Source of the DNA: Paraspadella gotoi
Taxonomy: Eukaryota; Animalia; Chaetognatha
DNA: 64,000 nt
Assembly: GCA_051294375.1 (NCBI GenBank)
Contig: CM119271.1
Coordinates: forward strand, 9,439,308 to 9,503,307
Reading direction: 5' to 3'
In this document: positions 1 through 64,000 of the stretch, in pieces
Position numbering within the stretch: position 1 is the first letter of the stretch
How the letters are laid out: each line of letters begins with the position of its first letter
Made by a program: the position numbers and the translations under genes
The notes under the pieces: model-generated
Told to the model about the DNA's origin: nothing
The model's input: the letters and a program-made list of their open reading frames with translations, nothing else
Database searches by the model: none

Positions 1-753
1 AATCTCAAATAAAATCTCAATAAAATCTCAAATTCAAAATCTCAAATCCAAAATCTCAAATAAAATCTCAAATAAAATCTCAAATAAAATCTCAAATAAA
101 ATCTCATAAATTCAAATAAATCTCAAATAAAATCTCAAAATAAATCTCAATAAAATCTCAATAAATCTCAAATAAATCTCAAATAAAATCTCAAAATAAA
201 ATCTCAAATAATCTAAATAAATCTCCAAATAACAATCTCAATATCTCAAATAATCTCAAATAAAATCTCAAACTAAAATCTCAAATAAAATCTCAAATAA
301 AATCTCAACTAAATCTCAAATAAAATCTCAAAATAAAATCTCAATAAATCTCAAATAAAACTCAAATAAAATCTCAATAAATCTCAATAAAATCTCAAAT
401 AAATCTCAAAATAAAATCTCAAATAAAATGCTCAAATAAATCTCCAAATAAACATCTCAAATAAATCAAATAAAATCTCAATAAAATTCTCAAATAAATC
501 CTCAAATAAAATCTCAAATAAAATCTCAATAAAATCTCAATAAAATCTCAAATAAAATCCTCAATAAAAATCTCAAATAAAATCTCAAATAAATCTCAAA
601 AAATCTAAATAAAATCTCAAATAAATCCTCAAATAAAAATCTCAAATAAATCTCAAATAAAATCTCAAATAAAATCTCAAATAAAATCTCAAATAAAATC
701 TCAAATAAAATCTCAATAAATGCTCAATAAAATCTCAAATAAAATCTCAAATA
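1..753. repeat. Tandem array of ~12-bp unit AAATAAAATCTC, running off the window start
   Basis: Continuous degenerate copies from base 1 to ~753. Confidence 0.95.
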
Positions 754-1370
754 ACTTCACGCTGGTGATCGACATTGAACTCATCGACGGACGCTTATTT
801 CGTTTCCTCTTTTTCGCCTTTTCTTTCGGAATATTAATTCGTTAGTTGTATAAAATGTTATTTGTTAATTTGTTGATAATTTTGTAATTTTAGAAATTGT
901 GCGTAGTTTAAAACAGAAATAGCGTTTGTCGCAATCTCAACTTTACCTTTTTTTTCCCCATAATCTTTTACAAACAAAGTATATATTATTTTTTATTTCT
1001 TTAAATTTATAAATTATAATATAATGCACAATGCATAATTTGAGCCTTTCGATTTGTTTCTTCTCTCTTCATCCCTCCCAACCTTATCACCCTATTTCTT
1101 TGCCTTTAACCCTTCATCTTTCTCTTCCTTTGATCTTCACCAAAACAAACATCTTCCCTCCACATTCCCCTTACTCCATCCTCCCTCCTTCTCTCCCTCC
1201 CTCCCTCTCCTCCCTCTCCCTTCCTCCCTCTTTTTTTTTATGACAAGAGTTTCTAATCTCGGATTAGACGAACTCGCGATGTCGCTTGACCTCTGACTAG
1301 AGTCTCCGATATTTCCAGAGATCTTCTTGACGACTCGATACACAAGAAGGAAGAGGCTCTCTCTCTCTCT

Positions 1371-1444
<74 letters not shown>

Positions 1445-3198
1445 CCTTGACCCCAATTATTCATAAACAACGAACAAAATCTGAAATTTACTAAAAAAAA
1501 AAAAGTAATTCGACAGACGGACAGACAGACGCATAGACTCTTTAATAATTAACGAAGTTCGGTTGTCTGCCTTTCGCGTGGTTACAAAACGGAAGTCCAG
1601 ATTCGTCGTCGTTGTCGTTGTCGTCGTTGTCACTCGTGTCTCGTTCGATCTTTTGTTTCAGTCCGTGTGTCCGTCTGTCTGGAATCACGAGCCGACCCGA
1701 GGAATGAGGGAGGAGGGAGAGGGGGGGTGTTAGCGGTTCCATTGTTCCGATTAAAAGTTCGTCGATTTCGTCGTCGTCGTCGTCGTCGTCGTCGTCATCG
1801 TCAGTCATCGTCGAAGTCATTCACGGTTATTGTCATTATAGTTAATTAGTTATTATACGTTATGAATTGTCAATTAATTATCAATTGTCGTCGTCGTTTA
1901 TCCTCGTTTCTCACTTTTCTAACTGTCATCAATCATCAGTCAGCATCAATCAAAGTCTATTTGTCATTCCTGCTTGCATATTTCGTAATCGTTGTCAGCA
2001 TGAGTTGTCGTTCTCGTCGTTGTTATCGTCGTCGTCGTCGTCGTCGTCGTCGCAGATAGTGACTTTTGTGACTCGTGACTCGTGATCGATCGCTCTAAAT
2101 CCGTGAGCGACGACGACGACGACTAAAGCGGCGGCGGCGGCGGCGGCTGCGGCAGAGGCGGCGGCGGCTGCGGCCGGCGTCCGATTCCGTTGCCAGGAAA
2201 ATTGAAATTGCGACGAGACGACGCCGGACGTTGGGGAGAAAAGGGGGAGGGCAGGATGAGGGGGAAAGGAGAGTAGGGTTGTGAGTGAGAGGGGGGAGAG
2301 AAAGTGGGGACAAAGACCAAAAAAAATATAATAAACCAAATAAAAAAATAAAAAAAAAATAAACAAACAAACTTTACACAGCACGGAATTACGCATTGGA
2401 TTTCGACATCGAGAATAGTCTGCCGCTTTTGGCGGTCTGTTTGACGGTCTATTTGGCGGTCTGCTTCGCGGTTCGAGCCGCCGGAATGTCGGCCAAGAGT
2501 ATCGGCCGGAATGACGGATTATTTTGGCGGCCGGAAAAAAAGGCGACCGGATTCGCCGTCTCTTCGAAGCCTCCGGAAATTGGGAAAAAATGACGGGGAA
2601 CGTCTTTATCTGGGATATGGTATGATGGTATGATGGTATATGGTATGGGGTAGGTGGTACGTGGTATATTATACGGAGTATATGGTACGGAGTAGGTGGT
2701 ATGCGGTATGTGGTATTTGATATGATTTACTTTGGTGTCATTACGACCTAAAATGATTGGAAAAGAATATTATTATGCAGCTTTCTTTTCCAGAAGCGCA
2801 TTGAATTTTGAAGGAAGAAACAACTTGGTGTTTTTCTAATATCATAATTAATAGTTTCATATTCTATGTATATTCTATTTTATATTCTATCGTCTCATAT
2901 TCTTTTTAATTTACGATAGTTTGTAAGTATTAAACGAACACGAATATTGAATAACATTTTTTTCCACCAATGACGGCGAAGGATAACGACGTCAATATTA
3001 TCGAGATTTTCGACGATGAAAAGAGAAGATCGCACGTTCGCCTCTCTATTCATTCGTTAGCTCTTCTGTTTTCTTTTCTTTTCTTTTCTTTTCTTTTATT
3101 TTCTCTTTTTTTCCTTTTTTTGGTTTTTCTCTCTTTTTTTAATTCCATTATTTTTCCTCCGCGATTTCGGGTTAATGAGTTCTTTTCACGGTGGAGAC

Positions 3199-3293
<95 letters not shown>

Positions 3294-3734
3294 AGTGAAC
3301 GTCAACGAGTCTGTCGTTCGGTTCACATGAAAAGATGTCGAATCACCGAAAACGCGATGACTTCATACGAATAGAGGGCGTGAGAGTTGAGATATCAATC
3401 GTGAGGACAAGTGAATGAATGAACGAAAGACCGAATGAACGAATGAAACAGAAAATGAACAAGGGAATCGAAGAAAGGAAGTAAATAATTTATTTGTTTT
3501 TCCAAAAATGATACATTTATTATTAATAAAAAAAAATAATTGCTCACCTAGTTTTCTTCCACGTAACGATTGATAACTATCACTCGTCATCGATTATAAA
3601 TCACCAAATCTGAATCATCTCGTCCGCTACAACACCCCGATCTCTTTGATGGCGACCCGTTCCCGTTCTTGCCTCTCATTTTTGTCGCTCAAATCGACCC
3701 ACAGACAAAAAAAAAAGGGAAATCATTTCCGCGA

Positions 3735-3985
3735 TCGAAAAAATCGGCCATATTTTGCGAAAGCGCCCAGTTTCGGACTAAATTCAAAATTAAGCAAGTT
3801 TTTAAGTTCAAAAGTTAGATAAGGGTTAGGTTAGAAATTAGGGTTAGAGCTTAGGCTCGGGATTTGGTTAGCGATTTGGTTATAGATTAAAGTTTGGGAT
3901 AAGGGGTAGAGTTAGGGGAAAACGTTGAAATTAAATTCAAGGATTAGGAACGGAAAAGGAACGCTCTCGGAAAATAATGCCGACA
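3735..3985 (+). repeat. Dispersed repeat with degenerate TTAGGG-like core (related copies ~24885-25200 and ~51060-51480 inverted; TTAGGG-like tract also at ~31240-31350)
   Basis: Head AATCGGCC..AAAGCGCCC..TAAATTC.AAATTAA is shared with the reverse complement of 51420-51475, followed by a GGGTTA/GGTTAG-rich tract. Confidence 0.55.
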
Positions 3986-4862
3986 CATCTTCAGTTTGTC
4001 AAATCCAGAATCCTTGACCGGGTTCGTTCTAACGAGAACGGAAAGCGGGGCTTAAGATTAAGCGGGGCTTAAGATTAAGCGAGGCTTAAGATTAAGATTA
4101 AGCGAGGCTTAAGATTTTGGGATAAAGTTTTTATTTGTCGGATTAAAAAGTTGACAGTTTTGGGATCTCGATCGCTTTCCTGGTTTTTCGATCTCTGAAG
4201 TGAGGATCGAAAAAACGTGGGGCTTTGATCGGAAAAGAGACGCGTCGATGGATAAAAGTGAATATGTGAATTTGAAGAAAAAAAATTGAATATTTGATTT
4301 TTGAGAAACATATTTTGAATTCTCAATTAAGATGTGATACTCCGTTTTTAGGACAAGGATTGCGTAAAGTCATGACATTTTTAATGATGACAATGGTGAC
4401 AATGATGACAATTGGATATTGTGTCATTCCGATTTAAAAAAAAAATAATTGAGGCTCACATTGATAAAGTTTGACGCTTTCACCACAAAGTTAAAATTCT
4501 GGTCAAATTGTCAATAAATAGACAATTAGACATTGATATCCATGATTCAGAAGTCAACTTTCCAATCGATCAAATAGGAAAATTAGAAAACCAAATAAAT
4601 ACATAAATAAACCCTTCGATCGATAAACTGACATACAAATTGATCTAAAGTGACGCATCAGATCGATAAAGTGACCAAGCTGTGATAGAAAAGTTGACGT
4701 TCGGATCGATTAAGCGAACCGATTCGATCTCATCTCAACTCTTTTCATCTCATCTCAACTCTTTTCATCTCATCTCGACTCTTTTCATCTCGACGGACGA
4801 GATATCAACGATGGACATCTCGAAATTCGCGATGATTAACGAGCGAAATCGAGTGAGAAGTT

Positions 4863-4983
<121 letters not shown>

Positions 4984-5296
4984 CCGTTTACGATTTATTT
5001 CCCTGTAATAATAGTCGTTTTGTTCAAAAATTCCACCTCAACGCAATAATTAACGTTGTTCCGAAGATTTGAAGACAGAAATCGAATTGTAATTGTTGTT
5101 GTTGTCGTCGTCGTCGTTGTTGTCATCCCCGTCATCGCCGACGCCCTCAAGCGGACGAGAAATATAAGTCGTTATTGTTGTTCGACGTATATTTCGGATT
5201 GTTTTCTATTTGTTTATTTAAACATGTCACAATTGTTCATTAGAATTAATTTTCTTTTTGAAAACTTCTAGAAAGCCCTATGCAATTGTAACAGGA

Positions 5297-5379
<83 letters not shown>

Positions 5380-5842
5380 TCTCTCTCCGCCACGTTCGCG
5401 ATCGCGATATACGATTTTTTCGCCCCAAAAAATTTTTTCGTCGAATTTCGTGAATTATTCATCCCGTCATCTCTCTGTCTCTGTCCGGGAAACGGCTCTC
5501 TGTCTCTCTCTCTACCTCTCTGTCTCTATCTGGTAGAACGTCTCTATCAAGAATAGGGCACGGAAACCTGTTGTGATTTTAGAGGCCGAGCAGGAGAGGT
5601 GCTGGGAGATGCAGGGATAGGGCCGTTTTAGAAAGGTAAAATAGGAAAGAGAGATAGGCGGGCGAAGGAAGGAGCAGGGCGTTATCCTGGAGGCCTTTTT
5701 TAAAAAATAGCCCATTGTGGGGCCGTAGTAGGCATGTGCATTGTAAAATGTCCATTGTATATGAGTGTGTGTGTGAGACAGCTCAGGTTTCCGTGTGAAG
5801 AGGGCGTGAGTGCGAAAACGATTATAATACGAACACGCGTGT

Positions 5843-5978
5843 GTTGTTTTGTTTCGTCATTTAGTAGAGCGATTAGCCAATCATTTTGTTTTGTTTCGTC
5901 AATTAGTAGAGCGATTAGCCAACCATTTTGTTTTGTTTCGTCAATTAGTAGAGCGATTAGCCAACCATTTTGTTTTGT
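5843..5978. repeat. 42-bp minisatellite, ~3 copies
   Basis: TTTGTTTTGTTTCGTCAATTAGTAGAGCGATTAGCCAACCA repeated; gives the 14-aa periodic ORFs. Confidence 0.9.
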
Positions 5979-6828
5979 CTTCGTCGTGGCTTTCGTCAAT
6001 TGTTAAGGCATTCCAAATTGAAGTATGCCGGCTGTAATTTAAAATTAAAGAGACATTAGGTTCTCATTAGTATCTTACCCTAAGATTCTTAATTACATTT
6101 GAACAAAACTTCGTCCAAAATTCTATTTTGAATTTTAGTATAAAACAAATCGTATAAAAAGGATCTCTTATATTGATTAATGTTTCCAATCCACGTAACT
6201 TCATATCCAAAGACCGTCCTCTTTTCTTTCCCGAAAATTCCGACCCCGGCGAACGAAGATATTGTCCCCGATATCCATACGTCAGTCCGTCCGTCCATCC
6301 GTCTTTCGCTCCATGGATTTTCCGCTTCGTGATGACGAACGACGAGCGATCGACGAGAAATTTATCGATATTAGACGAAAGACTATTTTGGTCATCGTCA
6401 TCGCATTGTAAAGCAAATATAATATATATATATATATTGTAAAGCAAATGTTAAGACTGAGTAATGCAGTGGGTATTTGGAGTAATTGAGTAATTAGTAG
6501 ACCAAAACGGAATCTTCCATCTTCATCGAAAATAATTTTGTTATATTTGAACATAACAAACCTTGTGGAATGACAATGACGATTAACGACTATCAATTTA
6601 TGAACATTTACATTTTTCACTTTAAGTGTTTGAAAATTTCAAGCCCGAAAATTTTTTCACGAGAAATTTGTTCCACTATTTAGAGAACCTTTTTATTGAT
6701 TCTTTTTTATTTATATCTCGATTGTGATAATTTTGTATTTTAAAAATTTAACAAATGCCAAAGAAAAAGTTTTTAAAAAGCATTTTGTAAAAAACTCGGC
6801 TTTCCAAGATATAGGGAGAGAGAAAATA

Positions 6829-6878
<50 letters not shown>

Positions 6879-7220
6879 CCGACGAATATTAAAACTGCGA
6901 CGCGAAGCGATTACGGAGAGAAAGAAGAGACGAAGAAAATGAAGGGGAAGAAAAAAAAGATTGAAGGGGAGAGGGAGAAAGAGATTTATCGAGAACGAAG
7001 TAGATTTAGAAGGAGAGAAGTAGATTTACAGGGAGAATTAATCTTCGTTTTTAACAAAAGAAAGAATTTTGATAAATAAAGCAATAAATAAGAAAAATAA
7101 AGTTATTCATAAAATATTCTCTGCGTTATTACCTAAGCAATAAGCATGATTTTGTCGAGAAAAGAATTAATTGAGCCGTCCGGAGATGAGAGAGAAGTAG
7201 AGAGAGAGAGACGAGAGGAG

Positions 7221-7287
<67 letters not shown>

Positions 7288-7447
7288 GTCATAACTGATC
7301 GTCGATTAGTTACTTGATGAACTGGAATTTTGAAGGTGTGAGACGTCGTCGTCGTTGTCGTTTTCGTCGTCGTCGTCGTCGTCGTCGTCGAAAACGCATT
7401 AAGCCGCGCCCCCAACGGTGACGAGAATCGTGATTCTTCATCCACAA

Positions 7448-7525
<78 letters not shown>

Positions 7526-9365
7526 TCTCTCTCTCTCTATCTCTCTCTCTCTCTCTCATATCCCTTTCGGCGCGATATTTTAATCATGATCACCTGAACC
7601 TTCGGACCATGAGGACGTTGCGGCGAAGGAACACCCACTCATCATCTCGAGGCCTCCTCTTCCTCCTCTTTATATACTTATATGTACCCATATCCATTTC
7701 TCCGCTCTTCCTCCTCCTCTTCCTCATTACCCGAACAAGATGTTCACTATTTAATCTTCTTTCCTCCTCCTTTTCTTCCTCCTCTTCCTCTTCCTCCTCC
7801 TCTTCCTCCTCTCTTTTTTTTCTTTTCTTCCTCCAATTTTTTTTTCTTCTCTCCATCCCCTTTTTTTCTGTAGATTTTTTACATTTTCTTTCTTTCTATA
7901 TTTCAGTTTCTCTCTCTTTCTTTTTTTTCTTTGTTTCTCTCTTTCTTTCTTTCCTTTTTTCTTTCTCTCTCTCTCTCTCTGTCTCTCTCTCTGTCTCTCT
8001 CTCTCTCTCTCTCTAGACCAACTTACGAAATATTTTCATAGTTTGATCAAAATGCTCATGCCAATAATAATTTTCTTTTCTACCATCCACTGGAACTTTC
8101 CCTTTCCTCCCCCATTAAATTCCACCCTCCACCTTCTCCCCTCCTCTTCCTCTTCCTCCTCCTCCTACTCTTCAACTTTCCTACCATTTCTTCTTCCGTT
8201 TCACGAAAGAAATTTTCAAGTTAATGACCCACGAAAAAAGTTGGAATGACTCAGCTCGGCGGGCAGCGTCGGCGGCGGATTGCGGCTGCGTCGGCGACCG
8301 GCTGCGGCGTCCGGCGGCGGATAAGTCGTCAAGACAACCCGAGTGTCGCCGATTAAGAATCGCTTCGGCGTTAAGTATTAAATTTGGTTAGAGAATATAC
8401 TATTAAAAAAGATAATATCTTAATATACTTTTATATTATTCATCGCCTTTCACTTCGCACAATCTTCGACTTTTTGTTTTAATTTGAATTAAGATCTAAC
8501 GATTTGAATATTAGTAATAGTCATATTAATTTCCTTTCCAGCCAAAATTTCATATTTATTTGTCATTTTTATTATTTTATGAAAGTTTAAAAAAATAAAT
8601 CTTATCCCATTTGAAGAATTTCTTTTTCTCGCAGTAACAAACTTTTTCGTTCACAAAAATCACGATCTTTTGTTTTCTAGTCATCGTGGCGTCCGCTTTA
8701 AGCGAGACGACGGTCGCTCGGTACAGACGAACAAATAACAAAAGAGCAAAGCGAATTCATGATTTAACGATATGAATTAGGTATTAGGGTGGAGTGATGA
8801 AAAGATTGAGCGAATGAAACATTTTTTGCTGCTTAAGAGGAAAGGTCATTCAGCTTCACTATTCATAAACTTTTATGTATTACAGCTATCACGTCAAGAA
8901 ATACATCGTAGTCATCAGTTATCACAAAAAAATTCCTTTTTTCTTTATATGTAAACATTCTGTTTTAAATAATTTTTTTTTAATCGGTAAATGAGAAAAG
9001 TATAAAATTAAATTTTAAAAAGATCTTTTTTTATCTGGTTGTTAAAAAATTGTAGGTAAAAAGTTAAAACACGGTAAAGAGAAATTTTGAAGGAAAGAGT
9101 TAAACAATTAATCTTGTCACTCGGTTGGATTTCCAATTGTGAACAAAATCTTTGGTTAAATAGATGGTAAAGAAATTCGAGCTCCACTGAATCTACACTG
9201 AATTTGAAGAGTTGCAGCCTAAATGACTGTAAGAATTTTGAATTAAAAATTTGTTTAGGAATCTTAAAAAACATTTGTAGACATTGTGTATAAACTATCA
9301 ATTTCGTTGCGTTTTGAAGTTTAGGAGAAAAAACAATTTATTTGTTTTTATCAACGAATTGTATT

Positions 9366-9421
9366 ATTGGTAAGACATGTTTCGACTCTTGAGTTTTAGA
9401 GTCTTCATCAGTTATGACAAT
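9366..9421 (-). ncRNA. Minimal type I hammerhead ribozyme in 3' pLTR
   Basis: Minus strand CTGATGA-A-GACTCT..AGAGTC-GAAAC-ATGTC; palindromic helix III ACATGT. Confidence 0.8.
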
Positions 9422-9450
9422 CAATATATTTTACTCTTTAACATTAGTTT

Positions 9451-9488
<38 letters not shown>

Positions 9489-9588
9489 AAAAGAGGGAGT
9501 TTCCAACAAAGAATTGAGCAAAGGACAGTGGTCAGATATGAGGACAGGTGAAGGTAAGATCAGGGGAAGAAGTTGGGTGAAATTTGAA

Positions 9589-9632
<44 letters not shown>

Positions 9633-10157
9633 AGGGTAAGAGAAAATCTTTACATTTTTTGTAAATGTATAACAATGATAGAGAAATAAAATAACAAACT
9701 TAATAGTTAAACTAATAGTAACATTGTAAAATAAATTAATGAGTTAAAGAAGTTGAAATTGAAATAGAAGAATAAGTGATGAGGGATAGGTAAGTAAAGA
9801 GTTAGTGAAAATTAAGTTGAGAGAAAGAGCTCAAAATGAGCTGGCCCCCCCCCCGGGTTGGCAAAGGTGGGACGTTTGCGATAGGCTCGGGTCATTGGCT
9901 TGTCATGGGCTGAGAAGATATGACTGTGGAGTGTGACATTTCGGGACCTGGTAGTGATCCTCCTGGGAAAATGCCTAACGCCACTCGAATATCTCTCTGG
10001 CCTGATAGGCCTGCCGATGGCCCTCCTCTCACCTGACGGTGAGGTGGGCGATTGCCTGTTCTTGCCTGCTTTGGTGCAGGAGATACAGACTCCTCTCCCT
10101 CCTCCTGTAGCCGTCGTTTTGGACGACGCCCAGTGTGAGAAGAGTCATGCCAGGTTG

Positions 10158-12781
10158 CTACAGGCTCGGGAGAGGTATCGTCGTCCATTGCCTGCTGGGA
10201 GGTCTCCGCCTGACCCGTTGAGTGGGGGCAGGGGAATCACCGTGCGGTTGGGGCGGCTCTGGGCGTTCCCACACCAACTTGATAAGCGAATCATAGCTTG
10301 GAGGGAGATCGAAGCGTCCTCCATCACGGTTCAGAGAGGGCTCGAGGGCTTTGATGTAGATAGCCTCTCTAATACCTCTTGAAAACCAATTTTGGTCATG
10401 GGACAGCACGAGGCAGTCCGTCTCTCTAAACAGATGGCCAGAGGCTACAGAGTGCTCTGAGATAGCTGACAGGTAGTGACCTCGTGAGTCACGGTAAGGT
10501 TTCGTATGTTGCTTGAACCGATCTGAGAGAGATTTTCCTGTCTCGCCCACGTATGCTGCTGTGCAGGTGGTGGTTTCCCTTGCCTGCACAGGCCGCCCAA
10601 TAGACGGCTCCTGATTGTTCGTTCTGGGGATTTTGTCTTTCGGTTTCACCAGTTGCTCACGTAGAGAACGCGGGTCGTCACTGAAGTGGAGATCCCCTGC
10701 TTTGCCAGCACCCGCACCAAAGCTTCAGTGATCCCCTGGTGGTAGAGGGAGGACAAGTGACCCACGTTCTTGAGACGCTTCTGCTTATCTCCCATTTGCG
10801 CTGTGGTGGGCGCGGTTGGTCCTTCAGCAGCAAGGTCCCGTTCTTCCTCCTGGGGGGGAGGTTGAACCTGCGTTAGCGGCTACTTGGGCAGCCCCTTGGT
10901 GGCCACTGCCCTCAGCTTGGTTCTGCCGGAACCTAGCCTTCTCGAATGCCCACAGAGGGTAACCATTGAGCGCCAAGGCTCTTTTGACATGCTCAAGCTC
11001 GGCGGCCTGGAGCTCGGGGTCGACGGAATCAGAAGAGCTCTCCTGGTAAGGGATCTGACTGTGGCGAGCTTGTGTGACAAGGGGGCGTGCGAATCAAAGG
11101 GAATGTATTGATCAGTATGCGTTGGTTTGCGATAGACAGAAAACTCCAATGAGCCGCCCTCTTTGCGCTTTATAAGCACATCGAGCATTGGAATTTTACC
11201 ATTCTCCTCTTTTTCACACGTCCACTTGATACTCGCTTCGATGCCGTTCAAGTGTGTTAGTAAGGGCTCAACGAGATCCCTTTGCACAGCCAGGATGGTA
11301 TCGTCTGCTTTCCGATACCAGAAGAGACTGACTCTGCCCCATGCAGAGATCGAAAAGAAGCCAAAGCTTCCACCTCATAGTCCTCCATATAGAAATCTGC
11401 CAGAGGACTTGAGGTTGATTTGCCCATCCCTAACACCAGGCTGGGCATAGTACCGTCCATCGAACCTGAAGTACGCCAGTTCCAGGTCGAGCCGCAGCAG
11501 TTCCATGATATCATCCAATTGGATTGGCGTACGCTCGTGTAACAACCGGTCTCCCTTCAGGCGGCGTTCTGCGGATGCTAACGCCAGTCCCTGAGGGAGT
11601 GTTAGTGAACATACTTTTTAAGTCACACGAGACCAAGAGATGACTATCGGGCACTATGATATGCTGGAGCTTTTCTGTCAGATCGAGAGAATTTTTGAGG
11701 TGGTGTTGGTTTCCGACAAGAGGAGTGAGAATGCGTCCCAACTCCTTCGTCATTCCATTGAAAATGGAATTGCGGGCCGATACGATAGGGCGTAACGGTA
11801 AATCGGGCTTATGAACCTTCGGCTGACCGAAGAAAAGAGGCGGCTGCGTTGAGTCAGGGTTGACTCTATGGAATACTGCCGGGGAACAGTATTCGCGAAA
11901 TTGCTTGTCACCGTCTGGATCTTAACTCTGTAAGCAAGAGTAGGATCCTTGTCAAGGGTTTATACGTCTCCTTGTCCGATAGCATTTTCGTAACCTTGGA
12001 CTTATAGTCTTGAGTGTTCATAACCACTGCAGCTCGCCCCTTATCTGCGGGGTGAACCATGATAGCTTGATTGCGCCTGAGTGAGGCAATGGCCTTGCGC
12101 TCACTCTTACCAACATTAGAAGGCGGCGGAACTCGTTTGCATTGAGTATTCTTGCCGCCCCTGCCCGAAGGGTAGCCGCCGCTTCGGCCGTTGATCTAGG
12201 AGCCGGGCTCCTGTTTCAACGCCGACGATGAGGTCAATAACAGGGATTTTAAAGGGTGTTGGAACAAAAGACAGACCTTTTCTTAAGATTGTATCTTCAT
12301 CTTTCGACAGTTCATGGGAGGAGTGATTGGAGAGCCAACACTCCTGGGCTTTGACGACTTCATCACTGGAGAGGTGGAAAAGTTCGTTGCGCCGGCGCTG
12401 GCGTCTATCCTTTTCGAGAACTTCCTGAGCGTGGCACCAGCGAAGTTGTTCCAACTTCCGTTTCTGTCTTTCTTTTGTTGCTTGAAATACCCGGGCGGCG
12501 TCGCTTTCGATTCGTCGCTGCCATTGGCCCATCTCTTCAGGCGAGAGGAGGTGGGCCAATGAGTTGAAAAGGCGTTGACGTTCGGGGCGTAGGCGCGCGA
12601 GCTGCCCATGGCATCGATCAATGAAGTTTGAAAGGAGACGTCTTCTTGTTTGTTCGATGACGTTTCTGTCTTTGTTCCGTTTCGAATTATGATAGACGTG
12701 GATGGCGCGCGGGATTACGCCATATTTGCGACAGGCAAGGGAGAAGTGCAAGTGATTGTACCAACGTGAGAGAGCTTTCAA
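10158..12781 (-). pseudogene. Penelope RT-GIY-YIG endonuclease polyprotein, broken by several frameshifts
   Basis: KVHKPDLPLRPIVS, LVSCDLKSMFTN, GMGKSTSSPLADFYM, WYRKADD, KIPMLDVLIKR, VYRKPTHTDQY (RT/thumb); YVGETGKSLSDRFKQH and REAIYIKALEPSLNRDGG (GIY-YIG). Confidence 0.9.
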
Positions 12782-12920
12782 ATGTTGGAGAGTTTATTAA
12801 TTGACGCTTTTACGGACTGGTTTGTTTGATTGGTAGACATTGTGTATAAACTATCAATTTCGTTGCGTTTTAAGTTTAGGAGAAAAAACAATTTATTTGT
12901 TTTTATCAACGAATTGTATT

Positions 12921-12976
12921 ATTGGTAAGACATGTTTCGACTCTTGAGTTTTAGAGTCTTCATCAGTTATGACAAT
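12921..12976 (-). ncRNA. Minimal type I hammerhead ribozyme in 5' pLTR
   Basis: Same sequence as the 9366-9421 copy. Confidence 0.8.
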
Positions 12977-13133
12977 CAATATTTTTACTCTTTAACATTA
13001 GTTTAGAAGAGAGAGAGAAGAGAGAGAGAGAGAGACAGAAAAGAGGGAGTTCCAACAAAGAATTGAGCAAAGGACAGTGGTCAGATATGAGGACAGGTGA
13101 AGGTAAGATCAGGGAAGAAGTTGGGTGAAATTG

Positions 13134-13165
<32 letters not shown>

Positions 13166-13513
13166 CACAGGGTAAGAGAAAATCTTTACATTTTTTTGTA
13201 ATGTATAACAATGATAGAGAAATAAAATAACAAACTTAATAGTTAAACTAATAGTAACATTGTAAAATAAATTAATGAGTTAAAGAAGGGGGGGGCCAGC
13301 TCATTTTGAGCTCTTTTCTCTCAACTTAATTTTCACTAACTCTTTACTTACCTATCCCTCATCACTTATTCTTCTATTTCAATTTCAACTTCTTTAACTC
13401 ATTAATTTATTTTACAATGTTTATATAGTTTAACTATTAAGTTTGTTATTTTATTTCTCTATCATTGTTATACATTACAAAAAAAAATGTAAAGATTTTC
13501 TCTTACCCTGTGT

Positions 13514-13555
<42 letters not shown>

Positions 13556-13653
13556 CAAATTTCACCCAACTTCTTCCCCTGATCTTACCTTCACCTGTCC
13601 TCATATCTGACCACTGTCCTTTGCTCAATTCTTTGTTGGAAACTCCCTCTTTT

Positions 13654-13691
<38 letters not shown>

Positions 13692-13717
13692 AACTAATGT
13701 TAAAGAGTAAAATATTG

Positions 13718-13773
13718 ATTGTCATAACTGATGAAGACTCTAAAACTCAAGAGTCGAAACATGTCTTACCAAT
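13718..13773 (+). ncRNA. Minimal type I hammerhead ribozyme in inverted pLTR
   Basis: CTGATGA 13728-13734, stem II GACTCT/AGAGTC, GAAAC 13756-13760, predicted cleavage after GTC at 13765. Confidence 0.8.
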
Positions 13774-14615
13774 AATACAATTCGTTGATAAAAACAAATA
13801 AATTGTTTTTTCTCCTAAAAAACATTTGTAGAAAACTAATAGAGTTTTAAAAACAACTTTGTTTTCAAGGATATAAGTTAATTTCAAAATGTCTCTCTAT
13901 TACATTTTTTTAAATCACTAATAAAAAATTCATAAAAAATATCAGACGGATTGGCTTTTTTGTTTGACCTGCAACTCTTCAGATAGGTTTCTTTTATTTT
14001 TATATTATAATTTAAAATTTGATATAAAATGGCATAGAATGCATCAAATGTTTAAAGTGAATAAATTTTTGGAATCGCCAGAAGCTCAGCTTTTTGAATC
14101 TGGACTTCATATTGACTAATTTTAAAGTTGATTTGAATGACCCTTTGTCTTAAGGATATGTAATTAACGAATTTTAAATTTTTTTTTTAAATTTTAACAT
14201 AACAGTATAATAAATTCAATTATTTATGTAATAAAAAATAAAAAATCATATAAAATAAAATAAAAAAAAATTATAAAAACATTAAATTTAAAATATTTTT
14301 TTTTATTTTTAAGAACAGATTCGCTTGAAAAAAACTAAGAAACTTTTATAAGATATGTTAAATCATATTTTAATATTAATACTGCAAAAAATGACTAAAA
14401 CATTTTAACATATATAAGTTTTTATTAAATATTCATAAAATAGAAAAATAGAAAATAGCGAAACAAGTAATTTACAAATTTTTATAGAGTAAAAAATTAT
14501 TAAAAGTTTAAAAAAAATTATTTTTAAAATTTATTATTTTATAAGAATATTATTACAAATATATTTAGAGAAAAACAAAGTTTTATTAGTTTCAACGAAT
14601 TTGTTTTTATTGGAA

Positions 14616-14661
14616 AAACAGACATGTTTCGGCTTTGGTTTTCAAGCCTTCTTCAGTGTTT
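14616..14661 (-). ncRNA. Hammerhead ribozyme from a second, distinct pLTR family
   Basis: Minus strand AAACA-CTGAAGA-A-GGCTT..AAGCC-GAAAC-ATGTC-TGTTT: 5-bp stem I, 5-bp stem II, intact core. Confidence 0.75.
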
Positions 14662-14690
14662 GTGAATTAGACAAAATATTGTGCAAAAGA

Positions 14691-14721
<31 letters not shown>

Positions 14722-15077
14722 AAGTTAAAGTTTCCAATAATGTCTACAAATATATTGTATTTTACTATTATTTTCCAGAGACAATATAAACAAAATTTTT
14801 TTGGTACTAGTTAATCATAATATCTAACATTTAAATTTCCTTGTTTGATCACTCCAATAAATTTTTTGTTCTTGAGAGCTCTACTCTAATAAGTATATTA
14901 CCGTATTTTTAGCACTAATATTCTCCGGTAACTCCAAAGCATTTAAAATCGAAATAAAAATGATAAATAATCGCTGTCGTTTTTAACTTTTCATGTTTCT
15001 CAATTAAAAAAAAGAAAAAAAAACTGCATTGCTCCTTACAAATTTAATGATTACAAAAAACAAAAAAAACTTATTAA

Positions 15078-18000
15078 TCATCTTCGCTTTTGCCTAATAT
15101 TGAGCAGAATGACGGCCAGCACGTGATAAACGACCATGAGCACCACGAGCATCAAGATGTCGAAACACAAATTTTGTTCGTGATAAGACCACAAGTCCAA
15201 CACTTGGTGATAATTTAAAGTCATATTGTCGTTCACACATCGAGAGGGTATGCGTTGTACCTTGTGGGAACATAGTAGGGGAGAGAATTAGGGGAATGAA
15301 AGAAAATAAATGATAGTGAATATATAAATAGATAAAGAAAGAAAGTAAGTGAGAAATAAAGAAAAAAAGAAAGAAAGAAAGAAAGAGAGAAATAAAAAAA
15401 TATTGTTTCTTTTGTCCAAATGAAACAGTTAAAAAAACAAAATACCGCTTCATTGGTAAGAAAGGTAAGTAAGACTAGTTAGATCAAAATCAGTTCATTT
15501 ATTAACTAAATTAAATTACTATATTGCTAGTACCAATATAAATTAGTACTAAATAAATAAATAATAAAATGAATAATTGATAAATAAATTAATATCAACT
15601 AATTGCTCACCGCTCTCCAGAGCAATATGCTTAACGCTTCAAAGCCGTAATAAAAAAATGAAAACCAACGCATCCACCTAGAAAAGAATTAGATTGTGCA
15701 AAAATAGTCATTTTAAAAAAAAAATAACCAAAGATAAATTAAACTTACTACTTTATTATTATTATAGTCTATTTTTTTAAATACAAAATGTTAGATTTAT
15801 TCAAGTAAATATTAATCTTCAAAACTAGCCTTCTTTAGTATTTTAAATCTTAGAATCGGGAGAGGTATGTCATTGTCGTCTTCAGGAAATAGAGGGAGCA
15901 TCTGTTATCTTTACAACACAAGGATAGAATTCTATAAAATACTATTAAATTCCATGGGAATATTATAACTCAAAATCGTTTCAATCATAGCAATTCGTAC
16001 AAACCTCAACACGAGGGGTATCGAATCTTTGATGATGAAATATCCGGCAAAGAGCATCGGGATCAACATAAAGGGATTCGCTAACGCGATGGCCCATTCC
16101 AAGCTTCCACCGATGCAGCTGAAAGTCGGACAATTTATTTTAAAAAAATGGATTCAAATTTAACAGTTAATATTTACAAAAAAAAAAAAAAGAATAATAA
16201 TAGCGTAGCAAAAATAGAATAGCGCAACATTAATTTCTTTCTAATATAAACCGTAACGATTATAAATTTTAGGCTTTGATTTAGCCAAGTTACCTTATTA
16301 AATATCCATAAGCGATGGTAGTCTGAAAGTTATAGGGAGAGTGTTTTTAGCTCATTTTAATTCTGTAGTATCATTGCAGGAAATGGACCGGTTAAAACTT
16401 TTAAACTTTTTCCATTAAGAAAGATATACAATCGTGATTTCGACATTTCGTAATTCGAACCTGCATGGAAATTTCGTAGACCAAGATGAACCAGCAGAAC
16501 AACTCAAACTGAGATCCTTGATTCGCTTTGAACCCGACCATCCAAAAGGTGACGAAGACTCGAACGGTGACGATAGCGATGCCTATCACAAGCGAAGCCG
16601 TTACCTTAACGATAAATTGGAATTAATTAATTATTTTATTAATTAATTAATTAATTAATTAATTAATTAATTAATAATTAATTAATTAATTGATAGTATC
16701 CATTAATGGATACGTTATGAATTAATTCATAAACCATTTATAAATAAGCAGTCCCCCGTAACTATTTTTTTCGATTTTTTCTTCACATTATTAGTAAATT
16801 ACCGTTCTTCATTACTAATATCTAATTAGAAAACTAGGGCAGAAAGTAACTTTTAACTTTGTTTTGTATAGATGCTCCCTTTATTTCCAGAAGACAACAC
16901 TAACATCCCTCTCCCCATTACATTATAAAAGAATATACTTATATAAAGTATATAATTAAATTTAATATACAGTGAAATTTATAAAATTAATAAAATTTAT
17001 AAAATTAAAATTTTAATATAAAATATAAATTTGTTTTACTGATTTAGACTTTAAAATTTTATATTAAAGTCTAATTCAGTAAAACAAGTAATTTTACAAT
17101 TTTTCATAACTAGAACATAATTCGAATATTAATTATTTAACCTGGGAGAAGTAGTAGATGGTCGGCGAATAGAGTCCAGCCACGTGATCGCGTTGCAGAA
17201 GAGGGAAACTGAGGGGGAACTTCTCGACGACCCCATAGACCGTGTCGAAGAAGATGCTGAGGGCGGGAAGATTTAAACGTAAATTCATTAAGATTTAATG
17301 ATTTATCGTTAAAACAAGTTGGAGCAAACAATGTCGGATCTGCCCACGATTAATTATTTGATTAATTAATACATCTTGCATTTCCATTTAAAATAAAAAG
17401 AAAAAGAAGAATAATCAATTAGTGAAGCAAGTCCTTTGTTTTTCCCATTTAAACTCATTTCCACAATTCCATTGAAACTTGATTTCCAGTTTAATCACGC
17501 ACTTTTCTACCCAAATAGAAAATTTCAAGTCAATCGCCCCATCCACTCATGAGTAATTGGTGTTCAAATGGTGAAATATATTTTTTTGGTTTTTTCCATT
17601 TAAACTCATTTTCACTCTGTCGATTCCATCGAAACTTCATATCCATCTCAATCACACACTTCCCTACCCACACACAAAATTTCATTCCAATCCATCCAAC
17701 CAATCACGAGTAATTGGTGTTTTTTGCTAAGGTGGGACGGAGGGACTGACGGACGAACGGATGGACGGATGGACAGACAAACAGACGGACGGACGGACAT
17801 CGGTTTTTTGCATAATTTATCATAATTCGATGTTCTGACATGATATAAGTGAATGCCCGACAAGGTTGAGGGGGCAGACCGAGGGACCGACAAAGTGAAT
17901 TATAGAGTCGGGATCTGCTGATAAGCAGATCCGACTAAAAATGTTCACGATGGACTTGCAGAGGAAAGCAGGAGACCACAACTTAAAATCATTTTTCCCC

Positions 18001-21000
18001 CCAACTTTTTATGTTATTATCAGTAAGCAGTAAAAAAAAAAACTTTAAAAATTCTGAATTGCTACTTTATCTATGTATTATGAAAACATTTTTCTATATT
18101 GATTCCCAACTTCGATGTTGGTGACAGTAATTAGTAAAAAATTAGAGCTTTAATAATTCTGCATTGCGACTTTATCTATGTATTATGAAAACCTTTTAGT
18201 ATAATAATTCTTATCTTCGATGTTGGTGACAGTAATTAGTAAAAAATTAGAACTTTAAAAATTCTGCATTGCGACTTTATCTATGTATTATGAAAACCTT
18301 TTAGTATAATAATTCTTATCTTCGATGTTGGCGACAGTAATTAGTGACATTTGGTAAAAAAATTGAGCTTTAAAAAAAATTTTAAGAGGAAAGGTCATTC
18401 AGCATAACAATACGTAATCATTGATGTGTTAGAGCTAATATATCGAGAAATACATTATAGTCATCAGTAATCACAAAAAAAGTTTCTTATTTATATGTAA
18501 ACATTCCGTTTTCAATATTTTTTTTAAAATGGGTAAATAACAAATTGTTAAGTTAAATGGGTAAGCACATTTTTTAAAGATTTGTTTTTCAATCTGGTTG
18601 TTAAAAAATTCTAGGTAAGAAGTTAAAACACGGTATGGAATAGTTTAGAAGGGGAGAATTAAGCAATTAATCTCGTTACTCTGTTGGTTTTCCAGTCATG
18701 AACAAAATCTTCAGTTAAATAGATAGTAAAGAAATTCGAGCTACAATGAATCTACACTGAATTTGAAGAGTTGCAGCCTAAACGACTGCAATAATATTGA
18801 ATTAAAAATCTGATTAGCAATCTTAAACATTTGTAAAAATGTAATAGAAAGACATTTTGATAAACGCGTTCCAGTTAGAAAGAATTCAGGGTTAAAGTTA
18901 AAAAACGTTTCATTTTCAAGGATACAAGTTGAAATTTAAAAATGTCTCTCTATTACATTTTTCTAATTCAGTAATAAAAAATTCATAAAAAATATCAGGT
19001 GGATAGGCCTTTTCGTTTGACCTGCAACTCTTCAGATAGGTTCTTTTATTTTATATTATAATTAAAACCGATATAAAATGGGGTAGAATGCATCAAATGC
19101 TTAAAGTGAATACATTTTCGGAATCGCCAGGAGCTCAGCTTTCTGAATTTGCCATTTTAGCCTATTTTAAAGTTGAATTAAATGACCCTTTTCCTTAAAG
19201 ACGCATCGAAAATTTATATCTTAGTATAACAATGACTTGCTAATGACAAAGTCATTTCTTTAATTAAATGTTGATTCTTAGTTGCCATTCCATATTTTCT
19301 ATACAAACATTTTAGTAAATAATATTTCGAGTTACAAGAGGACATTAAGATCTTATTAATCGTTGTGAGTCATTAAAACTAATCCCGACATCTAAAAAAA
19401 CAATATACTTTCTGGCGGTTCGATCATGATCAATTTATTTGAATTGTCAGCGTTTTTTCCTTTTTTTACTCAAACTCTCGATCATTTAAATTATTCGATT
19501 CAAAATACGAAGAACAAAGTTGCTGTTTATTATCAAGAAAAGGTTGTCACGATAAGTTTTCCTAATGATAATTTCTACTGTTCTTTTATTTTGACTCAGG
19601 ATTCAGCTTACGTCAAGTTTAGCGAACTTTAGCTATAATAGTTTTATTAATAGCTATATTACCAAATTACTAATGACCCTCTACTCACTCTGTCAGCAAG
19701 AAGAAGACAACGCCGGAATAATTTTGCTGCAAAAGAAAAAAAAAAAAGAAAACTGAAGAGAGAGTATGTGTTAGTGACAGAACCGTTCAATATAAGCAGT
19801 GCCAGAGCTTCGGATCAGGCGGTAACACCGAGTTACAGGCGGGTTAAGCGCACCGTCCCTCTTAACTGCTAGGCAACCACCGGGCTCGAACCCAGGACCT
19901 TTGGGTCGGGAGGCGAATGACTTGCCTCCGGCATCAATGGCCGCTGATGAACGGTTGGTAGAATTTAGTCTACCATAAAACGATTGATTCGTCACTTTCA
20001 CAAGAGTGTTATTATTATTTATTATGTTATTATTATTATTAAAATATTACCTGCCTTCTCACTATCGTTGAATATTAGCTATTGCATGGTCTTTCCTATC
20101 ATTCTATCTATTCATAAGGCCCTCTCTATCACGCTACCCTCACAGTGATTCTCAGCATCACATCACATCACTAAATCCTTATCAACAAAAGACTCGACCA
20201 TCAATATACTTTTAACCTTGCCCTCAATATCGCTTAATACTTACCAAACGCTGCCCTTCAAACTCTACCCGTCAAACTTACCCCATCAAACTTTCACCAT
20301 CAAACTCCAACCCGCCCCAGAAAACATTCACCACCAAACTTGAACTCCCCCATCAAACTTTACCCATTTAACTCAAACACGGCCCAGCAAACTTTCATCA
20401 TCAAAGCTAAACTTTTCCCCGTCAAACTTTCCCCATCAAACTTTCCCCAGAAAACATTCACCACCAAACTTGAACTCCCCCATCAAACTTTAACCATTTA
20501 ACTCAAACACGCCCCAGCAAACTTTCACCATCAAAGCTAAACTTTTCCCCATCAAACTTTCCCCATCAAACTCTCACCATCACGTTGCTATCGATGATCG
20601 TTTGATAATACAAACAGCCCAGAAAGAGTGCCAGCACCAGCGCCTCCACCAGCTTCAGCAGCAGGAAGAACGGGTCTCGCCCCAGCTTCTTAAAAGTCCG
20701 GTACATCAGCCAGATGTACTGATTGGCCGGGCTCGTTTGGTAAGAGTTCAGGCTGAAGGGGTAGATTCTGTGGAAAAAATGATGGAGGAAACATCAAATG
20801 AGATTTTCGGGGTATTTTACAAACTGTACGGGTCTTATTTCTTTACATATTGATTGTCATCATTGTTTATTTTAATGTTGATTATTGTTGATAGTTGTTG
20901 ATAGTTGTTGATAATCATTAATTAAAAATAATCAAAAACTCTGAGATACAAAGTAAAGTTGCTATAAAAATTTGCATTATAAATGGGATATTTGTTGGAA

Positions 21001-23386
21001 AATGTTTTTGTCATAAAATAATAAAGTAATAAATTTTGAATACATAGATAAGAACTAGGAAGCTGTCAATTATCCAGCAAGTTTGAAAATATATTTAAAG
21101 GTAATTTTCCTTTTTTGTATGGTGGACTAAAATCCACCAACTGTTCATCAGCGGCATTGGTGCCGGAGGCAAGTCATTCGCCTCCAAACCCAAAGGTCCG
21201 GGGTTCTAGCCCGGTGGTCGCCTAGCAGTTAAGAGGGACGGGCGCTTAACCCTCCTGTAACATGGTGTTACAGCCTGATGAGAAGCTCAGGGACTGCTTA
21301 TTTGAACAGTTCTGTCATTAACACATAACAATTATCACTGTCTGTCTCTTCATTGGTGAGCCCGACTTCCAAACACACAGCAACAACAACACTTTCAGGC
21401 GACATGCTCAACCTGGCGATGCACTTTCCGCCAACAACACATCAGGCGACATGCCTCAACTTGGTGACGAACTTTCCACCAACAACAATGGAAGAAACGC
21501 AACAGACTTCTCCCTACGGGAGGGGGGGATACAGTGGACTAAAATCCACCAACCGTTCATCAGCGGCCATTGTGCCGGAAGCAAGTCATTCGCCTCCCAA
21601 CCCAAAGGTCCGGGGTTCTAGCCGGTGTCGCCAGCAGTTAAGAGGGACGGGGCGCTTAACCCGCCTGTAACATGGTGTTACAGCCTGATCCGAAGCTCAG
21701 GACTGCTTATTTGAACAAGTTCTGTCATTTAACACATAACAATTATCACTGTCTCTTCATCTGATTAATTATTACTTGTTCTAACGGAATTAGATTAACC
21801 TCTCAATTCTCGGAAAAGGTTTTCGATTAGCGTCCTTGATGAGCTCTCGGTATTTATTCCCGTAAGTCGACGATTCAAATGAACTCGCAATTATCTGAAT
21901 ACAGGGTTTTGTTAAATAAGCTTGACCAAATAGTTAAACACTGTACCATGTAAAATATCAAAAGATATATTAATAATTATTATCGAAGTAATATGTAGTA
22001 TGAGTTATAAACAAAAATCTATCATGGCTTACCTAAATTTAGGTAAGTTTTCTAAATTCGGCCACAATAACTTACCCTAACCCGCTTCCTTCGGAAATCT
22101 TCCTCTCCGGGCACCACAGCCAAAGTGTGGATTAAATGGTCGGCCAAATTGTAGTTTTTCGGACATGGGAAACCCATCCTAAATTTTGCAAAAAAAAAAA
22201 TGGTTGGTTTGGTGTGACTATCATGATCAGTATATTGATGTTAGTTATTAATAGAGTTTTTAACTTCAACTATGAGTTTACACAACGGTTTTAAACAATT
22301 GTTTTTAGTTTAGCGGTTTTATTAAATAGAAGTAATAACAATTTAACGATGTGAAACACTTTACATACGAAAAAAAAAAAAAAATTAAAAAAGAATCAAA
22401 ACGAAAGGAAATTTGACTCGTGACGATAAAACAAATGACAAAATGAGACCAACTGCCATCTAACGCCGGCCTCATGTCTAACAAAAAAATTTACAAAACG
22501 GAAAAAAAAATAAACAAAAGACAACCCGTCGAAAAACTCTGCGGCGTCGTCCACGCAGCCGCAGAAGCAGAGCCTTCCTTCGCCCAAGAGGTAGAGTCGA
22601 TCGAACATGGCGAAGGTTTCGGACGAAGGCTGATGGATCGTCGACACTATCGTCTTGCCCTCTCGGGCCATCTTCTGGAGAGTGGGGGTTTAAATTTGGA
22701 GGGGGGTGGGTAAGGGGGTTAGGACCGAGTGTCGGCGGACGAAAAGAAAAAGGAAAAAAATGAAGAAAGAAAATAAGGAAAGAAATGAAAGAGGAAGCTT
22801 GGAAAGGAGAAGGATGCAAGGTAGAAAGAAAGAAAGAAAGAAAGAAAAAAAGAAAGAAATAAAAGAACGAAAGATAGAAAGAAAGAAATAAAGAAAAAAG
22901 AAATAAAAGAACGAAAGATAGAAAGAAAGGAAAAGAAAAGAAAAGAGAGAATACCATCACAAGGTAAGCACGCCAAAAAATCAGATATAAGCGAGCAGTC
23001 ATCCAAATATATGTGAGGTTAAATTGAGTTTAGTTAAGTCACCATTGGTAAACTAAACGCCAAAGAAACAAGAACGGTTCATCCAATGTGTTGCACCGCA
23101 GTAACTTGCTTAGCCTATGGATTGGAATATCGTCTTTCATTCCTTATAGTTTTAGGATTTCCTTACGGTGGCGCTAGCAGTCACTTAGATTTGAATTTTT
23201 TTCCTGTCTTAACAAATGAGCATCTAATTATAGGTGAGTTATGAGCATTTTTAACGTAAGTGGGACAGATCGATGGACAGACATACTGACCGACCGACAG
23301 ATCGACCGAAAGGTCACTTATAGAGTTGCTCCACGAGTACTCGCGGCGCAACTAAAAAGGAGATAAATTCTACAATCCCCCTAATT

Positions 23387-23429
<43 letters not shown>

Positions 23430-26400
23430 GAAAAAAAAATAAAATCTTCGACTCCTTAATCCAACCCCCCCTTTACCGCCCCCCCTTCCTCCCGCCACCA
23501 TCTAACTTTCAAAACTCCGACGACGGTTTGCGCCATGAAGGAATCCAAACCGGAAGTGGGTTCGTCGCAAAACAACAACATCGGATCGGTGAGCAACTCG
23601 GCGGCGAACGAGAGACGCTTGGCTTCGCCGCCCGAGATGCCCTTCAACTCGCCGGGGATGCCTGATGAGGTGGGAGAAGGGGAGGCACAGAGGCTCGAAT
23701 TATAAGCACCACCCTGCAAAATTCCATAACTCCTCATTCGCCCTGCCAATCAAGTATATACACAGAGGGTCCAATTATAAGTACCACCCTGCAAAATTCC
23801 CTAAGTCCTCATTCGCCCTGCCAATCAAGTATATACACAGAGGCTCGAATTATAAGCACCACCCTGCAAAGGGGGAGAGAGAGAGGGGGGGAAATGGGGG
23901 ACGATGATTGATTGATTGATCGATCCGACGCGTGGAGCGAACCAGGAGACGGGATTCCGATAATGTCGACATTGTTGAGATATTGCATAATGCATAAGTT
24001 GCGGATGAAAGGTAATTGCAAAATAATAAGTATGTTGTGCCTTGTGGCGGTATATTCACACCGCCTCACGTCCACCATCGTTCAATCAACACCATTGGCT
24101 CACAGGGGTAACGCATCATCCCAGGCGTTGTGTTCCATCCACAGTCCTAACGACTTCCCTCTTCGTTGACCGTCCTGGGGTAACCGCGCCAGTCACTGGA
24201 TGCGTCGCTGAGGATCGGGAGCCCCCAAAGCCAACAGTGAGATCCCCCATCACTATGGGCATGACAGGGAACCCGGCTGTTGCCATTATGTATTATGTTT
24301 TGAAAGTAATTTACTTACATTTTCTTACTTCATAATTTGACAATTTTTTTTAGATCAACTAGATATAAACAAAATATTAAATGCAGGATTCTTAACTGCA
24401 TATTTCTCATTGAGACGTTTTCTTTTACCAGATTCTGCCCGAATCCAATCGTCAGGTTACGACGTAACAGTAAATTTTAGTTTTCTAAATGATTAAGTAT
24501 GCTTTGTACGAAGTAATTGGCAATTACATTTTTTTTAATTAGAAGCATGTTTTTACCGCTCGAAAAAAATATATATATTTTAGAAAGTTTCAAAAATTAG
24601 TTACGTTATTCTTATTAAAATTAGAAGGAGCATCTTCATCTAATAAACATCGAACAAATGACGCGCGTGCGCACTGCTCAATACGCACGCCTCGCACTCC
24701 TTTGCACGCACCGATGATGGAGTGTTCGCACTTCTTGAGACCGACCGACTTCATGACTTCTTCGATTCTCTGTAGCTTTTCTTCTTTGGTGCAGTTTTTC
24801 ATCCGGAGATTCGCGTGAAAGATGAGATGCTCACGGACTCTGGGGTGGATGGAACGAAGAGAGGTGAAGAGAGAGGACACTCTTCTCCGAAAGCTGCCCA
24901 TTTTGAATTAAATTTAAAATTAAGTTTTTTTTTTTTTTTGTTTTTTTTTTAAGGTTTAATAATCACACATTAATCGGGTTAGGGGTTTTGAATAGGGATT
25001 GCGTCATGAATTTAGGTTATGGATTAGGTTAGCCATTAGGGTTGTGGTTAGGGTCAAAGTTTTGGTTTTGGATTGGTGTTGGATGTTGGAAGATATGATT
25101 AGGAAATAGAGTAAGGGATCGGATATTTTGGTTAGGGATTAGGGCAAGGAATCGGGCTAGGATTAGCAATAATTTTAAGGATTAGGAATTTAAATATCTT
25201 GAATACGAGATAAAAAGAGACTGAAAAGTTTTAGAAGTTGTTTAAATTACTAAATGGCTGAAAACTTGTTATAAAGTGAAATTCGGAAAAAAGATACGAG
25301 CAAAGATCTACTAAAATATCAAGATTGCTCGAGAAGATGAGATCGAAGAAGATGATCCAAGTTGAAGTAAACCATAGAAGATGAGAAGAAATGAGATGAA
25401 TTCGGACGATCGAGCGATCTATCTCCCAACGGATCGTCGAAACCTCTGACCTTAACGTTCCCAAAAACAAGTCCTCCTGCTGAACGAAGCCGGAGATTCT
25501 GGACATGACCGTCGGGGAGATGGCTCGTCCGTTGACCAACACGTTGCCCTCGACCTTGTTTTTTTATAATTAATATTATTATTATTATTAATACATAATT
25601 AATTAACTGGAGTATCGAGCCGCCAAAAGTCAACCGGGGAAAAAAATAAATAACTTTTATTTAATATATATAAAAAATTATAACTTTTATTTATATATAT
25701 TTTCTTTAGATTAATATTATTTATATTGTTCATAACGAAATATTAAAATAAATAGCAAAACACTTTTGGGTTTAATTTTAAAACGAAATTAAAACAATCC
25801 TAAAATCGTTATCTATACATTGGTACTAAGCAATTCAAGAAAATTAAAATCGTACTTCCAGTTATTTATTATTAAATTATGTAATATAATCGGTTGTTCA
25901 TAGTTTTCTTTACTGTTTTTTAAGATTCTATATAAAATACGGTTCTCACCCTCAATTGTTTGATTCCAGTTCTATTTAAAATATTTAACAAGGTCGTTTT
26001 TCCGGCGCCACTGGCGCCCATCAACGCCGTCAGAGTTCCGGGCACGGCGACGCCGCTCACGCCGTGTAGAATCACTGCCGGTTTCGAGTGTTACAGTTTC
26101 TTAGGAACTTCTTAAGAATTTCAAGCGTTTGTCTTTTGTTTTTCCCTTTTACCTTTGATACGAGGCGGCGGTGGTTGTCCTTTTTTCGCCCTGCGCTTCG
26201 GCAAAAACGCGGCTGCCTTTTTGACAAAATGACCAAGGTGAGAATCATTACGTATTTAGGAATAGTTTACACATCATTTTTAGTTATGATAGTTATGATA
26301 GTTTCCGATTTGTAAAGAAAAGCTTAAAATATGTAGAGCCATATTATGATTATAGTGACAAAATTTATGAAAATTTTAAGGGTAAATTTTCAACGATTAA

Positions 26401-29208
26401 AATATGAAAATTTACAAAATTACTTATTTCACTATTTTCTATTTTTTTTAGTCGGATCTGCTTATCAGCAGATTCTGACTCTATAATTCACTTTGTCAGT
26501 CCGTCGGTCCCACCCCAAAATATTGTCGGTAAATCATTATTATCATATCAGAACCTCGAATTACGATAAATTATGCAAAAAAATGATACCCGTCTGTCCG
26601 TCCATCCGTCCGTCCGTCTGTCTGTCCGTCCCCCCTTAGCAAAAAAATCCAATTCTCGTGATTGGGATGGATGGATTGGTATGAAATTTTGTGTGGGTAG
26701 GAAACTGTGTGATTGAGATGGATATGAAGTTTCGATGGAATCGTGCGAGTGAAATTGGTTTCATGGAAAAAACAAAAAAATCTATTTCACTATTTGAACG
26801 CCAATTGCTCATGAGTGGATAGGGCAATTGACTTGAATTTTGTATGATTGTAGGAAAGTGTGTGATTGCGCTGGATATAAAGTTTCGATGGAATCGTGCG
26901 AGTGGAAATGAGTTAAAATGAAAAAAACAAAAGTCATATTTACTTGAAGTATTTAATTTCTTAGTTTTGGATTATTTGGGTTTAGAACCATTGCGTATTA
27001 GAATAATTAAGAGGGCACATTTGCAAATGCGAGGTTTGATTGAAAAACAACCACTTTTACCTAAATACATTGAAAACATGAACGATTTTAGGGCGAGCAG
27101 AAGGGCAACATGTCCTTCGAATTTTTAAGTGAAGTACCTAATATATTTCCTTTGTAAAAATTTTTTTGTTCTGTTCTAAACTTAAGATTTAACTCTGTTT
27201 TCTTTGTATAGGATACTGTTTGTATTTGAAAAGAGTTATGAAATATTAATTACAGACTACAGTAAAAGATACGGATTTAGAAATGGATTGAAAATTCCTT
27301 TTCACCTGTTTGGTGCCGTAATACTTGTTTACGATGATAACTATTGTTCTCGTTATGCTGTGATTAATTGTAAACCTGTCTGTGATTATTTGTAACTGCG
27401 ACCCATGGCCTACCCCCGGCCCGTCTTCTTGAATAAATCTAATCTAATCTTACTTAAATTTACTCATAATTATTTTGTTTATTAAAAATTAGATAGATAA
27501 ATTGGAATGGAATTTTTTGTGTGGGTTGGAAAGTATGTGATAAAGCTGGATATAAATTTTTTGATGGAATCGTAGGAGTGGAAAAGAGTTCAAATTAGAA
27601 AACCAAAAGACACATTTATTTGAAGTTTCTCTCTCTCTCTATCTCTCTCTCTCTCTTGATTGATTGATTGATTGACCAAATTATGCCAATTGACAAAAAT
27701 ATGCAAGTTGACCAAATTATGCCAGTTGACCAAATTCTGCAAGTTGATCAAATTATGCCTGTTGATCAAATTATGCCAGTTGACCAAATTCTGCAAGTTG
27801 ACCAAATTATGCCAGTTGACACAAATTATGCCAGTTGACCAAATTCTGCAAGTTGACCAAATTAGGCCTGTTGATCAAATTATGCCAGTTGACCAAATTA
27901 TGCCAGTTGATAAAATTATGCCAATTGACCAAATTATGCCGGTTGACCAAATTATGTTAATTGACCAAATTATGTATGTCAGTTAACCAAATTATGTCAG
28001 TTAAACAAATTATGACAGTTGACCAAATTAAGTCAGTTAACCAAATTATGTCAGTTGACCAAATTATGTCAGTTGACCAAATTATGCCAGCTGACAAAAT
28101 TATGTCAGTTGACCAAATTATGCCAGTTGACCAAATAATGCAAGTTGATTAAATTATGCAATTGACCAAGTTAGCTTATTACCACTTAATTATCGAAGGC
28201 AGATCCGATATTGTTTGCTCAAACTTGTTTCTATTTTATAAAGTATGAGATTGTATGATATCGTAGAAATCGATTTTAACTTACTCTTAGGTTGGACCAT
28301 TGAACTACCATGAATTGCTCTCCAATCGATTGTCTGTTAAAATGTATAAATGCTCGTCATTTTTCTGTACAGTGTACACCCAGAAAAATATGTTTCTTTA
28401 TTATAAAAATTTAGTATTTTATTACACAATTTGGTACGCGGCAACGATAAAATGTCCACAGATTTACTCAGATTTACTCAGATTTTGCTGATATTTACTC
28501 CTGTTCAAACTCACTCGCCAGATTTTTTTGTCGTGGAAACTCGAAGCGAAATTTGCTGCTTATCTGAAGAAAAAAAAAATTAGTACATTGCTAAAATGAA
28601 ATTTATCATGGAAAAATAAAGAATAATCCCGTTAAACTTTCCAGCATTATACAGTTAACGATACTCGGGATCAAGCTGTGGTGCCATGTTGTAGGCAAAT
28701 CATTCGCAACTTCTACGCAATCGCCCGGTCTCGAACTCCAGACCTTGAGGGTTCCAAACATCAACTCACACGTTTCCCAACTGGTCAGCGGGTCTCCGCC
28801 TCTCGTCTCCTGCGTGTACGTCGGTCCGCGCGTCGATTGACTCGGACGAGATTCGTACGGTGCGGACGTCCAGCGACCGGAATCCCCGCGCGTTGGAAGC
28901 CCCATCGATTGATCGGGAACTGAGCTTCTCGCCGTCGCGTTGGCCACTGATTGGTCTTGATTGGAATCCAACGTTGTAGGATTGGCGACTGATTGGTCTT
29001 GATTGGAATCAAATGTCGAAGGATTGGCTATCGTTTGTTCTTGGTTGGAACTGAGATTCTCTATTGCTTGGTCTTGATTGGAACTCAACGTCGTTGGATC
29101 GACAATTGCTTGCTCTTGATTTGAAGCCAAGCTCGTTGGATCGACGTTTGATCGGTTGGCTGCTTGCCGCCGGCTTCCATTTTCTTCGTCCGAATTTTTA
29201 TTCTCCAT
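15078..29208 (-). CDS. White/ABCG-family ABC half-transporter, ~745 aa. Exons: 29208-28770, 26212-26153, 26074-25950, 25554-25451, 24839-24712, 23661-23507, 22674-22526, 22178-22076, 21894-21800, 20767-20578, 19726-19689, 17256-17142, 16604-16461, 16322-16294, 16118-16005, 15677-15611, 15260-15078
   Basis: Walker [14 protein letters not shown]-loop FVQQED, signature ISGGEAKR, Walker [13 protein letters not shown]-loop [20 protein letters not shown]2-type TM exons; GT-AG junctions keep frame throughout. Exon 1 is the least certain. Confidence 0.9.
17311..17941 (-). mobile_element. DINE-1/Helentron-associated-like non-autonomous element, family A copy 1 (intronic)
   Basis: T-run, palindrome AGTCGGATCTGCTTATCAGCAGATCCCGACT, (GTCC)n tract, 3' subterminal GCAGATCCGA, short hairpin and T-run; homologous to 26442-28230. 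Confidence 0.65.
18040..18346. repeat. ~105-bp tandem repeat, ~3 copies
   Basis: AATTCTGCATTGCGACTTTATCTATGTATTATGAAAAC...TTCGATGTTGGTGACAGTAATTAGT repeated. Confidence 0.85.
18386..19194. mobile_element. Non-autonomous TTAA-flanked TIR element, copy 2 (uninterrupted, intronic)
   Basis: TTAA|GAGGAAAGGTCATT ... AATGACCCTTTTCC|TTAA; homologous to 8837-9281 plus 13816-14149. Confidence 0.75.
19750..19974 (-). mobile_element. tRNA-derived SINE-like repeat
   Basis: A-box-like motif and B box GGTTCGAGCCC; homologous to four other copies. Confidence 0.75.
20270..20580. repeat. Degenerate CATCAAACTTTCCCC minisatellite with ~120-bp higher-order duplication, next to a splice donor
   Basis: Block CCCCAGAAAACATTCACCACCAAACTTGAACTCC occurs twice. 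Confidence 0.75.
21121..21352 (+). mobile_element. tRNA-derived SINE-like repeat
   Basis: 5' hairpin GGTGGA..TCCACC, tRNA-like region with A/B boxes, tail ending GTCTCTTCA. Confidence 0.75.
21534..21759 (+). mobile_element. tRNA-derived SINE-like repeat
   Basis: Near-identical to 21121-21352. Confidence 0.75.
23066..23357 (-). mobile_element. DINE-1/Helentron-associated-like element, family B
   Basis: Minus strand TTTTAGTTGCGCCGCGAGTACTCGTGGAGCAACT palindrome + CTATAAG + (CGGT)n; 3' end TGCAAC...CTTGTTT. Confidence 0.55.
23687..23870. repeat. ~75-bp tandem repeat, ~2.5 copies, next to a splice acceptor
   Basis: CACAGAGGCTCGAATTATAAGCACCACCCTGCAAA recurs at ~23687, 23761, 23836. Confidence 0.85.
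24056..24286 (+). repeat. Diverged dispersed repeat (second copy ~31363-31563, minus strand)
   Basis: Shared blocks ACACCGCCTCAC, GGCGTTGYGTTCC, CACAGTYCTAACGACTTCC, AGCCCCCAAA in the same order. Confidence 0.55.
26442..28230 (+). mobile_element. DINE-1/Helentron-associated-like element, family A copy 2, with internal minisatellite
   Basis: Same 5' palindrome and (GTCC)n tract as copy 1; 3' end GGCAGATCCGATATTGTTTGCTCAAACTTGTTT. Confidence 0.6.
27672..28170. repeat. 18-bp minisatellite GTTGACCAAATTATGCCA
   Basis: More than 20 copies; explains the PVDQIM-periodic ORFs. Confidence 0.95.
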
Positions 29209-29326
29209 TTTTCTAAACCTAAGATTTTTCTTCTTCTAATAACTCTACAATTATCTTCTAACGATAACGTTCTTCGAACAAATTCAGTGAAATGTCGAAT
29301 CACGAATTCGGACATTAATATCCATT

Positions 29327-29781
29327 AATGTCCAAAGTCAGGGGCAAGATAGCTTATTTATTAAATGAATGGATAATTTTTAAAAATCAGCTCGTTGTAT
29401 TTTGATGCTAGTGCGGAGTACAATAAGTATGATTCCCGATCTAATACTTAAGGGAGTGGTCTTTTCATACAATTAAACATTCTTTGAAATATTATACCAC
29501 TTCATTGATAGGGAAGCCAGGCACTCTGGAAGTGAATAAACAGACTGTGAGAGAGTCTTGATTGAAAGCTTGCAGGGACCTGCTATGTCATTATCTTGTA
29601 AGAGTGATGGAGGCTTTAAACACCAAAGCCTGTCCAAAGTCAGGGGCAAGATAGCTTATTTATTAAATGAATGGATAATTTTTATATTGGTTGTAACCAA
29701 TTTTCAATAAAATTCAGTTTCCTTGTATTTTGATGCTATAGTCGGAGTACAATAAAGTATTCCCCGATCTAATACTTAAGG
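29327..29781 (+). repeat. ~320-bp tandem/dispersed repeat family (also ~37325-37520, ~40911-41490, ~49475-49665 inverted)
   Basis: AAGGGAGTGGTCTTTTCATACAATT...TGTCCAAAGTCAGGGGCAAGATAGCTTATTTA in head-to-tail partial multimers. Confidence 0.8.
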
Positions 29782-32700
29782 GGACCCAGTAAAAATGGAT
29801 AATCATAAGCTTAAGGGTCTATCATTAAAGGAATTTGAATGGTGATAGTCATTAATTTTCTTCCGCGGAAATGGAGAAAAAATTGCCATCTCCCTTGTTT
29901 AAGAGAAACATTCGTTTCGGGTCGAGGCGGGGATCGAAGATTCGCGAGTTTTCATGCTTTTTTTTTGGTCAGCCGCAGTTTTCCAATCAAGAAAACCAAA
30001 TAAAATATTAAAATGTGATTAATTACGAAAGCGGGGCGTCTTGGGAAGCCAATGCCGTGGAGCAATTTTTAAAAAAATTCGGTCACTTGAATAGGTAACA
30101 TGGACCCAAAGTGGGACTGGTTTAACGGAGTTTTTAAGATTCCGTACTTGGACTTTAAATCGTTCCTCCTAGACTATAATTAAATAAATGGGTATGGTAC
30201 ACAAGAGATAGACTCTTGTCTTGGCTAGACAGGGTACTTTCCTTTTTTTTAATTTTTATCAAAGCTGCTTGTTTAATTTAACAATCCAATTACTGGTTTT
30301 TGGGCTTATTTCCACGAATCGCCGTCCTTAAATAATTTTTCTTTTAAAACTGACCGAAGAGATCAATTGTGCGTTGTCAATTTGTTTCGGTGGAGCAATC
30401 GTGAGCAATCGTGTTTTTTAAATGTAAGATTAAATCCATGGCTTGTTTATCTGGGATTCTTACACGGCCTCTGAATGCGCATAACTTACGTTAGCCCAAG
30501 CACCAAAAACGAGAGCCTGGCACTTCCTCGAGCCAGCCTGCGGTTCACGAATCAATGTTTTTGAATGACTCGCGTATTTAATAAACATTATTCCCGCCGG
30601 ATTTTTTCCTTTTTTTACGAAAAATTAGAATGAAAAGTTACAGATTTTTACGTTAAATAATTACATTTAATTGTTATGTTTTTTAAAAATTGGAAATTTT
30701 TAACTTTGGCGCTTTCGAGACCCGAGTTCATGACATCGATGGAGTTTGCAAAAAACCTTCAACTATTTGGCCCAAAAGTTAACAGGCTCGTATAGTCCGT
30801 TCGAATCAGCGATATGGATAAAAGATTCCTCTCAATGCTCATTGGCCGAGCGGACAGAAATAGACGAATTACAACAATGACTAAGAAAATAGCGCTCTTA
30901 AATATTTTACATTCGTCGCTCGTGATCGCATTCTGGGCAATGCCGCAGTTGGCATTCCTGGAGATTAATATGCTCAGAGGTCTCCGGGAAAACGAAAGAG
31001 CAAGGTTTTTCTTAATGACATTAACGTAAAGAAGGAACAAATCAAACGGACGAAGAAATTTTTGAAAGGAAAAAATTAAAGGAGCTTGAAATTTTTATAA
31101 TTTTTAAATATTTGTTATTATTAATTATATGTTATTTGGTATTTATATTAAACCTGATTAATATGTACGTAACTTTTGATAAAAGTTAAAATTAAGAAGG
31201 AATAATTAAAATAAGTTAAGAAGTAAGGTAATTTAGGTTAAAAATAAATTAAGGGGGGTAAATTAGGTTAGGGGTAAAAATAGTTAGGGTTAAAGATAGA
31301 ATAAAGGGTTAGAGTAATTTAGGGTAATTAAGGTTAGGGGTAAGTTTAAAAATTAACTTTTATGGCTAACAGCTCAAGTTGCCTGTATGCCCACTGTAAA
31401 GTTTGGGGGGCTTCCGACCCTTATGCCTAGTGCCGCCGCCTGTCAATGCGCGCTTCACCTCGGCATGGTCTCCGCTTTGGGCAACGCAGAGGAAGTCGTT
31501 AGAACTGTGTGGGAACGCAACGCCAATAGGATTGGCTGAACAATGATGGAGTGAGGCGGTGTAAAATAATTTAAATATAATTTCAAAAAGTAATAATATA
31601 TTAAATTTATAAAAAGAAAGTAAATAATTTTTTTTTAAAATTTGAAAAAGAAATTTAAAAAAGAATCCACAAGAAATCTTATCGCCATGTAAGTTTATCT
31701 GAATAAATTCAGCGTTATTTAAGATCATTGTTAAGGGTCTTATACTTTTCTTTTCTTTTTTGTAAAGAAACTAACTTTGTTTTTCATGTTCTTTTCTCTC
31801 ATTTTCCCATAAGCCTTCACGAGCTTATAAAATTCAACATCGACCCTCGGCTTTCCTCGTCAAACCTGCCTTGACTTCCTCTGTCTCTCCAAGTTGGTCA
31901 TGGCCTCCGCTAAAACGCTTTTGACTTTGGCCATCTTTGCAAGCTCCCGACTTTTGGACAAACGACGATCCTGTTCATCAGCGGCTGAGTCCCAACGGCG
32001 TCAATAATGTAATCGGTTCCTTGATGAAGTATTCATACCACGGTAATCCGAGTATTTCTTTCTCGACCTGCCAAATTTGTCCCGACGGTGCGTTGCCGCC
32101 GATCCAGACGCGCTGCTTCAAGACCTGCGTTGTGAGATGGATGCCCCTACAGCCGGTCGACGGGACACACTACGATTGCCCGTTCGAGATCGTCTCTCTG
32201 TACAAAATTATTCTGCTCGACTTCGCGGGCCGCCTCAAATCTTTCGTTGAATGACGGGGAACGGGGCCCTGACCGTCCCCAGGCGCCTCCGAGATGCCGC
32301 CGGCCGCGACAACTGACGCTATAAGCAGTAAGGCGTAGTGAAATACAGATCAAAAATTCGAAAAGTTGACCATTGAAGTCTTGTACTGAAGAAAACATTG
32401 CTATCTAAAAATATTTTTATTTAATTTCTTAATTTTTGATTAGCCCATATTTATAGTAATTATTTAATACATAATTACTCACATAGAAAATGTAAAAATT
32501 TTAAAAATAGTTTTTCTTAAAGTTTTGAAAGCAGAATTCGAATTCCTCATAAAGTTAAATGAAAGAAGATATAAGTCTTAATCCAAAATTTTTTCATTAA
32601 TTTGCTAAAAAAAAATTTTAAAAAAACTATATTTTTTATACTAAAATTAAATTATAATCTACTACCATGAGAAAAAAAAATGGTTGCGTTTTTGGAAAAG

Positions 32701-34096
32701 TCGGTTAATTTTAAATATATTTTTTAATATATATTATGACTTCTTTAGGACTGAATAAAAATAACAGCATAACATTTAATGCATACAAATACTTCCAAAA
32801 AAAGATTGTCTTTTTTTCTCTTCTTTTTTGATCAGAGGACTACTCTATTCATTGTTAATTAATCTAATTATTTTTAATATAATATTTTTTTCAATTTTGC
32901 AAAAATAGTCTTTGCAACAGTGGAAAAAGATTAATCCCCCTTATAAAGTAAACAAGCTTGGGTGTTACTTGTATAATGTAATAATGTACTTTTTAAAAAA
33001 ATCTTTTTTTTCGGTCTCGTTTGATACTTGGTTCTGAATAATACATCATAGTTCTTAATAAAAAAAATTGATAACTTTCAGAGAAAGATAATGAAGCTTT
33101 AGAAAACTTATATTGATATTTTAAATTAGAGCTAGTTTGAATAGTTTCACAACGATTTTAATTATTATTAACGGGACATGTTTCCAACTTTATTGCAAGT
33201 CACTAGTGCTCACTTTTTAAATTTTTTACCTTTATGTTGGTCATAATATTTTATTACCTCCAAATTAGTAATTTAAATCTTTTTTTTCAAAATTTTGTAC
33301 TCTCTTAATTCTGTAAGTTCCAAAGTTTAATACTTCAAAATAGATTCATAGGAACTATTTTGTAAAATTTTGAACTAAGTAGAAAACAAGGAAGAAGAGA
33401 GAAGGAGGCCGAGATTTTAGAGCATCCATTTTTAGATCTCAAAGGATTAAGAACCGTTTTCATTCTCCTGAAACTTTAGTAAAATCAACTCCTTCAATTA
33501 CAATCAATTTCAAGTAACTCGAAAACAGACTAGTCAAAAAATGTACCACCTACTTCTCTATTTCAAATCTTTGAGGGTCACAGGTCACAACCAAATCAAA
33601 AACTTAGTAAATTAAAAGGTATATTCATACTAAATGTAGCATTTTGCCCTGCTCTTGAAATTGGTATAGATTTATTGGTTGTTAATGCTTAGTGCTTATA
33701 CTTTTCAAAACAATGAGGTTTTTTTTTTATAAACGTCGTCTGATTTTAATTAAAAAAATTATAATAATATAAATCTAAAAATTTTATGATATGGTTACAT
33801 AAAATACTATTTTTTAATTCTTTAAATCTGTAGCAGTTTTGTTTTCGTCATTTAACAATAATAATACTATTGATCTAATGCTTAACTTTTAAATACTCCT
33901 TAATTTACATGTTTTAGCTTTCAGTGTATTTGATATAATTTCATTTTAAAGAGTGAAAAATGCTACATGTTCATCACAATATTATTTTCGCTTAGTTTTA
34001 AGTACTTTTTATCTTTAGTAAAAATTGTAAAATTACATTTATAAAGTTTCAAATTTGATCTCTTAATAGACAGTCACTAAAATAAAGAGACTTATG

Positions 34097-34292
34097 TGGA
34101 CTTAAATCCACCAATAACCGTTATCAGGCGGCCATTGGTTGCCAGAGCAAGTCATTTCGTCCTCCCAACCCAAAAGTAAGGGTCCTAGCCTAGTGGCGCC
34201 TACAGTTAAGAGGGATGGGCGCTTAACCGCCTGTAAACTGCTTATATTGAACGGTTTCTGTCACTAACAAACAATTAATCACTGTCTCTTCA
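34097..34292 (+). mobile_element. tRNA-derived SINE-like repeat (degraded)
   Basis: Homologous to 21121-21352 with many indels. Confidence 0.65.
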
Positions 34293-35654
34293 ACTTATTA
34301 CAAATATGTTGTATTATATATCGATATAAAATGAAAAACCGAGACATACAAAACCGATTTATAATTAATTTTAATTTAACGGCTCATAGCTAATAGATAT
34401 ACTGTACAAATGTTACAAACGAGAAAAATCATAAATGTATTTTTAATTCCATTCTTTTTTTTTTTAAATCAGAAAATTAGATTTCATCGCTGAATCAATT
34501 TTATAGAGTGATGCAATAACTATTTTATATGAGACTGAGAAAAGGAAGGGATTTTAAAAAATAAAAAAAAGAAACTGGAAATTAGTATTAAATAAAAAAC
34601 CGTTAGAAATAAAAAAAGAAATATTTTTTTGGAACAACGAATTTTTTTTTGGCATGGTGTTAACACCAGTCATGACCAGAACACGGCCGTGGCCGTGGAC
34701 TACGCCGACGAGTTAATAATCTGTTCTGCCTCGCCCGTTTCCCGCGAAGATTCGATGCGAAAGTGAAGAATATCGCCGATAATTTTTAAAATATTAGCTT
34801 CAACCATTTTTCATTTTCTTCCTTAGCCAAACTTTAATTTTGACCGTACATAAACTGTCCTCCCGTGTTTGGGCATACCTTTTCTGGTTATTTGTCCGTC
34901 TTTTGTCGATCTTAATTGTCGTACGATATGTCGTAATTTGGCGAGACAAAGATAATTATCATTCGTTTTTTGAACAATCTCCACGAAGCATTACCCGTCC
35001 TCAACTACAAGTTTAACGGGATTTTGGACGTTAATACAAATAGTTTTCTAAACCTTTCATCGCCAACTTTAACAAGTTTAAATCAATTGAAATTTCTTTA
35101 ATATTCAGTAAGATTCATAAAAGCTACGTTTAAAAACTGCAAGGGACGGCCGACGCCTCAAAACGCTAGCTATCGCGAGCATGAAATAAGCTATTTCAAC
35201 AATTATATTTAAAGTATAAGAGTCCAAGAGAGAGAGAAAAATGCCTCTCCAAAACCTGCGGACTTAAACGCTTTAACATAGCGTTGTGGTTTAAATCTCG
35301 TTTTTTTTAAAGTCATTTTAAAGTCATGTTTTAACTTTTAAGTCTCGGAAATTAAAACTCGTCACATTGCCAATTTTTAGTTTTTGATAATAAACTTACC
35401 AACCCTTTCAAAAATCATACGTCCTTTCGATTAAAGACTAAAGTCATGCCATAGTGACAAAGTACAGCAAATCGAGAGAGGCAACGAAACACATGGAAAT
35501 AGTTCTTGTATTTTTGTCGTAAAATAAATAAAAAACAGCTTATATAATAACAAAAGGCCAAAGTTTTTTATAATTTAAATTTTAATTTTCGATTCTGACC
35601 ATTAAAATGCCAAAAAAGAGAAAGGAAAGTAATCGCTGTCAATTTAATTTTCCA

Positions 35655-35884
35655 TTGAAGAGACAGTAAATACTAATTTATTGTGTTAATGACAAGAACC
35701 GTTCAATATAAACAGTCCCATGTAGCTTCGGATCAGGGCTTAAACACCATGTTGCAGGCGGGTTTAAAGCGCCCCGTGCCTCTTAACCACGGGCTAGAAC
35801 CCCGGAGCTTGGGTTGGAAGGCGAAATGACTTGCCTCCGGCACCAATGGCCGCTGATGAACGGTTGGTGGATTTTAGTCCACCA
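35655..35884 (-). mobile_element. tRNA-derived SINE-like repeat
   Basis: Reverse complement of the same family. Confidence 0.7.
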
Positions 35885-38800
35885 TCATCGTGTAAAACGT
35901 TTTTTTTAGGATTTTGACCCACTTATAATAAATTTTTAAAAAAAATAATAATTTCTGAGGAATTAGAAACTGCTTTCAAAAAACAAGAAAACACATTTTA
36001 AAATTTTGACATTTTTTAATGGTAACAATATATAATAATTTTAAAATTTTTTATTCGAATTTAGTCAACCTTGATTTTATATTTTTGCTACACTTTAGAC
36101 ACAGCTTGCAGTCGATGATAAATCCAGGCACCCGCTTAATCACGGATCCTGAAATCCCAACTCTTCAACAATACACGAGGCCGACATTTTGGATCAGTGA
36201 CACGGACAAAAGATTTCCGTTTCAAAACACTCATGGCTGAGCCGACAAGAATTAGGCAACCAACATTTACATTCGTTGGTGATATCTAAATACTGAATAA
36301 TAAACGATGTTTTATGAGAAAGTACCCTTTTAGTACTATGATATGTCATGATCAAAACTATTTTAAAACTTATATTACTGTTAAATTAAAAAAATTTGTT
36401 ATCAAACTTAATTTTTTTAATCTTTATGATTTTATATGGTCAACAAAAAGAAGTGACCATGGAACGGGAGACATGTGGTGATGCCCGGGAATGTGAGGCA
36501 TCCCCGACAGCTGCGAAATCAGGGCTTTGGACTGCAGTGCACCACCGCCTTTCACTTGCGCGCTTATGCCGACACCTGACCACTTTAAACCAGCGACCTG
36601 AGGGATCGAACCCGGACTCACGAACTGAGTTTCACCAAGAATATGGCGGTGAGGCGAATTTATGATCGCCACAGAGCAAGTGATATTTTTTAGCAACTAG
36701 CGACTTTATTAGGGAAATAGTTTTGCGGACTTGATGCTGGATTAGAGTTATAATAATTTATTTATTAATTAATTATGATTAATTAACTTTAATTTATGCC
36801 TATAAGATATTCTGCATTATTTTTTTCAAAACTTTATATTTATATATAATAGGGAAGGCGTAATTTTTTAAAAAAAATTATTTGGCCTTTGGGACCTTAT
36901 TAAATATTATTCTCTATTCATGGTAATAATTTTTATAATTAAATAATGATAAATTCTAATTTGTATAATTTTTAAATCAAATTTAATTGTTCATAATAAT
37001 AATAGAAAAAAAGATTTTTTATATAATAAATAGAAAAATTTTGAAATAATTTTTTGGGAATTGTGCAATTGTATGAAGTTTTTCATAAAATTATTTAAAT
37101 CCAAATTTATATTATTTTTTCAATTAAATGATATTGTAGCATTAATAATTTACTATAATCACATCAAAATTTTTTTTTTGGTGACTTTTGTAGCATTTTG
37201 GAAATCACTTAGGTAACTTTACTAATTCGACCGACCGCAACCAACTTTAAGGTCAGCGTCCTTGGTTGTTAAAGCCATTTAAATATTTGTTTCCTTCAAT
37301 TGCCGAGTCTCCAGTGACAATAATATAACATCTGAAAACATTTACTACACTTCGTTGATGGGAATCAGGTCTCTGGGAGTGAACATAAACGAGACTGTTA
37401 AGAGAGAGCCTTGATTGAAAGCTTGCAGCGACCTGCCTATGTCATATCTTGCTAAGAGTGGACATGGGGCCTTAAACCACCAAATGAGTCCTGTCCGAAA
37501 GTTTAGGGGCAAGATAACTTTAAATTGTTGTACTAATTTTAATTTCTTAAGATTATTATTTAAGGATTTGGGGCAATCCAGTCATCCATGCCCTCTGGAT
37601 GTCCAGTGTTATATTTCATGTATTATTTATTAAAAGAATGCAAAGAATCAGAAAAAGTTTTTTCATATTCAGCTTTGTGGAGAGTACTTCTGGCCACGAA
37701 AGGGACTTCTGGAGTTTAGCGCGCCTCTGAGAGCTTTCGCGAGCCCGGTTCTTTGTCAGAGCCATCCAGGCGTGGCGGGTGGCGATGGCGGCCGAGCTAG
37801 AGGTCCGGTGGAAGGAACCAACTTAGCGCGAGAGATCTCTTCTTCTCTGAGCTCCCGGATGCTGCTGATGATAGACTAAGTGAACGCCTCAAGAGGAGTC
37901 GATGGTGACCGGTGAGTCCGTTCCTCTAAACCATTTCCACAAGATTCATATGGCGTCCAACGTTCCACTGGACTCACGGGGCTACGGCCAGAGAGGTCTG
38001 GGCGGCGCCAATGCCAGACGAGTTTGGGGCAAAACGTCCGTGTCCATCCAATCACTAATTAAATTTTAATGAGTAATAATATCACTTCATTTCTATTATA
38101 CAATTCGTTCCTATATCAACGTTTTCATTTTTCCGTAGTCAGCCTCCGTATTTCCGTTATTTTCTATAGGTCCGGAACGAAGGATTTCAGCTTTACCGTC
38201 GATTCCGTCGGACTAATGATTAAAGTACTACGTAGTCAAATCTTATGTTAACCACTTTTTCGGCTCGTTGAGCCGGCGAAAGTTGATCCCTCGGAAGGCG
38301 CTATTTTTTCGTGTTTTTTGCCCATAAACTTTTTGAACGCCTGGACCGATTTTAATAATTTATTTCAGTAAACTAGACGTAATTTCCACGTCGAATCGGT
38401 ACCAAATTATCGAAATCGAGCCACAAGGAAAAAAGACGAATGTTTTCTCTACCTGTTGGCAATTGGAACAAGGACGAATATTTATTAGAAAATGTTTTTA
38501 ATTGATCTCCCCCTAAATACTGATACCCTCCATTCTCTTACTTCACTTGGAAAGTCATTTTTCCAAATGAATTTCAAATTTTTATTTTTTAATGAGAAAG
38601 CTGAATTCTTGCGTCTGGGCCTCCTTTAATAAAGGAAATTTTAAATGTGGTATTAATTTTCAGATAACGCACAGGAAAGTAAGAAAAAAAACCAAATCCC
38701 TCTTAAAATTCAAAACAAGATGTTATTTTCAATTTGGTAAAAACATTTTCTGACCCGAAATATCTTTCGGTTCCTTGACTCTTGTCAACAGTGGAAGTTT

Positions 38801-40910
38801 TTAGGAAGAGATAAAGAGCGCTTCCCTTCTTCTTTATACTTGTAATTAATGTTAGACGGTTACACTTTGATCCAATTAATGATTTGACTTTAAAAGAAAC
38901 TTGAATTAAAATTTTTCATTACCTTAAATTTTTTATCCATTCCTGATTTTTTTAAAAATTTTTTTGTTTTTTGGAGAAAAAAAATAATCAGCTTAAACAA
39001 GGCCAGACGGAAAGTGATGGAACTCAACAATCGTACGGAAAAAACTGGACAAATTTCAACTATAATCTGCCGTTCTGACACTGAATGCTATTTAAGTTAG
39101 TAAACAGTGAATGAAAACAATTTAATTCTTTAATCATTTTCAAACAGAAAACCACTACAGTACTAGGCACTCGAAGGACAGAGTACAGAAGTTCGTCGTC
39201 TGTTCGTCTTTGTTGGAAATCATTTGAGTTCCTGAAAAGTCGACAGCAAAATTTCAAATTGAATTGATAATAAAATCTGAAATGGCATGTTGATTTTTTC
39301 ATAATTTTTTTGTTAATCCTTTCTCTCTCATCTCTATCTCAACTCGTTATAAATAATTTATAGGATATATGTTTCAGTTTACAATATTTACAACGAATTT
39401 TATTTCAAAGAAACATTTCAAACGTTTGGCTTTGAATGCCAAAGCCTTCATCAAGCGTCAAATATTTTGTAAATTGTTAGACAAGTTTTTGTGTGAAAGA
39501 AGGAGAGAAGAGTGAGAGAGTTAGAGAACTTGGCTCTCCCGCGTCGCGAGGAGAGACGAGAGAGAGAGAAAGAAAAAGTTTTCCCGCCAACGATACGCAA
39601 TATTAGGTCACTCTGTTTAATCGGAGTGATCTCGGTCAAGTTAAAATTTTTTTTATACACGTAACGTTTTCCGTTCCATCAAAACGCGTTAATTAGGTCA
39701 TGTGACGGACAACGACGAACGAAACGAGACGACGACGACGACGTCACAAAGAAAAAAGCAAACCTAAAAATTATAGCCTGAACCCGCTTCGCCGGTCAAG
39801 CTCGATAAAAAATCATTGACAGTGTTAATGAGTTCGCTTTGCTGTCATCTTCACCGTCGTTTTCGTCTTCATCGTTTTCGTCTCTTGTCTTTCGTTGTCG
39901 GTTTTGTCTTTCCTCTTCGTCGTCGTTTTCGTCTTTTTTTTGTCTTTTCGTTGTTCGTTTTGGTCTCCTCTCGTCGTTGTTTTCCTCTACTTTTTTCGTC
40001 ATATTCACTTATTTTTTTGTTTTGTTTTGTCGTTTTCATCAATTATAATAACAATCAACATGTCAATGATTAACTTATTAATCTGTACTTTGGAATCTGT
40101 TGACGTCGAGAGAAAGAGAGAGAGAGAGGAGAGAGAGAGCTAGAAGAAGATAAGAGAGAGAGAAACAACAGTCAAAAACTAAATCCCCGCTGCTTGCAGA
40201 AATTGAAACCTCTCTTTCTTCTCTCTCTTTCTGCTGCCGTACTCTTGTTTCTTTTACTTCGTCATATTTTTTTCATGGTCTTCGCCTTCATTTCGTCGTC
40301 GTTTTCGCCTTCGTTTTTGTCGTCTCTTCGTCTGTGTCGTCGTCGTCGTCCTTGCTGTCGTTTTCGTCATCGCTTTGTTGTCGTTTCCGTCGTCGTGTTG
40401 TCGTCTTCCTTCGTGCTCGTTTTCGGAGTTTCGTTTTTGTCATCGTATTGTTGTCGTCCTTTGTGCTTTCATCATCGTTTTTGTTGTTGTTGTCGTCTTG
40501 GTTCATCATTTTCGTCGACGATTTCGTCGTTGTTTTTTGTTTGGTTATCCATTTTTTCGTCTTCGCCGGTCGTTTTTCGTCATCTCTAGTTCGATGGTTT
40601 TGTCTTTTCGTCTTTTTCGTTATTCTTGCGTCATTGTCGGATTTCAAGAATTAATTTTTAGAGTAGTTGGAAATAAAAAAAAATTCTATTATACCATCTT
40701 ACGTGAAAAAAAAATCGAGAACTTGGAAAAAGATTGCCTCTTACCGATTTTTAAAACAAAAATAGGCGAGCTGACAACATCGAATTTTTGATCCACTTTC
40801 CCCAATTGGAGCGAGAAGAAAGAACTATCATTTTTGAACGGGGAATGAAGGAACAAAAACGTTAATGAAATCAGCCTTTTACCCCCCCTGACCCCCTCGA
40901 TACTGGGTCC

Positions 40911-41490
40911 TAAAGGGAGTGGTCTTTCATACAATTGAAACTTTCTTTGAAATATTATACCACTTCATTGATAGGGAAGCCAGGCACTCTGGGAGTGAAT
41001 AAACGAGACTGTGAGAGAGTCTTGATTGAAACTTGCAGGGACCTGCTATGTCATTATCTTGTAAGAGTGATGGAGGCTTTAAACCACCAAGCCTGTCCAA
41101 AGTCAGGGGCAAGATAGCTTATTTATTAAATGAATGGATAATTTTTTATATTGGTTGTACCAATTTCATAAAATTCAGTCCTTGTATTTTGATGCTAGTG
41201 CGGAGTACAATAAGTATTCCCGACCTAATACTTAAGGGAGTGGTCTTTTCATACAATTGAAACTATTCATGGAAATATTATACCGCCTCATTGATAAGGA
41301 AGCCAGGTACTCTGGGAGTGAATAAACGAGACTGTGAGAGAGTCTTGAATGAAAGCTTGCAGAGACCTGCTATGTTATTCCCTTGTAAGAGTAACCTAGG
41401 CCTTAGCCCACTATTGCCTGTCCATTGGACAAAGTCTTGGGCAAGATAGCTTATTTATCAAATAAATGGATAATCTTAAATTGCTTGTAC
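40911..41490 (+). repeat. ~320-bp repeat family, ~1.8 tandem units
   Basis: Unit start TAA(A)GGGAGTGGTC at ~40911 and ~41233. Confidence 0.8.
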
Positions 41491-43008
41491 CAATTTCACA
41501 GCATAGCCTGTCCAAGGTCTGAAAGGTTAGAAAGAATGTATATTTTGGCTGTGATTAATGTCTCTACCAATTTCATATTTGACGGCCCTACGACAATGGG
41601 AAAATTCTTCGCTGTGAGATTCCCCTGTCGTGAATTCGCTCAACGTTAGACTTTGACCATCGCTTCGTCGTTGTGAACTTCACATCGAAGCCGATTCGAA
41701 TCTTAAACCGGTCTGGTCGAACCAGTCCGAGACCGGTTTGAACTGGTTCCCGGTAATGACATGTCACGAACCTTTGTGAGACTTTTGAAGTGGTTTTTTT
41801 TGGGGGGGGGATTGAAGAAAAAAGCGTTAATCATTTCTAAAAACTGAACTTTGACTTCGGTGGAATAAAATCGATAAAGTTAAGTCAATAATAGAAAAAA
41901 AAAACTTTAACTATAACTTGAAATATTTACATTACTACAATGAGGCCACCCACGTGTTTGACGAATCTAATGGACCACTTGGGTTCCATAATCGGGTTTT
42001 TGAATCGGCAGCCGCCGCCGCCGCCGCAGCAGCAGCAGTCAATTGCCCCTTCGACGATCTCGAAACTGGTTGAGAGTCTCAAAGGTTTAAACACGAATTG
42101 CGGCAATTTTTAACGATCATTAACTGGTCTGTCGGTCGATAAAAAATAAATAAAAAGTTTTGAATATATAAATTTTTCTTTTAATTGCAATAAACTATTG
42201 TTATCTCTGGGTAATTTTTGGGTCAAGAGTACTTGCCGAGCAGCAAAATAAATAAATAAATAAATGAATAACGGCATGTAGTATGCAAATGAGAATCAGA
42301 GCGAGGTTTGTAGAAAACAAATGATAAGTCAATGAGACGCCACGATACAAAATTTACCGTTCCTTGTAAAGGTCTAAAAAAAAAAAAAAAATTACATACA
42401 ACCCAACGAAATACCATGCAAACTCTTTTGCTGAAAAATCGTACTCCTCCACCGCTGCCAAGACCTGAATATTTTATAGTTCCCTATTTGCCTATTGTCT
42501 CCTAACTAATAAACACATCATATTTTTTTTTTTGCGCTTTAATTGAGGCTTATATTCAATACGTCACTGAACAACGTAAGAATTGCGGGAGTCGAGAACC
42601 TTCTAGATCCGATGCCCTCTCTGCATATTTATTTACGCTACAGGTCCGTCGGGTTTTAGATGTCATTATGATAAACCATTTACCCAAAAACTAGTATTTA
42701 TAAAATTATTCGAGCATATTCACGCGATCGGACCCGCGCTATTAATCGATTTAATTAATTATTAGTTTTTGTTTTTTTAAAATTATTCGTAACTAATCAA
42801 CCCTCACCCACGCCTTCCCTTTGCGTATCGAACCGTCTAACGTTGAGCGCGACGATGTCGTCGTCGTTGTCGTCGTCGTTGTCGTCGTCGTCGTCATGTT
42901 CATCTTCGTCGTCGCCGTAGTCGTCGTCGTTGTTATCGTTGTCGTCGTCGCGACTCCCCGTCAAAAAATTCTATCCTGAAAGAGGGAATATGAGAGAGAG
43001 AGCGAGAG

Positions 43009-43085
<77 letters not shown>

Positions 43086-43123
43086 GCAGAGCGGTAATTC
43101 GAAAGAGAAACCCCTAAAACGAA

Positions 43124-50717
<7,594 letters not shown>

Positions 50718-51681
50718 CGTAATTGTGAAAATGAAAATTTATCATTAGCAGCAATTTTACAGTAAGGGTCGATCGCACGCGCTGGATTATAGATATCGTA
50801 ATTATTGATAATTTTCCACAAACAAATGTACTACGATGTTTAACTGAATATAATTTGAATATCCTTATGAAACGAAACGGAAGCCCAGACATTTTTCGTT
50901 CACCATTGGGCCCGTCGTAGTCGTGCGGTCTCGCTTGTTGCATGGCATGACAAGGAGCGCATGACATGTCAATCCGATCTCATTTGAACTCGACAAGCCC
51001 CCGTCTGGATAGGAACCGTGGAATCGCTCCGCCCTTACTCGGGAAGGACTTGGCGGCCGAGAGATCGATATTCGCCGGGGGGGGGGGCGAAGGATTTTTT
51101 GGCTCTAATTTCCAAATGTGCCTCGTTTCAGTTCCTTTATCACTAATATTAATTTTAATTTTGATATTTTACCAAACTTAATTTTAATATTAATATTTAA
51201 CTTTAATCTGATACCAAACTTATCTTTTTAATTCTTAACTCTTTTTATTTATTATAATCCTTAACAGCAATTTAATCTTTAACCCAAACCCTCAATGCTT
51301 ATAGTTAAACTGACCTTACTCTAATCTATAACCTTAATCACTAACATAATCCCTCAATTAATCCTTAAATTAATAACTTAAACCCTAACCTTAACCTAAT
51401 ATTTAAACTAAAAAATTATCTTAATTTCGAATTTAAGCTAAAACGGGGCGCTTTGGGAATATAAGGCCGATTATTTAGACTTGATCGGCGAGGGAGATTT
51501 TATTTTTTTTTGGTTGGTTGGGCCGTCATAAAAGCGGCAAGTTTGGCTACCGACGATTTGTAGCTCGTCTCTCTTTCCCGTGCTCATTTCGAAATTGAAT
51601 CGGCGGCTAGGGTTGGGGATTGTAGTCGTGATTGAGCGTGATAGGAATAAAGCTATTCGTGGCGTTTGTAACAGTATTTAA

Positions 51682-51767
<86 letters not shown>

Positions 51768-53440
51768 AAGCCTTCTAAATTCTTGATAAAAAGCATTCCT
51801 CATTTCTCCCTAACTTAAAACATTCAAATTGCAGAAACAAAACAAAATAACAGGCCAAGCCACGCCAACACGCCAACCATCCAAATTCTAGCCTCGCCAA
51901 TGGCCCTCAGTTTATTCCGCCACCTCCTATTTATTCCAGCCTCTCACGCTCTCACACAAAAAAAAAGGCTCCACATTCCTGAGTTGACAATCCACGTCCA
52001 GGAATTGTTTGAACGAAACTCGGCAGAACCTCGGCTAGTTCACGCTGCATCCGAGATTCGCCGCGGCTCCGGCGCGCCGTCCTGCGGCCATTGGACGTCG
52101 AAAAGAATGAAGAGTGTCGATTGGAGGAAACGAAACGACTCGGCCGCGCATTCGTCGGACGGGAACTTTGAGAATTCGAGGCAGTGACGTCGTTTCAGTC
52201 TCGGTTCACGTATTTTCGTTTCAACGTTTCGACGCAGGCAGGTTTGGGAGAACCAGAAGAAGACAAAAAAAAAAAATATTCGAAGACAAATCTCGTATTT
52301 TTATTTTTATTCTCCTCGAGTGGTTTTAAAAAACGAATCTTGAAAAAAAAAAAAAAAAAAGAATTTCTCGAAAGTTAAAAATTCTAGGATGAAGCTCGGA
52401 ATTTAAAATCGGCAATCTTAGAAAACAGAGGGGAGTCTCAGAAACATATGCCGGAGCAGGTAAACGGAAATAGATGACGATATTGAGAGATGTTTGTTGC
52501 TTCTCTTAGCTCGGAATGTTTAGTTGGAGCTTGGAATATTCTTTGGATCCTGCTAATTCTCTTCTCTACCTAGAAATAGAAACTAGTGTAATCTTATATA
52601 ATATTGTACCAAGACTGTACTAAGATTGTTTTATTTCTTTGTTTCTGTATAATGTATACTTTTTTTTTAAATTTTCTTTCTCTGGTCTTCTCCCTCTTTT
52701 TACCAGGAACCGCCTCCTTTGTTTCTGGATTTTAATTTGGTTAATTTTAAGTAATTAAAACGTAATTTATGTTTGAATTTATCGAGCTCTTCTAAGTCAA
52801 GATAGTTTAAAGTTTCGTCTCAATGTTTTTCTCTTTGTTTATCCTTCGATTTAGGAGAATTCTCTCGTGACCTCCACTAGTCTCTCTCTCTCTCTCTCTC
52901 GTCACTTACCAATTCTTTCCCCTACGTCATTCGATTACCCAGGTTTTTCTTTCATCCTCTTAGCTCGGCTGAAACCGACAGACCGACAGACCGACCGACC
53001 GCAGGAGCAGCAACCTTCTTCCGCTGAATCTAAAAAAGAAAAGAAGTTAACTTACTTTTCTCACTTCCTACGCAGCCGCCGATCGTCGGAATGAGTAAGT
53101 TGCTCACCCCTTTCTTCTTTGTTTTTTGTCGTAAGAAGAATGGTTCGTTTTAAATCGAGTTTCTGAAGGATTATCAAAGTAAGTACCCCTCTTCAAAATT
53201 AAACCCTTTTGCGTTTTTTTTTTATTAATATCTCTTAACAATCTCGGGAAATGAGTCACAATACGTTCTTTTGGCGAGAATCTTTAAGGCCAATCCTACT
53301 AATGACGCAATCCACAATTCAAGACGAAAAAAAAACCCCAAAAAAACCGCCGAGCCTCGTCTTGTTTATCTTATTTTCTAAACGGGGAGAAAAACAGTTC
53401 AATTCATTTCGTCTTGCACATGGTCTAACTCGGTTCGAAG

Positions 53441-53517
<77 letters not shown>

Positions 53518-54652
53518 AACATTCCTGGCAAGATACTGGCTGAAAACTGTTTTCGCTCATTGAAGGAAGGAAAAAAAAAAAGACGTGAGTAGAGGGCGAC
53601 AGATAAAATCCTCAGATTATGAACGGATTTGTTGTGCAATGTTTTTTTTTTTGTTCCTTCGTTAAGGTTATCGGGAAAAATCGTGATTATTGTGATTATG
53701 TTTAGGATAGACATCAATGACGGCAAAAGTTAATATTTTGAAAAAAAAGAATGAAAGAAAGAAAGAAGTCAATTAAGAAAGAAAGAATGTAAGAATAAAA
53801 GAAAGAATGAAAGAAAGAAAAAAAGAATAAAATGAAAGAAAGGAAAAAAATAAAGAGTGAAAGAAGAGAAAAAGAAAATGAAAGAAAGAAAGAAATAACG
53901 AGGAAGAAACAAATAGAAAGAGATAGAAAGAAAGAAGAGAGTGAGAAGGAGAAAAAGAAAACACGATAACTCCGATGAAAAAAAAGTTTATAGCCATGTA
54001 CATAAAAATATTTAATATCATTAACAACAATCTTTCACTACTTTCACGATTTAAAACTCATTCGATTCACTTCCCTCCGCATATTGACCTCCTAAACTCC
54101 GGATGTAATCCGCTCAAACCGGTTCCACTCTATTTTTCCTTTGTCTCCGAATGTCGGTTCGACGCTGGAGTTTTCAAAACGAATTCAGGTTTCGTCTCCA
54201 TTTTTTTTTTAAAACTCAAAACCTCGTTTTGTTTCGGGGAGAGAGAGAGAGTGCTTCTCTGTGTGGAAAGACCGAGCGATTAATTTCGTCTCTCAGCCGC
54301 GTGGGCCGAGATTTTGTGACGAAGGTGGACCAGTTTCGAGTTCGATCACCTCACCTTCGGATTAACTTACCTTTTCGACGCTCTGCACCGAGACAAAAAA
54401 AAAAGGGTTGGGAATCGCCGAGGACAAGTTTTGGATTTTGAAATCGCGGATTGAATTGCGTCAACCGATTTTTGTTTTAATAAAGAGGCGTGCCCTCTGA
54501 CCGGCTCACTGCCCTGTACCCGCCCCACTGCCCTCTGCCCAGGTTTAGAAAGGGATCTTGTCTTTTCCCTCTGACCTTCCAAGCCTCGAGGCCAAATACG
54601 TTTGCAGGGCCTCAAAACGTCCTTCCAAGAGAGCCGAGTTTTTATCGATCGA

Positions 54653-54713
<61 letters not shown>

Positions 54714-55583
54714 CGCCTTCAATACTCTTTATTAATGGTAAGCGACCGGACGAGTTTTCGGCCGTTGTTAAGGAGTGGACGCGATACCGGGTACCGAGGA
54801 AGTGACCGGACCAGTTTTTTGGGATTAACCCGGTTAACAAATTGTGTCCTCGACCACTTTTTTTTTTTTTATTGACGTACATACCAAAACTGGTTATCGA
54901 TCTACGCCCCGGCATTTTTTTTATATGGCAACGCCTTTATTTTCTTCTCCTTCCCCATTTTTCTTAGTCTTTTTCTTTTCTTTTTTTTTTCTTAGTTTTT
55001 TTTTCCCTCTTTATTCCCGGTGATTCAGGCCGGAGTTGGCCGCTTTACTGCCAACCAGTTGAAGATTTCTTTTTGTGCCGGTCGATTTTGCGGTGAGAAA
55101 TTGGAAAGGTTTTTTTTTTTTCGAGAAAAAAAAAGTTGGCGGAGGAAAATAAGTAAACTTATCTTCTTAAAGATTTGCAAATATATCTCAATATAACCTG
55201 GGTAATTGGGCTACACAAGCCAATTCGGATGAACGATGAATCTATTTTGCGATTGCAATCTGGTTGCAAAGGAAGATCTCTCATTTTCCGATTTTGTTTA
55301 TTTTTGTTAAGAACTGGAACAATTTAAATTTAACCCATCTATGACAATAATTTTCGTCGTTTATTTGTACAGTATTCAACTCATAATAAATCAATCAAAC
55401 TTCTTCTTTCTCTAACTTTTTTTTTACTTTTTGTGTCTATTTTTCTTTTGATTTCAAAACCAGTCCATTATTCCGAGCCCTCTCTGGCATAAAATAGAAC
55501 AAGAATTTCCTTCTTATTAAAATCGAGCTCCTCGCAGTTCACTAACCCAGACTCGATTCACAGCAAGAAGGATGTTCACCCCC

Positions 55584-55608
55584 NNNNNNNNNNNNNNNNN
55601 NNNNNNNN
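55584..55608. other. Assembly gap (25 N)
   Basis: N run. Confidence 1.
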
Positions 55609-56009
55609 GAAGAGATGAGAGTTATGAAATGATATTGAACATTATTAGGTAAGTCGATGTGAATGAATGAAGATGATATGAACGTGTATATGTATATTGC
55701 GAGATCGAGTGAGAATGAAGGAGCGAAATAGATATGATATCGAAAAGGATAGTAAAAACTGAGAAAGAATAAATGACCCAATGAAGTCGAGATGAATGAT
55801 GAACTCGTAGAAAGTATTATCAATATTGCAATAAAGATAAATGGTATGATATTGCAGTATAATGCATGATATATGAATGTTTGATACTACTAAAAATAGA
55901 AAGAAAGGAATAGAATGAGTATGAGTGAAATGAAGTAAATGAAATGAAATGAATGGAAGAATGAGAAAGAAGAGAAGTAAACACGGAACCACCGAAGAGA
56001 AATGACAAC

Positions 56010-56125
56010 AGAAAAAGAAATTATTTCATTTCTAAATTTGTGCTCACGATGGAATAAAAAAATTCATGGCGATGTTTCGTGCCTCGACAAAATTCGACGT
56101 TTTTAAGTGTCCTCTCATTTCCTCT

Positions 56126-56157
<32 letters not shown>

Positions 56158-56348
56158 ATCGGGCATTTTATGATCGCGTTGTGAAGGTGGGTTCAGTAAG
56201 GGGGGGGAGAGGGGGGCACTGCAGAGAGAGAGAGAGAGAGGAAATGAGAGGACACTTAAAAACGTCGAATTTTGTCGAGGCACGAAACATCGCCATGAAT
56301 TTTTTTTACCACCTGGAGTCACAAATTTAGAAATGAAATAATTTCTTT

Positions 56349-56350
<2 letters not shown>
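56010..56350. repeat. Long inverted repeat (foldback/MITE-like), ~125-bp arms
   Basis: ATTCATGGCGATGTTTCGTGCCTCGACAAAATTCGACGTTTTTAAGTGTCCTCTCATTTCC matches its reverse complement at ~56239-56300. Confidence 0.9.
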
Positions 56351-56379
<29 letters not shown>

Positions 56380-56629
56380 TCCTCTCTCTCTCTCTGCGCT
56401 TCTGCGAATCGAAAACGACAAATTATGGTTCTTTTTTAAAAGCCTCAAAAAAATATTCAATCAGGTTTCGAATCGAGTTTTGCGATTTTTTTTTTTGGTC
56501 TTCAGTCTTTCATTTCAATTTCTTTCTTTTGTCTCCTCTTTTTCGACGCTGGGAAAGTTTCGAGGGAAGAGTGAGGACTAAGGAGGGTAAGAAAGAATCT
56601 CACAACGGAAGCTGTCGCCTCGTTTTGGG

Positions 56630-56995
56630 TTTAGGGTCTGCAGCGTTTGTGATTGTGATTATATCTGTTTGTGGTTTTGAGTTTTTAAAGCATGATTTAT
56701 CTTGATTGAAAACTGGTAAGTTGGGAATGAAAAAGAATTAAAGTAATTTTAGTCTTTTTCAATTTTTGTCAGTTGAATGTTTGAATTAATGAATGCTTAT
56801 TTAATAGTTAATCCGTCAGAAACGTCTGAAACGGCCTCCAAAATATATCCCGCTTGTTGCTTTGGCTTAATACGACGAGAATAATAAACTCAAGTTGGGA
56901 AAGAAAATAGAACTACAATGAGCTGTTTACTCTATACAGTTACTCTTTATTTATGAATTTCATTTTTTTCTTCGTCTCGACGTAGATGGCCTGCC
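56630..56995 (+). repeat. Left copy of the direct duplication flanking the viral insert (lacks 266 bp present in the right copy)
   Basis: Matches 62241-62333 plus 62593-62874 except for homopolymer lengths. Confidence 0.95.
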
Positions 56996-57108
56996 TGTTT
57001 GTGCCTCTGTAGTTTCGATCACGTTGGCTGACTTTAGTTCTTAAATAACGTTCAGTTTTTGGAACAGGTTGGCGAGTTTATTTATCAACAAACAATTGGC
57101 GACGAGGA
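56996..57108 (+). mobile_element. Short 99-bp LTR-like unit (TGTTTGT...ACAAACA, 56996-57094) followed by PBS TGGCGACGAGGA (57097-57108)
   Basis: TG..CA ends with a 7-bp terminal inverted repeat; PBS complementary to the animal tRNA-Ser(GCU) 3' end (recalled as ..TCCTCGTCG-CCA); starts exactly where the flanking duplicates diverge. Confidence 0.7.
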
Positions 57109-57555
57109 ACGAAGATAAAAATGTTTGTTTCATAAAAACGAGGTGTGAAATTAATTCTTAATTTCGAGATTAAAATATAAAAACGTAAATATAAAATCAA
57201 TTAAAAATAAACCCCAACGGCGAGATGTTAAAAACGTTGAACGTTCTAGAGGCAACGACTTTCTCTCTCTAAAACATTGTTAAAGTTAAAAATAAGACGG
57301 ATACCAATTGTCCCTTTTTTCCCCCTTTCTTCGCGACTGAATCAGTTGTAAAACTTTTCCCTATTATTTGGCCGTCTCGATCGCGATGTCGTCCGCCGGT
57401 GACTCGCGGACGTTGAACTTTTATTCCGCGCGGGAACGCTCGCGTCGGCCGCCACGACCGTCAAAACAGTTTTGGGTGTGCTGTTCATGACGGGTCCCGT
57501 TCCGAGTTCCTCTTCACCTTTTCCCTTCATGTTCCTTTCGTTTTTCCTGTTGTGT

Positions 57556-57876
57556 CTATCCTCTGACTTCAAGGGGACGTTCCCCTTCTATTTCGATGCG
57601 GCGCGTCACCGCTTCCGTTCGGTCGAATAGAAACCGCGCCGGCACCTTCTCAACTCCCTCCAGAGCGTTCAATCTCCATTGGTCTCTTCTTATTCTTGCC
57701 ACATTGTACACCTCTCGCAGCTCCTCCACGCTCTGCAACTTCCTTGCTTCTAACTTCTCACATTCCGCATAATCCCGCCTGCACCGCGTGATTCTCCTCT
57801 CAACTCTCGCGTGGTCCCAGCCTTCCCGTTGGTGCAACCTCGCTCTCCTCACATCTTCACCTGGATCGTAGCTGTA
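57556..57876 (-). pseudogene. Probable frameshifted C-terminal continuation of the RdRp P-loop domain
   Basis: Overlapping frame reads YSYDPGEDVRRARLHQREGW, resembling an NMP-kinase-like lid region. Confidence 0.6.
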
Positions 57877-60800
57877 CAGTGTAGCAAATGCCTGCCTCCG
57901 CGCACGCCTCCTTAACTCGCCATGGTCCTCCCTGCCCGAGCAACACTGGGCCCCACCGCATGGCTCTTGAAACCAGATCCGTTACCGTTTTCCAAATTGC
58001 TCCAAAGCTTGATTTCGGTGCAACTGCACTTTCCCTCTCCCTGATCGTTCCATAGGTATCCATCCACACGGCGTCTAGATCCACCAACCCTCGAATGGTC
58101 CGACACGCGTAAGTCTTTCCAGCTCCGTTACCCATGTATACGTATATCAACTCTCTGGGATAGAAGTCTCTTTTATGTCCGTGATATCCCAGATATGGAA
58201 TAGTGGACCAGGTCTTGGCTGCCCGCAGGTTCATTTGTAGAAGCCATCCATTCCCGCTCAGCGGCAAAAACTGATTACCGAGGTTTTCGAACTTAGCCCA
58301 GGACTCAAGCGGTATCTTCCCAGCCAAGTTCTCAACTCCTCCAAGTTTCCGCGCTAGGAATAGGGGCACGCCCATCTTCCCGCACAGTGACTCCTCTGTC
58401 ATCATCATTTCCTTTTTTGGAAATCCATATCTCACTTCAGCCAGATCAATCTCATCTATCGGGGGATAGCTCCAGTCCCTTTCTCTCTCAAGCAGTGACA
58501 ACCCATCATTTTCTCTTGATGGCCAGTATTGCCAACACCACTGCTTGGCAGTCTTTTGTTGCCACACGCGCAGGCATGCTCCTATTGTCTGGTTTTGTAC
58601 ACTTTCAACAAACTCTGCCTTGATCCTTCCTGGCAAGTATGACAGCAGGCTCTGGTGTCTTTTGACATATGCCTTGCTAGCATGGTTTTCCCACTCCTTT
58701 CCTGGTTTAGCGAGCGCTTCAAACTTTGGCATTCCCAGCACTTCTTCCCCATCATATCTAAAAAGCGGTGGTACCTCAGTGCTGAACCGGAACTTCCACC
58801 ACTCGAGTGGCTTGTCTGGTTTCTTTCCCTCTGGGTCTCGGACGACCATCAGTTTCTCGAGTGTGTGGGCAGCCATTCTTCGCGCATACTGCTTCTGCAA
58901 GCCCCGGCAGTGCAATTCCCAGTAGTTAGAAGCAATGCTGGGCAGAGAGGTCTGTATCCAAGTGCCCAGTTGCGTATACCAGTTCCCCGTCGCCAAGGTC
59001 GCCAGTAGAGAGCACAGAGGTTTTTCCGTGCGTGTTTTCTCTACCGCCGTGAGTTGCAGGAATTCATGGTTAGACCTCCCCGCCATCTGCTTAGTCGGAT
59101 TCAGCTGATGGTTCACCCCGCATAGGATCCCAAAATATACTGCCGCAGCTGCCACGTCCACAAATGCCACGTCCTCATCATCTCCGCAGAGCGCCTCAAA
59201 TCGAGTGTCACCAGGTGAGAGATATGGCTCGCAGTTCCTAATGTTAATGTCCATGTCCACCTTGTGCTTTCCGGTGTTATCCCGTGCGGTCGTTCTCGTT
59301 CCACTGTAGAGTCCTTGCACCATTCTGATGTAATATTTCCCGTCTTCGCCCAACTTCATCCCTGCCACGTCCGCATATTTCTTCTGCGGTCCGAAAATGA
59401 TATATGACTGAGCGTGGCTGATCACAGTCCAACAAAATGCAGCCGCCTTGGTCCGATTTTCCCAGCCAGATCCCTTCTCTAGGTGTAACCGCGCTGTCGC
59501 CATGCTCAAGGCACCCATCTCATAATTCGAGTGCTCTGAGTTATAATCACTATAGTCGGAAGACAACCAATAGGTCCCTTCTGATGCTGGTCCGGCAAGT
59601 CCCCCAGCCGATTCTGCCATCCAGGTTATCACATCCGCCGGGGTTTGTCTCACCATCACTCCCGGAGCCGCTCCCATATACATCTCCACCGCCTGATTTG
59701 AGTATTGTGCAATGAACGATTCCTCATCATAGGTCGCGTACAGTGCTCGCAGCTTGTGACCTGGTTCAGGTTTTACGAAGTAGTATGCTCGGTTAATTGG
59801 TTCCATCATCATCATACGCCGCAACGATTCGTCGTCCAAGTATTCTACTAAAGCTTTCTTGCCTGGCCGATCTGCCTCTGCCAACCTTGGCTCCTCAATC
59901 TTAACGTTCTTGATGCCCTTGCTCGCTCCTGACGCCCCACGCACTGCCCTCTCGCTCCAAAAATCCCGGTCATCCTTCCGGAGTATTTCTGGATTATAAG
60001 CACAGAAAATTTTCCTGAAATTCTCCTCTGCAGATTTTTCAAAGAGCTCTTCATAAACCGTGTATGCACTCTTACCTCCCGCAAACACGTCGTGACCGTA
60101 ATGTTGCTTCCGCATCACCTGGCAAGACCGGACGAACACTTCATATGGTAGATTTGCCTCGCCCTTGCACCGTATTGTGACATTCGTGAGTTTTCGAAGT
60201 TGCAGTAGTGATTCTCCTATCACATCCCCAAAACTTAGCGTGCGTCGAACTTGAGTCAATGGCGTCTTTATTCTGAGATACCATTCCGCCAGTGGCACCT
60301 CGAACCATCCATGACACAAAATTTCCATCCAGATCTGCACGTCCAGACTCACCATCGCTACTACCGTGCCGATGATTTCACTTTCGTCAGACTCCGGACT
60401 CAAGTTGTGCAGATATTCAGCGATTGGTTCAGCACCTGGCATTGCCGCAGTCAATGTGCCAATTGTGAAGGTCACCGGCATCCCTCCAACGGGCTTACGC
60501 CGCGGCATGTCCGACTCCCGCTCGCTCTTCCTTGGATAGAGTTTTTCAAGGCATCTGGCCATGAAACGTTGTTTGGCATCTCCCGAAATGTCCGCTCCTT
60601 CCTTCACCTCCAAAAGCTTCCTCCGTCGAGCCTCGATCATTGCAGTCTCGTCTCCGCTTTGCGACATCCTGCCGCTTCGCGCACCCAGCATTCGGTAGTC
60701 TTCCGGGCTAGTCACCGCGGGATGAACAGTCGCTAGATACGCGGCTCTGTTGCGAGGAGTCAGGGTAGACAGCCAAGCACGCAGTGGGGCCAGTCCGCTG

Positions 60801-61099
60801 TAGTAGTCCGAGCAATCAACGCTCTTGCACTTGGCCTTGTTGATCTCGCCCTTCCGGGAGGCCCACCAGCCACCGAACTGCTCCAACAGGGTGTTTGGGC
60901 ATGCCCCTGCCAGCAAGATGTGGTTTACCTGGACCTGCCGGCAGAGTTTCCTCCCGGGAATTGAGCGCCAACCTCCCCAGTCTCGCACCCCTAGACAACC
61001 GCATCGCGTGATTAGTGGTGGTTCGTCCACATCGATGGGTGCAATTCCGATGCTGCTGTTGAAGATCTTAGCACCCCGCTGACTTAGCAGTGGAGACAT
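57857..61099 (-). CDS. Viral RNA-dependent RNA polymerase (toti-like) with C-terminal P-loop domain, 1080 aa
   Basis: Motif F KPEPGHKLRALY, A SDYSDYNSEHS, B GLYSGTRTTARDNT, C GDD (59177-59185), NPTKQ, E HEFLQ; Walker A GNGAGKT (58112-58132). Confidence 0.93.
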   Translation of the reverse strand: MSPLLSQRGAKIFNSSIGIAPIDVDEPPLITRCGCLGVRDWGGWRSIPGRKLCRQVQVNHILLAGACPNTLLEQFGGWWASRKGEINKAKCKSVDCSDYYSGLAPLRAWLSTLTPRNRAAYLATVHPAVTSPEDYRMLGARSGRMSQSGDETAMIEARRRKLLEVKEGADISGDAKQRFMARCLEKLYPRKSERESDMPRRKPVGGMPVTFTIGTLTAAMPGAEPIAEYLHNLSPESDESEIIGTVVAMVSLDVQIWMEILCHGWFEVPLAEWYLRIKTPLTQVRRTLSFGDVIGESLLQLRKLTNVTIRCKGEANLPYEVFVRSCQVMRKQHYGHDVFAGGKSAYTVYEELFEKSAEENFRKIFCAYNPEILRKDDRDFWSERAVRGASGASKGIKNVKIEEPRLAEADRPGKKALVEYLDDESLRRMMMMEPINRAYYFVKPEPGHKLRALYATYDEESFIAQYSNQAVEMYMGAAPGVMVRQTPADVITWMAESAGGLAGPASEGTYWLSSDYSDYNSEHSNYEMGALSMATARLHLEKGSGWENRTKAAAFCWTVISHAQSYIIFGPQKKYADVAGMKLGEDGKYYIRMVQGLYSGTRTTARDNTGKHKVDMDINIRNCEPYLSPGDTRFEALCGDDEDVAFVDVAAAAVYFGILCGVNHQLNPTKQMAGRSNHEFLQLTAVEKTRTEKPLCSLLATLATGNWYTQLGTWIQTSLPSIASNYWELHCRGLQKQYARRMAAHTLEKLMVVRDPEGKKPDKPLEWWKFRFSTEVPPLFRYDGEEVLGMPKFEALAKPGKEWENHASKAYVKRHQSLLSYLPGRIKAEFVESVQNQTIGACLRVWQQKTAKQWCWQYWPSRENDGLSLLERERDWSYPPIDEIDLAEVRYGFPKKEMMMTEESLCGKMGVPLFLARKLGGVENLAGKIPLESWAKFENLGNQFLPLSGNGWLLQMNLRAAKTWSTIPYLGYHGHKRDFYPRELIYVYMGNGAGKTYACRTIRGLVDLDAVWMDTYGTIRERESAVAPKSSFGAIWKTVTDLVSRAMRWGPVLLGQGGPWRVKEACAEAGICYTVQLRSR

Positions 61100-61111
61100 G
61101 TACTCACTCTT

Positions 61112-62140
61112 TTAGGTACATAGTTCCAAACCCATCTGCATTCCTGCCACTCCCCGGGCCCAGCCGCCACCACGTTCTTCAATTTGAGGCATGATGGGCT
61201 CTCCAAAATCATTTTTCTGGCGTTCCCACACATCTCGCATGATGACCAACTGCCTTTCGTTGTACCTGGGTCGCTGCCACCGGTACACGTCCAATGCCGA
61301 CTCAGCTTCAGCAATCAACCGTTCGCAGCCAGCTGCAAAAGCTTCCTCAGAAACCGACCTGCCGTTTTCCTGCATCTCTGTCCCGATCAGAGACTTTCTA
61401 TCAGGTGCCAGGGGAAGAATCGCTGCATCAAGCACCCGCATTAGCTGCTGTTCCTGGGGCCAAGACATCTCCCCTGCCCGAAGCAGCATCTTAACGTAAG
61501 CTATCACGCCCGTGTCGCAATCAACCTCCGTCCACAATCTCTTTTGGTTCCCAACACAGGCACAAATGGCTTTCTTGACCAATTCCCATTCTTCCGCGCC
61601 GATCTCCAGAGGACGTGTCCGCCGTGGCCGGAGATCATCCGCTAGTGCCAACCTCTCCGGAGCAAAACTGATTATCTCCATCCCATCCCGCACATCAACA
61701 ACTTCAGCATAACCCGGCGGACACCAGAACTCTTCTTCTTCAGCAGTGTCACTCAACACCAAAGAACCTGCTCCCTGCATTGTTGCATGAGGTTCCAAAG
61801 GTGCTATCCTATCCCGCACGGTAAACAGAGTTTGTGTGGTCGCCATGGCATTCCATCGTGAGATGAACGTCTGTCCACGACGAGTAGCCCTCTCAAGCTC
61901 CTCAAGCAGAAAATCTTCTTGCGCCTCATGCAACTCCCGCAGTTTCTGGAGTTGCCTGAGGCGGTGCACATCGTCCTCTCCCGGCGCGTCCCGAGCCAAT
62001 TCGTTGGCAATGGCCGCGTGCAATTCCCCCAGTTGGCGAGAGCAGGTATCTAACGCCTCCTCATAGGCGACTCGACTCCGCTCCGCACTTGCCGCAATCG
62101 ATTGAAAAGCTGCCACAATATCACGTGACGCAGCTCCCAT
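61112..62140 (-). CDS. Viral ORF1, 342 aa, unknown function, coiled-coil-like N-terminus
   Basis: Uninterrupted ORF with the same composition as the RdRp ORF, in the same frame, 12 nt before the RdRp ATG. Confidence 0.75.
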   Translation of the reverse strand: MGAASRDIVAAFQSIAASAERSRVAYEEALDTCSRQLGELHAAIANELARDAPGEDDVHRLRQLQKLRELHEAQEDFLLEELERATRRGQTFISRWNAMATTQTLFTVRDRIAPLEPHATMQGAGSLVLSDTAEEEEFWCPPGYAEVVDVRDGMEIISFAPERLALADDLRPRRTRPLEIGAEEWELVKKAICACVGNQKRLWTEVDCDTGVIAYVKMLLRAGEMSWPQEQQLMRVLDAAILPLAPDRKSLIGTEMQENGRSVSEEAFAAGCERLIAEAESALDVYRWQRPRYNERQLVIMRDVWERQKNDFGEPIMPQIEERGGGWARGVAGMQMGLELCT

Positions 62141-62240
62141 GACACTCTCTCAATTGCAACCTCGCTCAATAGACTTCCAATATGGAATAGACGCCTTCAC
62201 ATGGTTTTCACTGAAAAACACTTTCGTGCAAAAGCGTCTA

Positions 62241-62874
62241 TTTAGGGTCTGCAGCGTTTGTGATTGTGATTATATCTGTTTGTGGTTTTGAGTTTTTAAA
62301 GCATGATTTATCTTGATTGAAAACTGGTAAGTTTTTTTTTGTTTTTTTTTTTTTTTTCTGAAAAGAAAACAGAGCAAACAAATAATTGCGGGAATGGTTG
62401 CAAAAATATCTTATGTCAACAATAAACGAGAACAAATAAGGGGAAGATAAAAATGAAAAAGAAGAAGAGATCGGGAGACAAAGTCAAGCAACTCCGTCCA
62501 CATGAGACGGCAACTCAATCACGGGACTTCGGGAAGCGAGCAGGTCCCCGTTCTCGCGCTGAAGGCAGACAGAAAGTCTCTCAAAAAAGTGAGTAAGTTG
62601 GGAATGAAAAAGAAATTAAAGTAATTTTAGTCTTTTTCAATTTTTGTCAGTTGAATGTTTGAATTAATGAATGCTTATTTAATAGTTAATCCGTCAGAAA
62701 CGTCTGAAACGGCCTCCAAAATATATCCCGCTTGTTGCTTTGGCTTAATACGACGAGAATAATAAACTCAAGTTGGGAAAGAAAATAGAACTACAATGAG
62801 CTGTTTACTCTATACAGTTACTCTTTATTTATGAATTTCATTTTTTTTCTTCGTCTCGACGTAGATGGCCTGCC
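62241..62874 (+). repeat. Right copy of the flanking duplication (634 bp)
   Basis: Matches 56630-56995 with an extra 266-bp segment between two GTAAGTT motifs. Confidence 0.95.
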
Positions 62875-64000
62875 ATTACATTCAGATAAACGTTAACAGC
62901 CAGAATTAACCCAAAACCGCAAACGAGTGTCGCCCGAATTCGCCTCCTCCCTTTCGAAAATTAAATAATCATGATCGTCACAAATTTGAATTTCCTCGCA
63001 AAAACTTTAAATATTTCTCAGAACGACGACGACGACGACGACGAACCTAAAATTACCCAGAAACGGAGAAATCAAAAAGGCAAAAAAGAAAGAAAGATTT
63101 TCATGAAAGAATTCGCGATTGACTTGAGATCGACACCCACAGAAATAAAATTGGAAACCACTTTTCTTATGCATGCGTCAAGACGAAAGAAACTTCAGCT
63201 TTCTTTTTTTTTTATTTTCTTTTTTTTTTTAAGCCGGTGACATTTTGGGTTTTGTGTCTCGGGATTTTTCTGAAAAGAGAATCGGTAGTTGTCTTGAATC
63301 TTCGGAAACAACCTCAGGTTGTTTGAAATGTTGGACATATATTGTTGTATATATTTTAGGATGTTCGGTACAAGCCAGTGCAACGACTGATTTTTTGAAA
63401 GCTAAACGCGACGCGACATCCCAGAGTTTCATAAGAAACGACAGAATTTAAATTAATAAATCAAGAGATCAACTTCAAGTAGTATTAAACTTTCTTTTTC
63501 AACCACAGGTACATCATTAACGGATCCAAAGTTAAAATTCTGTCGAAATTTATCTCATTCTTCTTCTATGTACTGCTTTGAAATTCCAAAATTGCCTAAA
63601 TATGTCGTAAGACATAAATGGTTTTTTAGGCATACTTCTCACTTTGATCATACAAACACCTTGACCCCAAATTAAATTGGCCGCCATTCAATTTCTTAAC
63701 ACCGACGCAGCCAACTTTTTTTTATTAAAAAAAAAATTAAATCTGTTAATTGAAATCGTGAATTTTATTCTCTCACTCGCCCCAGTTCGTGAAATATTTC
63801 TGCTGTGAATGTTTCTCAACCAGGATTTCTCCTTTTTTTTTATTTCACGAAAACCCCAAACGAAAAACTTTCACTAAAACCGTTTCGTGACGAATGAGAA
63901 AGAATCTAGTGATACATAATTAAAGAGCATATCCGTTAACGTCAGCCATTTTTTTTTCGCCGACATTTGAGATTTACGAATTGATTTAAAACATCACGCA

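What the first reader, a model, noticed from the sequence alone, without database searches (positions are those of the whole stretch)
56630..62874. Large asymmetric duplication instead of a short TSD: one-ended integration signature
Seen: 366-bp (left) and 634-bp (right) direct repeats bracket the insert and differ only in homopolymer lengths. The left copy lacks 266 bp between two GTAAGTT motifs. The viral end joins the right copy directly with only a few T of overlap. Inferred: the LTR end integrated precisely while the LTR-less viral end was joined by host repair, duplicating ~630 bp; the near-identity implies a very young event.
Basis: partly seen in the sequence, partly recalled or inferred. 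Interest (0 to 1): 0.7.

Follow-up and report, generated by a model that had tools for sequence, protein, structure and literature searches.

The report
Virus copy integrated by one end
A DNA copy of an RNA-virus polymerase gene, fused to the front end of a host retrotransposon, sits between two copies of about 368 bases of host DNA, likely because only the retrotransposon end was inserted by integrase and host repair copied host DNA onto the other end, and the extra 266 bases in the right copy are likely a separate jumping element rather than a deletion from the left copy.

Summary
The repeats are real: 56630-56995 and 62241-62874, with 0 substitutions. The two homopolymer differences are likely consensus errors of the window, since 4 of 4 runs read the right-copy lengths. 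The insert is a 99-bp LTR-like unit, a tRNA-Ser primer site and a 361-bp leader of a multi-copy family, fused to an antisense 4,771-bp toti-like (ditolivirus-like) RdRp sequence of whole-segment size. The family boundary falls at the repeat's end; the viral end has no LTR. This matches one-ended integration as known from ASLV and HIV experiments.

The 266 bp are high-copy, with a poly(A) tail, a 7-bp duplication and a truncated 5' end: likely a retroposon inserted in the right copy. The duplication is therefore about 368 bp, not 630. 'Very young' is not shown: the virus copy is in all 6 runs laid (3 studies) and carries SNPs, a deletion variant and two frame breaks. The repeat|LTR junction was seen in only 1 of 4 runs, short of the tool's bridging rule, and no empty allele was recovered. 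Verdict: known mechanisms in a combination I did not find in print.

The parts
56630..56995 (.). Left copy of duplicated host DNA (366 bp in the window, 368 bp as read in public runs); under the model the original target DNA
   Evidence: flank|repeat junction in 4 of 4 runs
56996..57094 (+). 99-bp LTR-like unit, TG...CA ends with 6-bp inverted repeat; 5' boundary of a multi-copy family; likely the integrase-joined end
   Evidence: (other flanks before 56995-56999; X2 record 56966-57020 crosses the junction)
57097..57108 (+). Primer-binding site, 12-nt match to the 3' end of tRNA-Ser(GCT)
   Evidence: sequence; same first 12 letters as the tRNA-Ser(GCT) primer in PMC9072684
57109..57469 (+). 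Leader of the same multi-copy element; other family copies diverge from the window at about 57468-57470 (switch point to the virus)
   Evidence: tables 2, 7, 8 (virus unitig starts 57439; X8 loose ends behind 57468)
57470..62240 (-). Toti-like (ditolivirus-like) dsRNA virus sequence, 4,771 bp: 100-nt leader, RdRp reading frame (ATG 62140 to stop 57556) broken by an in-frame stop at 61112-61114 and a change of frame near 57880-57886, 86-nt tail
   Evidence: (RdRP_4, E 7.5e-13); one 4,832-nt contig in X2 (0 differences) and X5 (3 differences)
62241..62333 (.). Right copy, first part (ends in the first GTAAGTT); joined directly to the viral end at TTT
   Evidence: viral letters loose before 56630 in 4 of 4 runs
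62334..62592 (-). 259-bp retroposon fragment with poly(A) tail, flanked by a 7-bp duplication (net +266 bp); high copy; other copies run on past 62591, so this one is 5'-truncated
   Evidence: tables 2, 7; (X2 loose poly-T behind 56722)
62593..62874 (.). Right copy, second part, continuing into unique DNA (ATTACA)
   Evidence: loose ATTACA end behind 56995 in 4 of 4 runs

Best explanation
A 4.8-kb antisense copy of a toti-like virus polymerase RNA is fused to the LTR, primer site and leader of a host LTR retrotransposon and is flanked by two copies of about 368 bp of host DNA; it likely arose when integrase joined only the LTR end and host repair likely extended the LTR-less viral end along nearby host DNA, and the extra 266 bp in the right copy are likely a separate retroposon insertion. 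Steps: (1) Inferred: the element's reverse transcriptase left its own template about 375 bases past the LTR and switched to viral RNA. [quoted passage not shown] Copying the abundant viral minus strand is the alternative. (2) Inferred: integrase joined the single att end at 56995|56996. (3) Inferred: the free plus-strand 3' end annealed by 1-3 T at 56630, 368 bp upstream, was extended through the target and resolved by recombination, which gives a direct repeat in the observed orientation. (4) Shown as anatomy, timing inferred: a 5'-truncated poly(A) retroposon entered the right copy with a 7-bp duplication. Shown: the sequence anatomy, the copy-number classes, the virus|repeat and flank|repeat junctions, and the presence and polymorphism of the virus copy in runs of 3 studies.
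For: Identical repeats bracket the insert exactly. The family 5' boundary coincides with the repeat end; TG..CA ends and a tRNA-Ser site follow. X2 holds a 58-nt record across repeat|LTR at depth 178, close to the virus depth of 207, and X2 shows all four junctions. The first 93 bp of the repeat have a depth close to flank plus virus (X1 184 vs 75+82; X2 292 vs 102+207). The X1 contig of repeat plus downstream DNA reads 133 against 127 predicted for a two-copy repeat; weak, since depth is no copy number. The insert length of 4,771 matches RdRp-only records of relatives of 4,756-4,758 nt (3 records) and 5,065 nt, and ditoliviruses have a separate RdRp RNA (PMC10868552). HIV and ASLV one-ended events most commonly duplicate host DNA, by hundreds to thousands of bp, usually with short homology at the aberrant end (PMC5041404). 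Virus-LTR hybrids form in infected cells (PMC6797480). The 266-bp part has 124-589x summed depth, a poly(A) tail, a 7-bp duplication and a shared continuation in other copies.
Against: The repeat|LTR junction appears in only 1 of 4 runs (X2). It has 30 and 25 letters on the two sides, below the tool's 31/31 bridging rule, and X2 may be the source sample. In X1, X5 and X6 the repeat contig runs straight into ATTACA; contigs drop low-copy links next to high-copy repeats, so this is not absence, but it is no support either. No listed record spans the locus, and no empty allele was recovered. X5 and X6 depths over the repeat (16, 14) are not doubled. No 3' LTR, polypurine tract, gag or integrase of the donor family was seen, so LTR status rests on the ends, the primer site and copy number. 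The closest RdRp hit (CsTLV2, 55%) is monopartite with a capsid gene upstream, so the right end may not be a viral RNA terminus. Opposite polarity of virus and LTR is the minority pattern in Aedes (543 of 614 same polarity; 10.1101/127498).
Confidence: 0.68

Rival explanations
1. Two-step history (pseudo-TSD): an ordinary LTR element first inserted at 56995 with a short duplication. A later break inside it was repaired by capturing viral cDNA and copying upstream host DNA, or recombination between pre-existing duplicates made the flanks.
For: The end state is the same. PMC5488345 raises pseudo-TSD models for HERV-K sites with 111-450-bp repeats. In Aedes, viral DNA can integrate without LTR fragments (PMC8048955).
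Against: It needs two rare events at one site. No joint from the LTR end to ATTACA is listed in the 4 runs. The leader|virus switch sits about where the viral 3' end is expected (86-nt tail), which fits a reverse-transcriptase jump.
Confidence: 0.14
2. Assembly join of haplotypes: an empty allele (flank-repeat-ATTACA) and a virus allele with a different left flank were merged, so the repeat is single-copy on each chromosome.
For: No repeat|LTR record in X1, X5 or X6, and the repeat contig is not doubled in X5 or X6. A gap (55584-55608) and a palindrome (56010-56352) lie just to the left.
Against: X2 holds the repeat|LTR junction at virus-like depth, independently of the window's consensus. X5 also lacks the window's letter at leader sites such as 57112, where X2 keeps it, so X5 demonstrably drops low-copy paths beside this family.
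Confidence: 0.1
3. One reading: the retroposon was already there, 634 bp were duplicated, and the left copy lost 266 bp precisely between the GTAAGTT motifs. Variant: the new right copy was templated from a homologous chromosome that carried the retroposon.
For: The end sequence allows it; recombination between 7-bp duplications gives exactly the left copy. The inter-homolog variant needs no extra event.
Against: Under the model the left copy is the uncopied original, so precise loss needs a further rare event. The poly(A) tail, duplication and truncation are the marks of an insertion. This rival concerns only the order of events, not the integration mechanism.
Confidence: 0.15
4. The repeats are themselves the LTRs of a multi-copy element that carries the virus.
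For: Direct repeats of 0.4-0.6 kb flank a 5.2-kb insert.
Against: The repeat has only two entries and two exits in the contig graphs and low depth. It has no TG..CA ends, and the primer site follows the 99-bp unit, not the repeat.
Confidence: 0.02

Closest known systems
One-ended (aberrant) retroviral integration in ASLV end mutants and in HIV-1 with suboptimal integrase inhibitors (PMC5041404: passages and the whole Discussion read; the ASLV papers only as cited there)
   Same: One normal integrase junction, the other end joined by host enzymes; long duplication of host DNA at the aberrant end; short homology at that junction.
   Different: Those are induced in cultured cells with retroviral DNA. 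Here it is a natural, apparently inherited case, and the bad end is non-retroviral viral sequence with no LTR at all.
HERV-K (HML-2) loci with long target-site duplications, including the truncated provirus at 6p25.2 (PMC5488345: passages read)
   Same: Natural LTR-element insertions flanked by 111-450-bp near-identical repeats; one is a truncated provirus; recombination between the repeats may regenerate an empty allele.
   Different: There the insert is the retrovirus itself. Here a 99-bp LTR with 375 bp of leader drives in 4.8 kb of RNA-virus sequence.
Non-retroviral EVEs made by LTR-retrotransposon recombination (Aedes Ty3/gypsy and Ty1 hybrids: PMC6797480, 10.1101/127498, PMC8048955, passages read; IAP-LCMV only as cited)
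   Same: Virus sequence fused to LTR-element sequence, likely by copy choice during reverse transcription.
   Different: Here the virus is antisense to the element (the minority class), spans a whole RdRp reading frame with both flanks, and keeps both host junctions readable. The passages I read do not describe long flanking duplications.
[quoted passage not shown]
   Same: RdRp 41-46% identical over 1,030-1,237 aa, with matching C-terminal end; RdRp-only RNAs of 4.76-5.07 kb in the ditolivirus group.
   Different: This is an integrated DNA copy with two frame breaks, and no capsid or RNA2 sequence lies in the insert; CsTLV2 is monopartite.
5'-truncated non-LTR retroposon insertion by target-primed reverse transcription (textbook hallmarks, recalled)
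   Same: Poly(A) tail, 7-bp duplication, truncated 5' end, high copy number.
   Different: Family not identified; no polymerase III box or Rfam match in the part present.

Membership tests
One-ended integrase-mediated insertion | One intact att end joined cleanly to host DNA | tested here: met
   TG at 56996 is the family's 5' boundary and abuts the repeat; X2 record 56966-57020 has 0 differences. Caveat: 25 letters on the LTR side, 1 of 4 runs.
One-ended integrase-mediated insertion | Other end lacks att or LTR sequence | tested here: met
   The virus contig runs directly into the repeat in 4 of 4 runs; no LTR match near 62240.
One-ended integrase-mediated insertion | Long direct duplication of otherwise single-copy target DNA | tested here: inconclusive
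   Present in the window; all four junctions in X2, low copy; but no spanning record, and depth is not doubled in X5 or X6.
One-ended integrase-mediated insertion | Microhomology at the host-joined end | tested here: inconclusive
   TTT at 62241-62243; the hairpin fold suggests 2 T are viral; the true viral end is unknown.
One-ended integrase-mediated insertion | Empty allele with one copy of the repeat | not testable with these tools
   All 6 runs laid hold the virus. The 368-form-into-ATTACA contigs may be graph paths, not molecules.
LTR retrotransposon (Ty3/Gypsy-type donor) | TG...CA ends with inverted repeat, followed by a tRNA primer site | tested here: met
   6-bp inverted repeat; 12-nt tRNA-Ser(GCT) match 2 bases downstream.
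LTR retrotransposon (Ty3/Gypsy-type donor) | Dispersed multi-copy family with a sharp 5' boundary | tested here: met
   Summed depth 14-141x the virus; at least 4 other flanks; a diverged relative at about 35200-35495 (score 110 vs maximum 87 of 88 background stretches).
LTR retrotransposon (Ty3/Gypsy-type donor) | Second LTR with polypurine tract in full copies | tested here: inconclusive
   No such loose end among the rows shown; tables were cut (174 and 1 rows not shown).
LTR retrotransposon (Ty3/Gypsy-type donor) | gag-pol with Gypsy domain order | not testable with these tools
   No genome is held. The Gypsy label rests on a recalled association of this primer site with Gypsy elements.
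Retroposon insertion by target-primed reverse transcription (the 266 bp) | Poly(A) tail at the 3' end and a short target duplication | tested here: met
   A-rich tail of about 24 nt on the minus strand and a 7-bp direct repeat.
Retroposon insertion by target-primed reverse transcription (the 266 bp) | High copy number and 5' truncation | tested here: met
   Summed depth 124-589x in 4 of 4 runs; similar loose continuation behind 62591 listed for X2 (6 records) and X9 (2 records).
tRNA-derived SINE | Polymerase III A and B boxes | tested here: inconclusive
   None in the fragment (recalled consensus), but its 5' part is missing.
Toti-like / ditolivirus EVE | RdRP_4 polymerase with close relatives | tested here: met
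Toti-like / ditolivirus EVE | RdRp on its own RNA of about 4.8-5.1 kb (bipartite genome) | tested here: inconclusive
   Size matches, but the top hit is monopartite; no tree was built and no RNA2 was sought.
Repeat as an LTR family in its own right | Multi-copy, TG..CA ends, adjacent primer site | tested here: not met

The most novel reading that the evidence does not exclude
One-ended integration is a regular route by which LTR retrotransposons fix RNA-virus sequence in germlines, and it leaves a searchable scar: a single LTR plus primer site, a whole viral RNA, and long host repeats. The repeats then make the cassette excisable and amplifiable. Virus-to-flank depth is about 1 in two samples and about 2 in two others of the same studies, which would fit tandem copy-number variation of an LTR-driven antisense antiviral cassette.
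Probability: 0.2. Interest if true: 0.7.

Novelty: new variant of a known kind. Interest (0 to 1): 0.48.

Why it matters
How reverse-transcribed RNA-virus sequence gets into a germline when the hybrid has only one LTR end is usually left unstated. This locus keeps the switch point and both host junctions readable and points to a mechanism so far shown mainly in induced retroviral systems. It suggests a simple genome-wide test: look for long flanking repeats at single-LTR EVEs. It also warns that an 'empty' allele at such a site may be regenerated by recombination between the repeats.

Tried and rejected
No whole genome is held, so copy number came from public contigs only. No RNA holder is listed (X9 is only guessed to be RNA): nothing on expression either way. 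Study P1 may be the window's source. Splicing as the cause of the 266-bp difference was rejected: the skipped part reads GT..GA, and by hand no register within the 7-bp repeat gives GT..AG on either strand. Rfam on 55609-64000 gave only sub-threshold microRNA matches on the palindrome and microsatellites at 56089-56402. A metagenome scan for the LTR-end and primer motif gave 1 hit, a chance match inside a prokaryotic ABC-transporter gene with no similarity to the window. A viral-contig scan found no RdRp relative. The N-terminal 345-aa piece alone found no homolog among longer proteins (weak), although tblastn of full-length relatives reaches 61495. Three look-ups of earlier findings returned nothing. 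Paper searches returned no description of a non-retroviral EVE with one LTR and a long host duplication; the library lacks most subscription papers, so this is not proof of absence. Supplements were not opened; junction tables in those of PMC5041404 and PMC8048955 may bear on novelty. Contig depth was used only as a weak hint, as the tool warns.

Full report
Observation. A pairwise alignment gives the left copy at 56630-56995 and the right copy at 62241-62874, with 0 substitutions in 366 letters, two 1-base homopolymer indels and 266 extra letters between two GTAAGTT. In 4 of 4 public runs laid on the left copy, the contigs carry the right-copy homopolymer lengths, and three further differences in the left flank are shared by all four. 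The window's consensus therefore likely has small errors, and the two copies are probably identical at 368 bp.

The insert. Between the repeats lie, on the plus strand, a 99-bp unit with TG..CA ends and a 6-bp inverted repeat (56996-57094), a 12-nt match to the tRNA-Ser(GCT) 3' end (57097-57108) and a leader to about 57469. This part is multi-copy: summed contig depth is 14-141x that of the virus, and at least 4 other flanks meet it at 56995-56999. A diverged relative lies at about 35200-35495 on the minus strand. No second LTR, polypurine tract or coding region of the donor was seen, so 'LTR retrotransposon' rests on the ends, the primer site and copy number, and 'Gypsy-type' is recalled.

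[quoted passage not shown] It has an in-frame stop at 61112-61114 and a change of frame near 57880-57886 where relatives are continuous. Its 4,771 bp match RdRp-only records of 4,756-4,758 and 5,065 nt, and ditoliviruses carry the RdRp on its own RNA (PMC10868552). A 100-nt leader with a predicted terminal hairpin and an 86-nt tail flank the frame. It is therefore likely a whole viral RNA, although the top hit is monopartite.

Is the duplication real? In 4 of 4 runs both the left flank and the virus lead into the repeat, and the repeat leads into ATTACA. The fourth junction, repeat|LTR, appears only in X2: a 58-nt record over 56966-57020 with 0 differences at depth 178, against 207 for the virus. 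It has 25 letters on the LTR side, short of the tool's bridging rule, and X2 may be the source sample (its 4,832-nt virus contig has 0 differences). X1, X5 and X6 list no such record. That is weak evidence, because X5 also lacks the window's letter at leader sites where X2 keeps it (57112), so it drops low-copy paths beside this family. Depth is mixed. The first 93 bp of the repeat are close to flank plus virus in X1 and X2, and X1's repeat-plus-downstream contig fits a two-copy repeat (133 vs 127), but X5 and X6 are not doubled. The repeat is low-copy in all four, which rejects the idea that it is an LTR family. I put the duplication at about 85-90% real in the source genome; no spanning record or empty allele was recovered.

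The asymmetry. The 266 bp are not unique host DNA. Summed depth is 124-589x the virus in 4 of 4 runs. On the minus strand the segment ends in an A-rich tail, it is bracketed by the 7-bp repeat, and other copies continue past 62591 with similar letters in X2 and X9. X2 shows the repeat-to-poly-T junction. These are the marks of a 5'-truncated retroposon insertion. The duplication is thus about 368 bp, and the predicted empty allele has one 368-bp copy. The order of events is not shown: precise loss from the left copy, or repair from a homolog already carrying the retroposon, remain possible. The 368-form contigs running into ATTACA in X1, X5 and X6 may be graph paths and do not settle it.

Age. 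0 of 366 bounds divergence only below 0.82%. The virus copy is in all 6 runs laid, from 3 studies, and 9 runs of 7 samples hold the stretch. X5 differs by 3 letters in 4,832. X8 differs by 9 letters and 2 gaps in about 4.1 kb of listed pieces and shows two viral versions, including a 1,264-bp internal deletion. The event is young on a species scale, but old enough to have spread and mutated; 'very young' is not shown. The frame breaks could date from reverse transcription.

Mechanism. PMC5041404 describes what happens when integrase inserts one end only: the free 3' end primes on nearby host DNA, usually through short homology, and recombination completes the join, giving a duplication on one side or a deletion on the other; duplications are commonest and run to hundreds or thousands of bp. 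The geometry here fits (inferred): the att end is joined at 56995, and the free plus-strand end at the viral side pairs with T at 56630 and copies rightwards. [quoted passage not shown] Copying the viral minus strand, which ditoliviruses accumulate in excess, is the alternative. Virus-LTR hybrids are documented in mosquito cells, mostly in the same polarity in the genome, and natural long duplications are documented at HERV-K sites, with a pseudo-TSD rival.

Verdict. The feature is real and the one-ended model is the best explanation (0.68). The deletion, the 630-bp size and the very young age are revised. Each component is known; the combination did not surface in seven paper searches of an incomplete library. 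Virus-to-flank depth of about 1 in X1 and X5 and about 2 in X2 and X6 hints at tandem copy-number variation through the repeats, but contig depth is no copy number. Novelty: new variant of a known kind; interest 0.48.

Noticed in passing
window 35200-35495 (minus strand): Diverged relative of the LTR-like unit and leader, with a degenerate primer site; local alignment score 110 against a maximum of 87 in 88 background stretches.
   Followed up: partly
window 9320-13819: Broken reading frames at 10158-12793 that look like a Penelope-type element by recalled motifs (weak GIY-YIG match, E 0.013, below cut-off), bracketed by nested direct and inverted repeats of 95-153 bp.
   Followed up: partly
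window 56010-56352: Palindromic element with 84-bp perfect arms around microsatellites, 280 bp left of the duplication and 400 bp right of a 25-N gap; a foldback element or an assembly artefact.
   Followed up: no
window 60034-61299: Run X8 holds a contig joining these points (1,264-bp deletion, 4 letters between) beside the full form, and two alleles at 59393-59412: two versions of the viral copy in one sample.
   Followed up: no
window 57112, 57189, 57280, 57315: The window's leader differs from the family majority at these sites (95-100% of X5 depth reads another letter), more divergence than the two repeats show; a variant donor subfamily or homogenisation of the repeats.
   Followed up: no
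window 1-800: Tandem array of a roughly 12-bp unit with many small indels at the window start; a satellite or telomere-like array.
   Followed up: no
window 17578-17941 and 26445-26939; 19853-19939 and 21155-21241: Dispersed inverted repeats of 87-185 bp at 81-93% complementarity, probably small transposon copies.
   Followed up: no

Follow-up and report, generated by a model that had tools for sequence, protein, structure and literature searches.

A likely young endogenous copy of an undescribed toti-like virus polymerase RNA, broken twice and without a capsid gene, in a genome assembly of the chaetognath Paraspadella gotoi

The 64,000-nt stretch of Paraspadella gotoi contig CM119271.1 analysed here (herein referred to as the window) contains, on its minus strand at ~57350-62240, a block of viral sequence of 4,891 nt, whose viral 3' (left) boundary lies anywhere between 57300 and 57450 and is hence uncertain by ~100 nt (table 1). 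The block is richer in GC than the surrounding DNA, as the initial annotation had described (44-63% per 100 nt, with 46% in the last, part-leader bin, vs 21-45% in most 1-kb windows of the host background), and the scaffold is that of an animal, with spliced-looking ABC-transporter and BTB-BACK-Kelch exons. N is absent from 55609 to 64000, and both virus-host junctions fall inside this N-free sequence with host-type DNA on either side; at the level of the assembly, the viral sequence is contiguous with host DNA in the manner of a non-retroviral endogenous viral element (EVE). Less than 2 kb from the element are a 25-N gap (55584-55608) and, at 56010-56352, a perfect fold-back; these, together with the homopolymer length differences between the flank copies described below, are features that can mark assembly error. 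An Rfam scan of 54-64 kb returned 21 matches, none of which reached the gathering score or lay outside the CT fold-back, and no ribozyme.

Table 1. Features of the viral block and its flanks (window coordinates).
Feature	Position	Strand	Evidence or remark
Left copy of the 366-bp duplicated flank (A+B)	56630..56995	.	vs right copy: 0 substitutions, two 1-nt homopolymer length differences
AT-rich host-like spacer (Y)	56996..57349	.	Markov model scores host; single occurrence in window
Likely viral 3' UTR	57350..57555	-	poly(A) absent at junction
C-terminal ~100 codons, other frame	57556..57879	-	tblastn frame -2, 11/11 full-length relatives, 37-50% identity
1080-aa open frame, entire RdRp core	57857..61099	-	ATG at 61099; ORF list, Pfam, AlphaFold model
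Frameshift site	57870..57890	-	outside homopolymer runs; interrupts C-terminal P-loop domain
Walker-A-like motif, C-terminal NMP-kinase-like domain, common to clade	58112..58138	-	profile match to guanylate kinases
RdRp motifs F, A, B, C (GDD), E	59054..59776	-	comparison with 9 close relatives
In-frame TAA	61112..61114	-	relatives have an uninterrupted ORF at the same place
342-aa N-terminal part of same gene	61115..62140	-	ATG 62140; aa 209-302 = relatives' pre-RdRp region
100-nt leader with hairpin 62240-62190, likely natural 5' UTR	62141..62240	-	hairpin begins at junction
Right copy, flank part A	62241..62333	.	abuts viral 5' end; 93/93 identical
266 bp unique to right copy	62327..62592	.	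T-rich start; 7-nt direct repeat at bounds
Right copy, flank part B	62593..62874	.	repeat comparison

The 342-aa ORF, the 1080-aa ORF and a tail of ~100 aa in another frame make up a single gene of about 1,530 codons (~1,528), broken by an in-frame stop at 61112-61114 and by a frameshift at ~57880. The 342-aa ORF shares the reading frame of the RdRp ORF and is separated from it by one TAA; its residues 209-302 match the relatives' pre-RdRp region (HMM E=7e-15), and single tblastn alignments cross the TAA for six of the seven closest full-length relatives. At the other break, all 11 full-length relatives tested align onwards in a different frame, over ~57880 to ~57570. Both ORFs reported in the initial annotation exist, but its two-ORF layout gives way to one gene whose relatives cross both breaks; the 1080-aa ORF is not a whole protein, and the gene, with one stop and one frameshift, is not intact. 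Both breaks could be sequencing errors. Used as a query, the 342-aa ORF had no matches among sequences of similar or greater length or in viral contigs, with residues 1-205 left unmatched, and its poor single-sequence structure model (pLDDT 42) was left out of the evidence. A capsid identity for this ORF is rejected because it belongs to the RdRp gene, and a viral read-through stop at 61112-61114 because the relatives have no stop there.

The profile search suggested in the initial annotation returned a match to the viral RdRp family RdRP_4 (Pfam, E=7.5e-13, 48.7 bits vs a cut-off of 22), and motifs F, A, B, C and E are, as had been proposed, present in toti-like form, intact and common to nine close relatives. 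The AlphaFold model (pLDDT 87.5) has an RdRp fold, with toti-like RdRps as its top fold matches. An RdRP_4-type polymerase with conserved palm motifs and such a fold supports assignment to the toti-like (Ghabrivirales-type) RdRps. A profile of the C-terminal domain (60 sequences) matches guanylate kinases with a best E-value of 9.2e-6; a PDB search by single sequence gave chance matches only.

No protein among the best 150 matches listed, from 1.84 billion representatives, exceeds 53% identity to the element, which supports the view that the virus is undescribed, and metagenome scans returned no relative. In a FastTree phylogeny of 25 sequences (15 of 39 candidate rows left out, 14 of them distant or partial and one the near-duplicate P0011), built as had been suggested, the element falls inside the unclassified CsTLV2 / Hubei toti-like virus 5 clade with support of 1.0; its sister (support 0.887) is Logan P0014, whose 6,682-nt contig carries a single ORF of 2,195 aa. 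The closest named RdRp is that of CsTLV2 (53% identity over the core, 44% over 1,237 aa), which shares the element's subclade (FastTree support 0.985), C-terminal motif and approximate RdRp ORF length (1,547 aa); unlike the element, which has no capsid and its own leader, CsTLV2 is exogenous and has a monopartite genome (7,421 nt) in which a capsid ORF precedes the RdRp ORF and a -1 frameshift is predicted. Hubei toti-like virus 5, Sanya totivirus 7, Fushun totivirus 4 and Beihai razor shell virus 4 belong to the same RdRp clade (36-45% identity) and are collinear with the element over the C-terminal ~1,050-1,300 aa, but are monopartite viruses of 7.5-9.5 kb encoding one polyprotein of 2,461-3,034 aa. 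The ditoliviruses resemble the element in size and layout, with an RNA1 of 4.76-5.04 kb and one RdRp ORF of 1,547-1,640 aa, and differ in coming from oomycete or mildew samples, in sharing 42-46% identity with it and in possessing an RNA2, none being seen with the element. Monophyly with the ditoliviruses BlaDTV1 and EnaTV2 failed in the FastTree phylogeny and in the AU test, which rejected the grouping at p=0.0002, a rough value from 5,000 replicates and a fast constrained search; the IQ-TREE/AU set left out 11 further rows relative to the FastTree set, from which the support values are taken.

The element's length is 97-103% of ditolivirus RNA1, and it shares with that ~5-kb RNA the single RdRp ORF; it is 52-66% of the monopartite genomes of CsTLV2, HTlV5, Sanya TV7 or Fushun TV4. 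A capsid gene upstream of the RdRp on the same RNA, the monopartite totivirus layout, is missing: tblastn with the N-terminal parts of P0014-P0021 found no capsid-side homology in the whole 64-kb window, only low-complexity matches. Because of this absence, the initial description of the block as near-complete fits only a segmented virus, the 'segment' it had allowed for, and fails in the monopartite sense. The leader hairpin is unusually stable (z=-4.75, 0/200 shuffles; rank 2 of 196 windows), first-position GC in the leader is 0.34 vs 0.55-0.65 in coding pieces, and the ATG at 62140 is preceded by a purine at -3 and followed by G at +4. In the RdRp frame, 29 codons of the leader are free of stops (chance 0.13), so that the leader might be coding sequence, in which case the gene would have a third break. 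Hairpin and leader together suggest a natural RNA end, and we lean slightly towards copying having reached the RNA's natural 5' end, whether that RNA was subgenomic or a genome segment.

The element sits between two flank copies with 0 substitutions in 366 bp, and no third copy exists within the window. The 266 bp found in the right copy are either a retroposed insert there or mark a microhomology deletion in the left copy. A LINE-type signature (3' junction poly(A), short target-site duplication) is absent at the junctions, and an LTR capture signature (TG...CA repeat ends, primer-binding site, retroelement coding sequence) is absent in the repeat ends and internal sequence; with these signatures missing, LTR-element capture and LINE-type retroposition are rejected. 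The junctions carry no poly(A), short target-site duplication or retroelement sequence that would point to the source of the reverse transcriptase.

Decay is slight. At 13 of 228 otherwise invariant columns the element ORF has a different residue (5.7%; 0.9-6.9% in nine exogenous relatives), and the single stop across 4,560 coding nt corresponds to ~0.5% neutral change (95% range 0.01-2.9%), which supports the recent insertion proposed at the outset. Judged from these letters, the element is likely a young, inactive EVE.

A real EVE could instead represent a monopartite genome of which only the 3' half to two-thirds was copied, reverse transcription having halted near the capsid/polymerase boundary, with the 'leader' being a capsid end or intergenic sequence. 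We regard this as rather unlikely. The nearest relatives are indeed monopartite (CsTLV2, given as 7,421 nt with two ORFs in the accessible part of PMC8973213; Logan P0014, with its single ORF), the tree places the element with them and apart from the ditoliviruses, and from the junction one alternative frame runs for 14 codons without a stop; however, a random halt would rarely fall within 100 nt of an ORF start and just beyond a full hairpin, the start codon lies in the context given above, no canonical slippery heptamer is visible by eye, and a CsTLV2-type frameshift is precluded by an in-frame TGA at 62152-62150.

An assembly chimera, in which viral cDNA or a co-sequenced symbiont's EVE was joined to the scaffold, or merged haplotypes simulate the flank duplication, is improbable: against the N gap and fold-back close by, flank copies that differ in homopolymers only and the clade's viruses from oomycete samples (PMC10868552, accessible part) stand the N-free junctions with host-type DNA joined on both sides and the 266 bp present in one flank copy and absent from the other, which is not a plain assembler repeat. 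An RNA virus would, moreover, be absent from a DNA library, and a live virus would lack both breaks. It would be more surprising still if the element were a co-opted, host-maintained viral polymerase gene, its 1080-aa frame both preserved and expressed; 3.2 kb are open with every catalytic motif kept, and a planthopper toti-like EVE offers a precedent (PMC10636211, accessible part), but the relatives do not start at this ORF's ATG, and the frameshift severs the C-terminal domain. Because low decay is general and includes the non-genic flanks, youth explains the open frame.

Double-stranded RNA viruses have no DNA stage, and the presence of one in a DNA assembly requires reverse transcription. 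On sequence evidence, we consider it likely that the locus holds a young EVE, a 4.9-kb DNA copy of the polymerase RNA of an undescribed toti-like virus, twice broken and capsid-less. The viral RNA was probably reverse-transcribed in trans by a host retroelement reverse transcriptase, and the DNA copy likely inserted by template switch during break repair; the flank duplication would stem from a template switch onto nearby host DNA while the insert was joined, and the stop and frameshift may have arisen at insertion or later. The element would be unable to replicate or form particles, and any present role would likely be at the RNA level, as a putative antisense or piRNA source. More tentatively, and at somewhat less than an even chance, the insert may be the complete RNA1, termini included, of a bipartite animal dsRNA virus whose segmentation arose separately from that of the oomycete-associated ditoliviruses; it would have entered the germ line very recently as an end-to-end copy, accompanied by a templated duplication of host DNA.

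Elements of this class are already well known, and long toti-like EVEs were known before: those of planthoppers span 446-10,814 nt (up to 10.8 kb), some being old or co-opted (PMC10636211, accessible part), and the isopod Armadillidium carries pieces of 42-588 aa (PMC4231630). As far as the accessible parts of these sources describe them, these and the yeast EVEs (PMC2805616) are likewise DNA of toti-like dsRNA viruses within eukaryote chromosomes, commonly with frameshifted ORFs, and the Armadillidium and yeast flanks similarly have no retrotransposition signature; unlike the present element, which is nearly undecayed and seemingly has an RNA terminus and a long flank duplication, all three derive from other virus lineages. 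The literature listings and passages searched show no EVE of the CsTLV2 / Hubei toti-like virus 5 clade, although subscription papers and supplementary EVE tables could hold one.

What the element may add is a genome that split independently within a lineage associated with animals. The hosts of the clade are unsettled, its members coming from crab, nematode, mollusc and mildew/oomycete samples (accessible parts of PMC8973213 and PMC10868552), with insect labels taken from virus names only; a chromosomal copy would link one lineage of the clade to an animal's own cells. Being little decayed, with one end that is likely an RNA terminus and a long duplication of its flank, the locus is well suited to the question of how dsRNA-virus RNA turns into DNA, because an empty allele probably persists. 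If the insert is a genome segment, bi-segmentation would have a second origin in this clade, segmentation having arisen at least two times, and if it is an RNA1 copied end to end, it would be fossil evidence of the clade infecting animal germ cells.

The block at 57350-62240 on the minus strand is GC-richer than the surrounding AT-rich scaffold, and its 1080-aa long ORF scores 48.7 bits against Pfam RdRP_4 (cut-off 22), so that the profile search bears out the initial annotation's claim of a toti-like RdRp; motifs F, A, B, C and E were all located in the ORF and are common to nine close relatives. A structure model of the long ORF (pLDDT 87.5, built from a 60-sequence alignment) finds toti-like polymerases as its top matches in a viral structure library (TM up to 0.91) and viral RdRps as its top matches in the PDB. 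The element is probably a real and very young toti-like endogenous viral element (EVE) of an undescribed virus.

Features of the element and of the host scaffold
Feature	Position	Strand	Remark
ABCG/white-like transporter exons	15900-25600	minus	Pfam ABC_tran, ABC2_membrane
BTB-BACK-Kelch gene exons	45100-50050	minus	~7 kb from insert
Penelope-like retroelement, broken	9900-12800	minus	GIY-YIG and RT motifs
Long ORF, 1080 aa	ATG at 61099	minus	
Short ORF, 342 aa	ATG at 62140	minus	

The two separate ORFs of the initial annotation did not survive comparison with relatives: both lie in one frame, and the single TAA between them (61112-61114) is crossed by single alignments in six of the seven closest full-length relatives. 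A profile of the region that precedes the polymerase in the relatives aligns to residues 209-302 of the short ORF (E=7e-15); residues 1-205 gave no convincing match to anything. An other-frame continuation from ~57880 to 57570 was found with 11/11 full-length relatives. Because the relatives' alignments cross the TAA and continue in another frame past ~57880, the element is a single gene of ~1,528 codons, interrupted by one stop and one frameshift, the latter cutting an NMP-kinase-like P-loop domain at the C terminus. The clade's polymerases (element 57556-58140, minus; numbered relatives P0001-P0022) carry at their C terminus a P-loop domain akin to guanylate and adenylate kinases; our literature search found no description of a C-terminal P-loop domain for this clade, and the accessible part of the ICTV profile places the P-loop NTPase of chrysovirus RdRPs N-terminally (PMC7414429). 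Ranking first of 196 windows, the element's strongest hairpin (61965-61911, minus; z -6.6) falls within the 5' coding sequence and is possibly a viral cis signal.

The viral 5' side starts at 62240, on the edge of a duplicated flank, where a hairpin with G-U pairs begins (z=-4.75, 0/200 shuffles; rank 2 of 196 windows), and an ATG in strong context follows 100 nt downstream. All three frames of this leader contain stops, and first-position GC in the gene's frame is 0.34 vs 0.55-0.65 in coding pieces (p=0.009), but that frame has only one stop in the leader, just before the ATG; we lean slightly towards a natural 5' UTR. The 3' boundary is diffuse (57300-57450), with no poly(A).

A full HMMER search with the polymerase returned 238 matches at E<=0.001, none above 53% identity among the 150 listed. 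Named relatives are ditoliviruses from Bremia, Erysiphe and Plasmopara samples, Sanya totivirus 7, Fushun totivirus 4, Beihai razor shell virus 4 and Hubei toti-like virus 5, whose source, in the accessible text, is a spirurid nematode sample (bioRxiv 10.64898/2025.12.02.691819). The nearest relative is P0014, an unnamed Logan protein, with which the element groups in a 25-sequence FastTree phylogeny (support 0.887); there the element joins CsTLV2, the closest named relative, and IMG/VR contigs at 0.985, and ditoliviruses fall elsewhere. Constraining the element to group with ditoliviruses was rejected (p=0.0002, rough AU test). Since DNA identity to the fetched viral contigs is only ~66-73% in longer matches (120-350 nt), the source virus is absent from them.

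The polymerase RNA is present as a DNA copy between duplicated flanks: a 366-bp sequence (56630-56995) is repeated directly beyond the viral 5' end (62241-62874), with 0 substitutions and two homopolymer differences. The right copy carries 266 extra bp between 7-nt direct repeats, and between the left copy and the virus lie 355 bp of host-like spacer; the repeat lacks LTR ends and has no further copy within the window. A retroelement reverse transcriptase probably copied the viral RNA, likely up to the RNA end, and the product would have been joined at a chromosomal break, with neighbouring DNA recopied by template switch. One candidate source, on sequence grounds, is the young RT-bearing family of the retroelement that we take from its motifs to be Penelope-like; it has no Pfam match, and its ~500-bp direct and inverted terminal repeats (9273-9852, 12829-13819) are 95-97% alike. 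The host DNA has a CpG observed/expected of 1.2-1.4 across the window, which suggests little CpG methylation, and AG-dominated microsatellites. A fold-back at 56010-56352, which combines an 84-nt perfect inverted repeat with a near-perfect one of 33 nt and lies 400 bp away from a 25-N gap, may be a MITE, a template switch or an assembly artefact.

We consider an assembly chimera improbable, 55609-64000 being free of any N. Still more improbable is a co-opted viral polymerase gene. With its ABCG and BTB-BACK-Kelch exons, the scaffold has a gene set of animal type. The ORF departs from 13 of 228 columns invariant in nine relatives (5.7%; relatives' own range 0.9-6.9%), a single stop across 4,560 coding nt implies ~0.5% neutral change (0.01-2.9%), and the flank copies diverge by <0.8%. 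The insertion is young provided that the two breaks are not sequencing or reverse-transcription errors, and would be younger still if they are.

The initial annotation's 'near-complete' virus stands only in part. The span of 4,891 nt equals 97-103% of two ditolivirus RNA1 segments (BlaDTV1 and EnaTV2, 4.76-5.04 kb) but 52-66% of four monopartite relatives' lengths, and no capsid-side homology was found within the window. As far as the accessible texts go, CsTLV2 itself is monopartite with two ORFs (PMC8973213), whereas ditoliviruses have a bipartite genome, RNA1 measuring close to 5 kb, and likely originated by a split (PMC10868552). That the copy is a truncated monopartite genome seems rather unlikely; that RNA1 of an independently segmented animal virus was captured from end to end is a tentative reading. 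Lacking a capsid gene and carrying two breaks, the element would be incapable of replication. In the accessible portions of the reports, planthopper toti-like EVEs measure 446-10,814 nt, some spanning capsid and RdRp and usually with frameshifts (PMC10636211), isopod totivirus EVEs belong to a set of 42-588-aa pieces that lack target-site duplications (PMC4231630) and yeasts hold complete endogenous Totivirus genomes (PMC2805616); the main texts searched, as far as accessible, yielded no EVE of the element's clade. Toti-like EVEs are already known as a class, to which this element adds another one.
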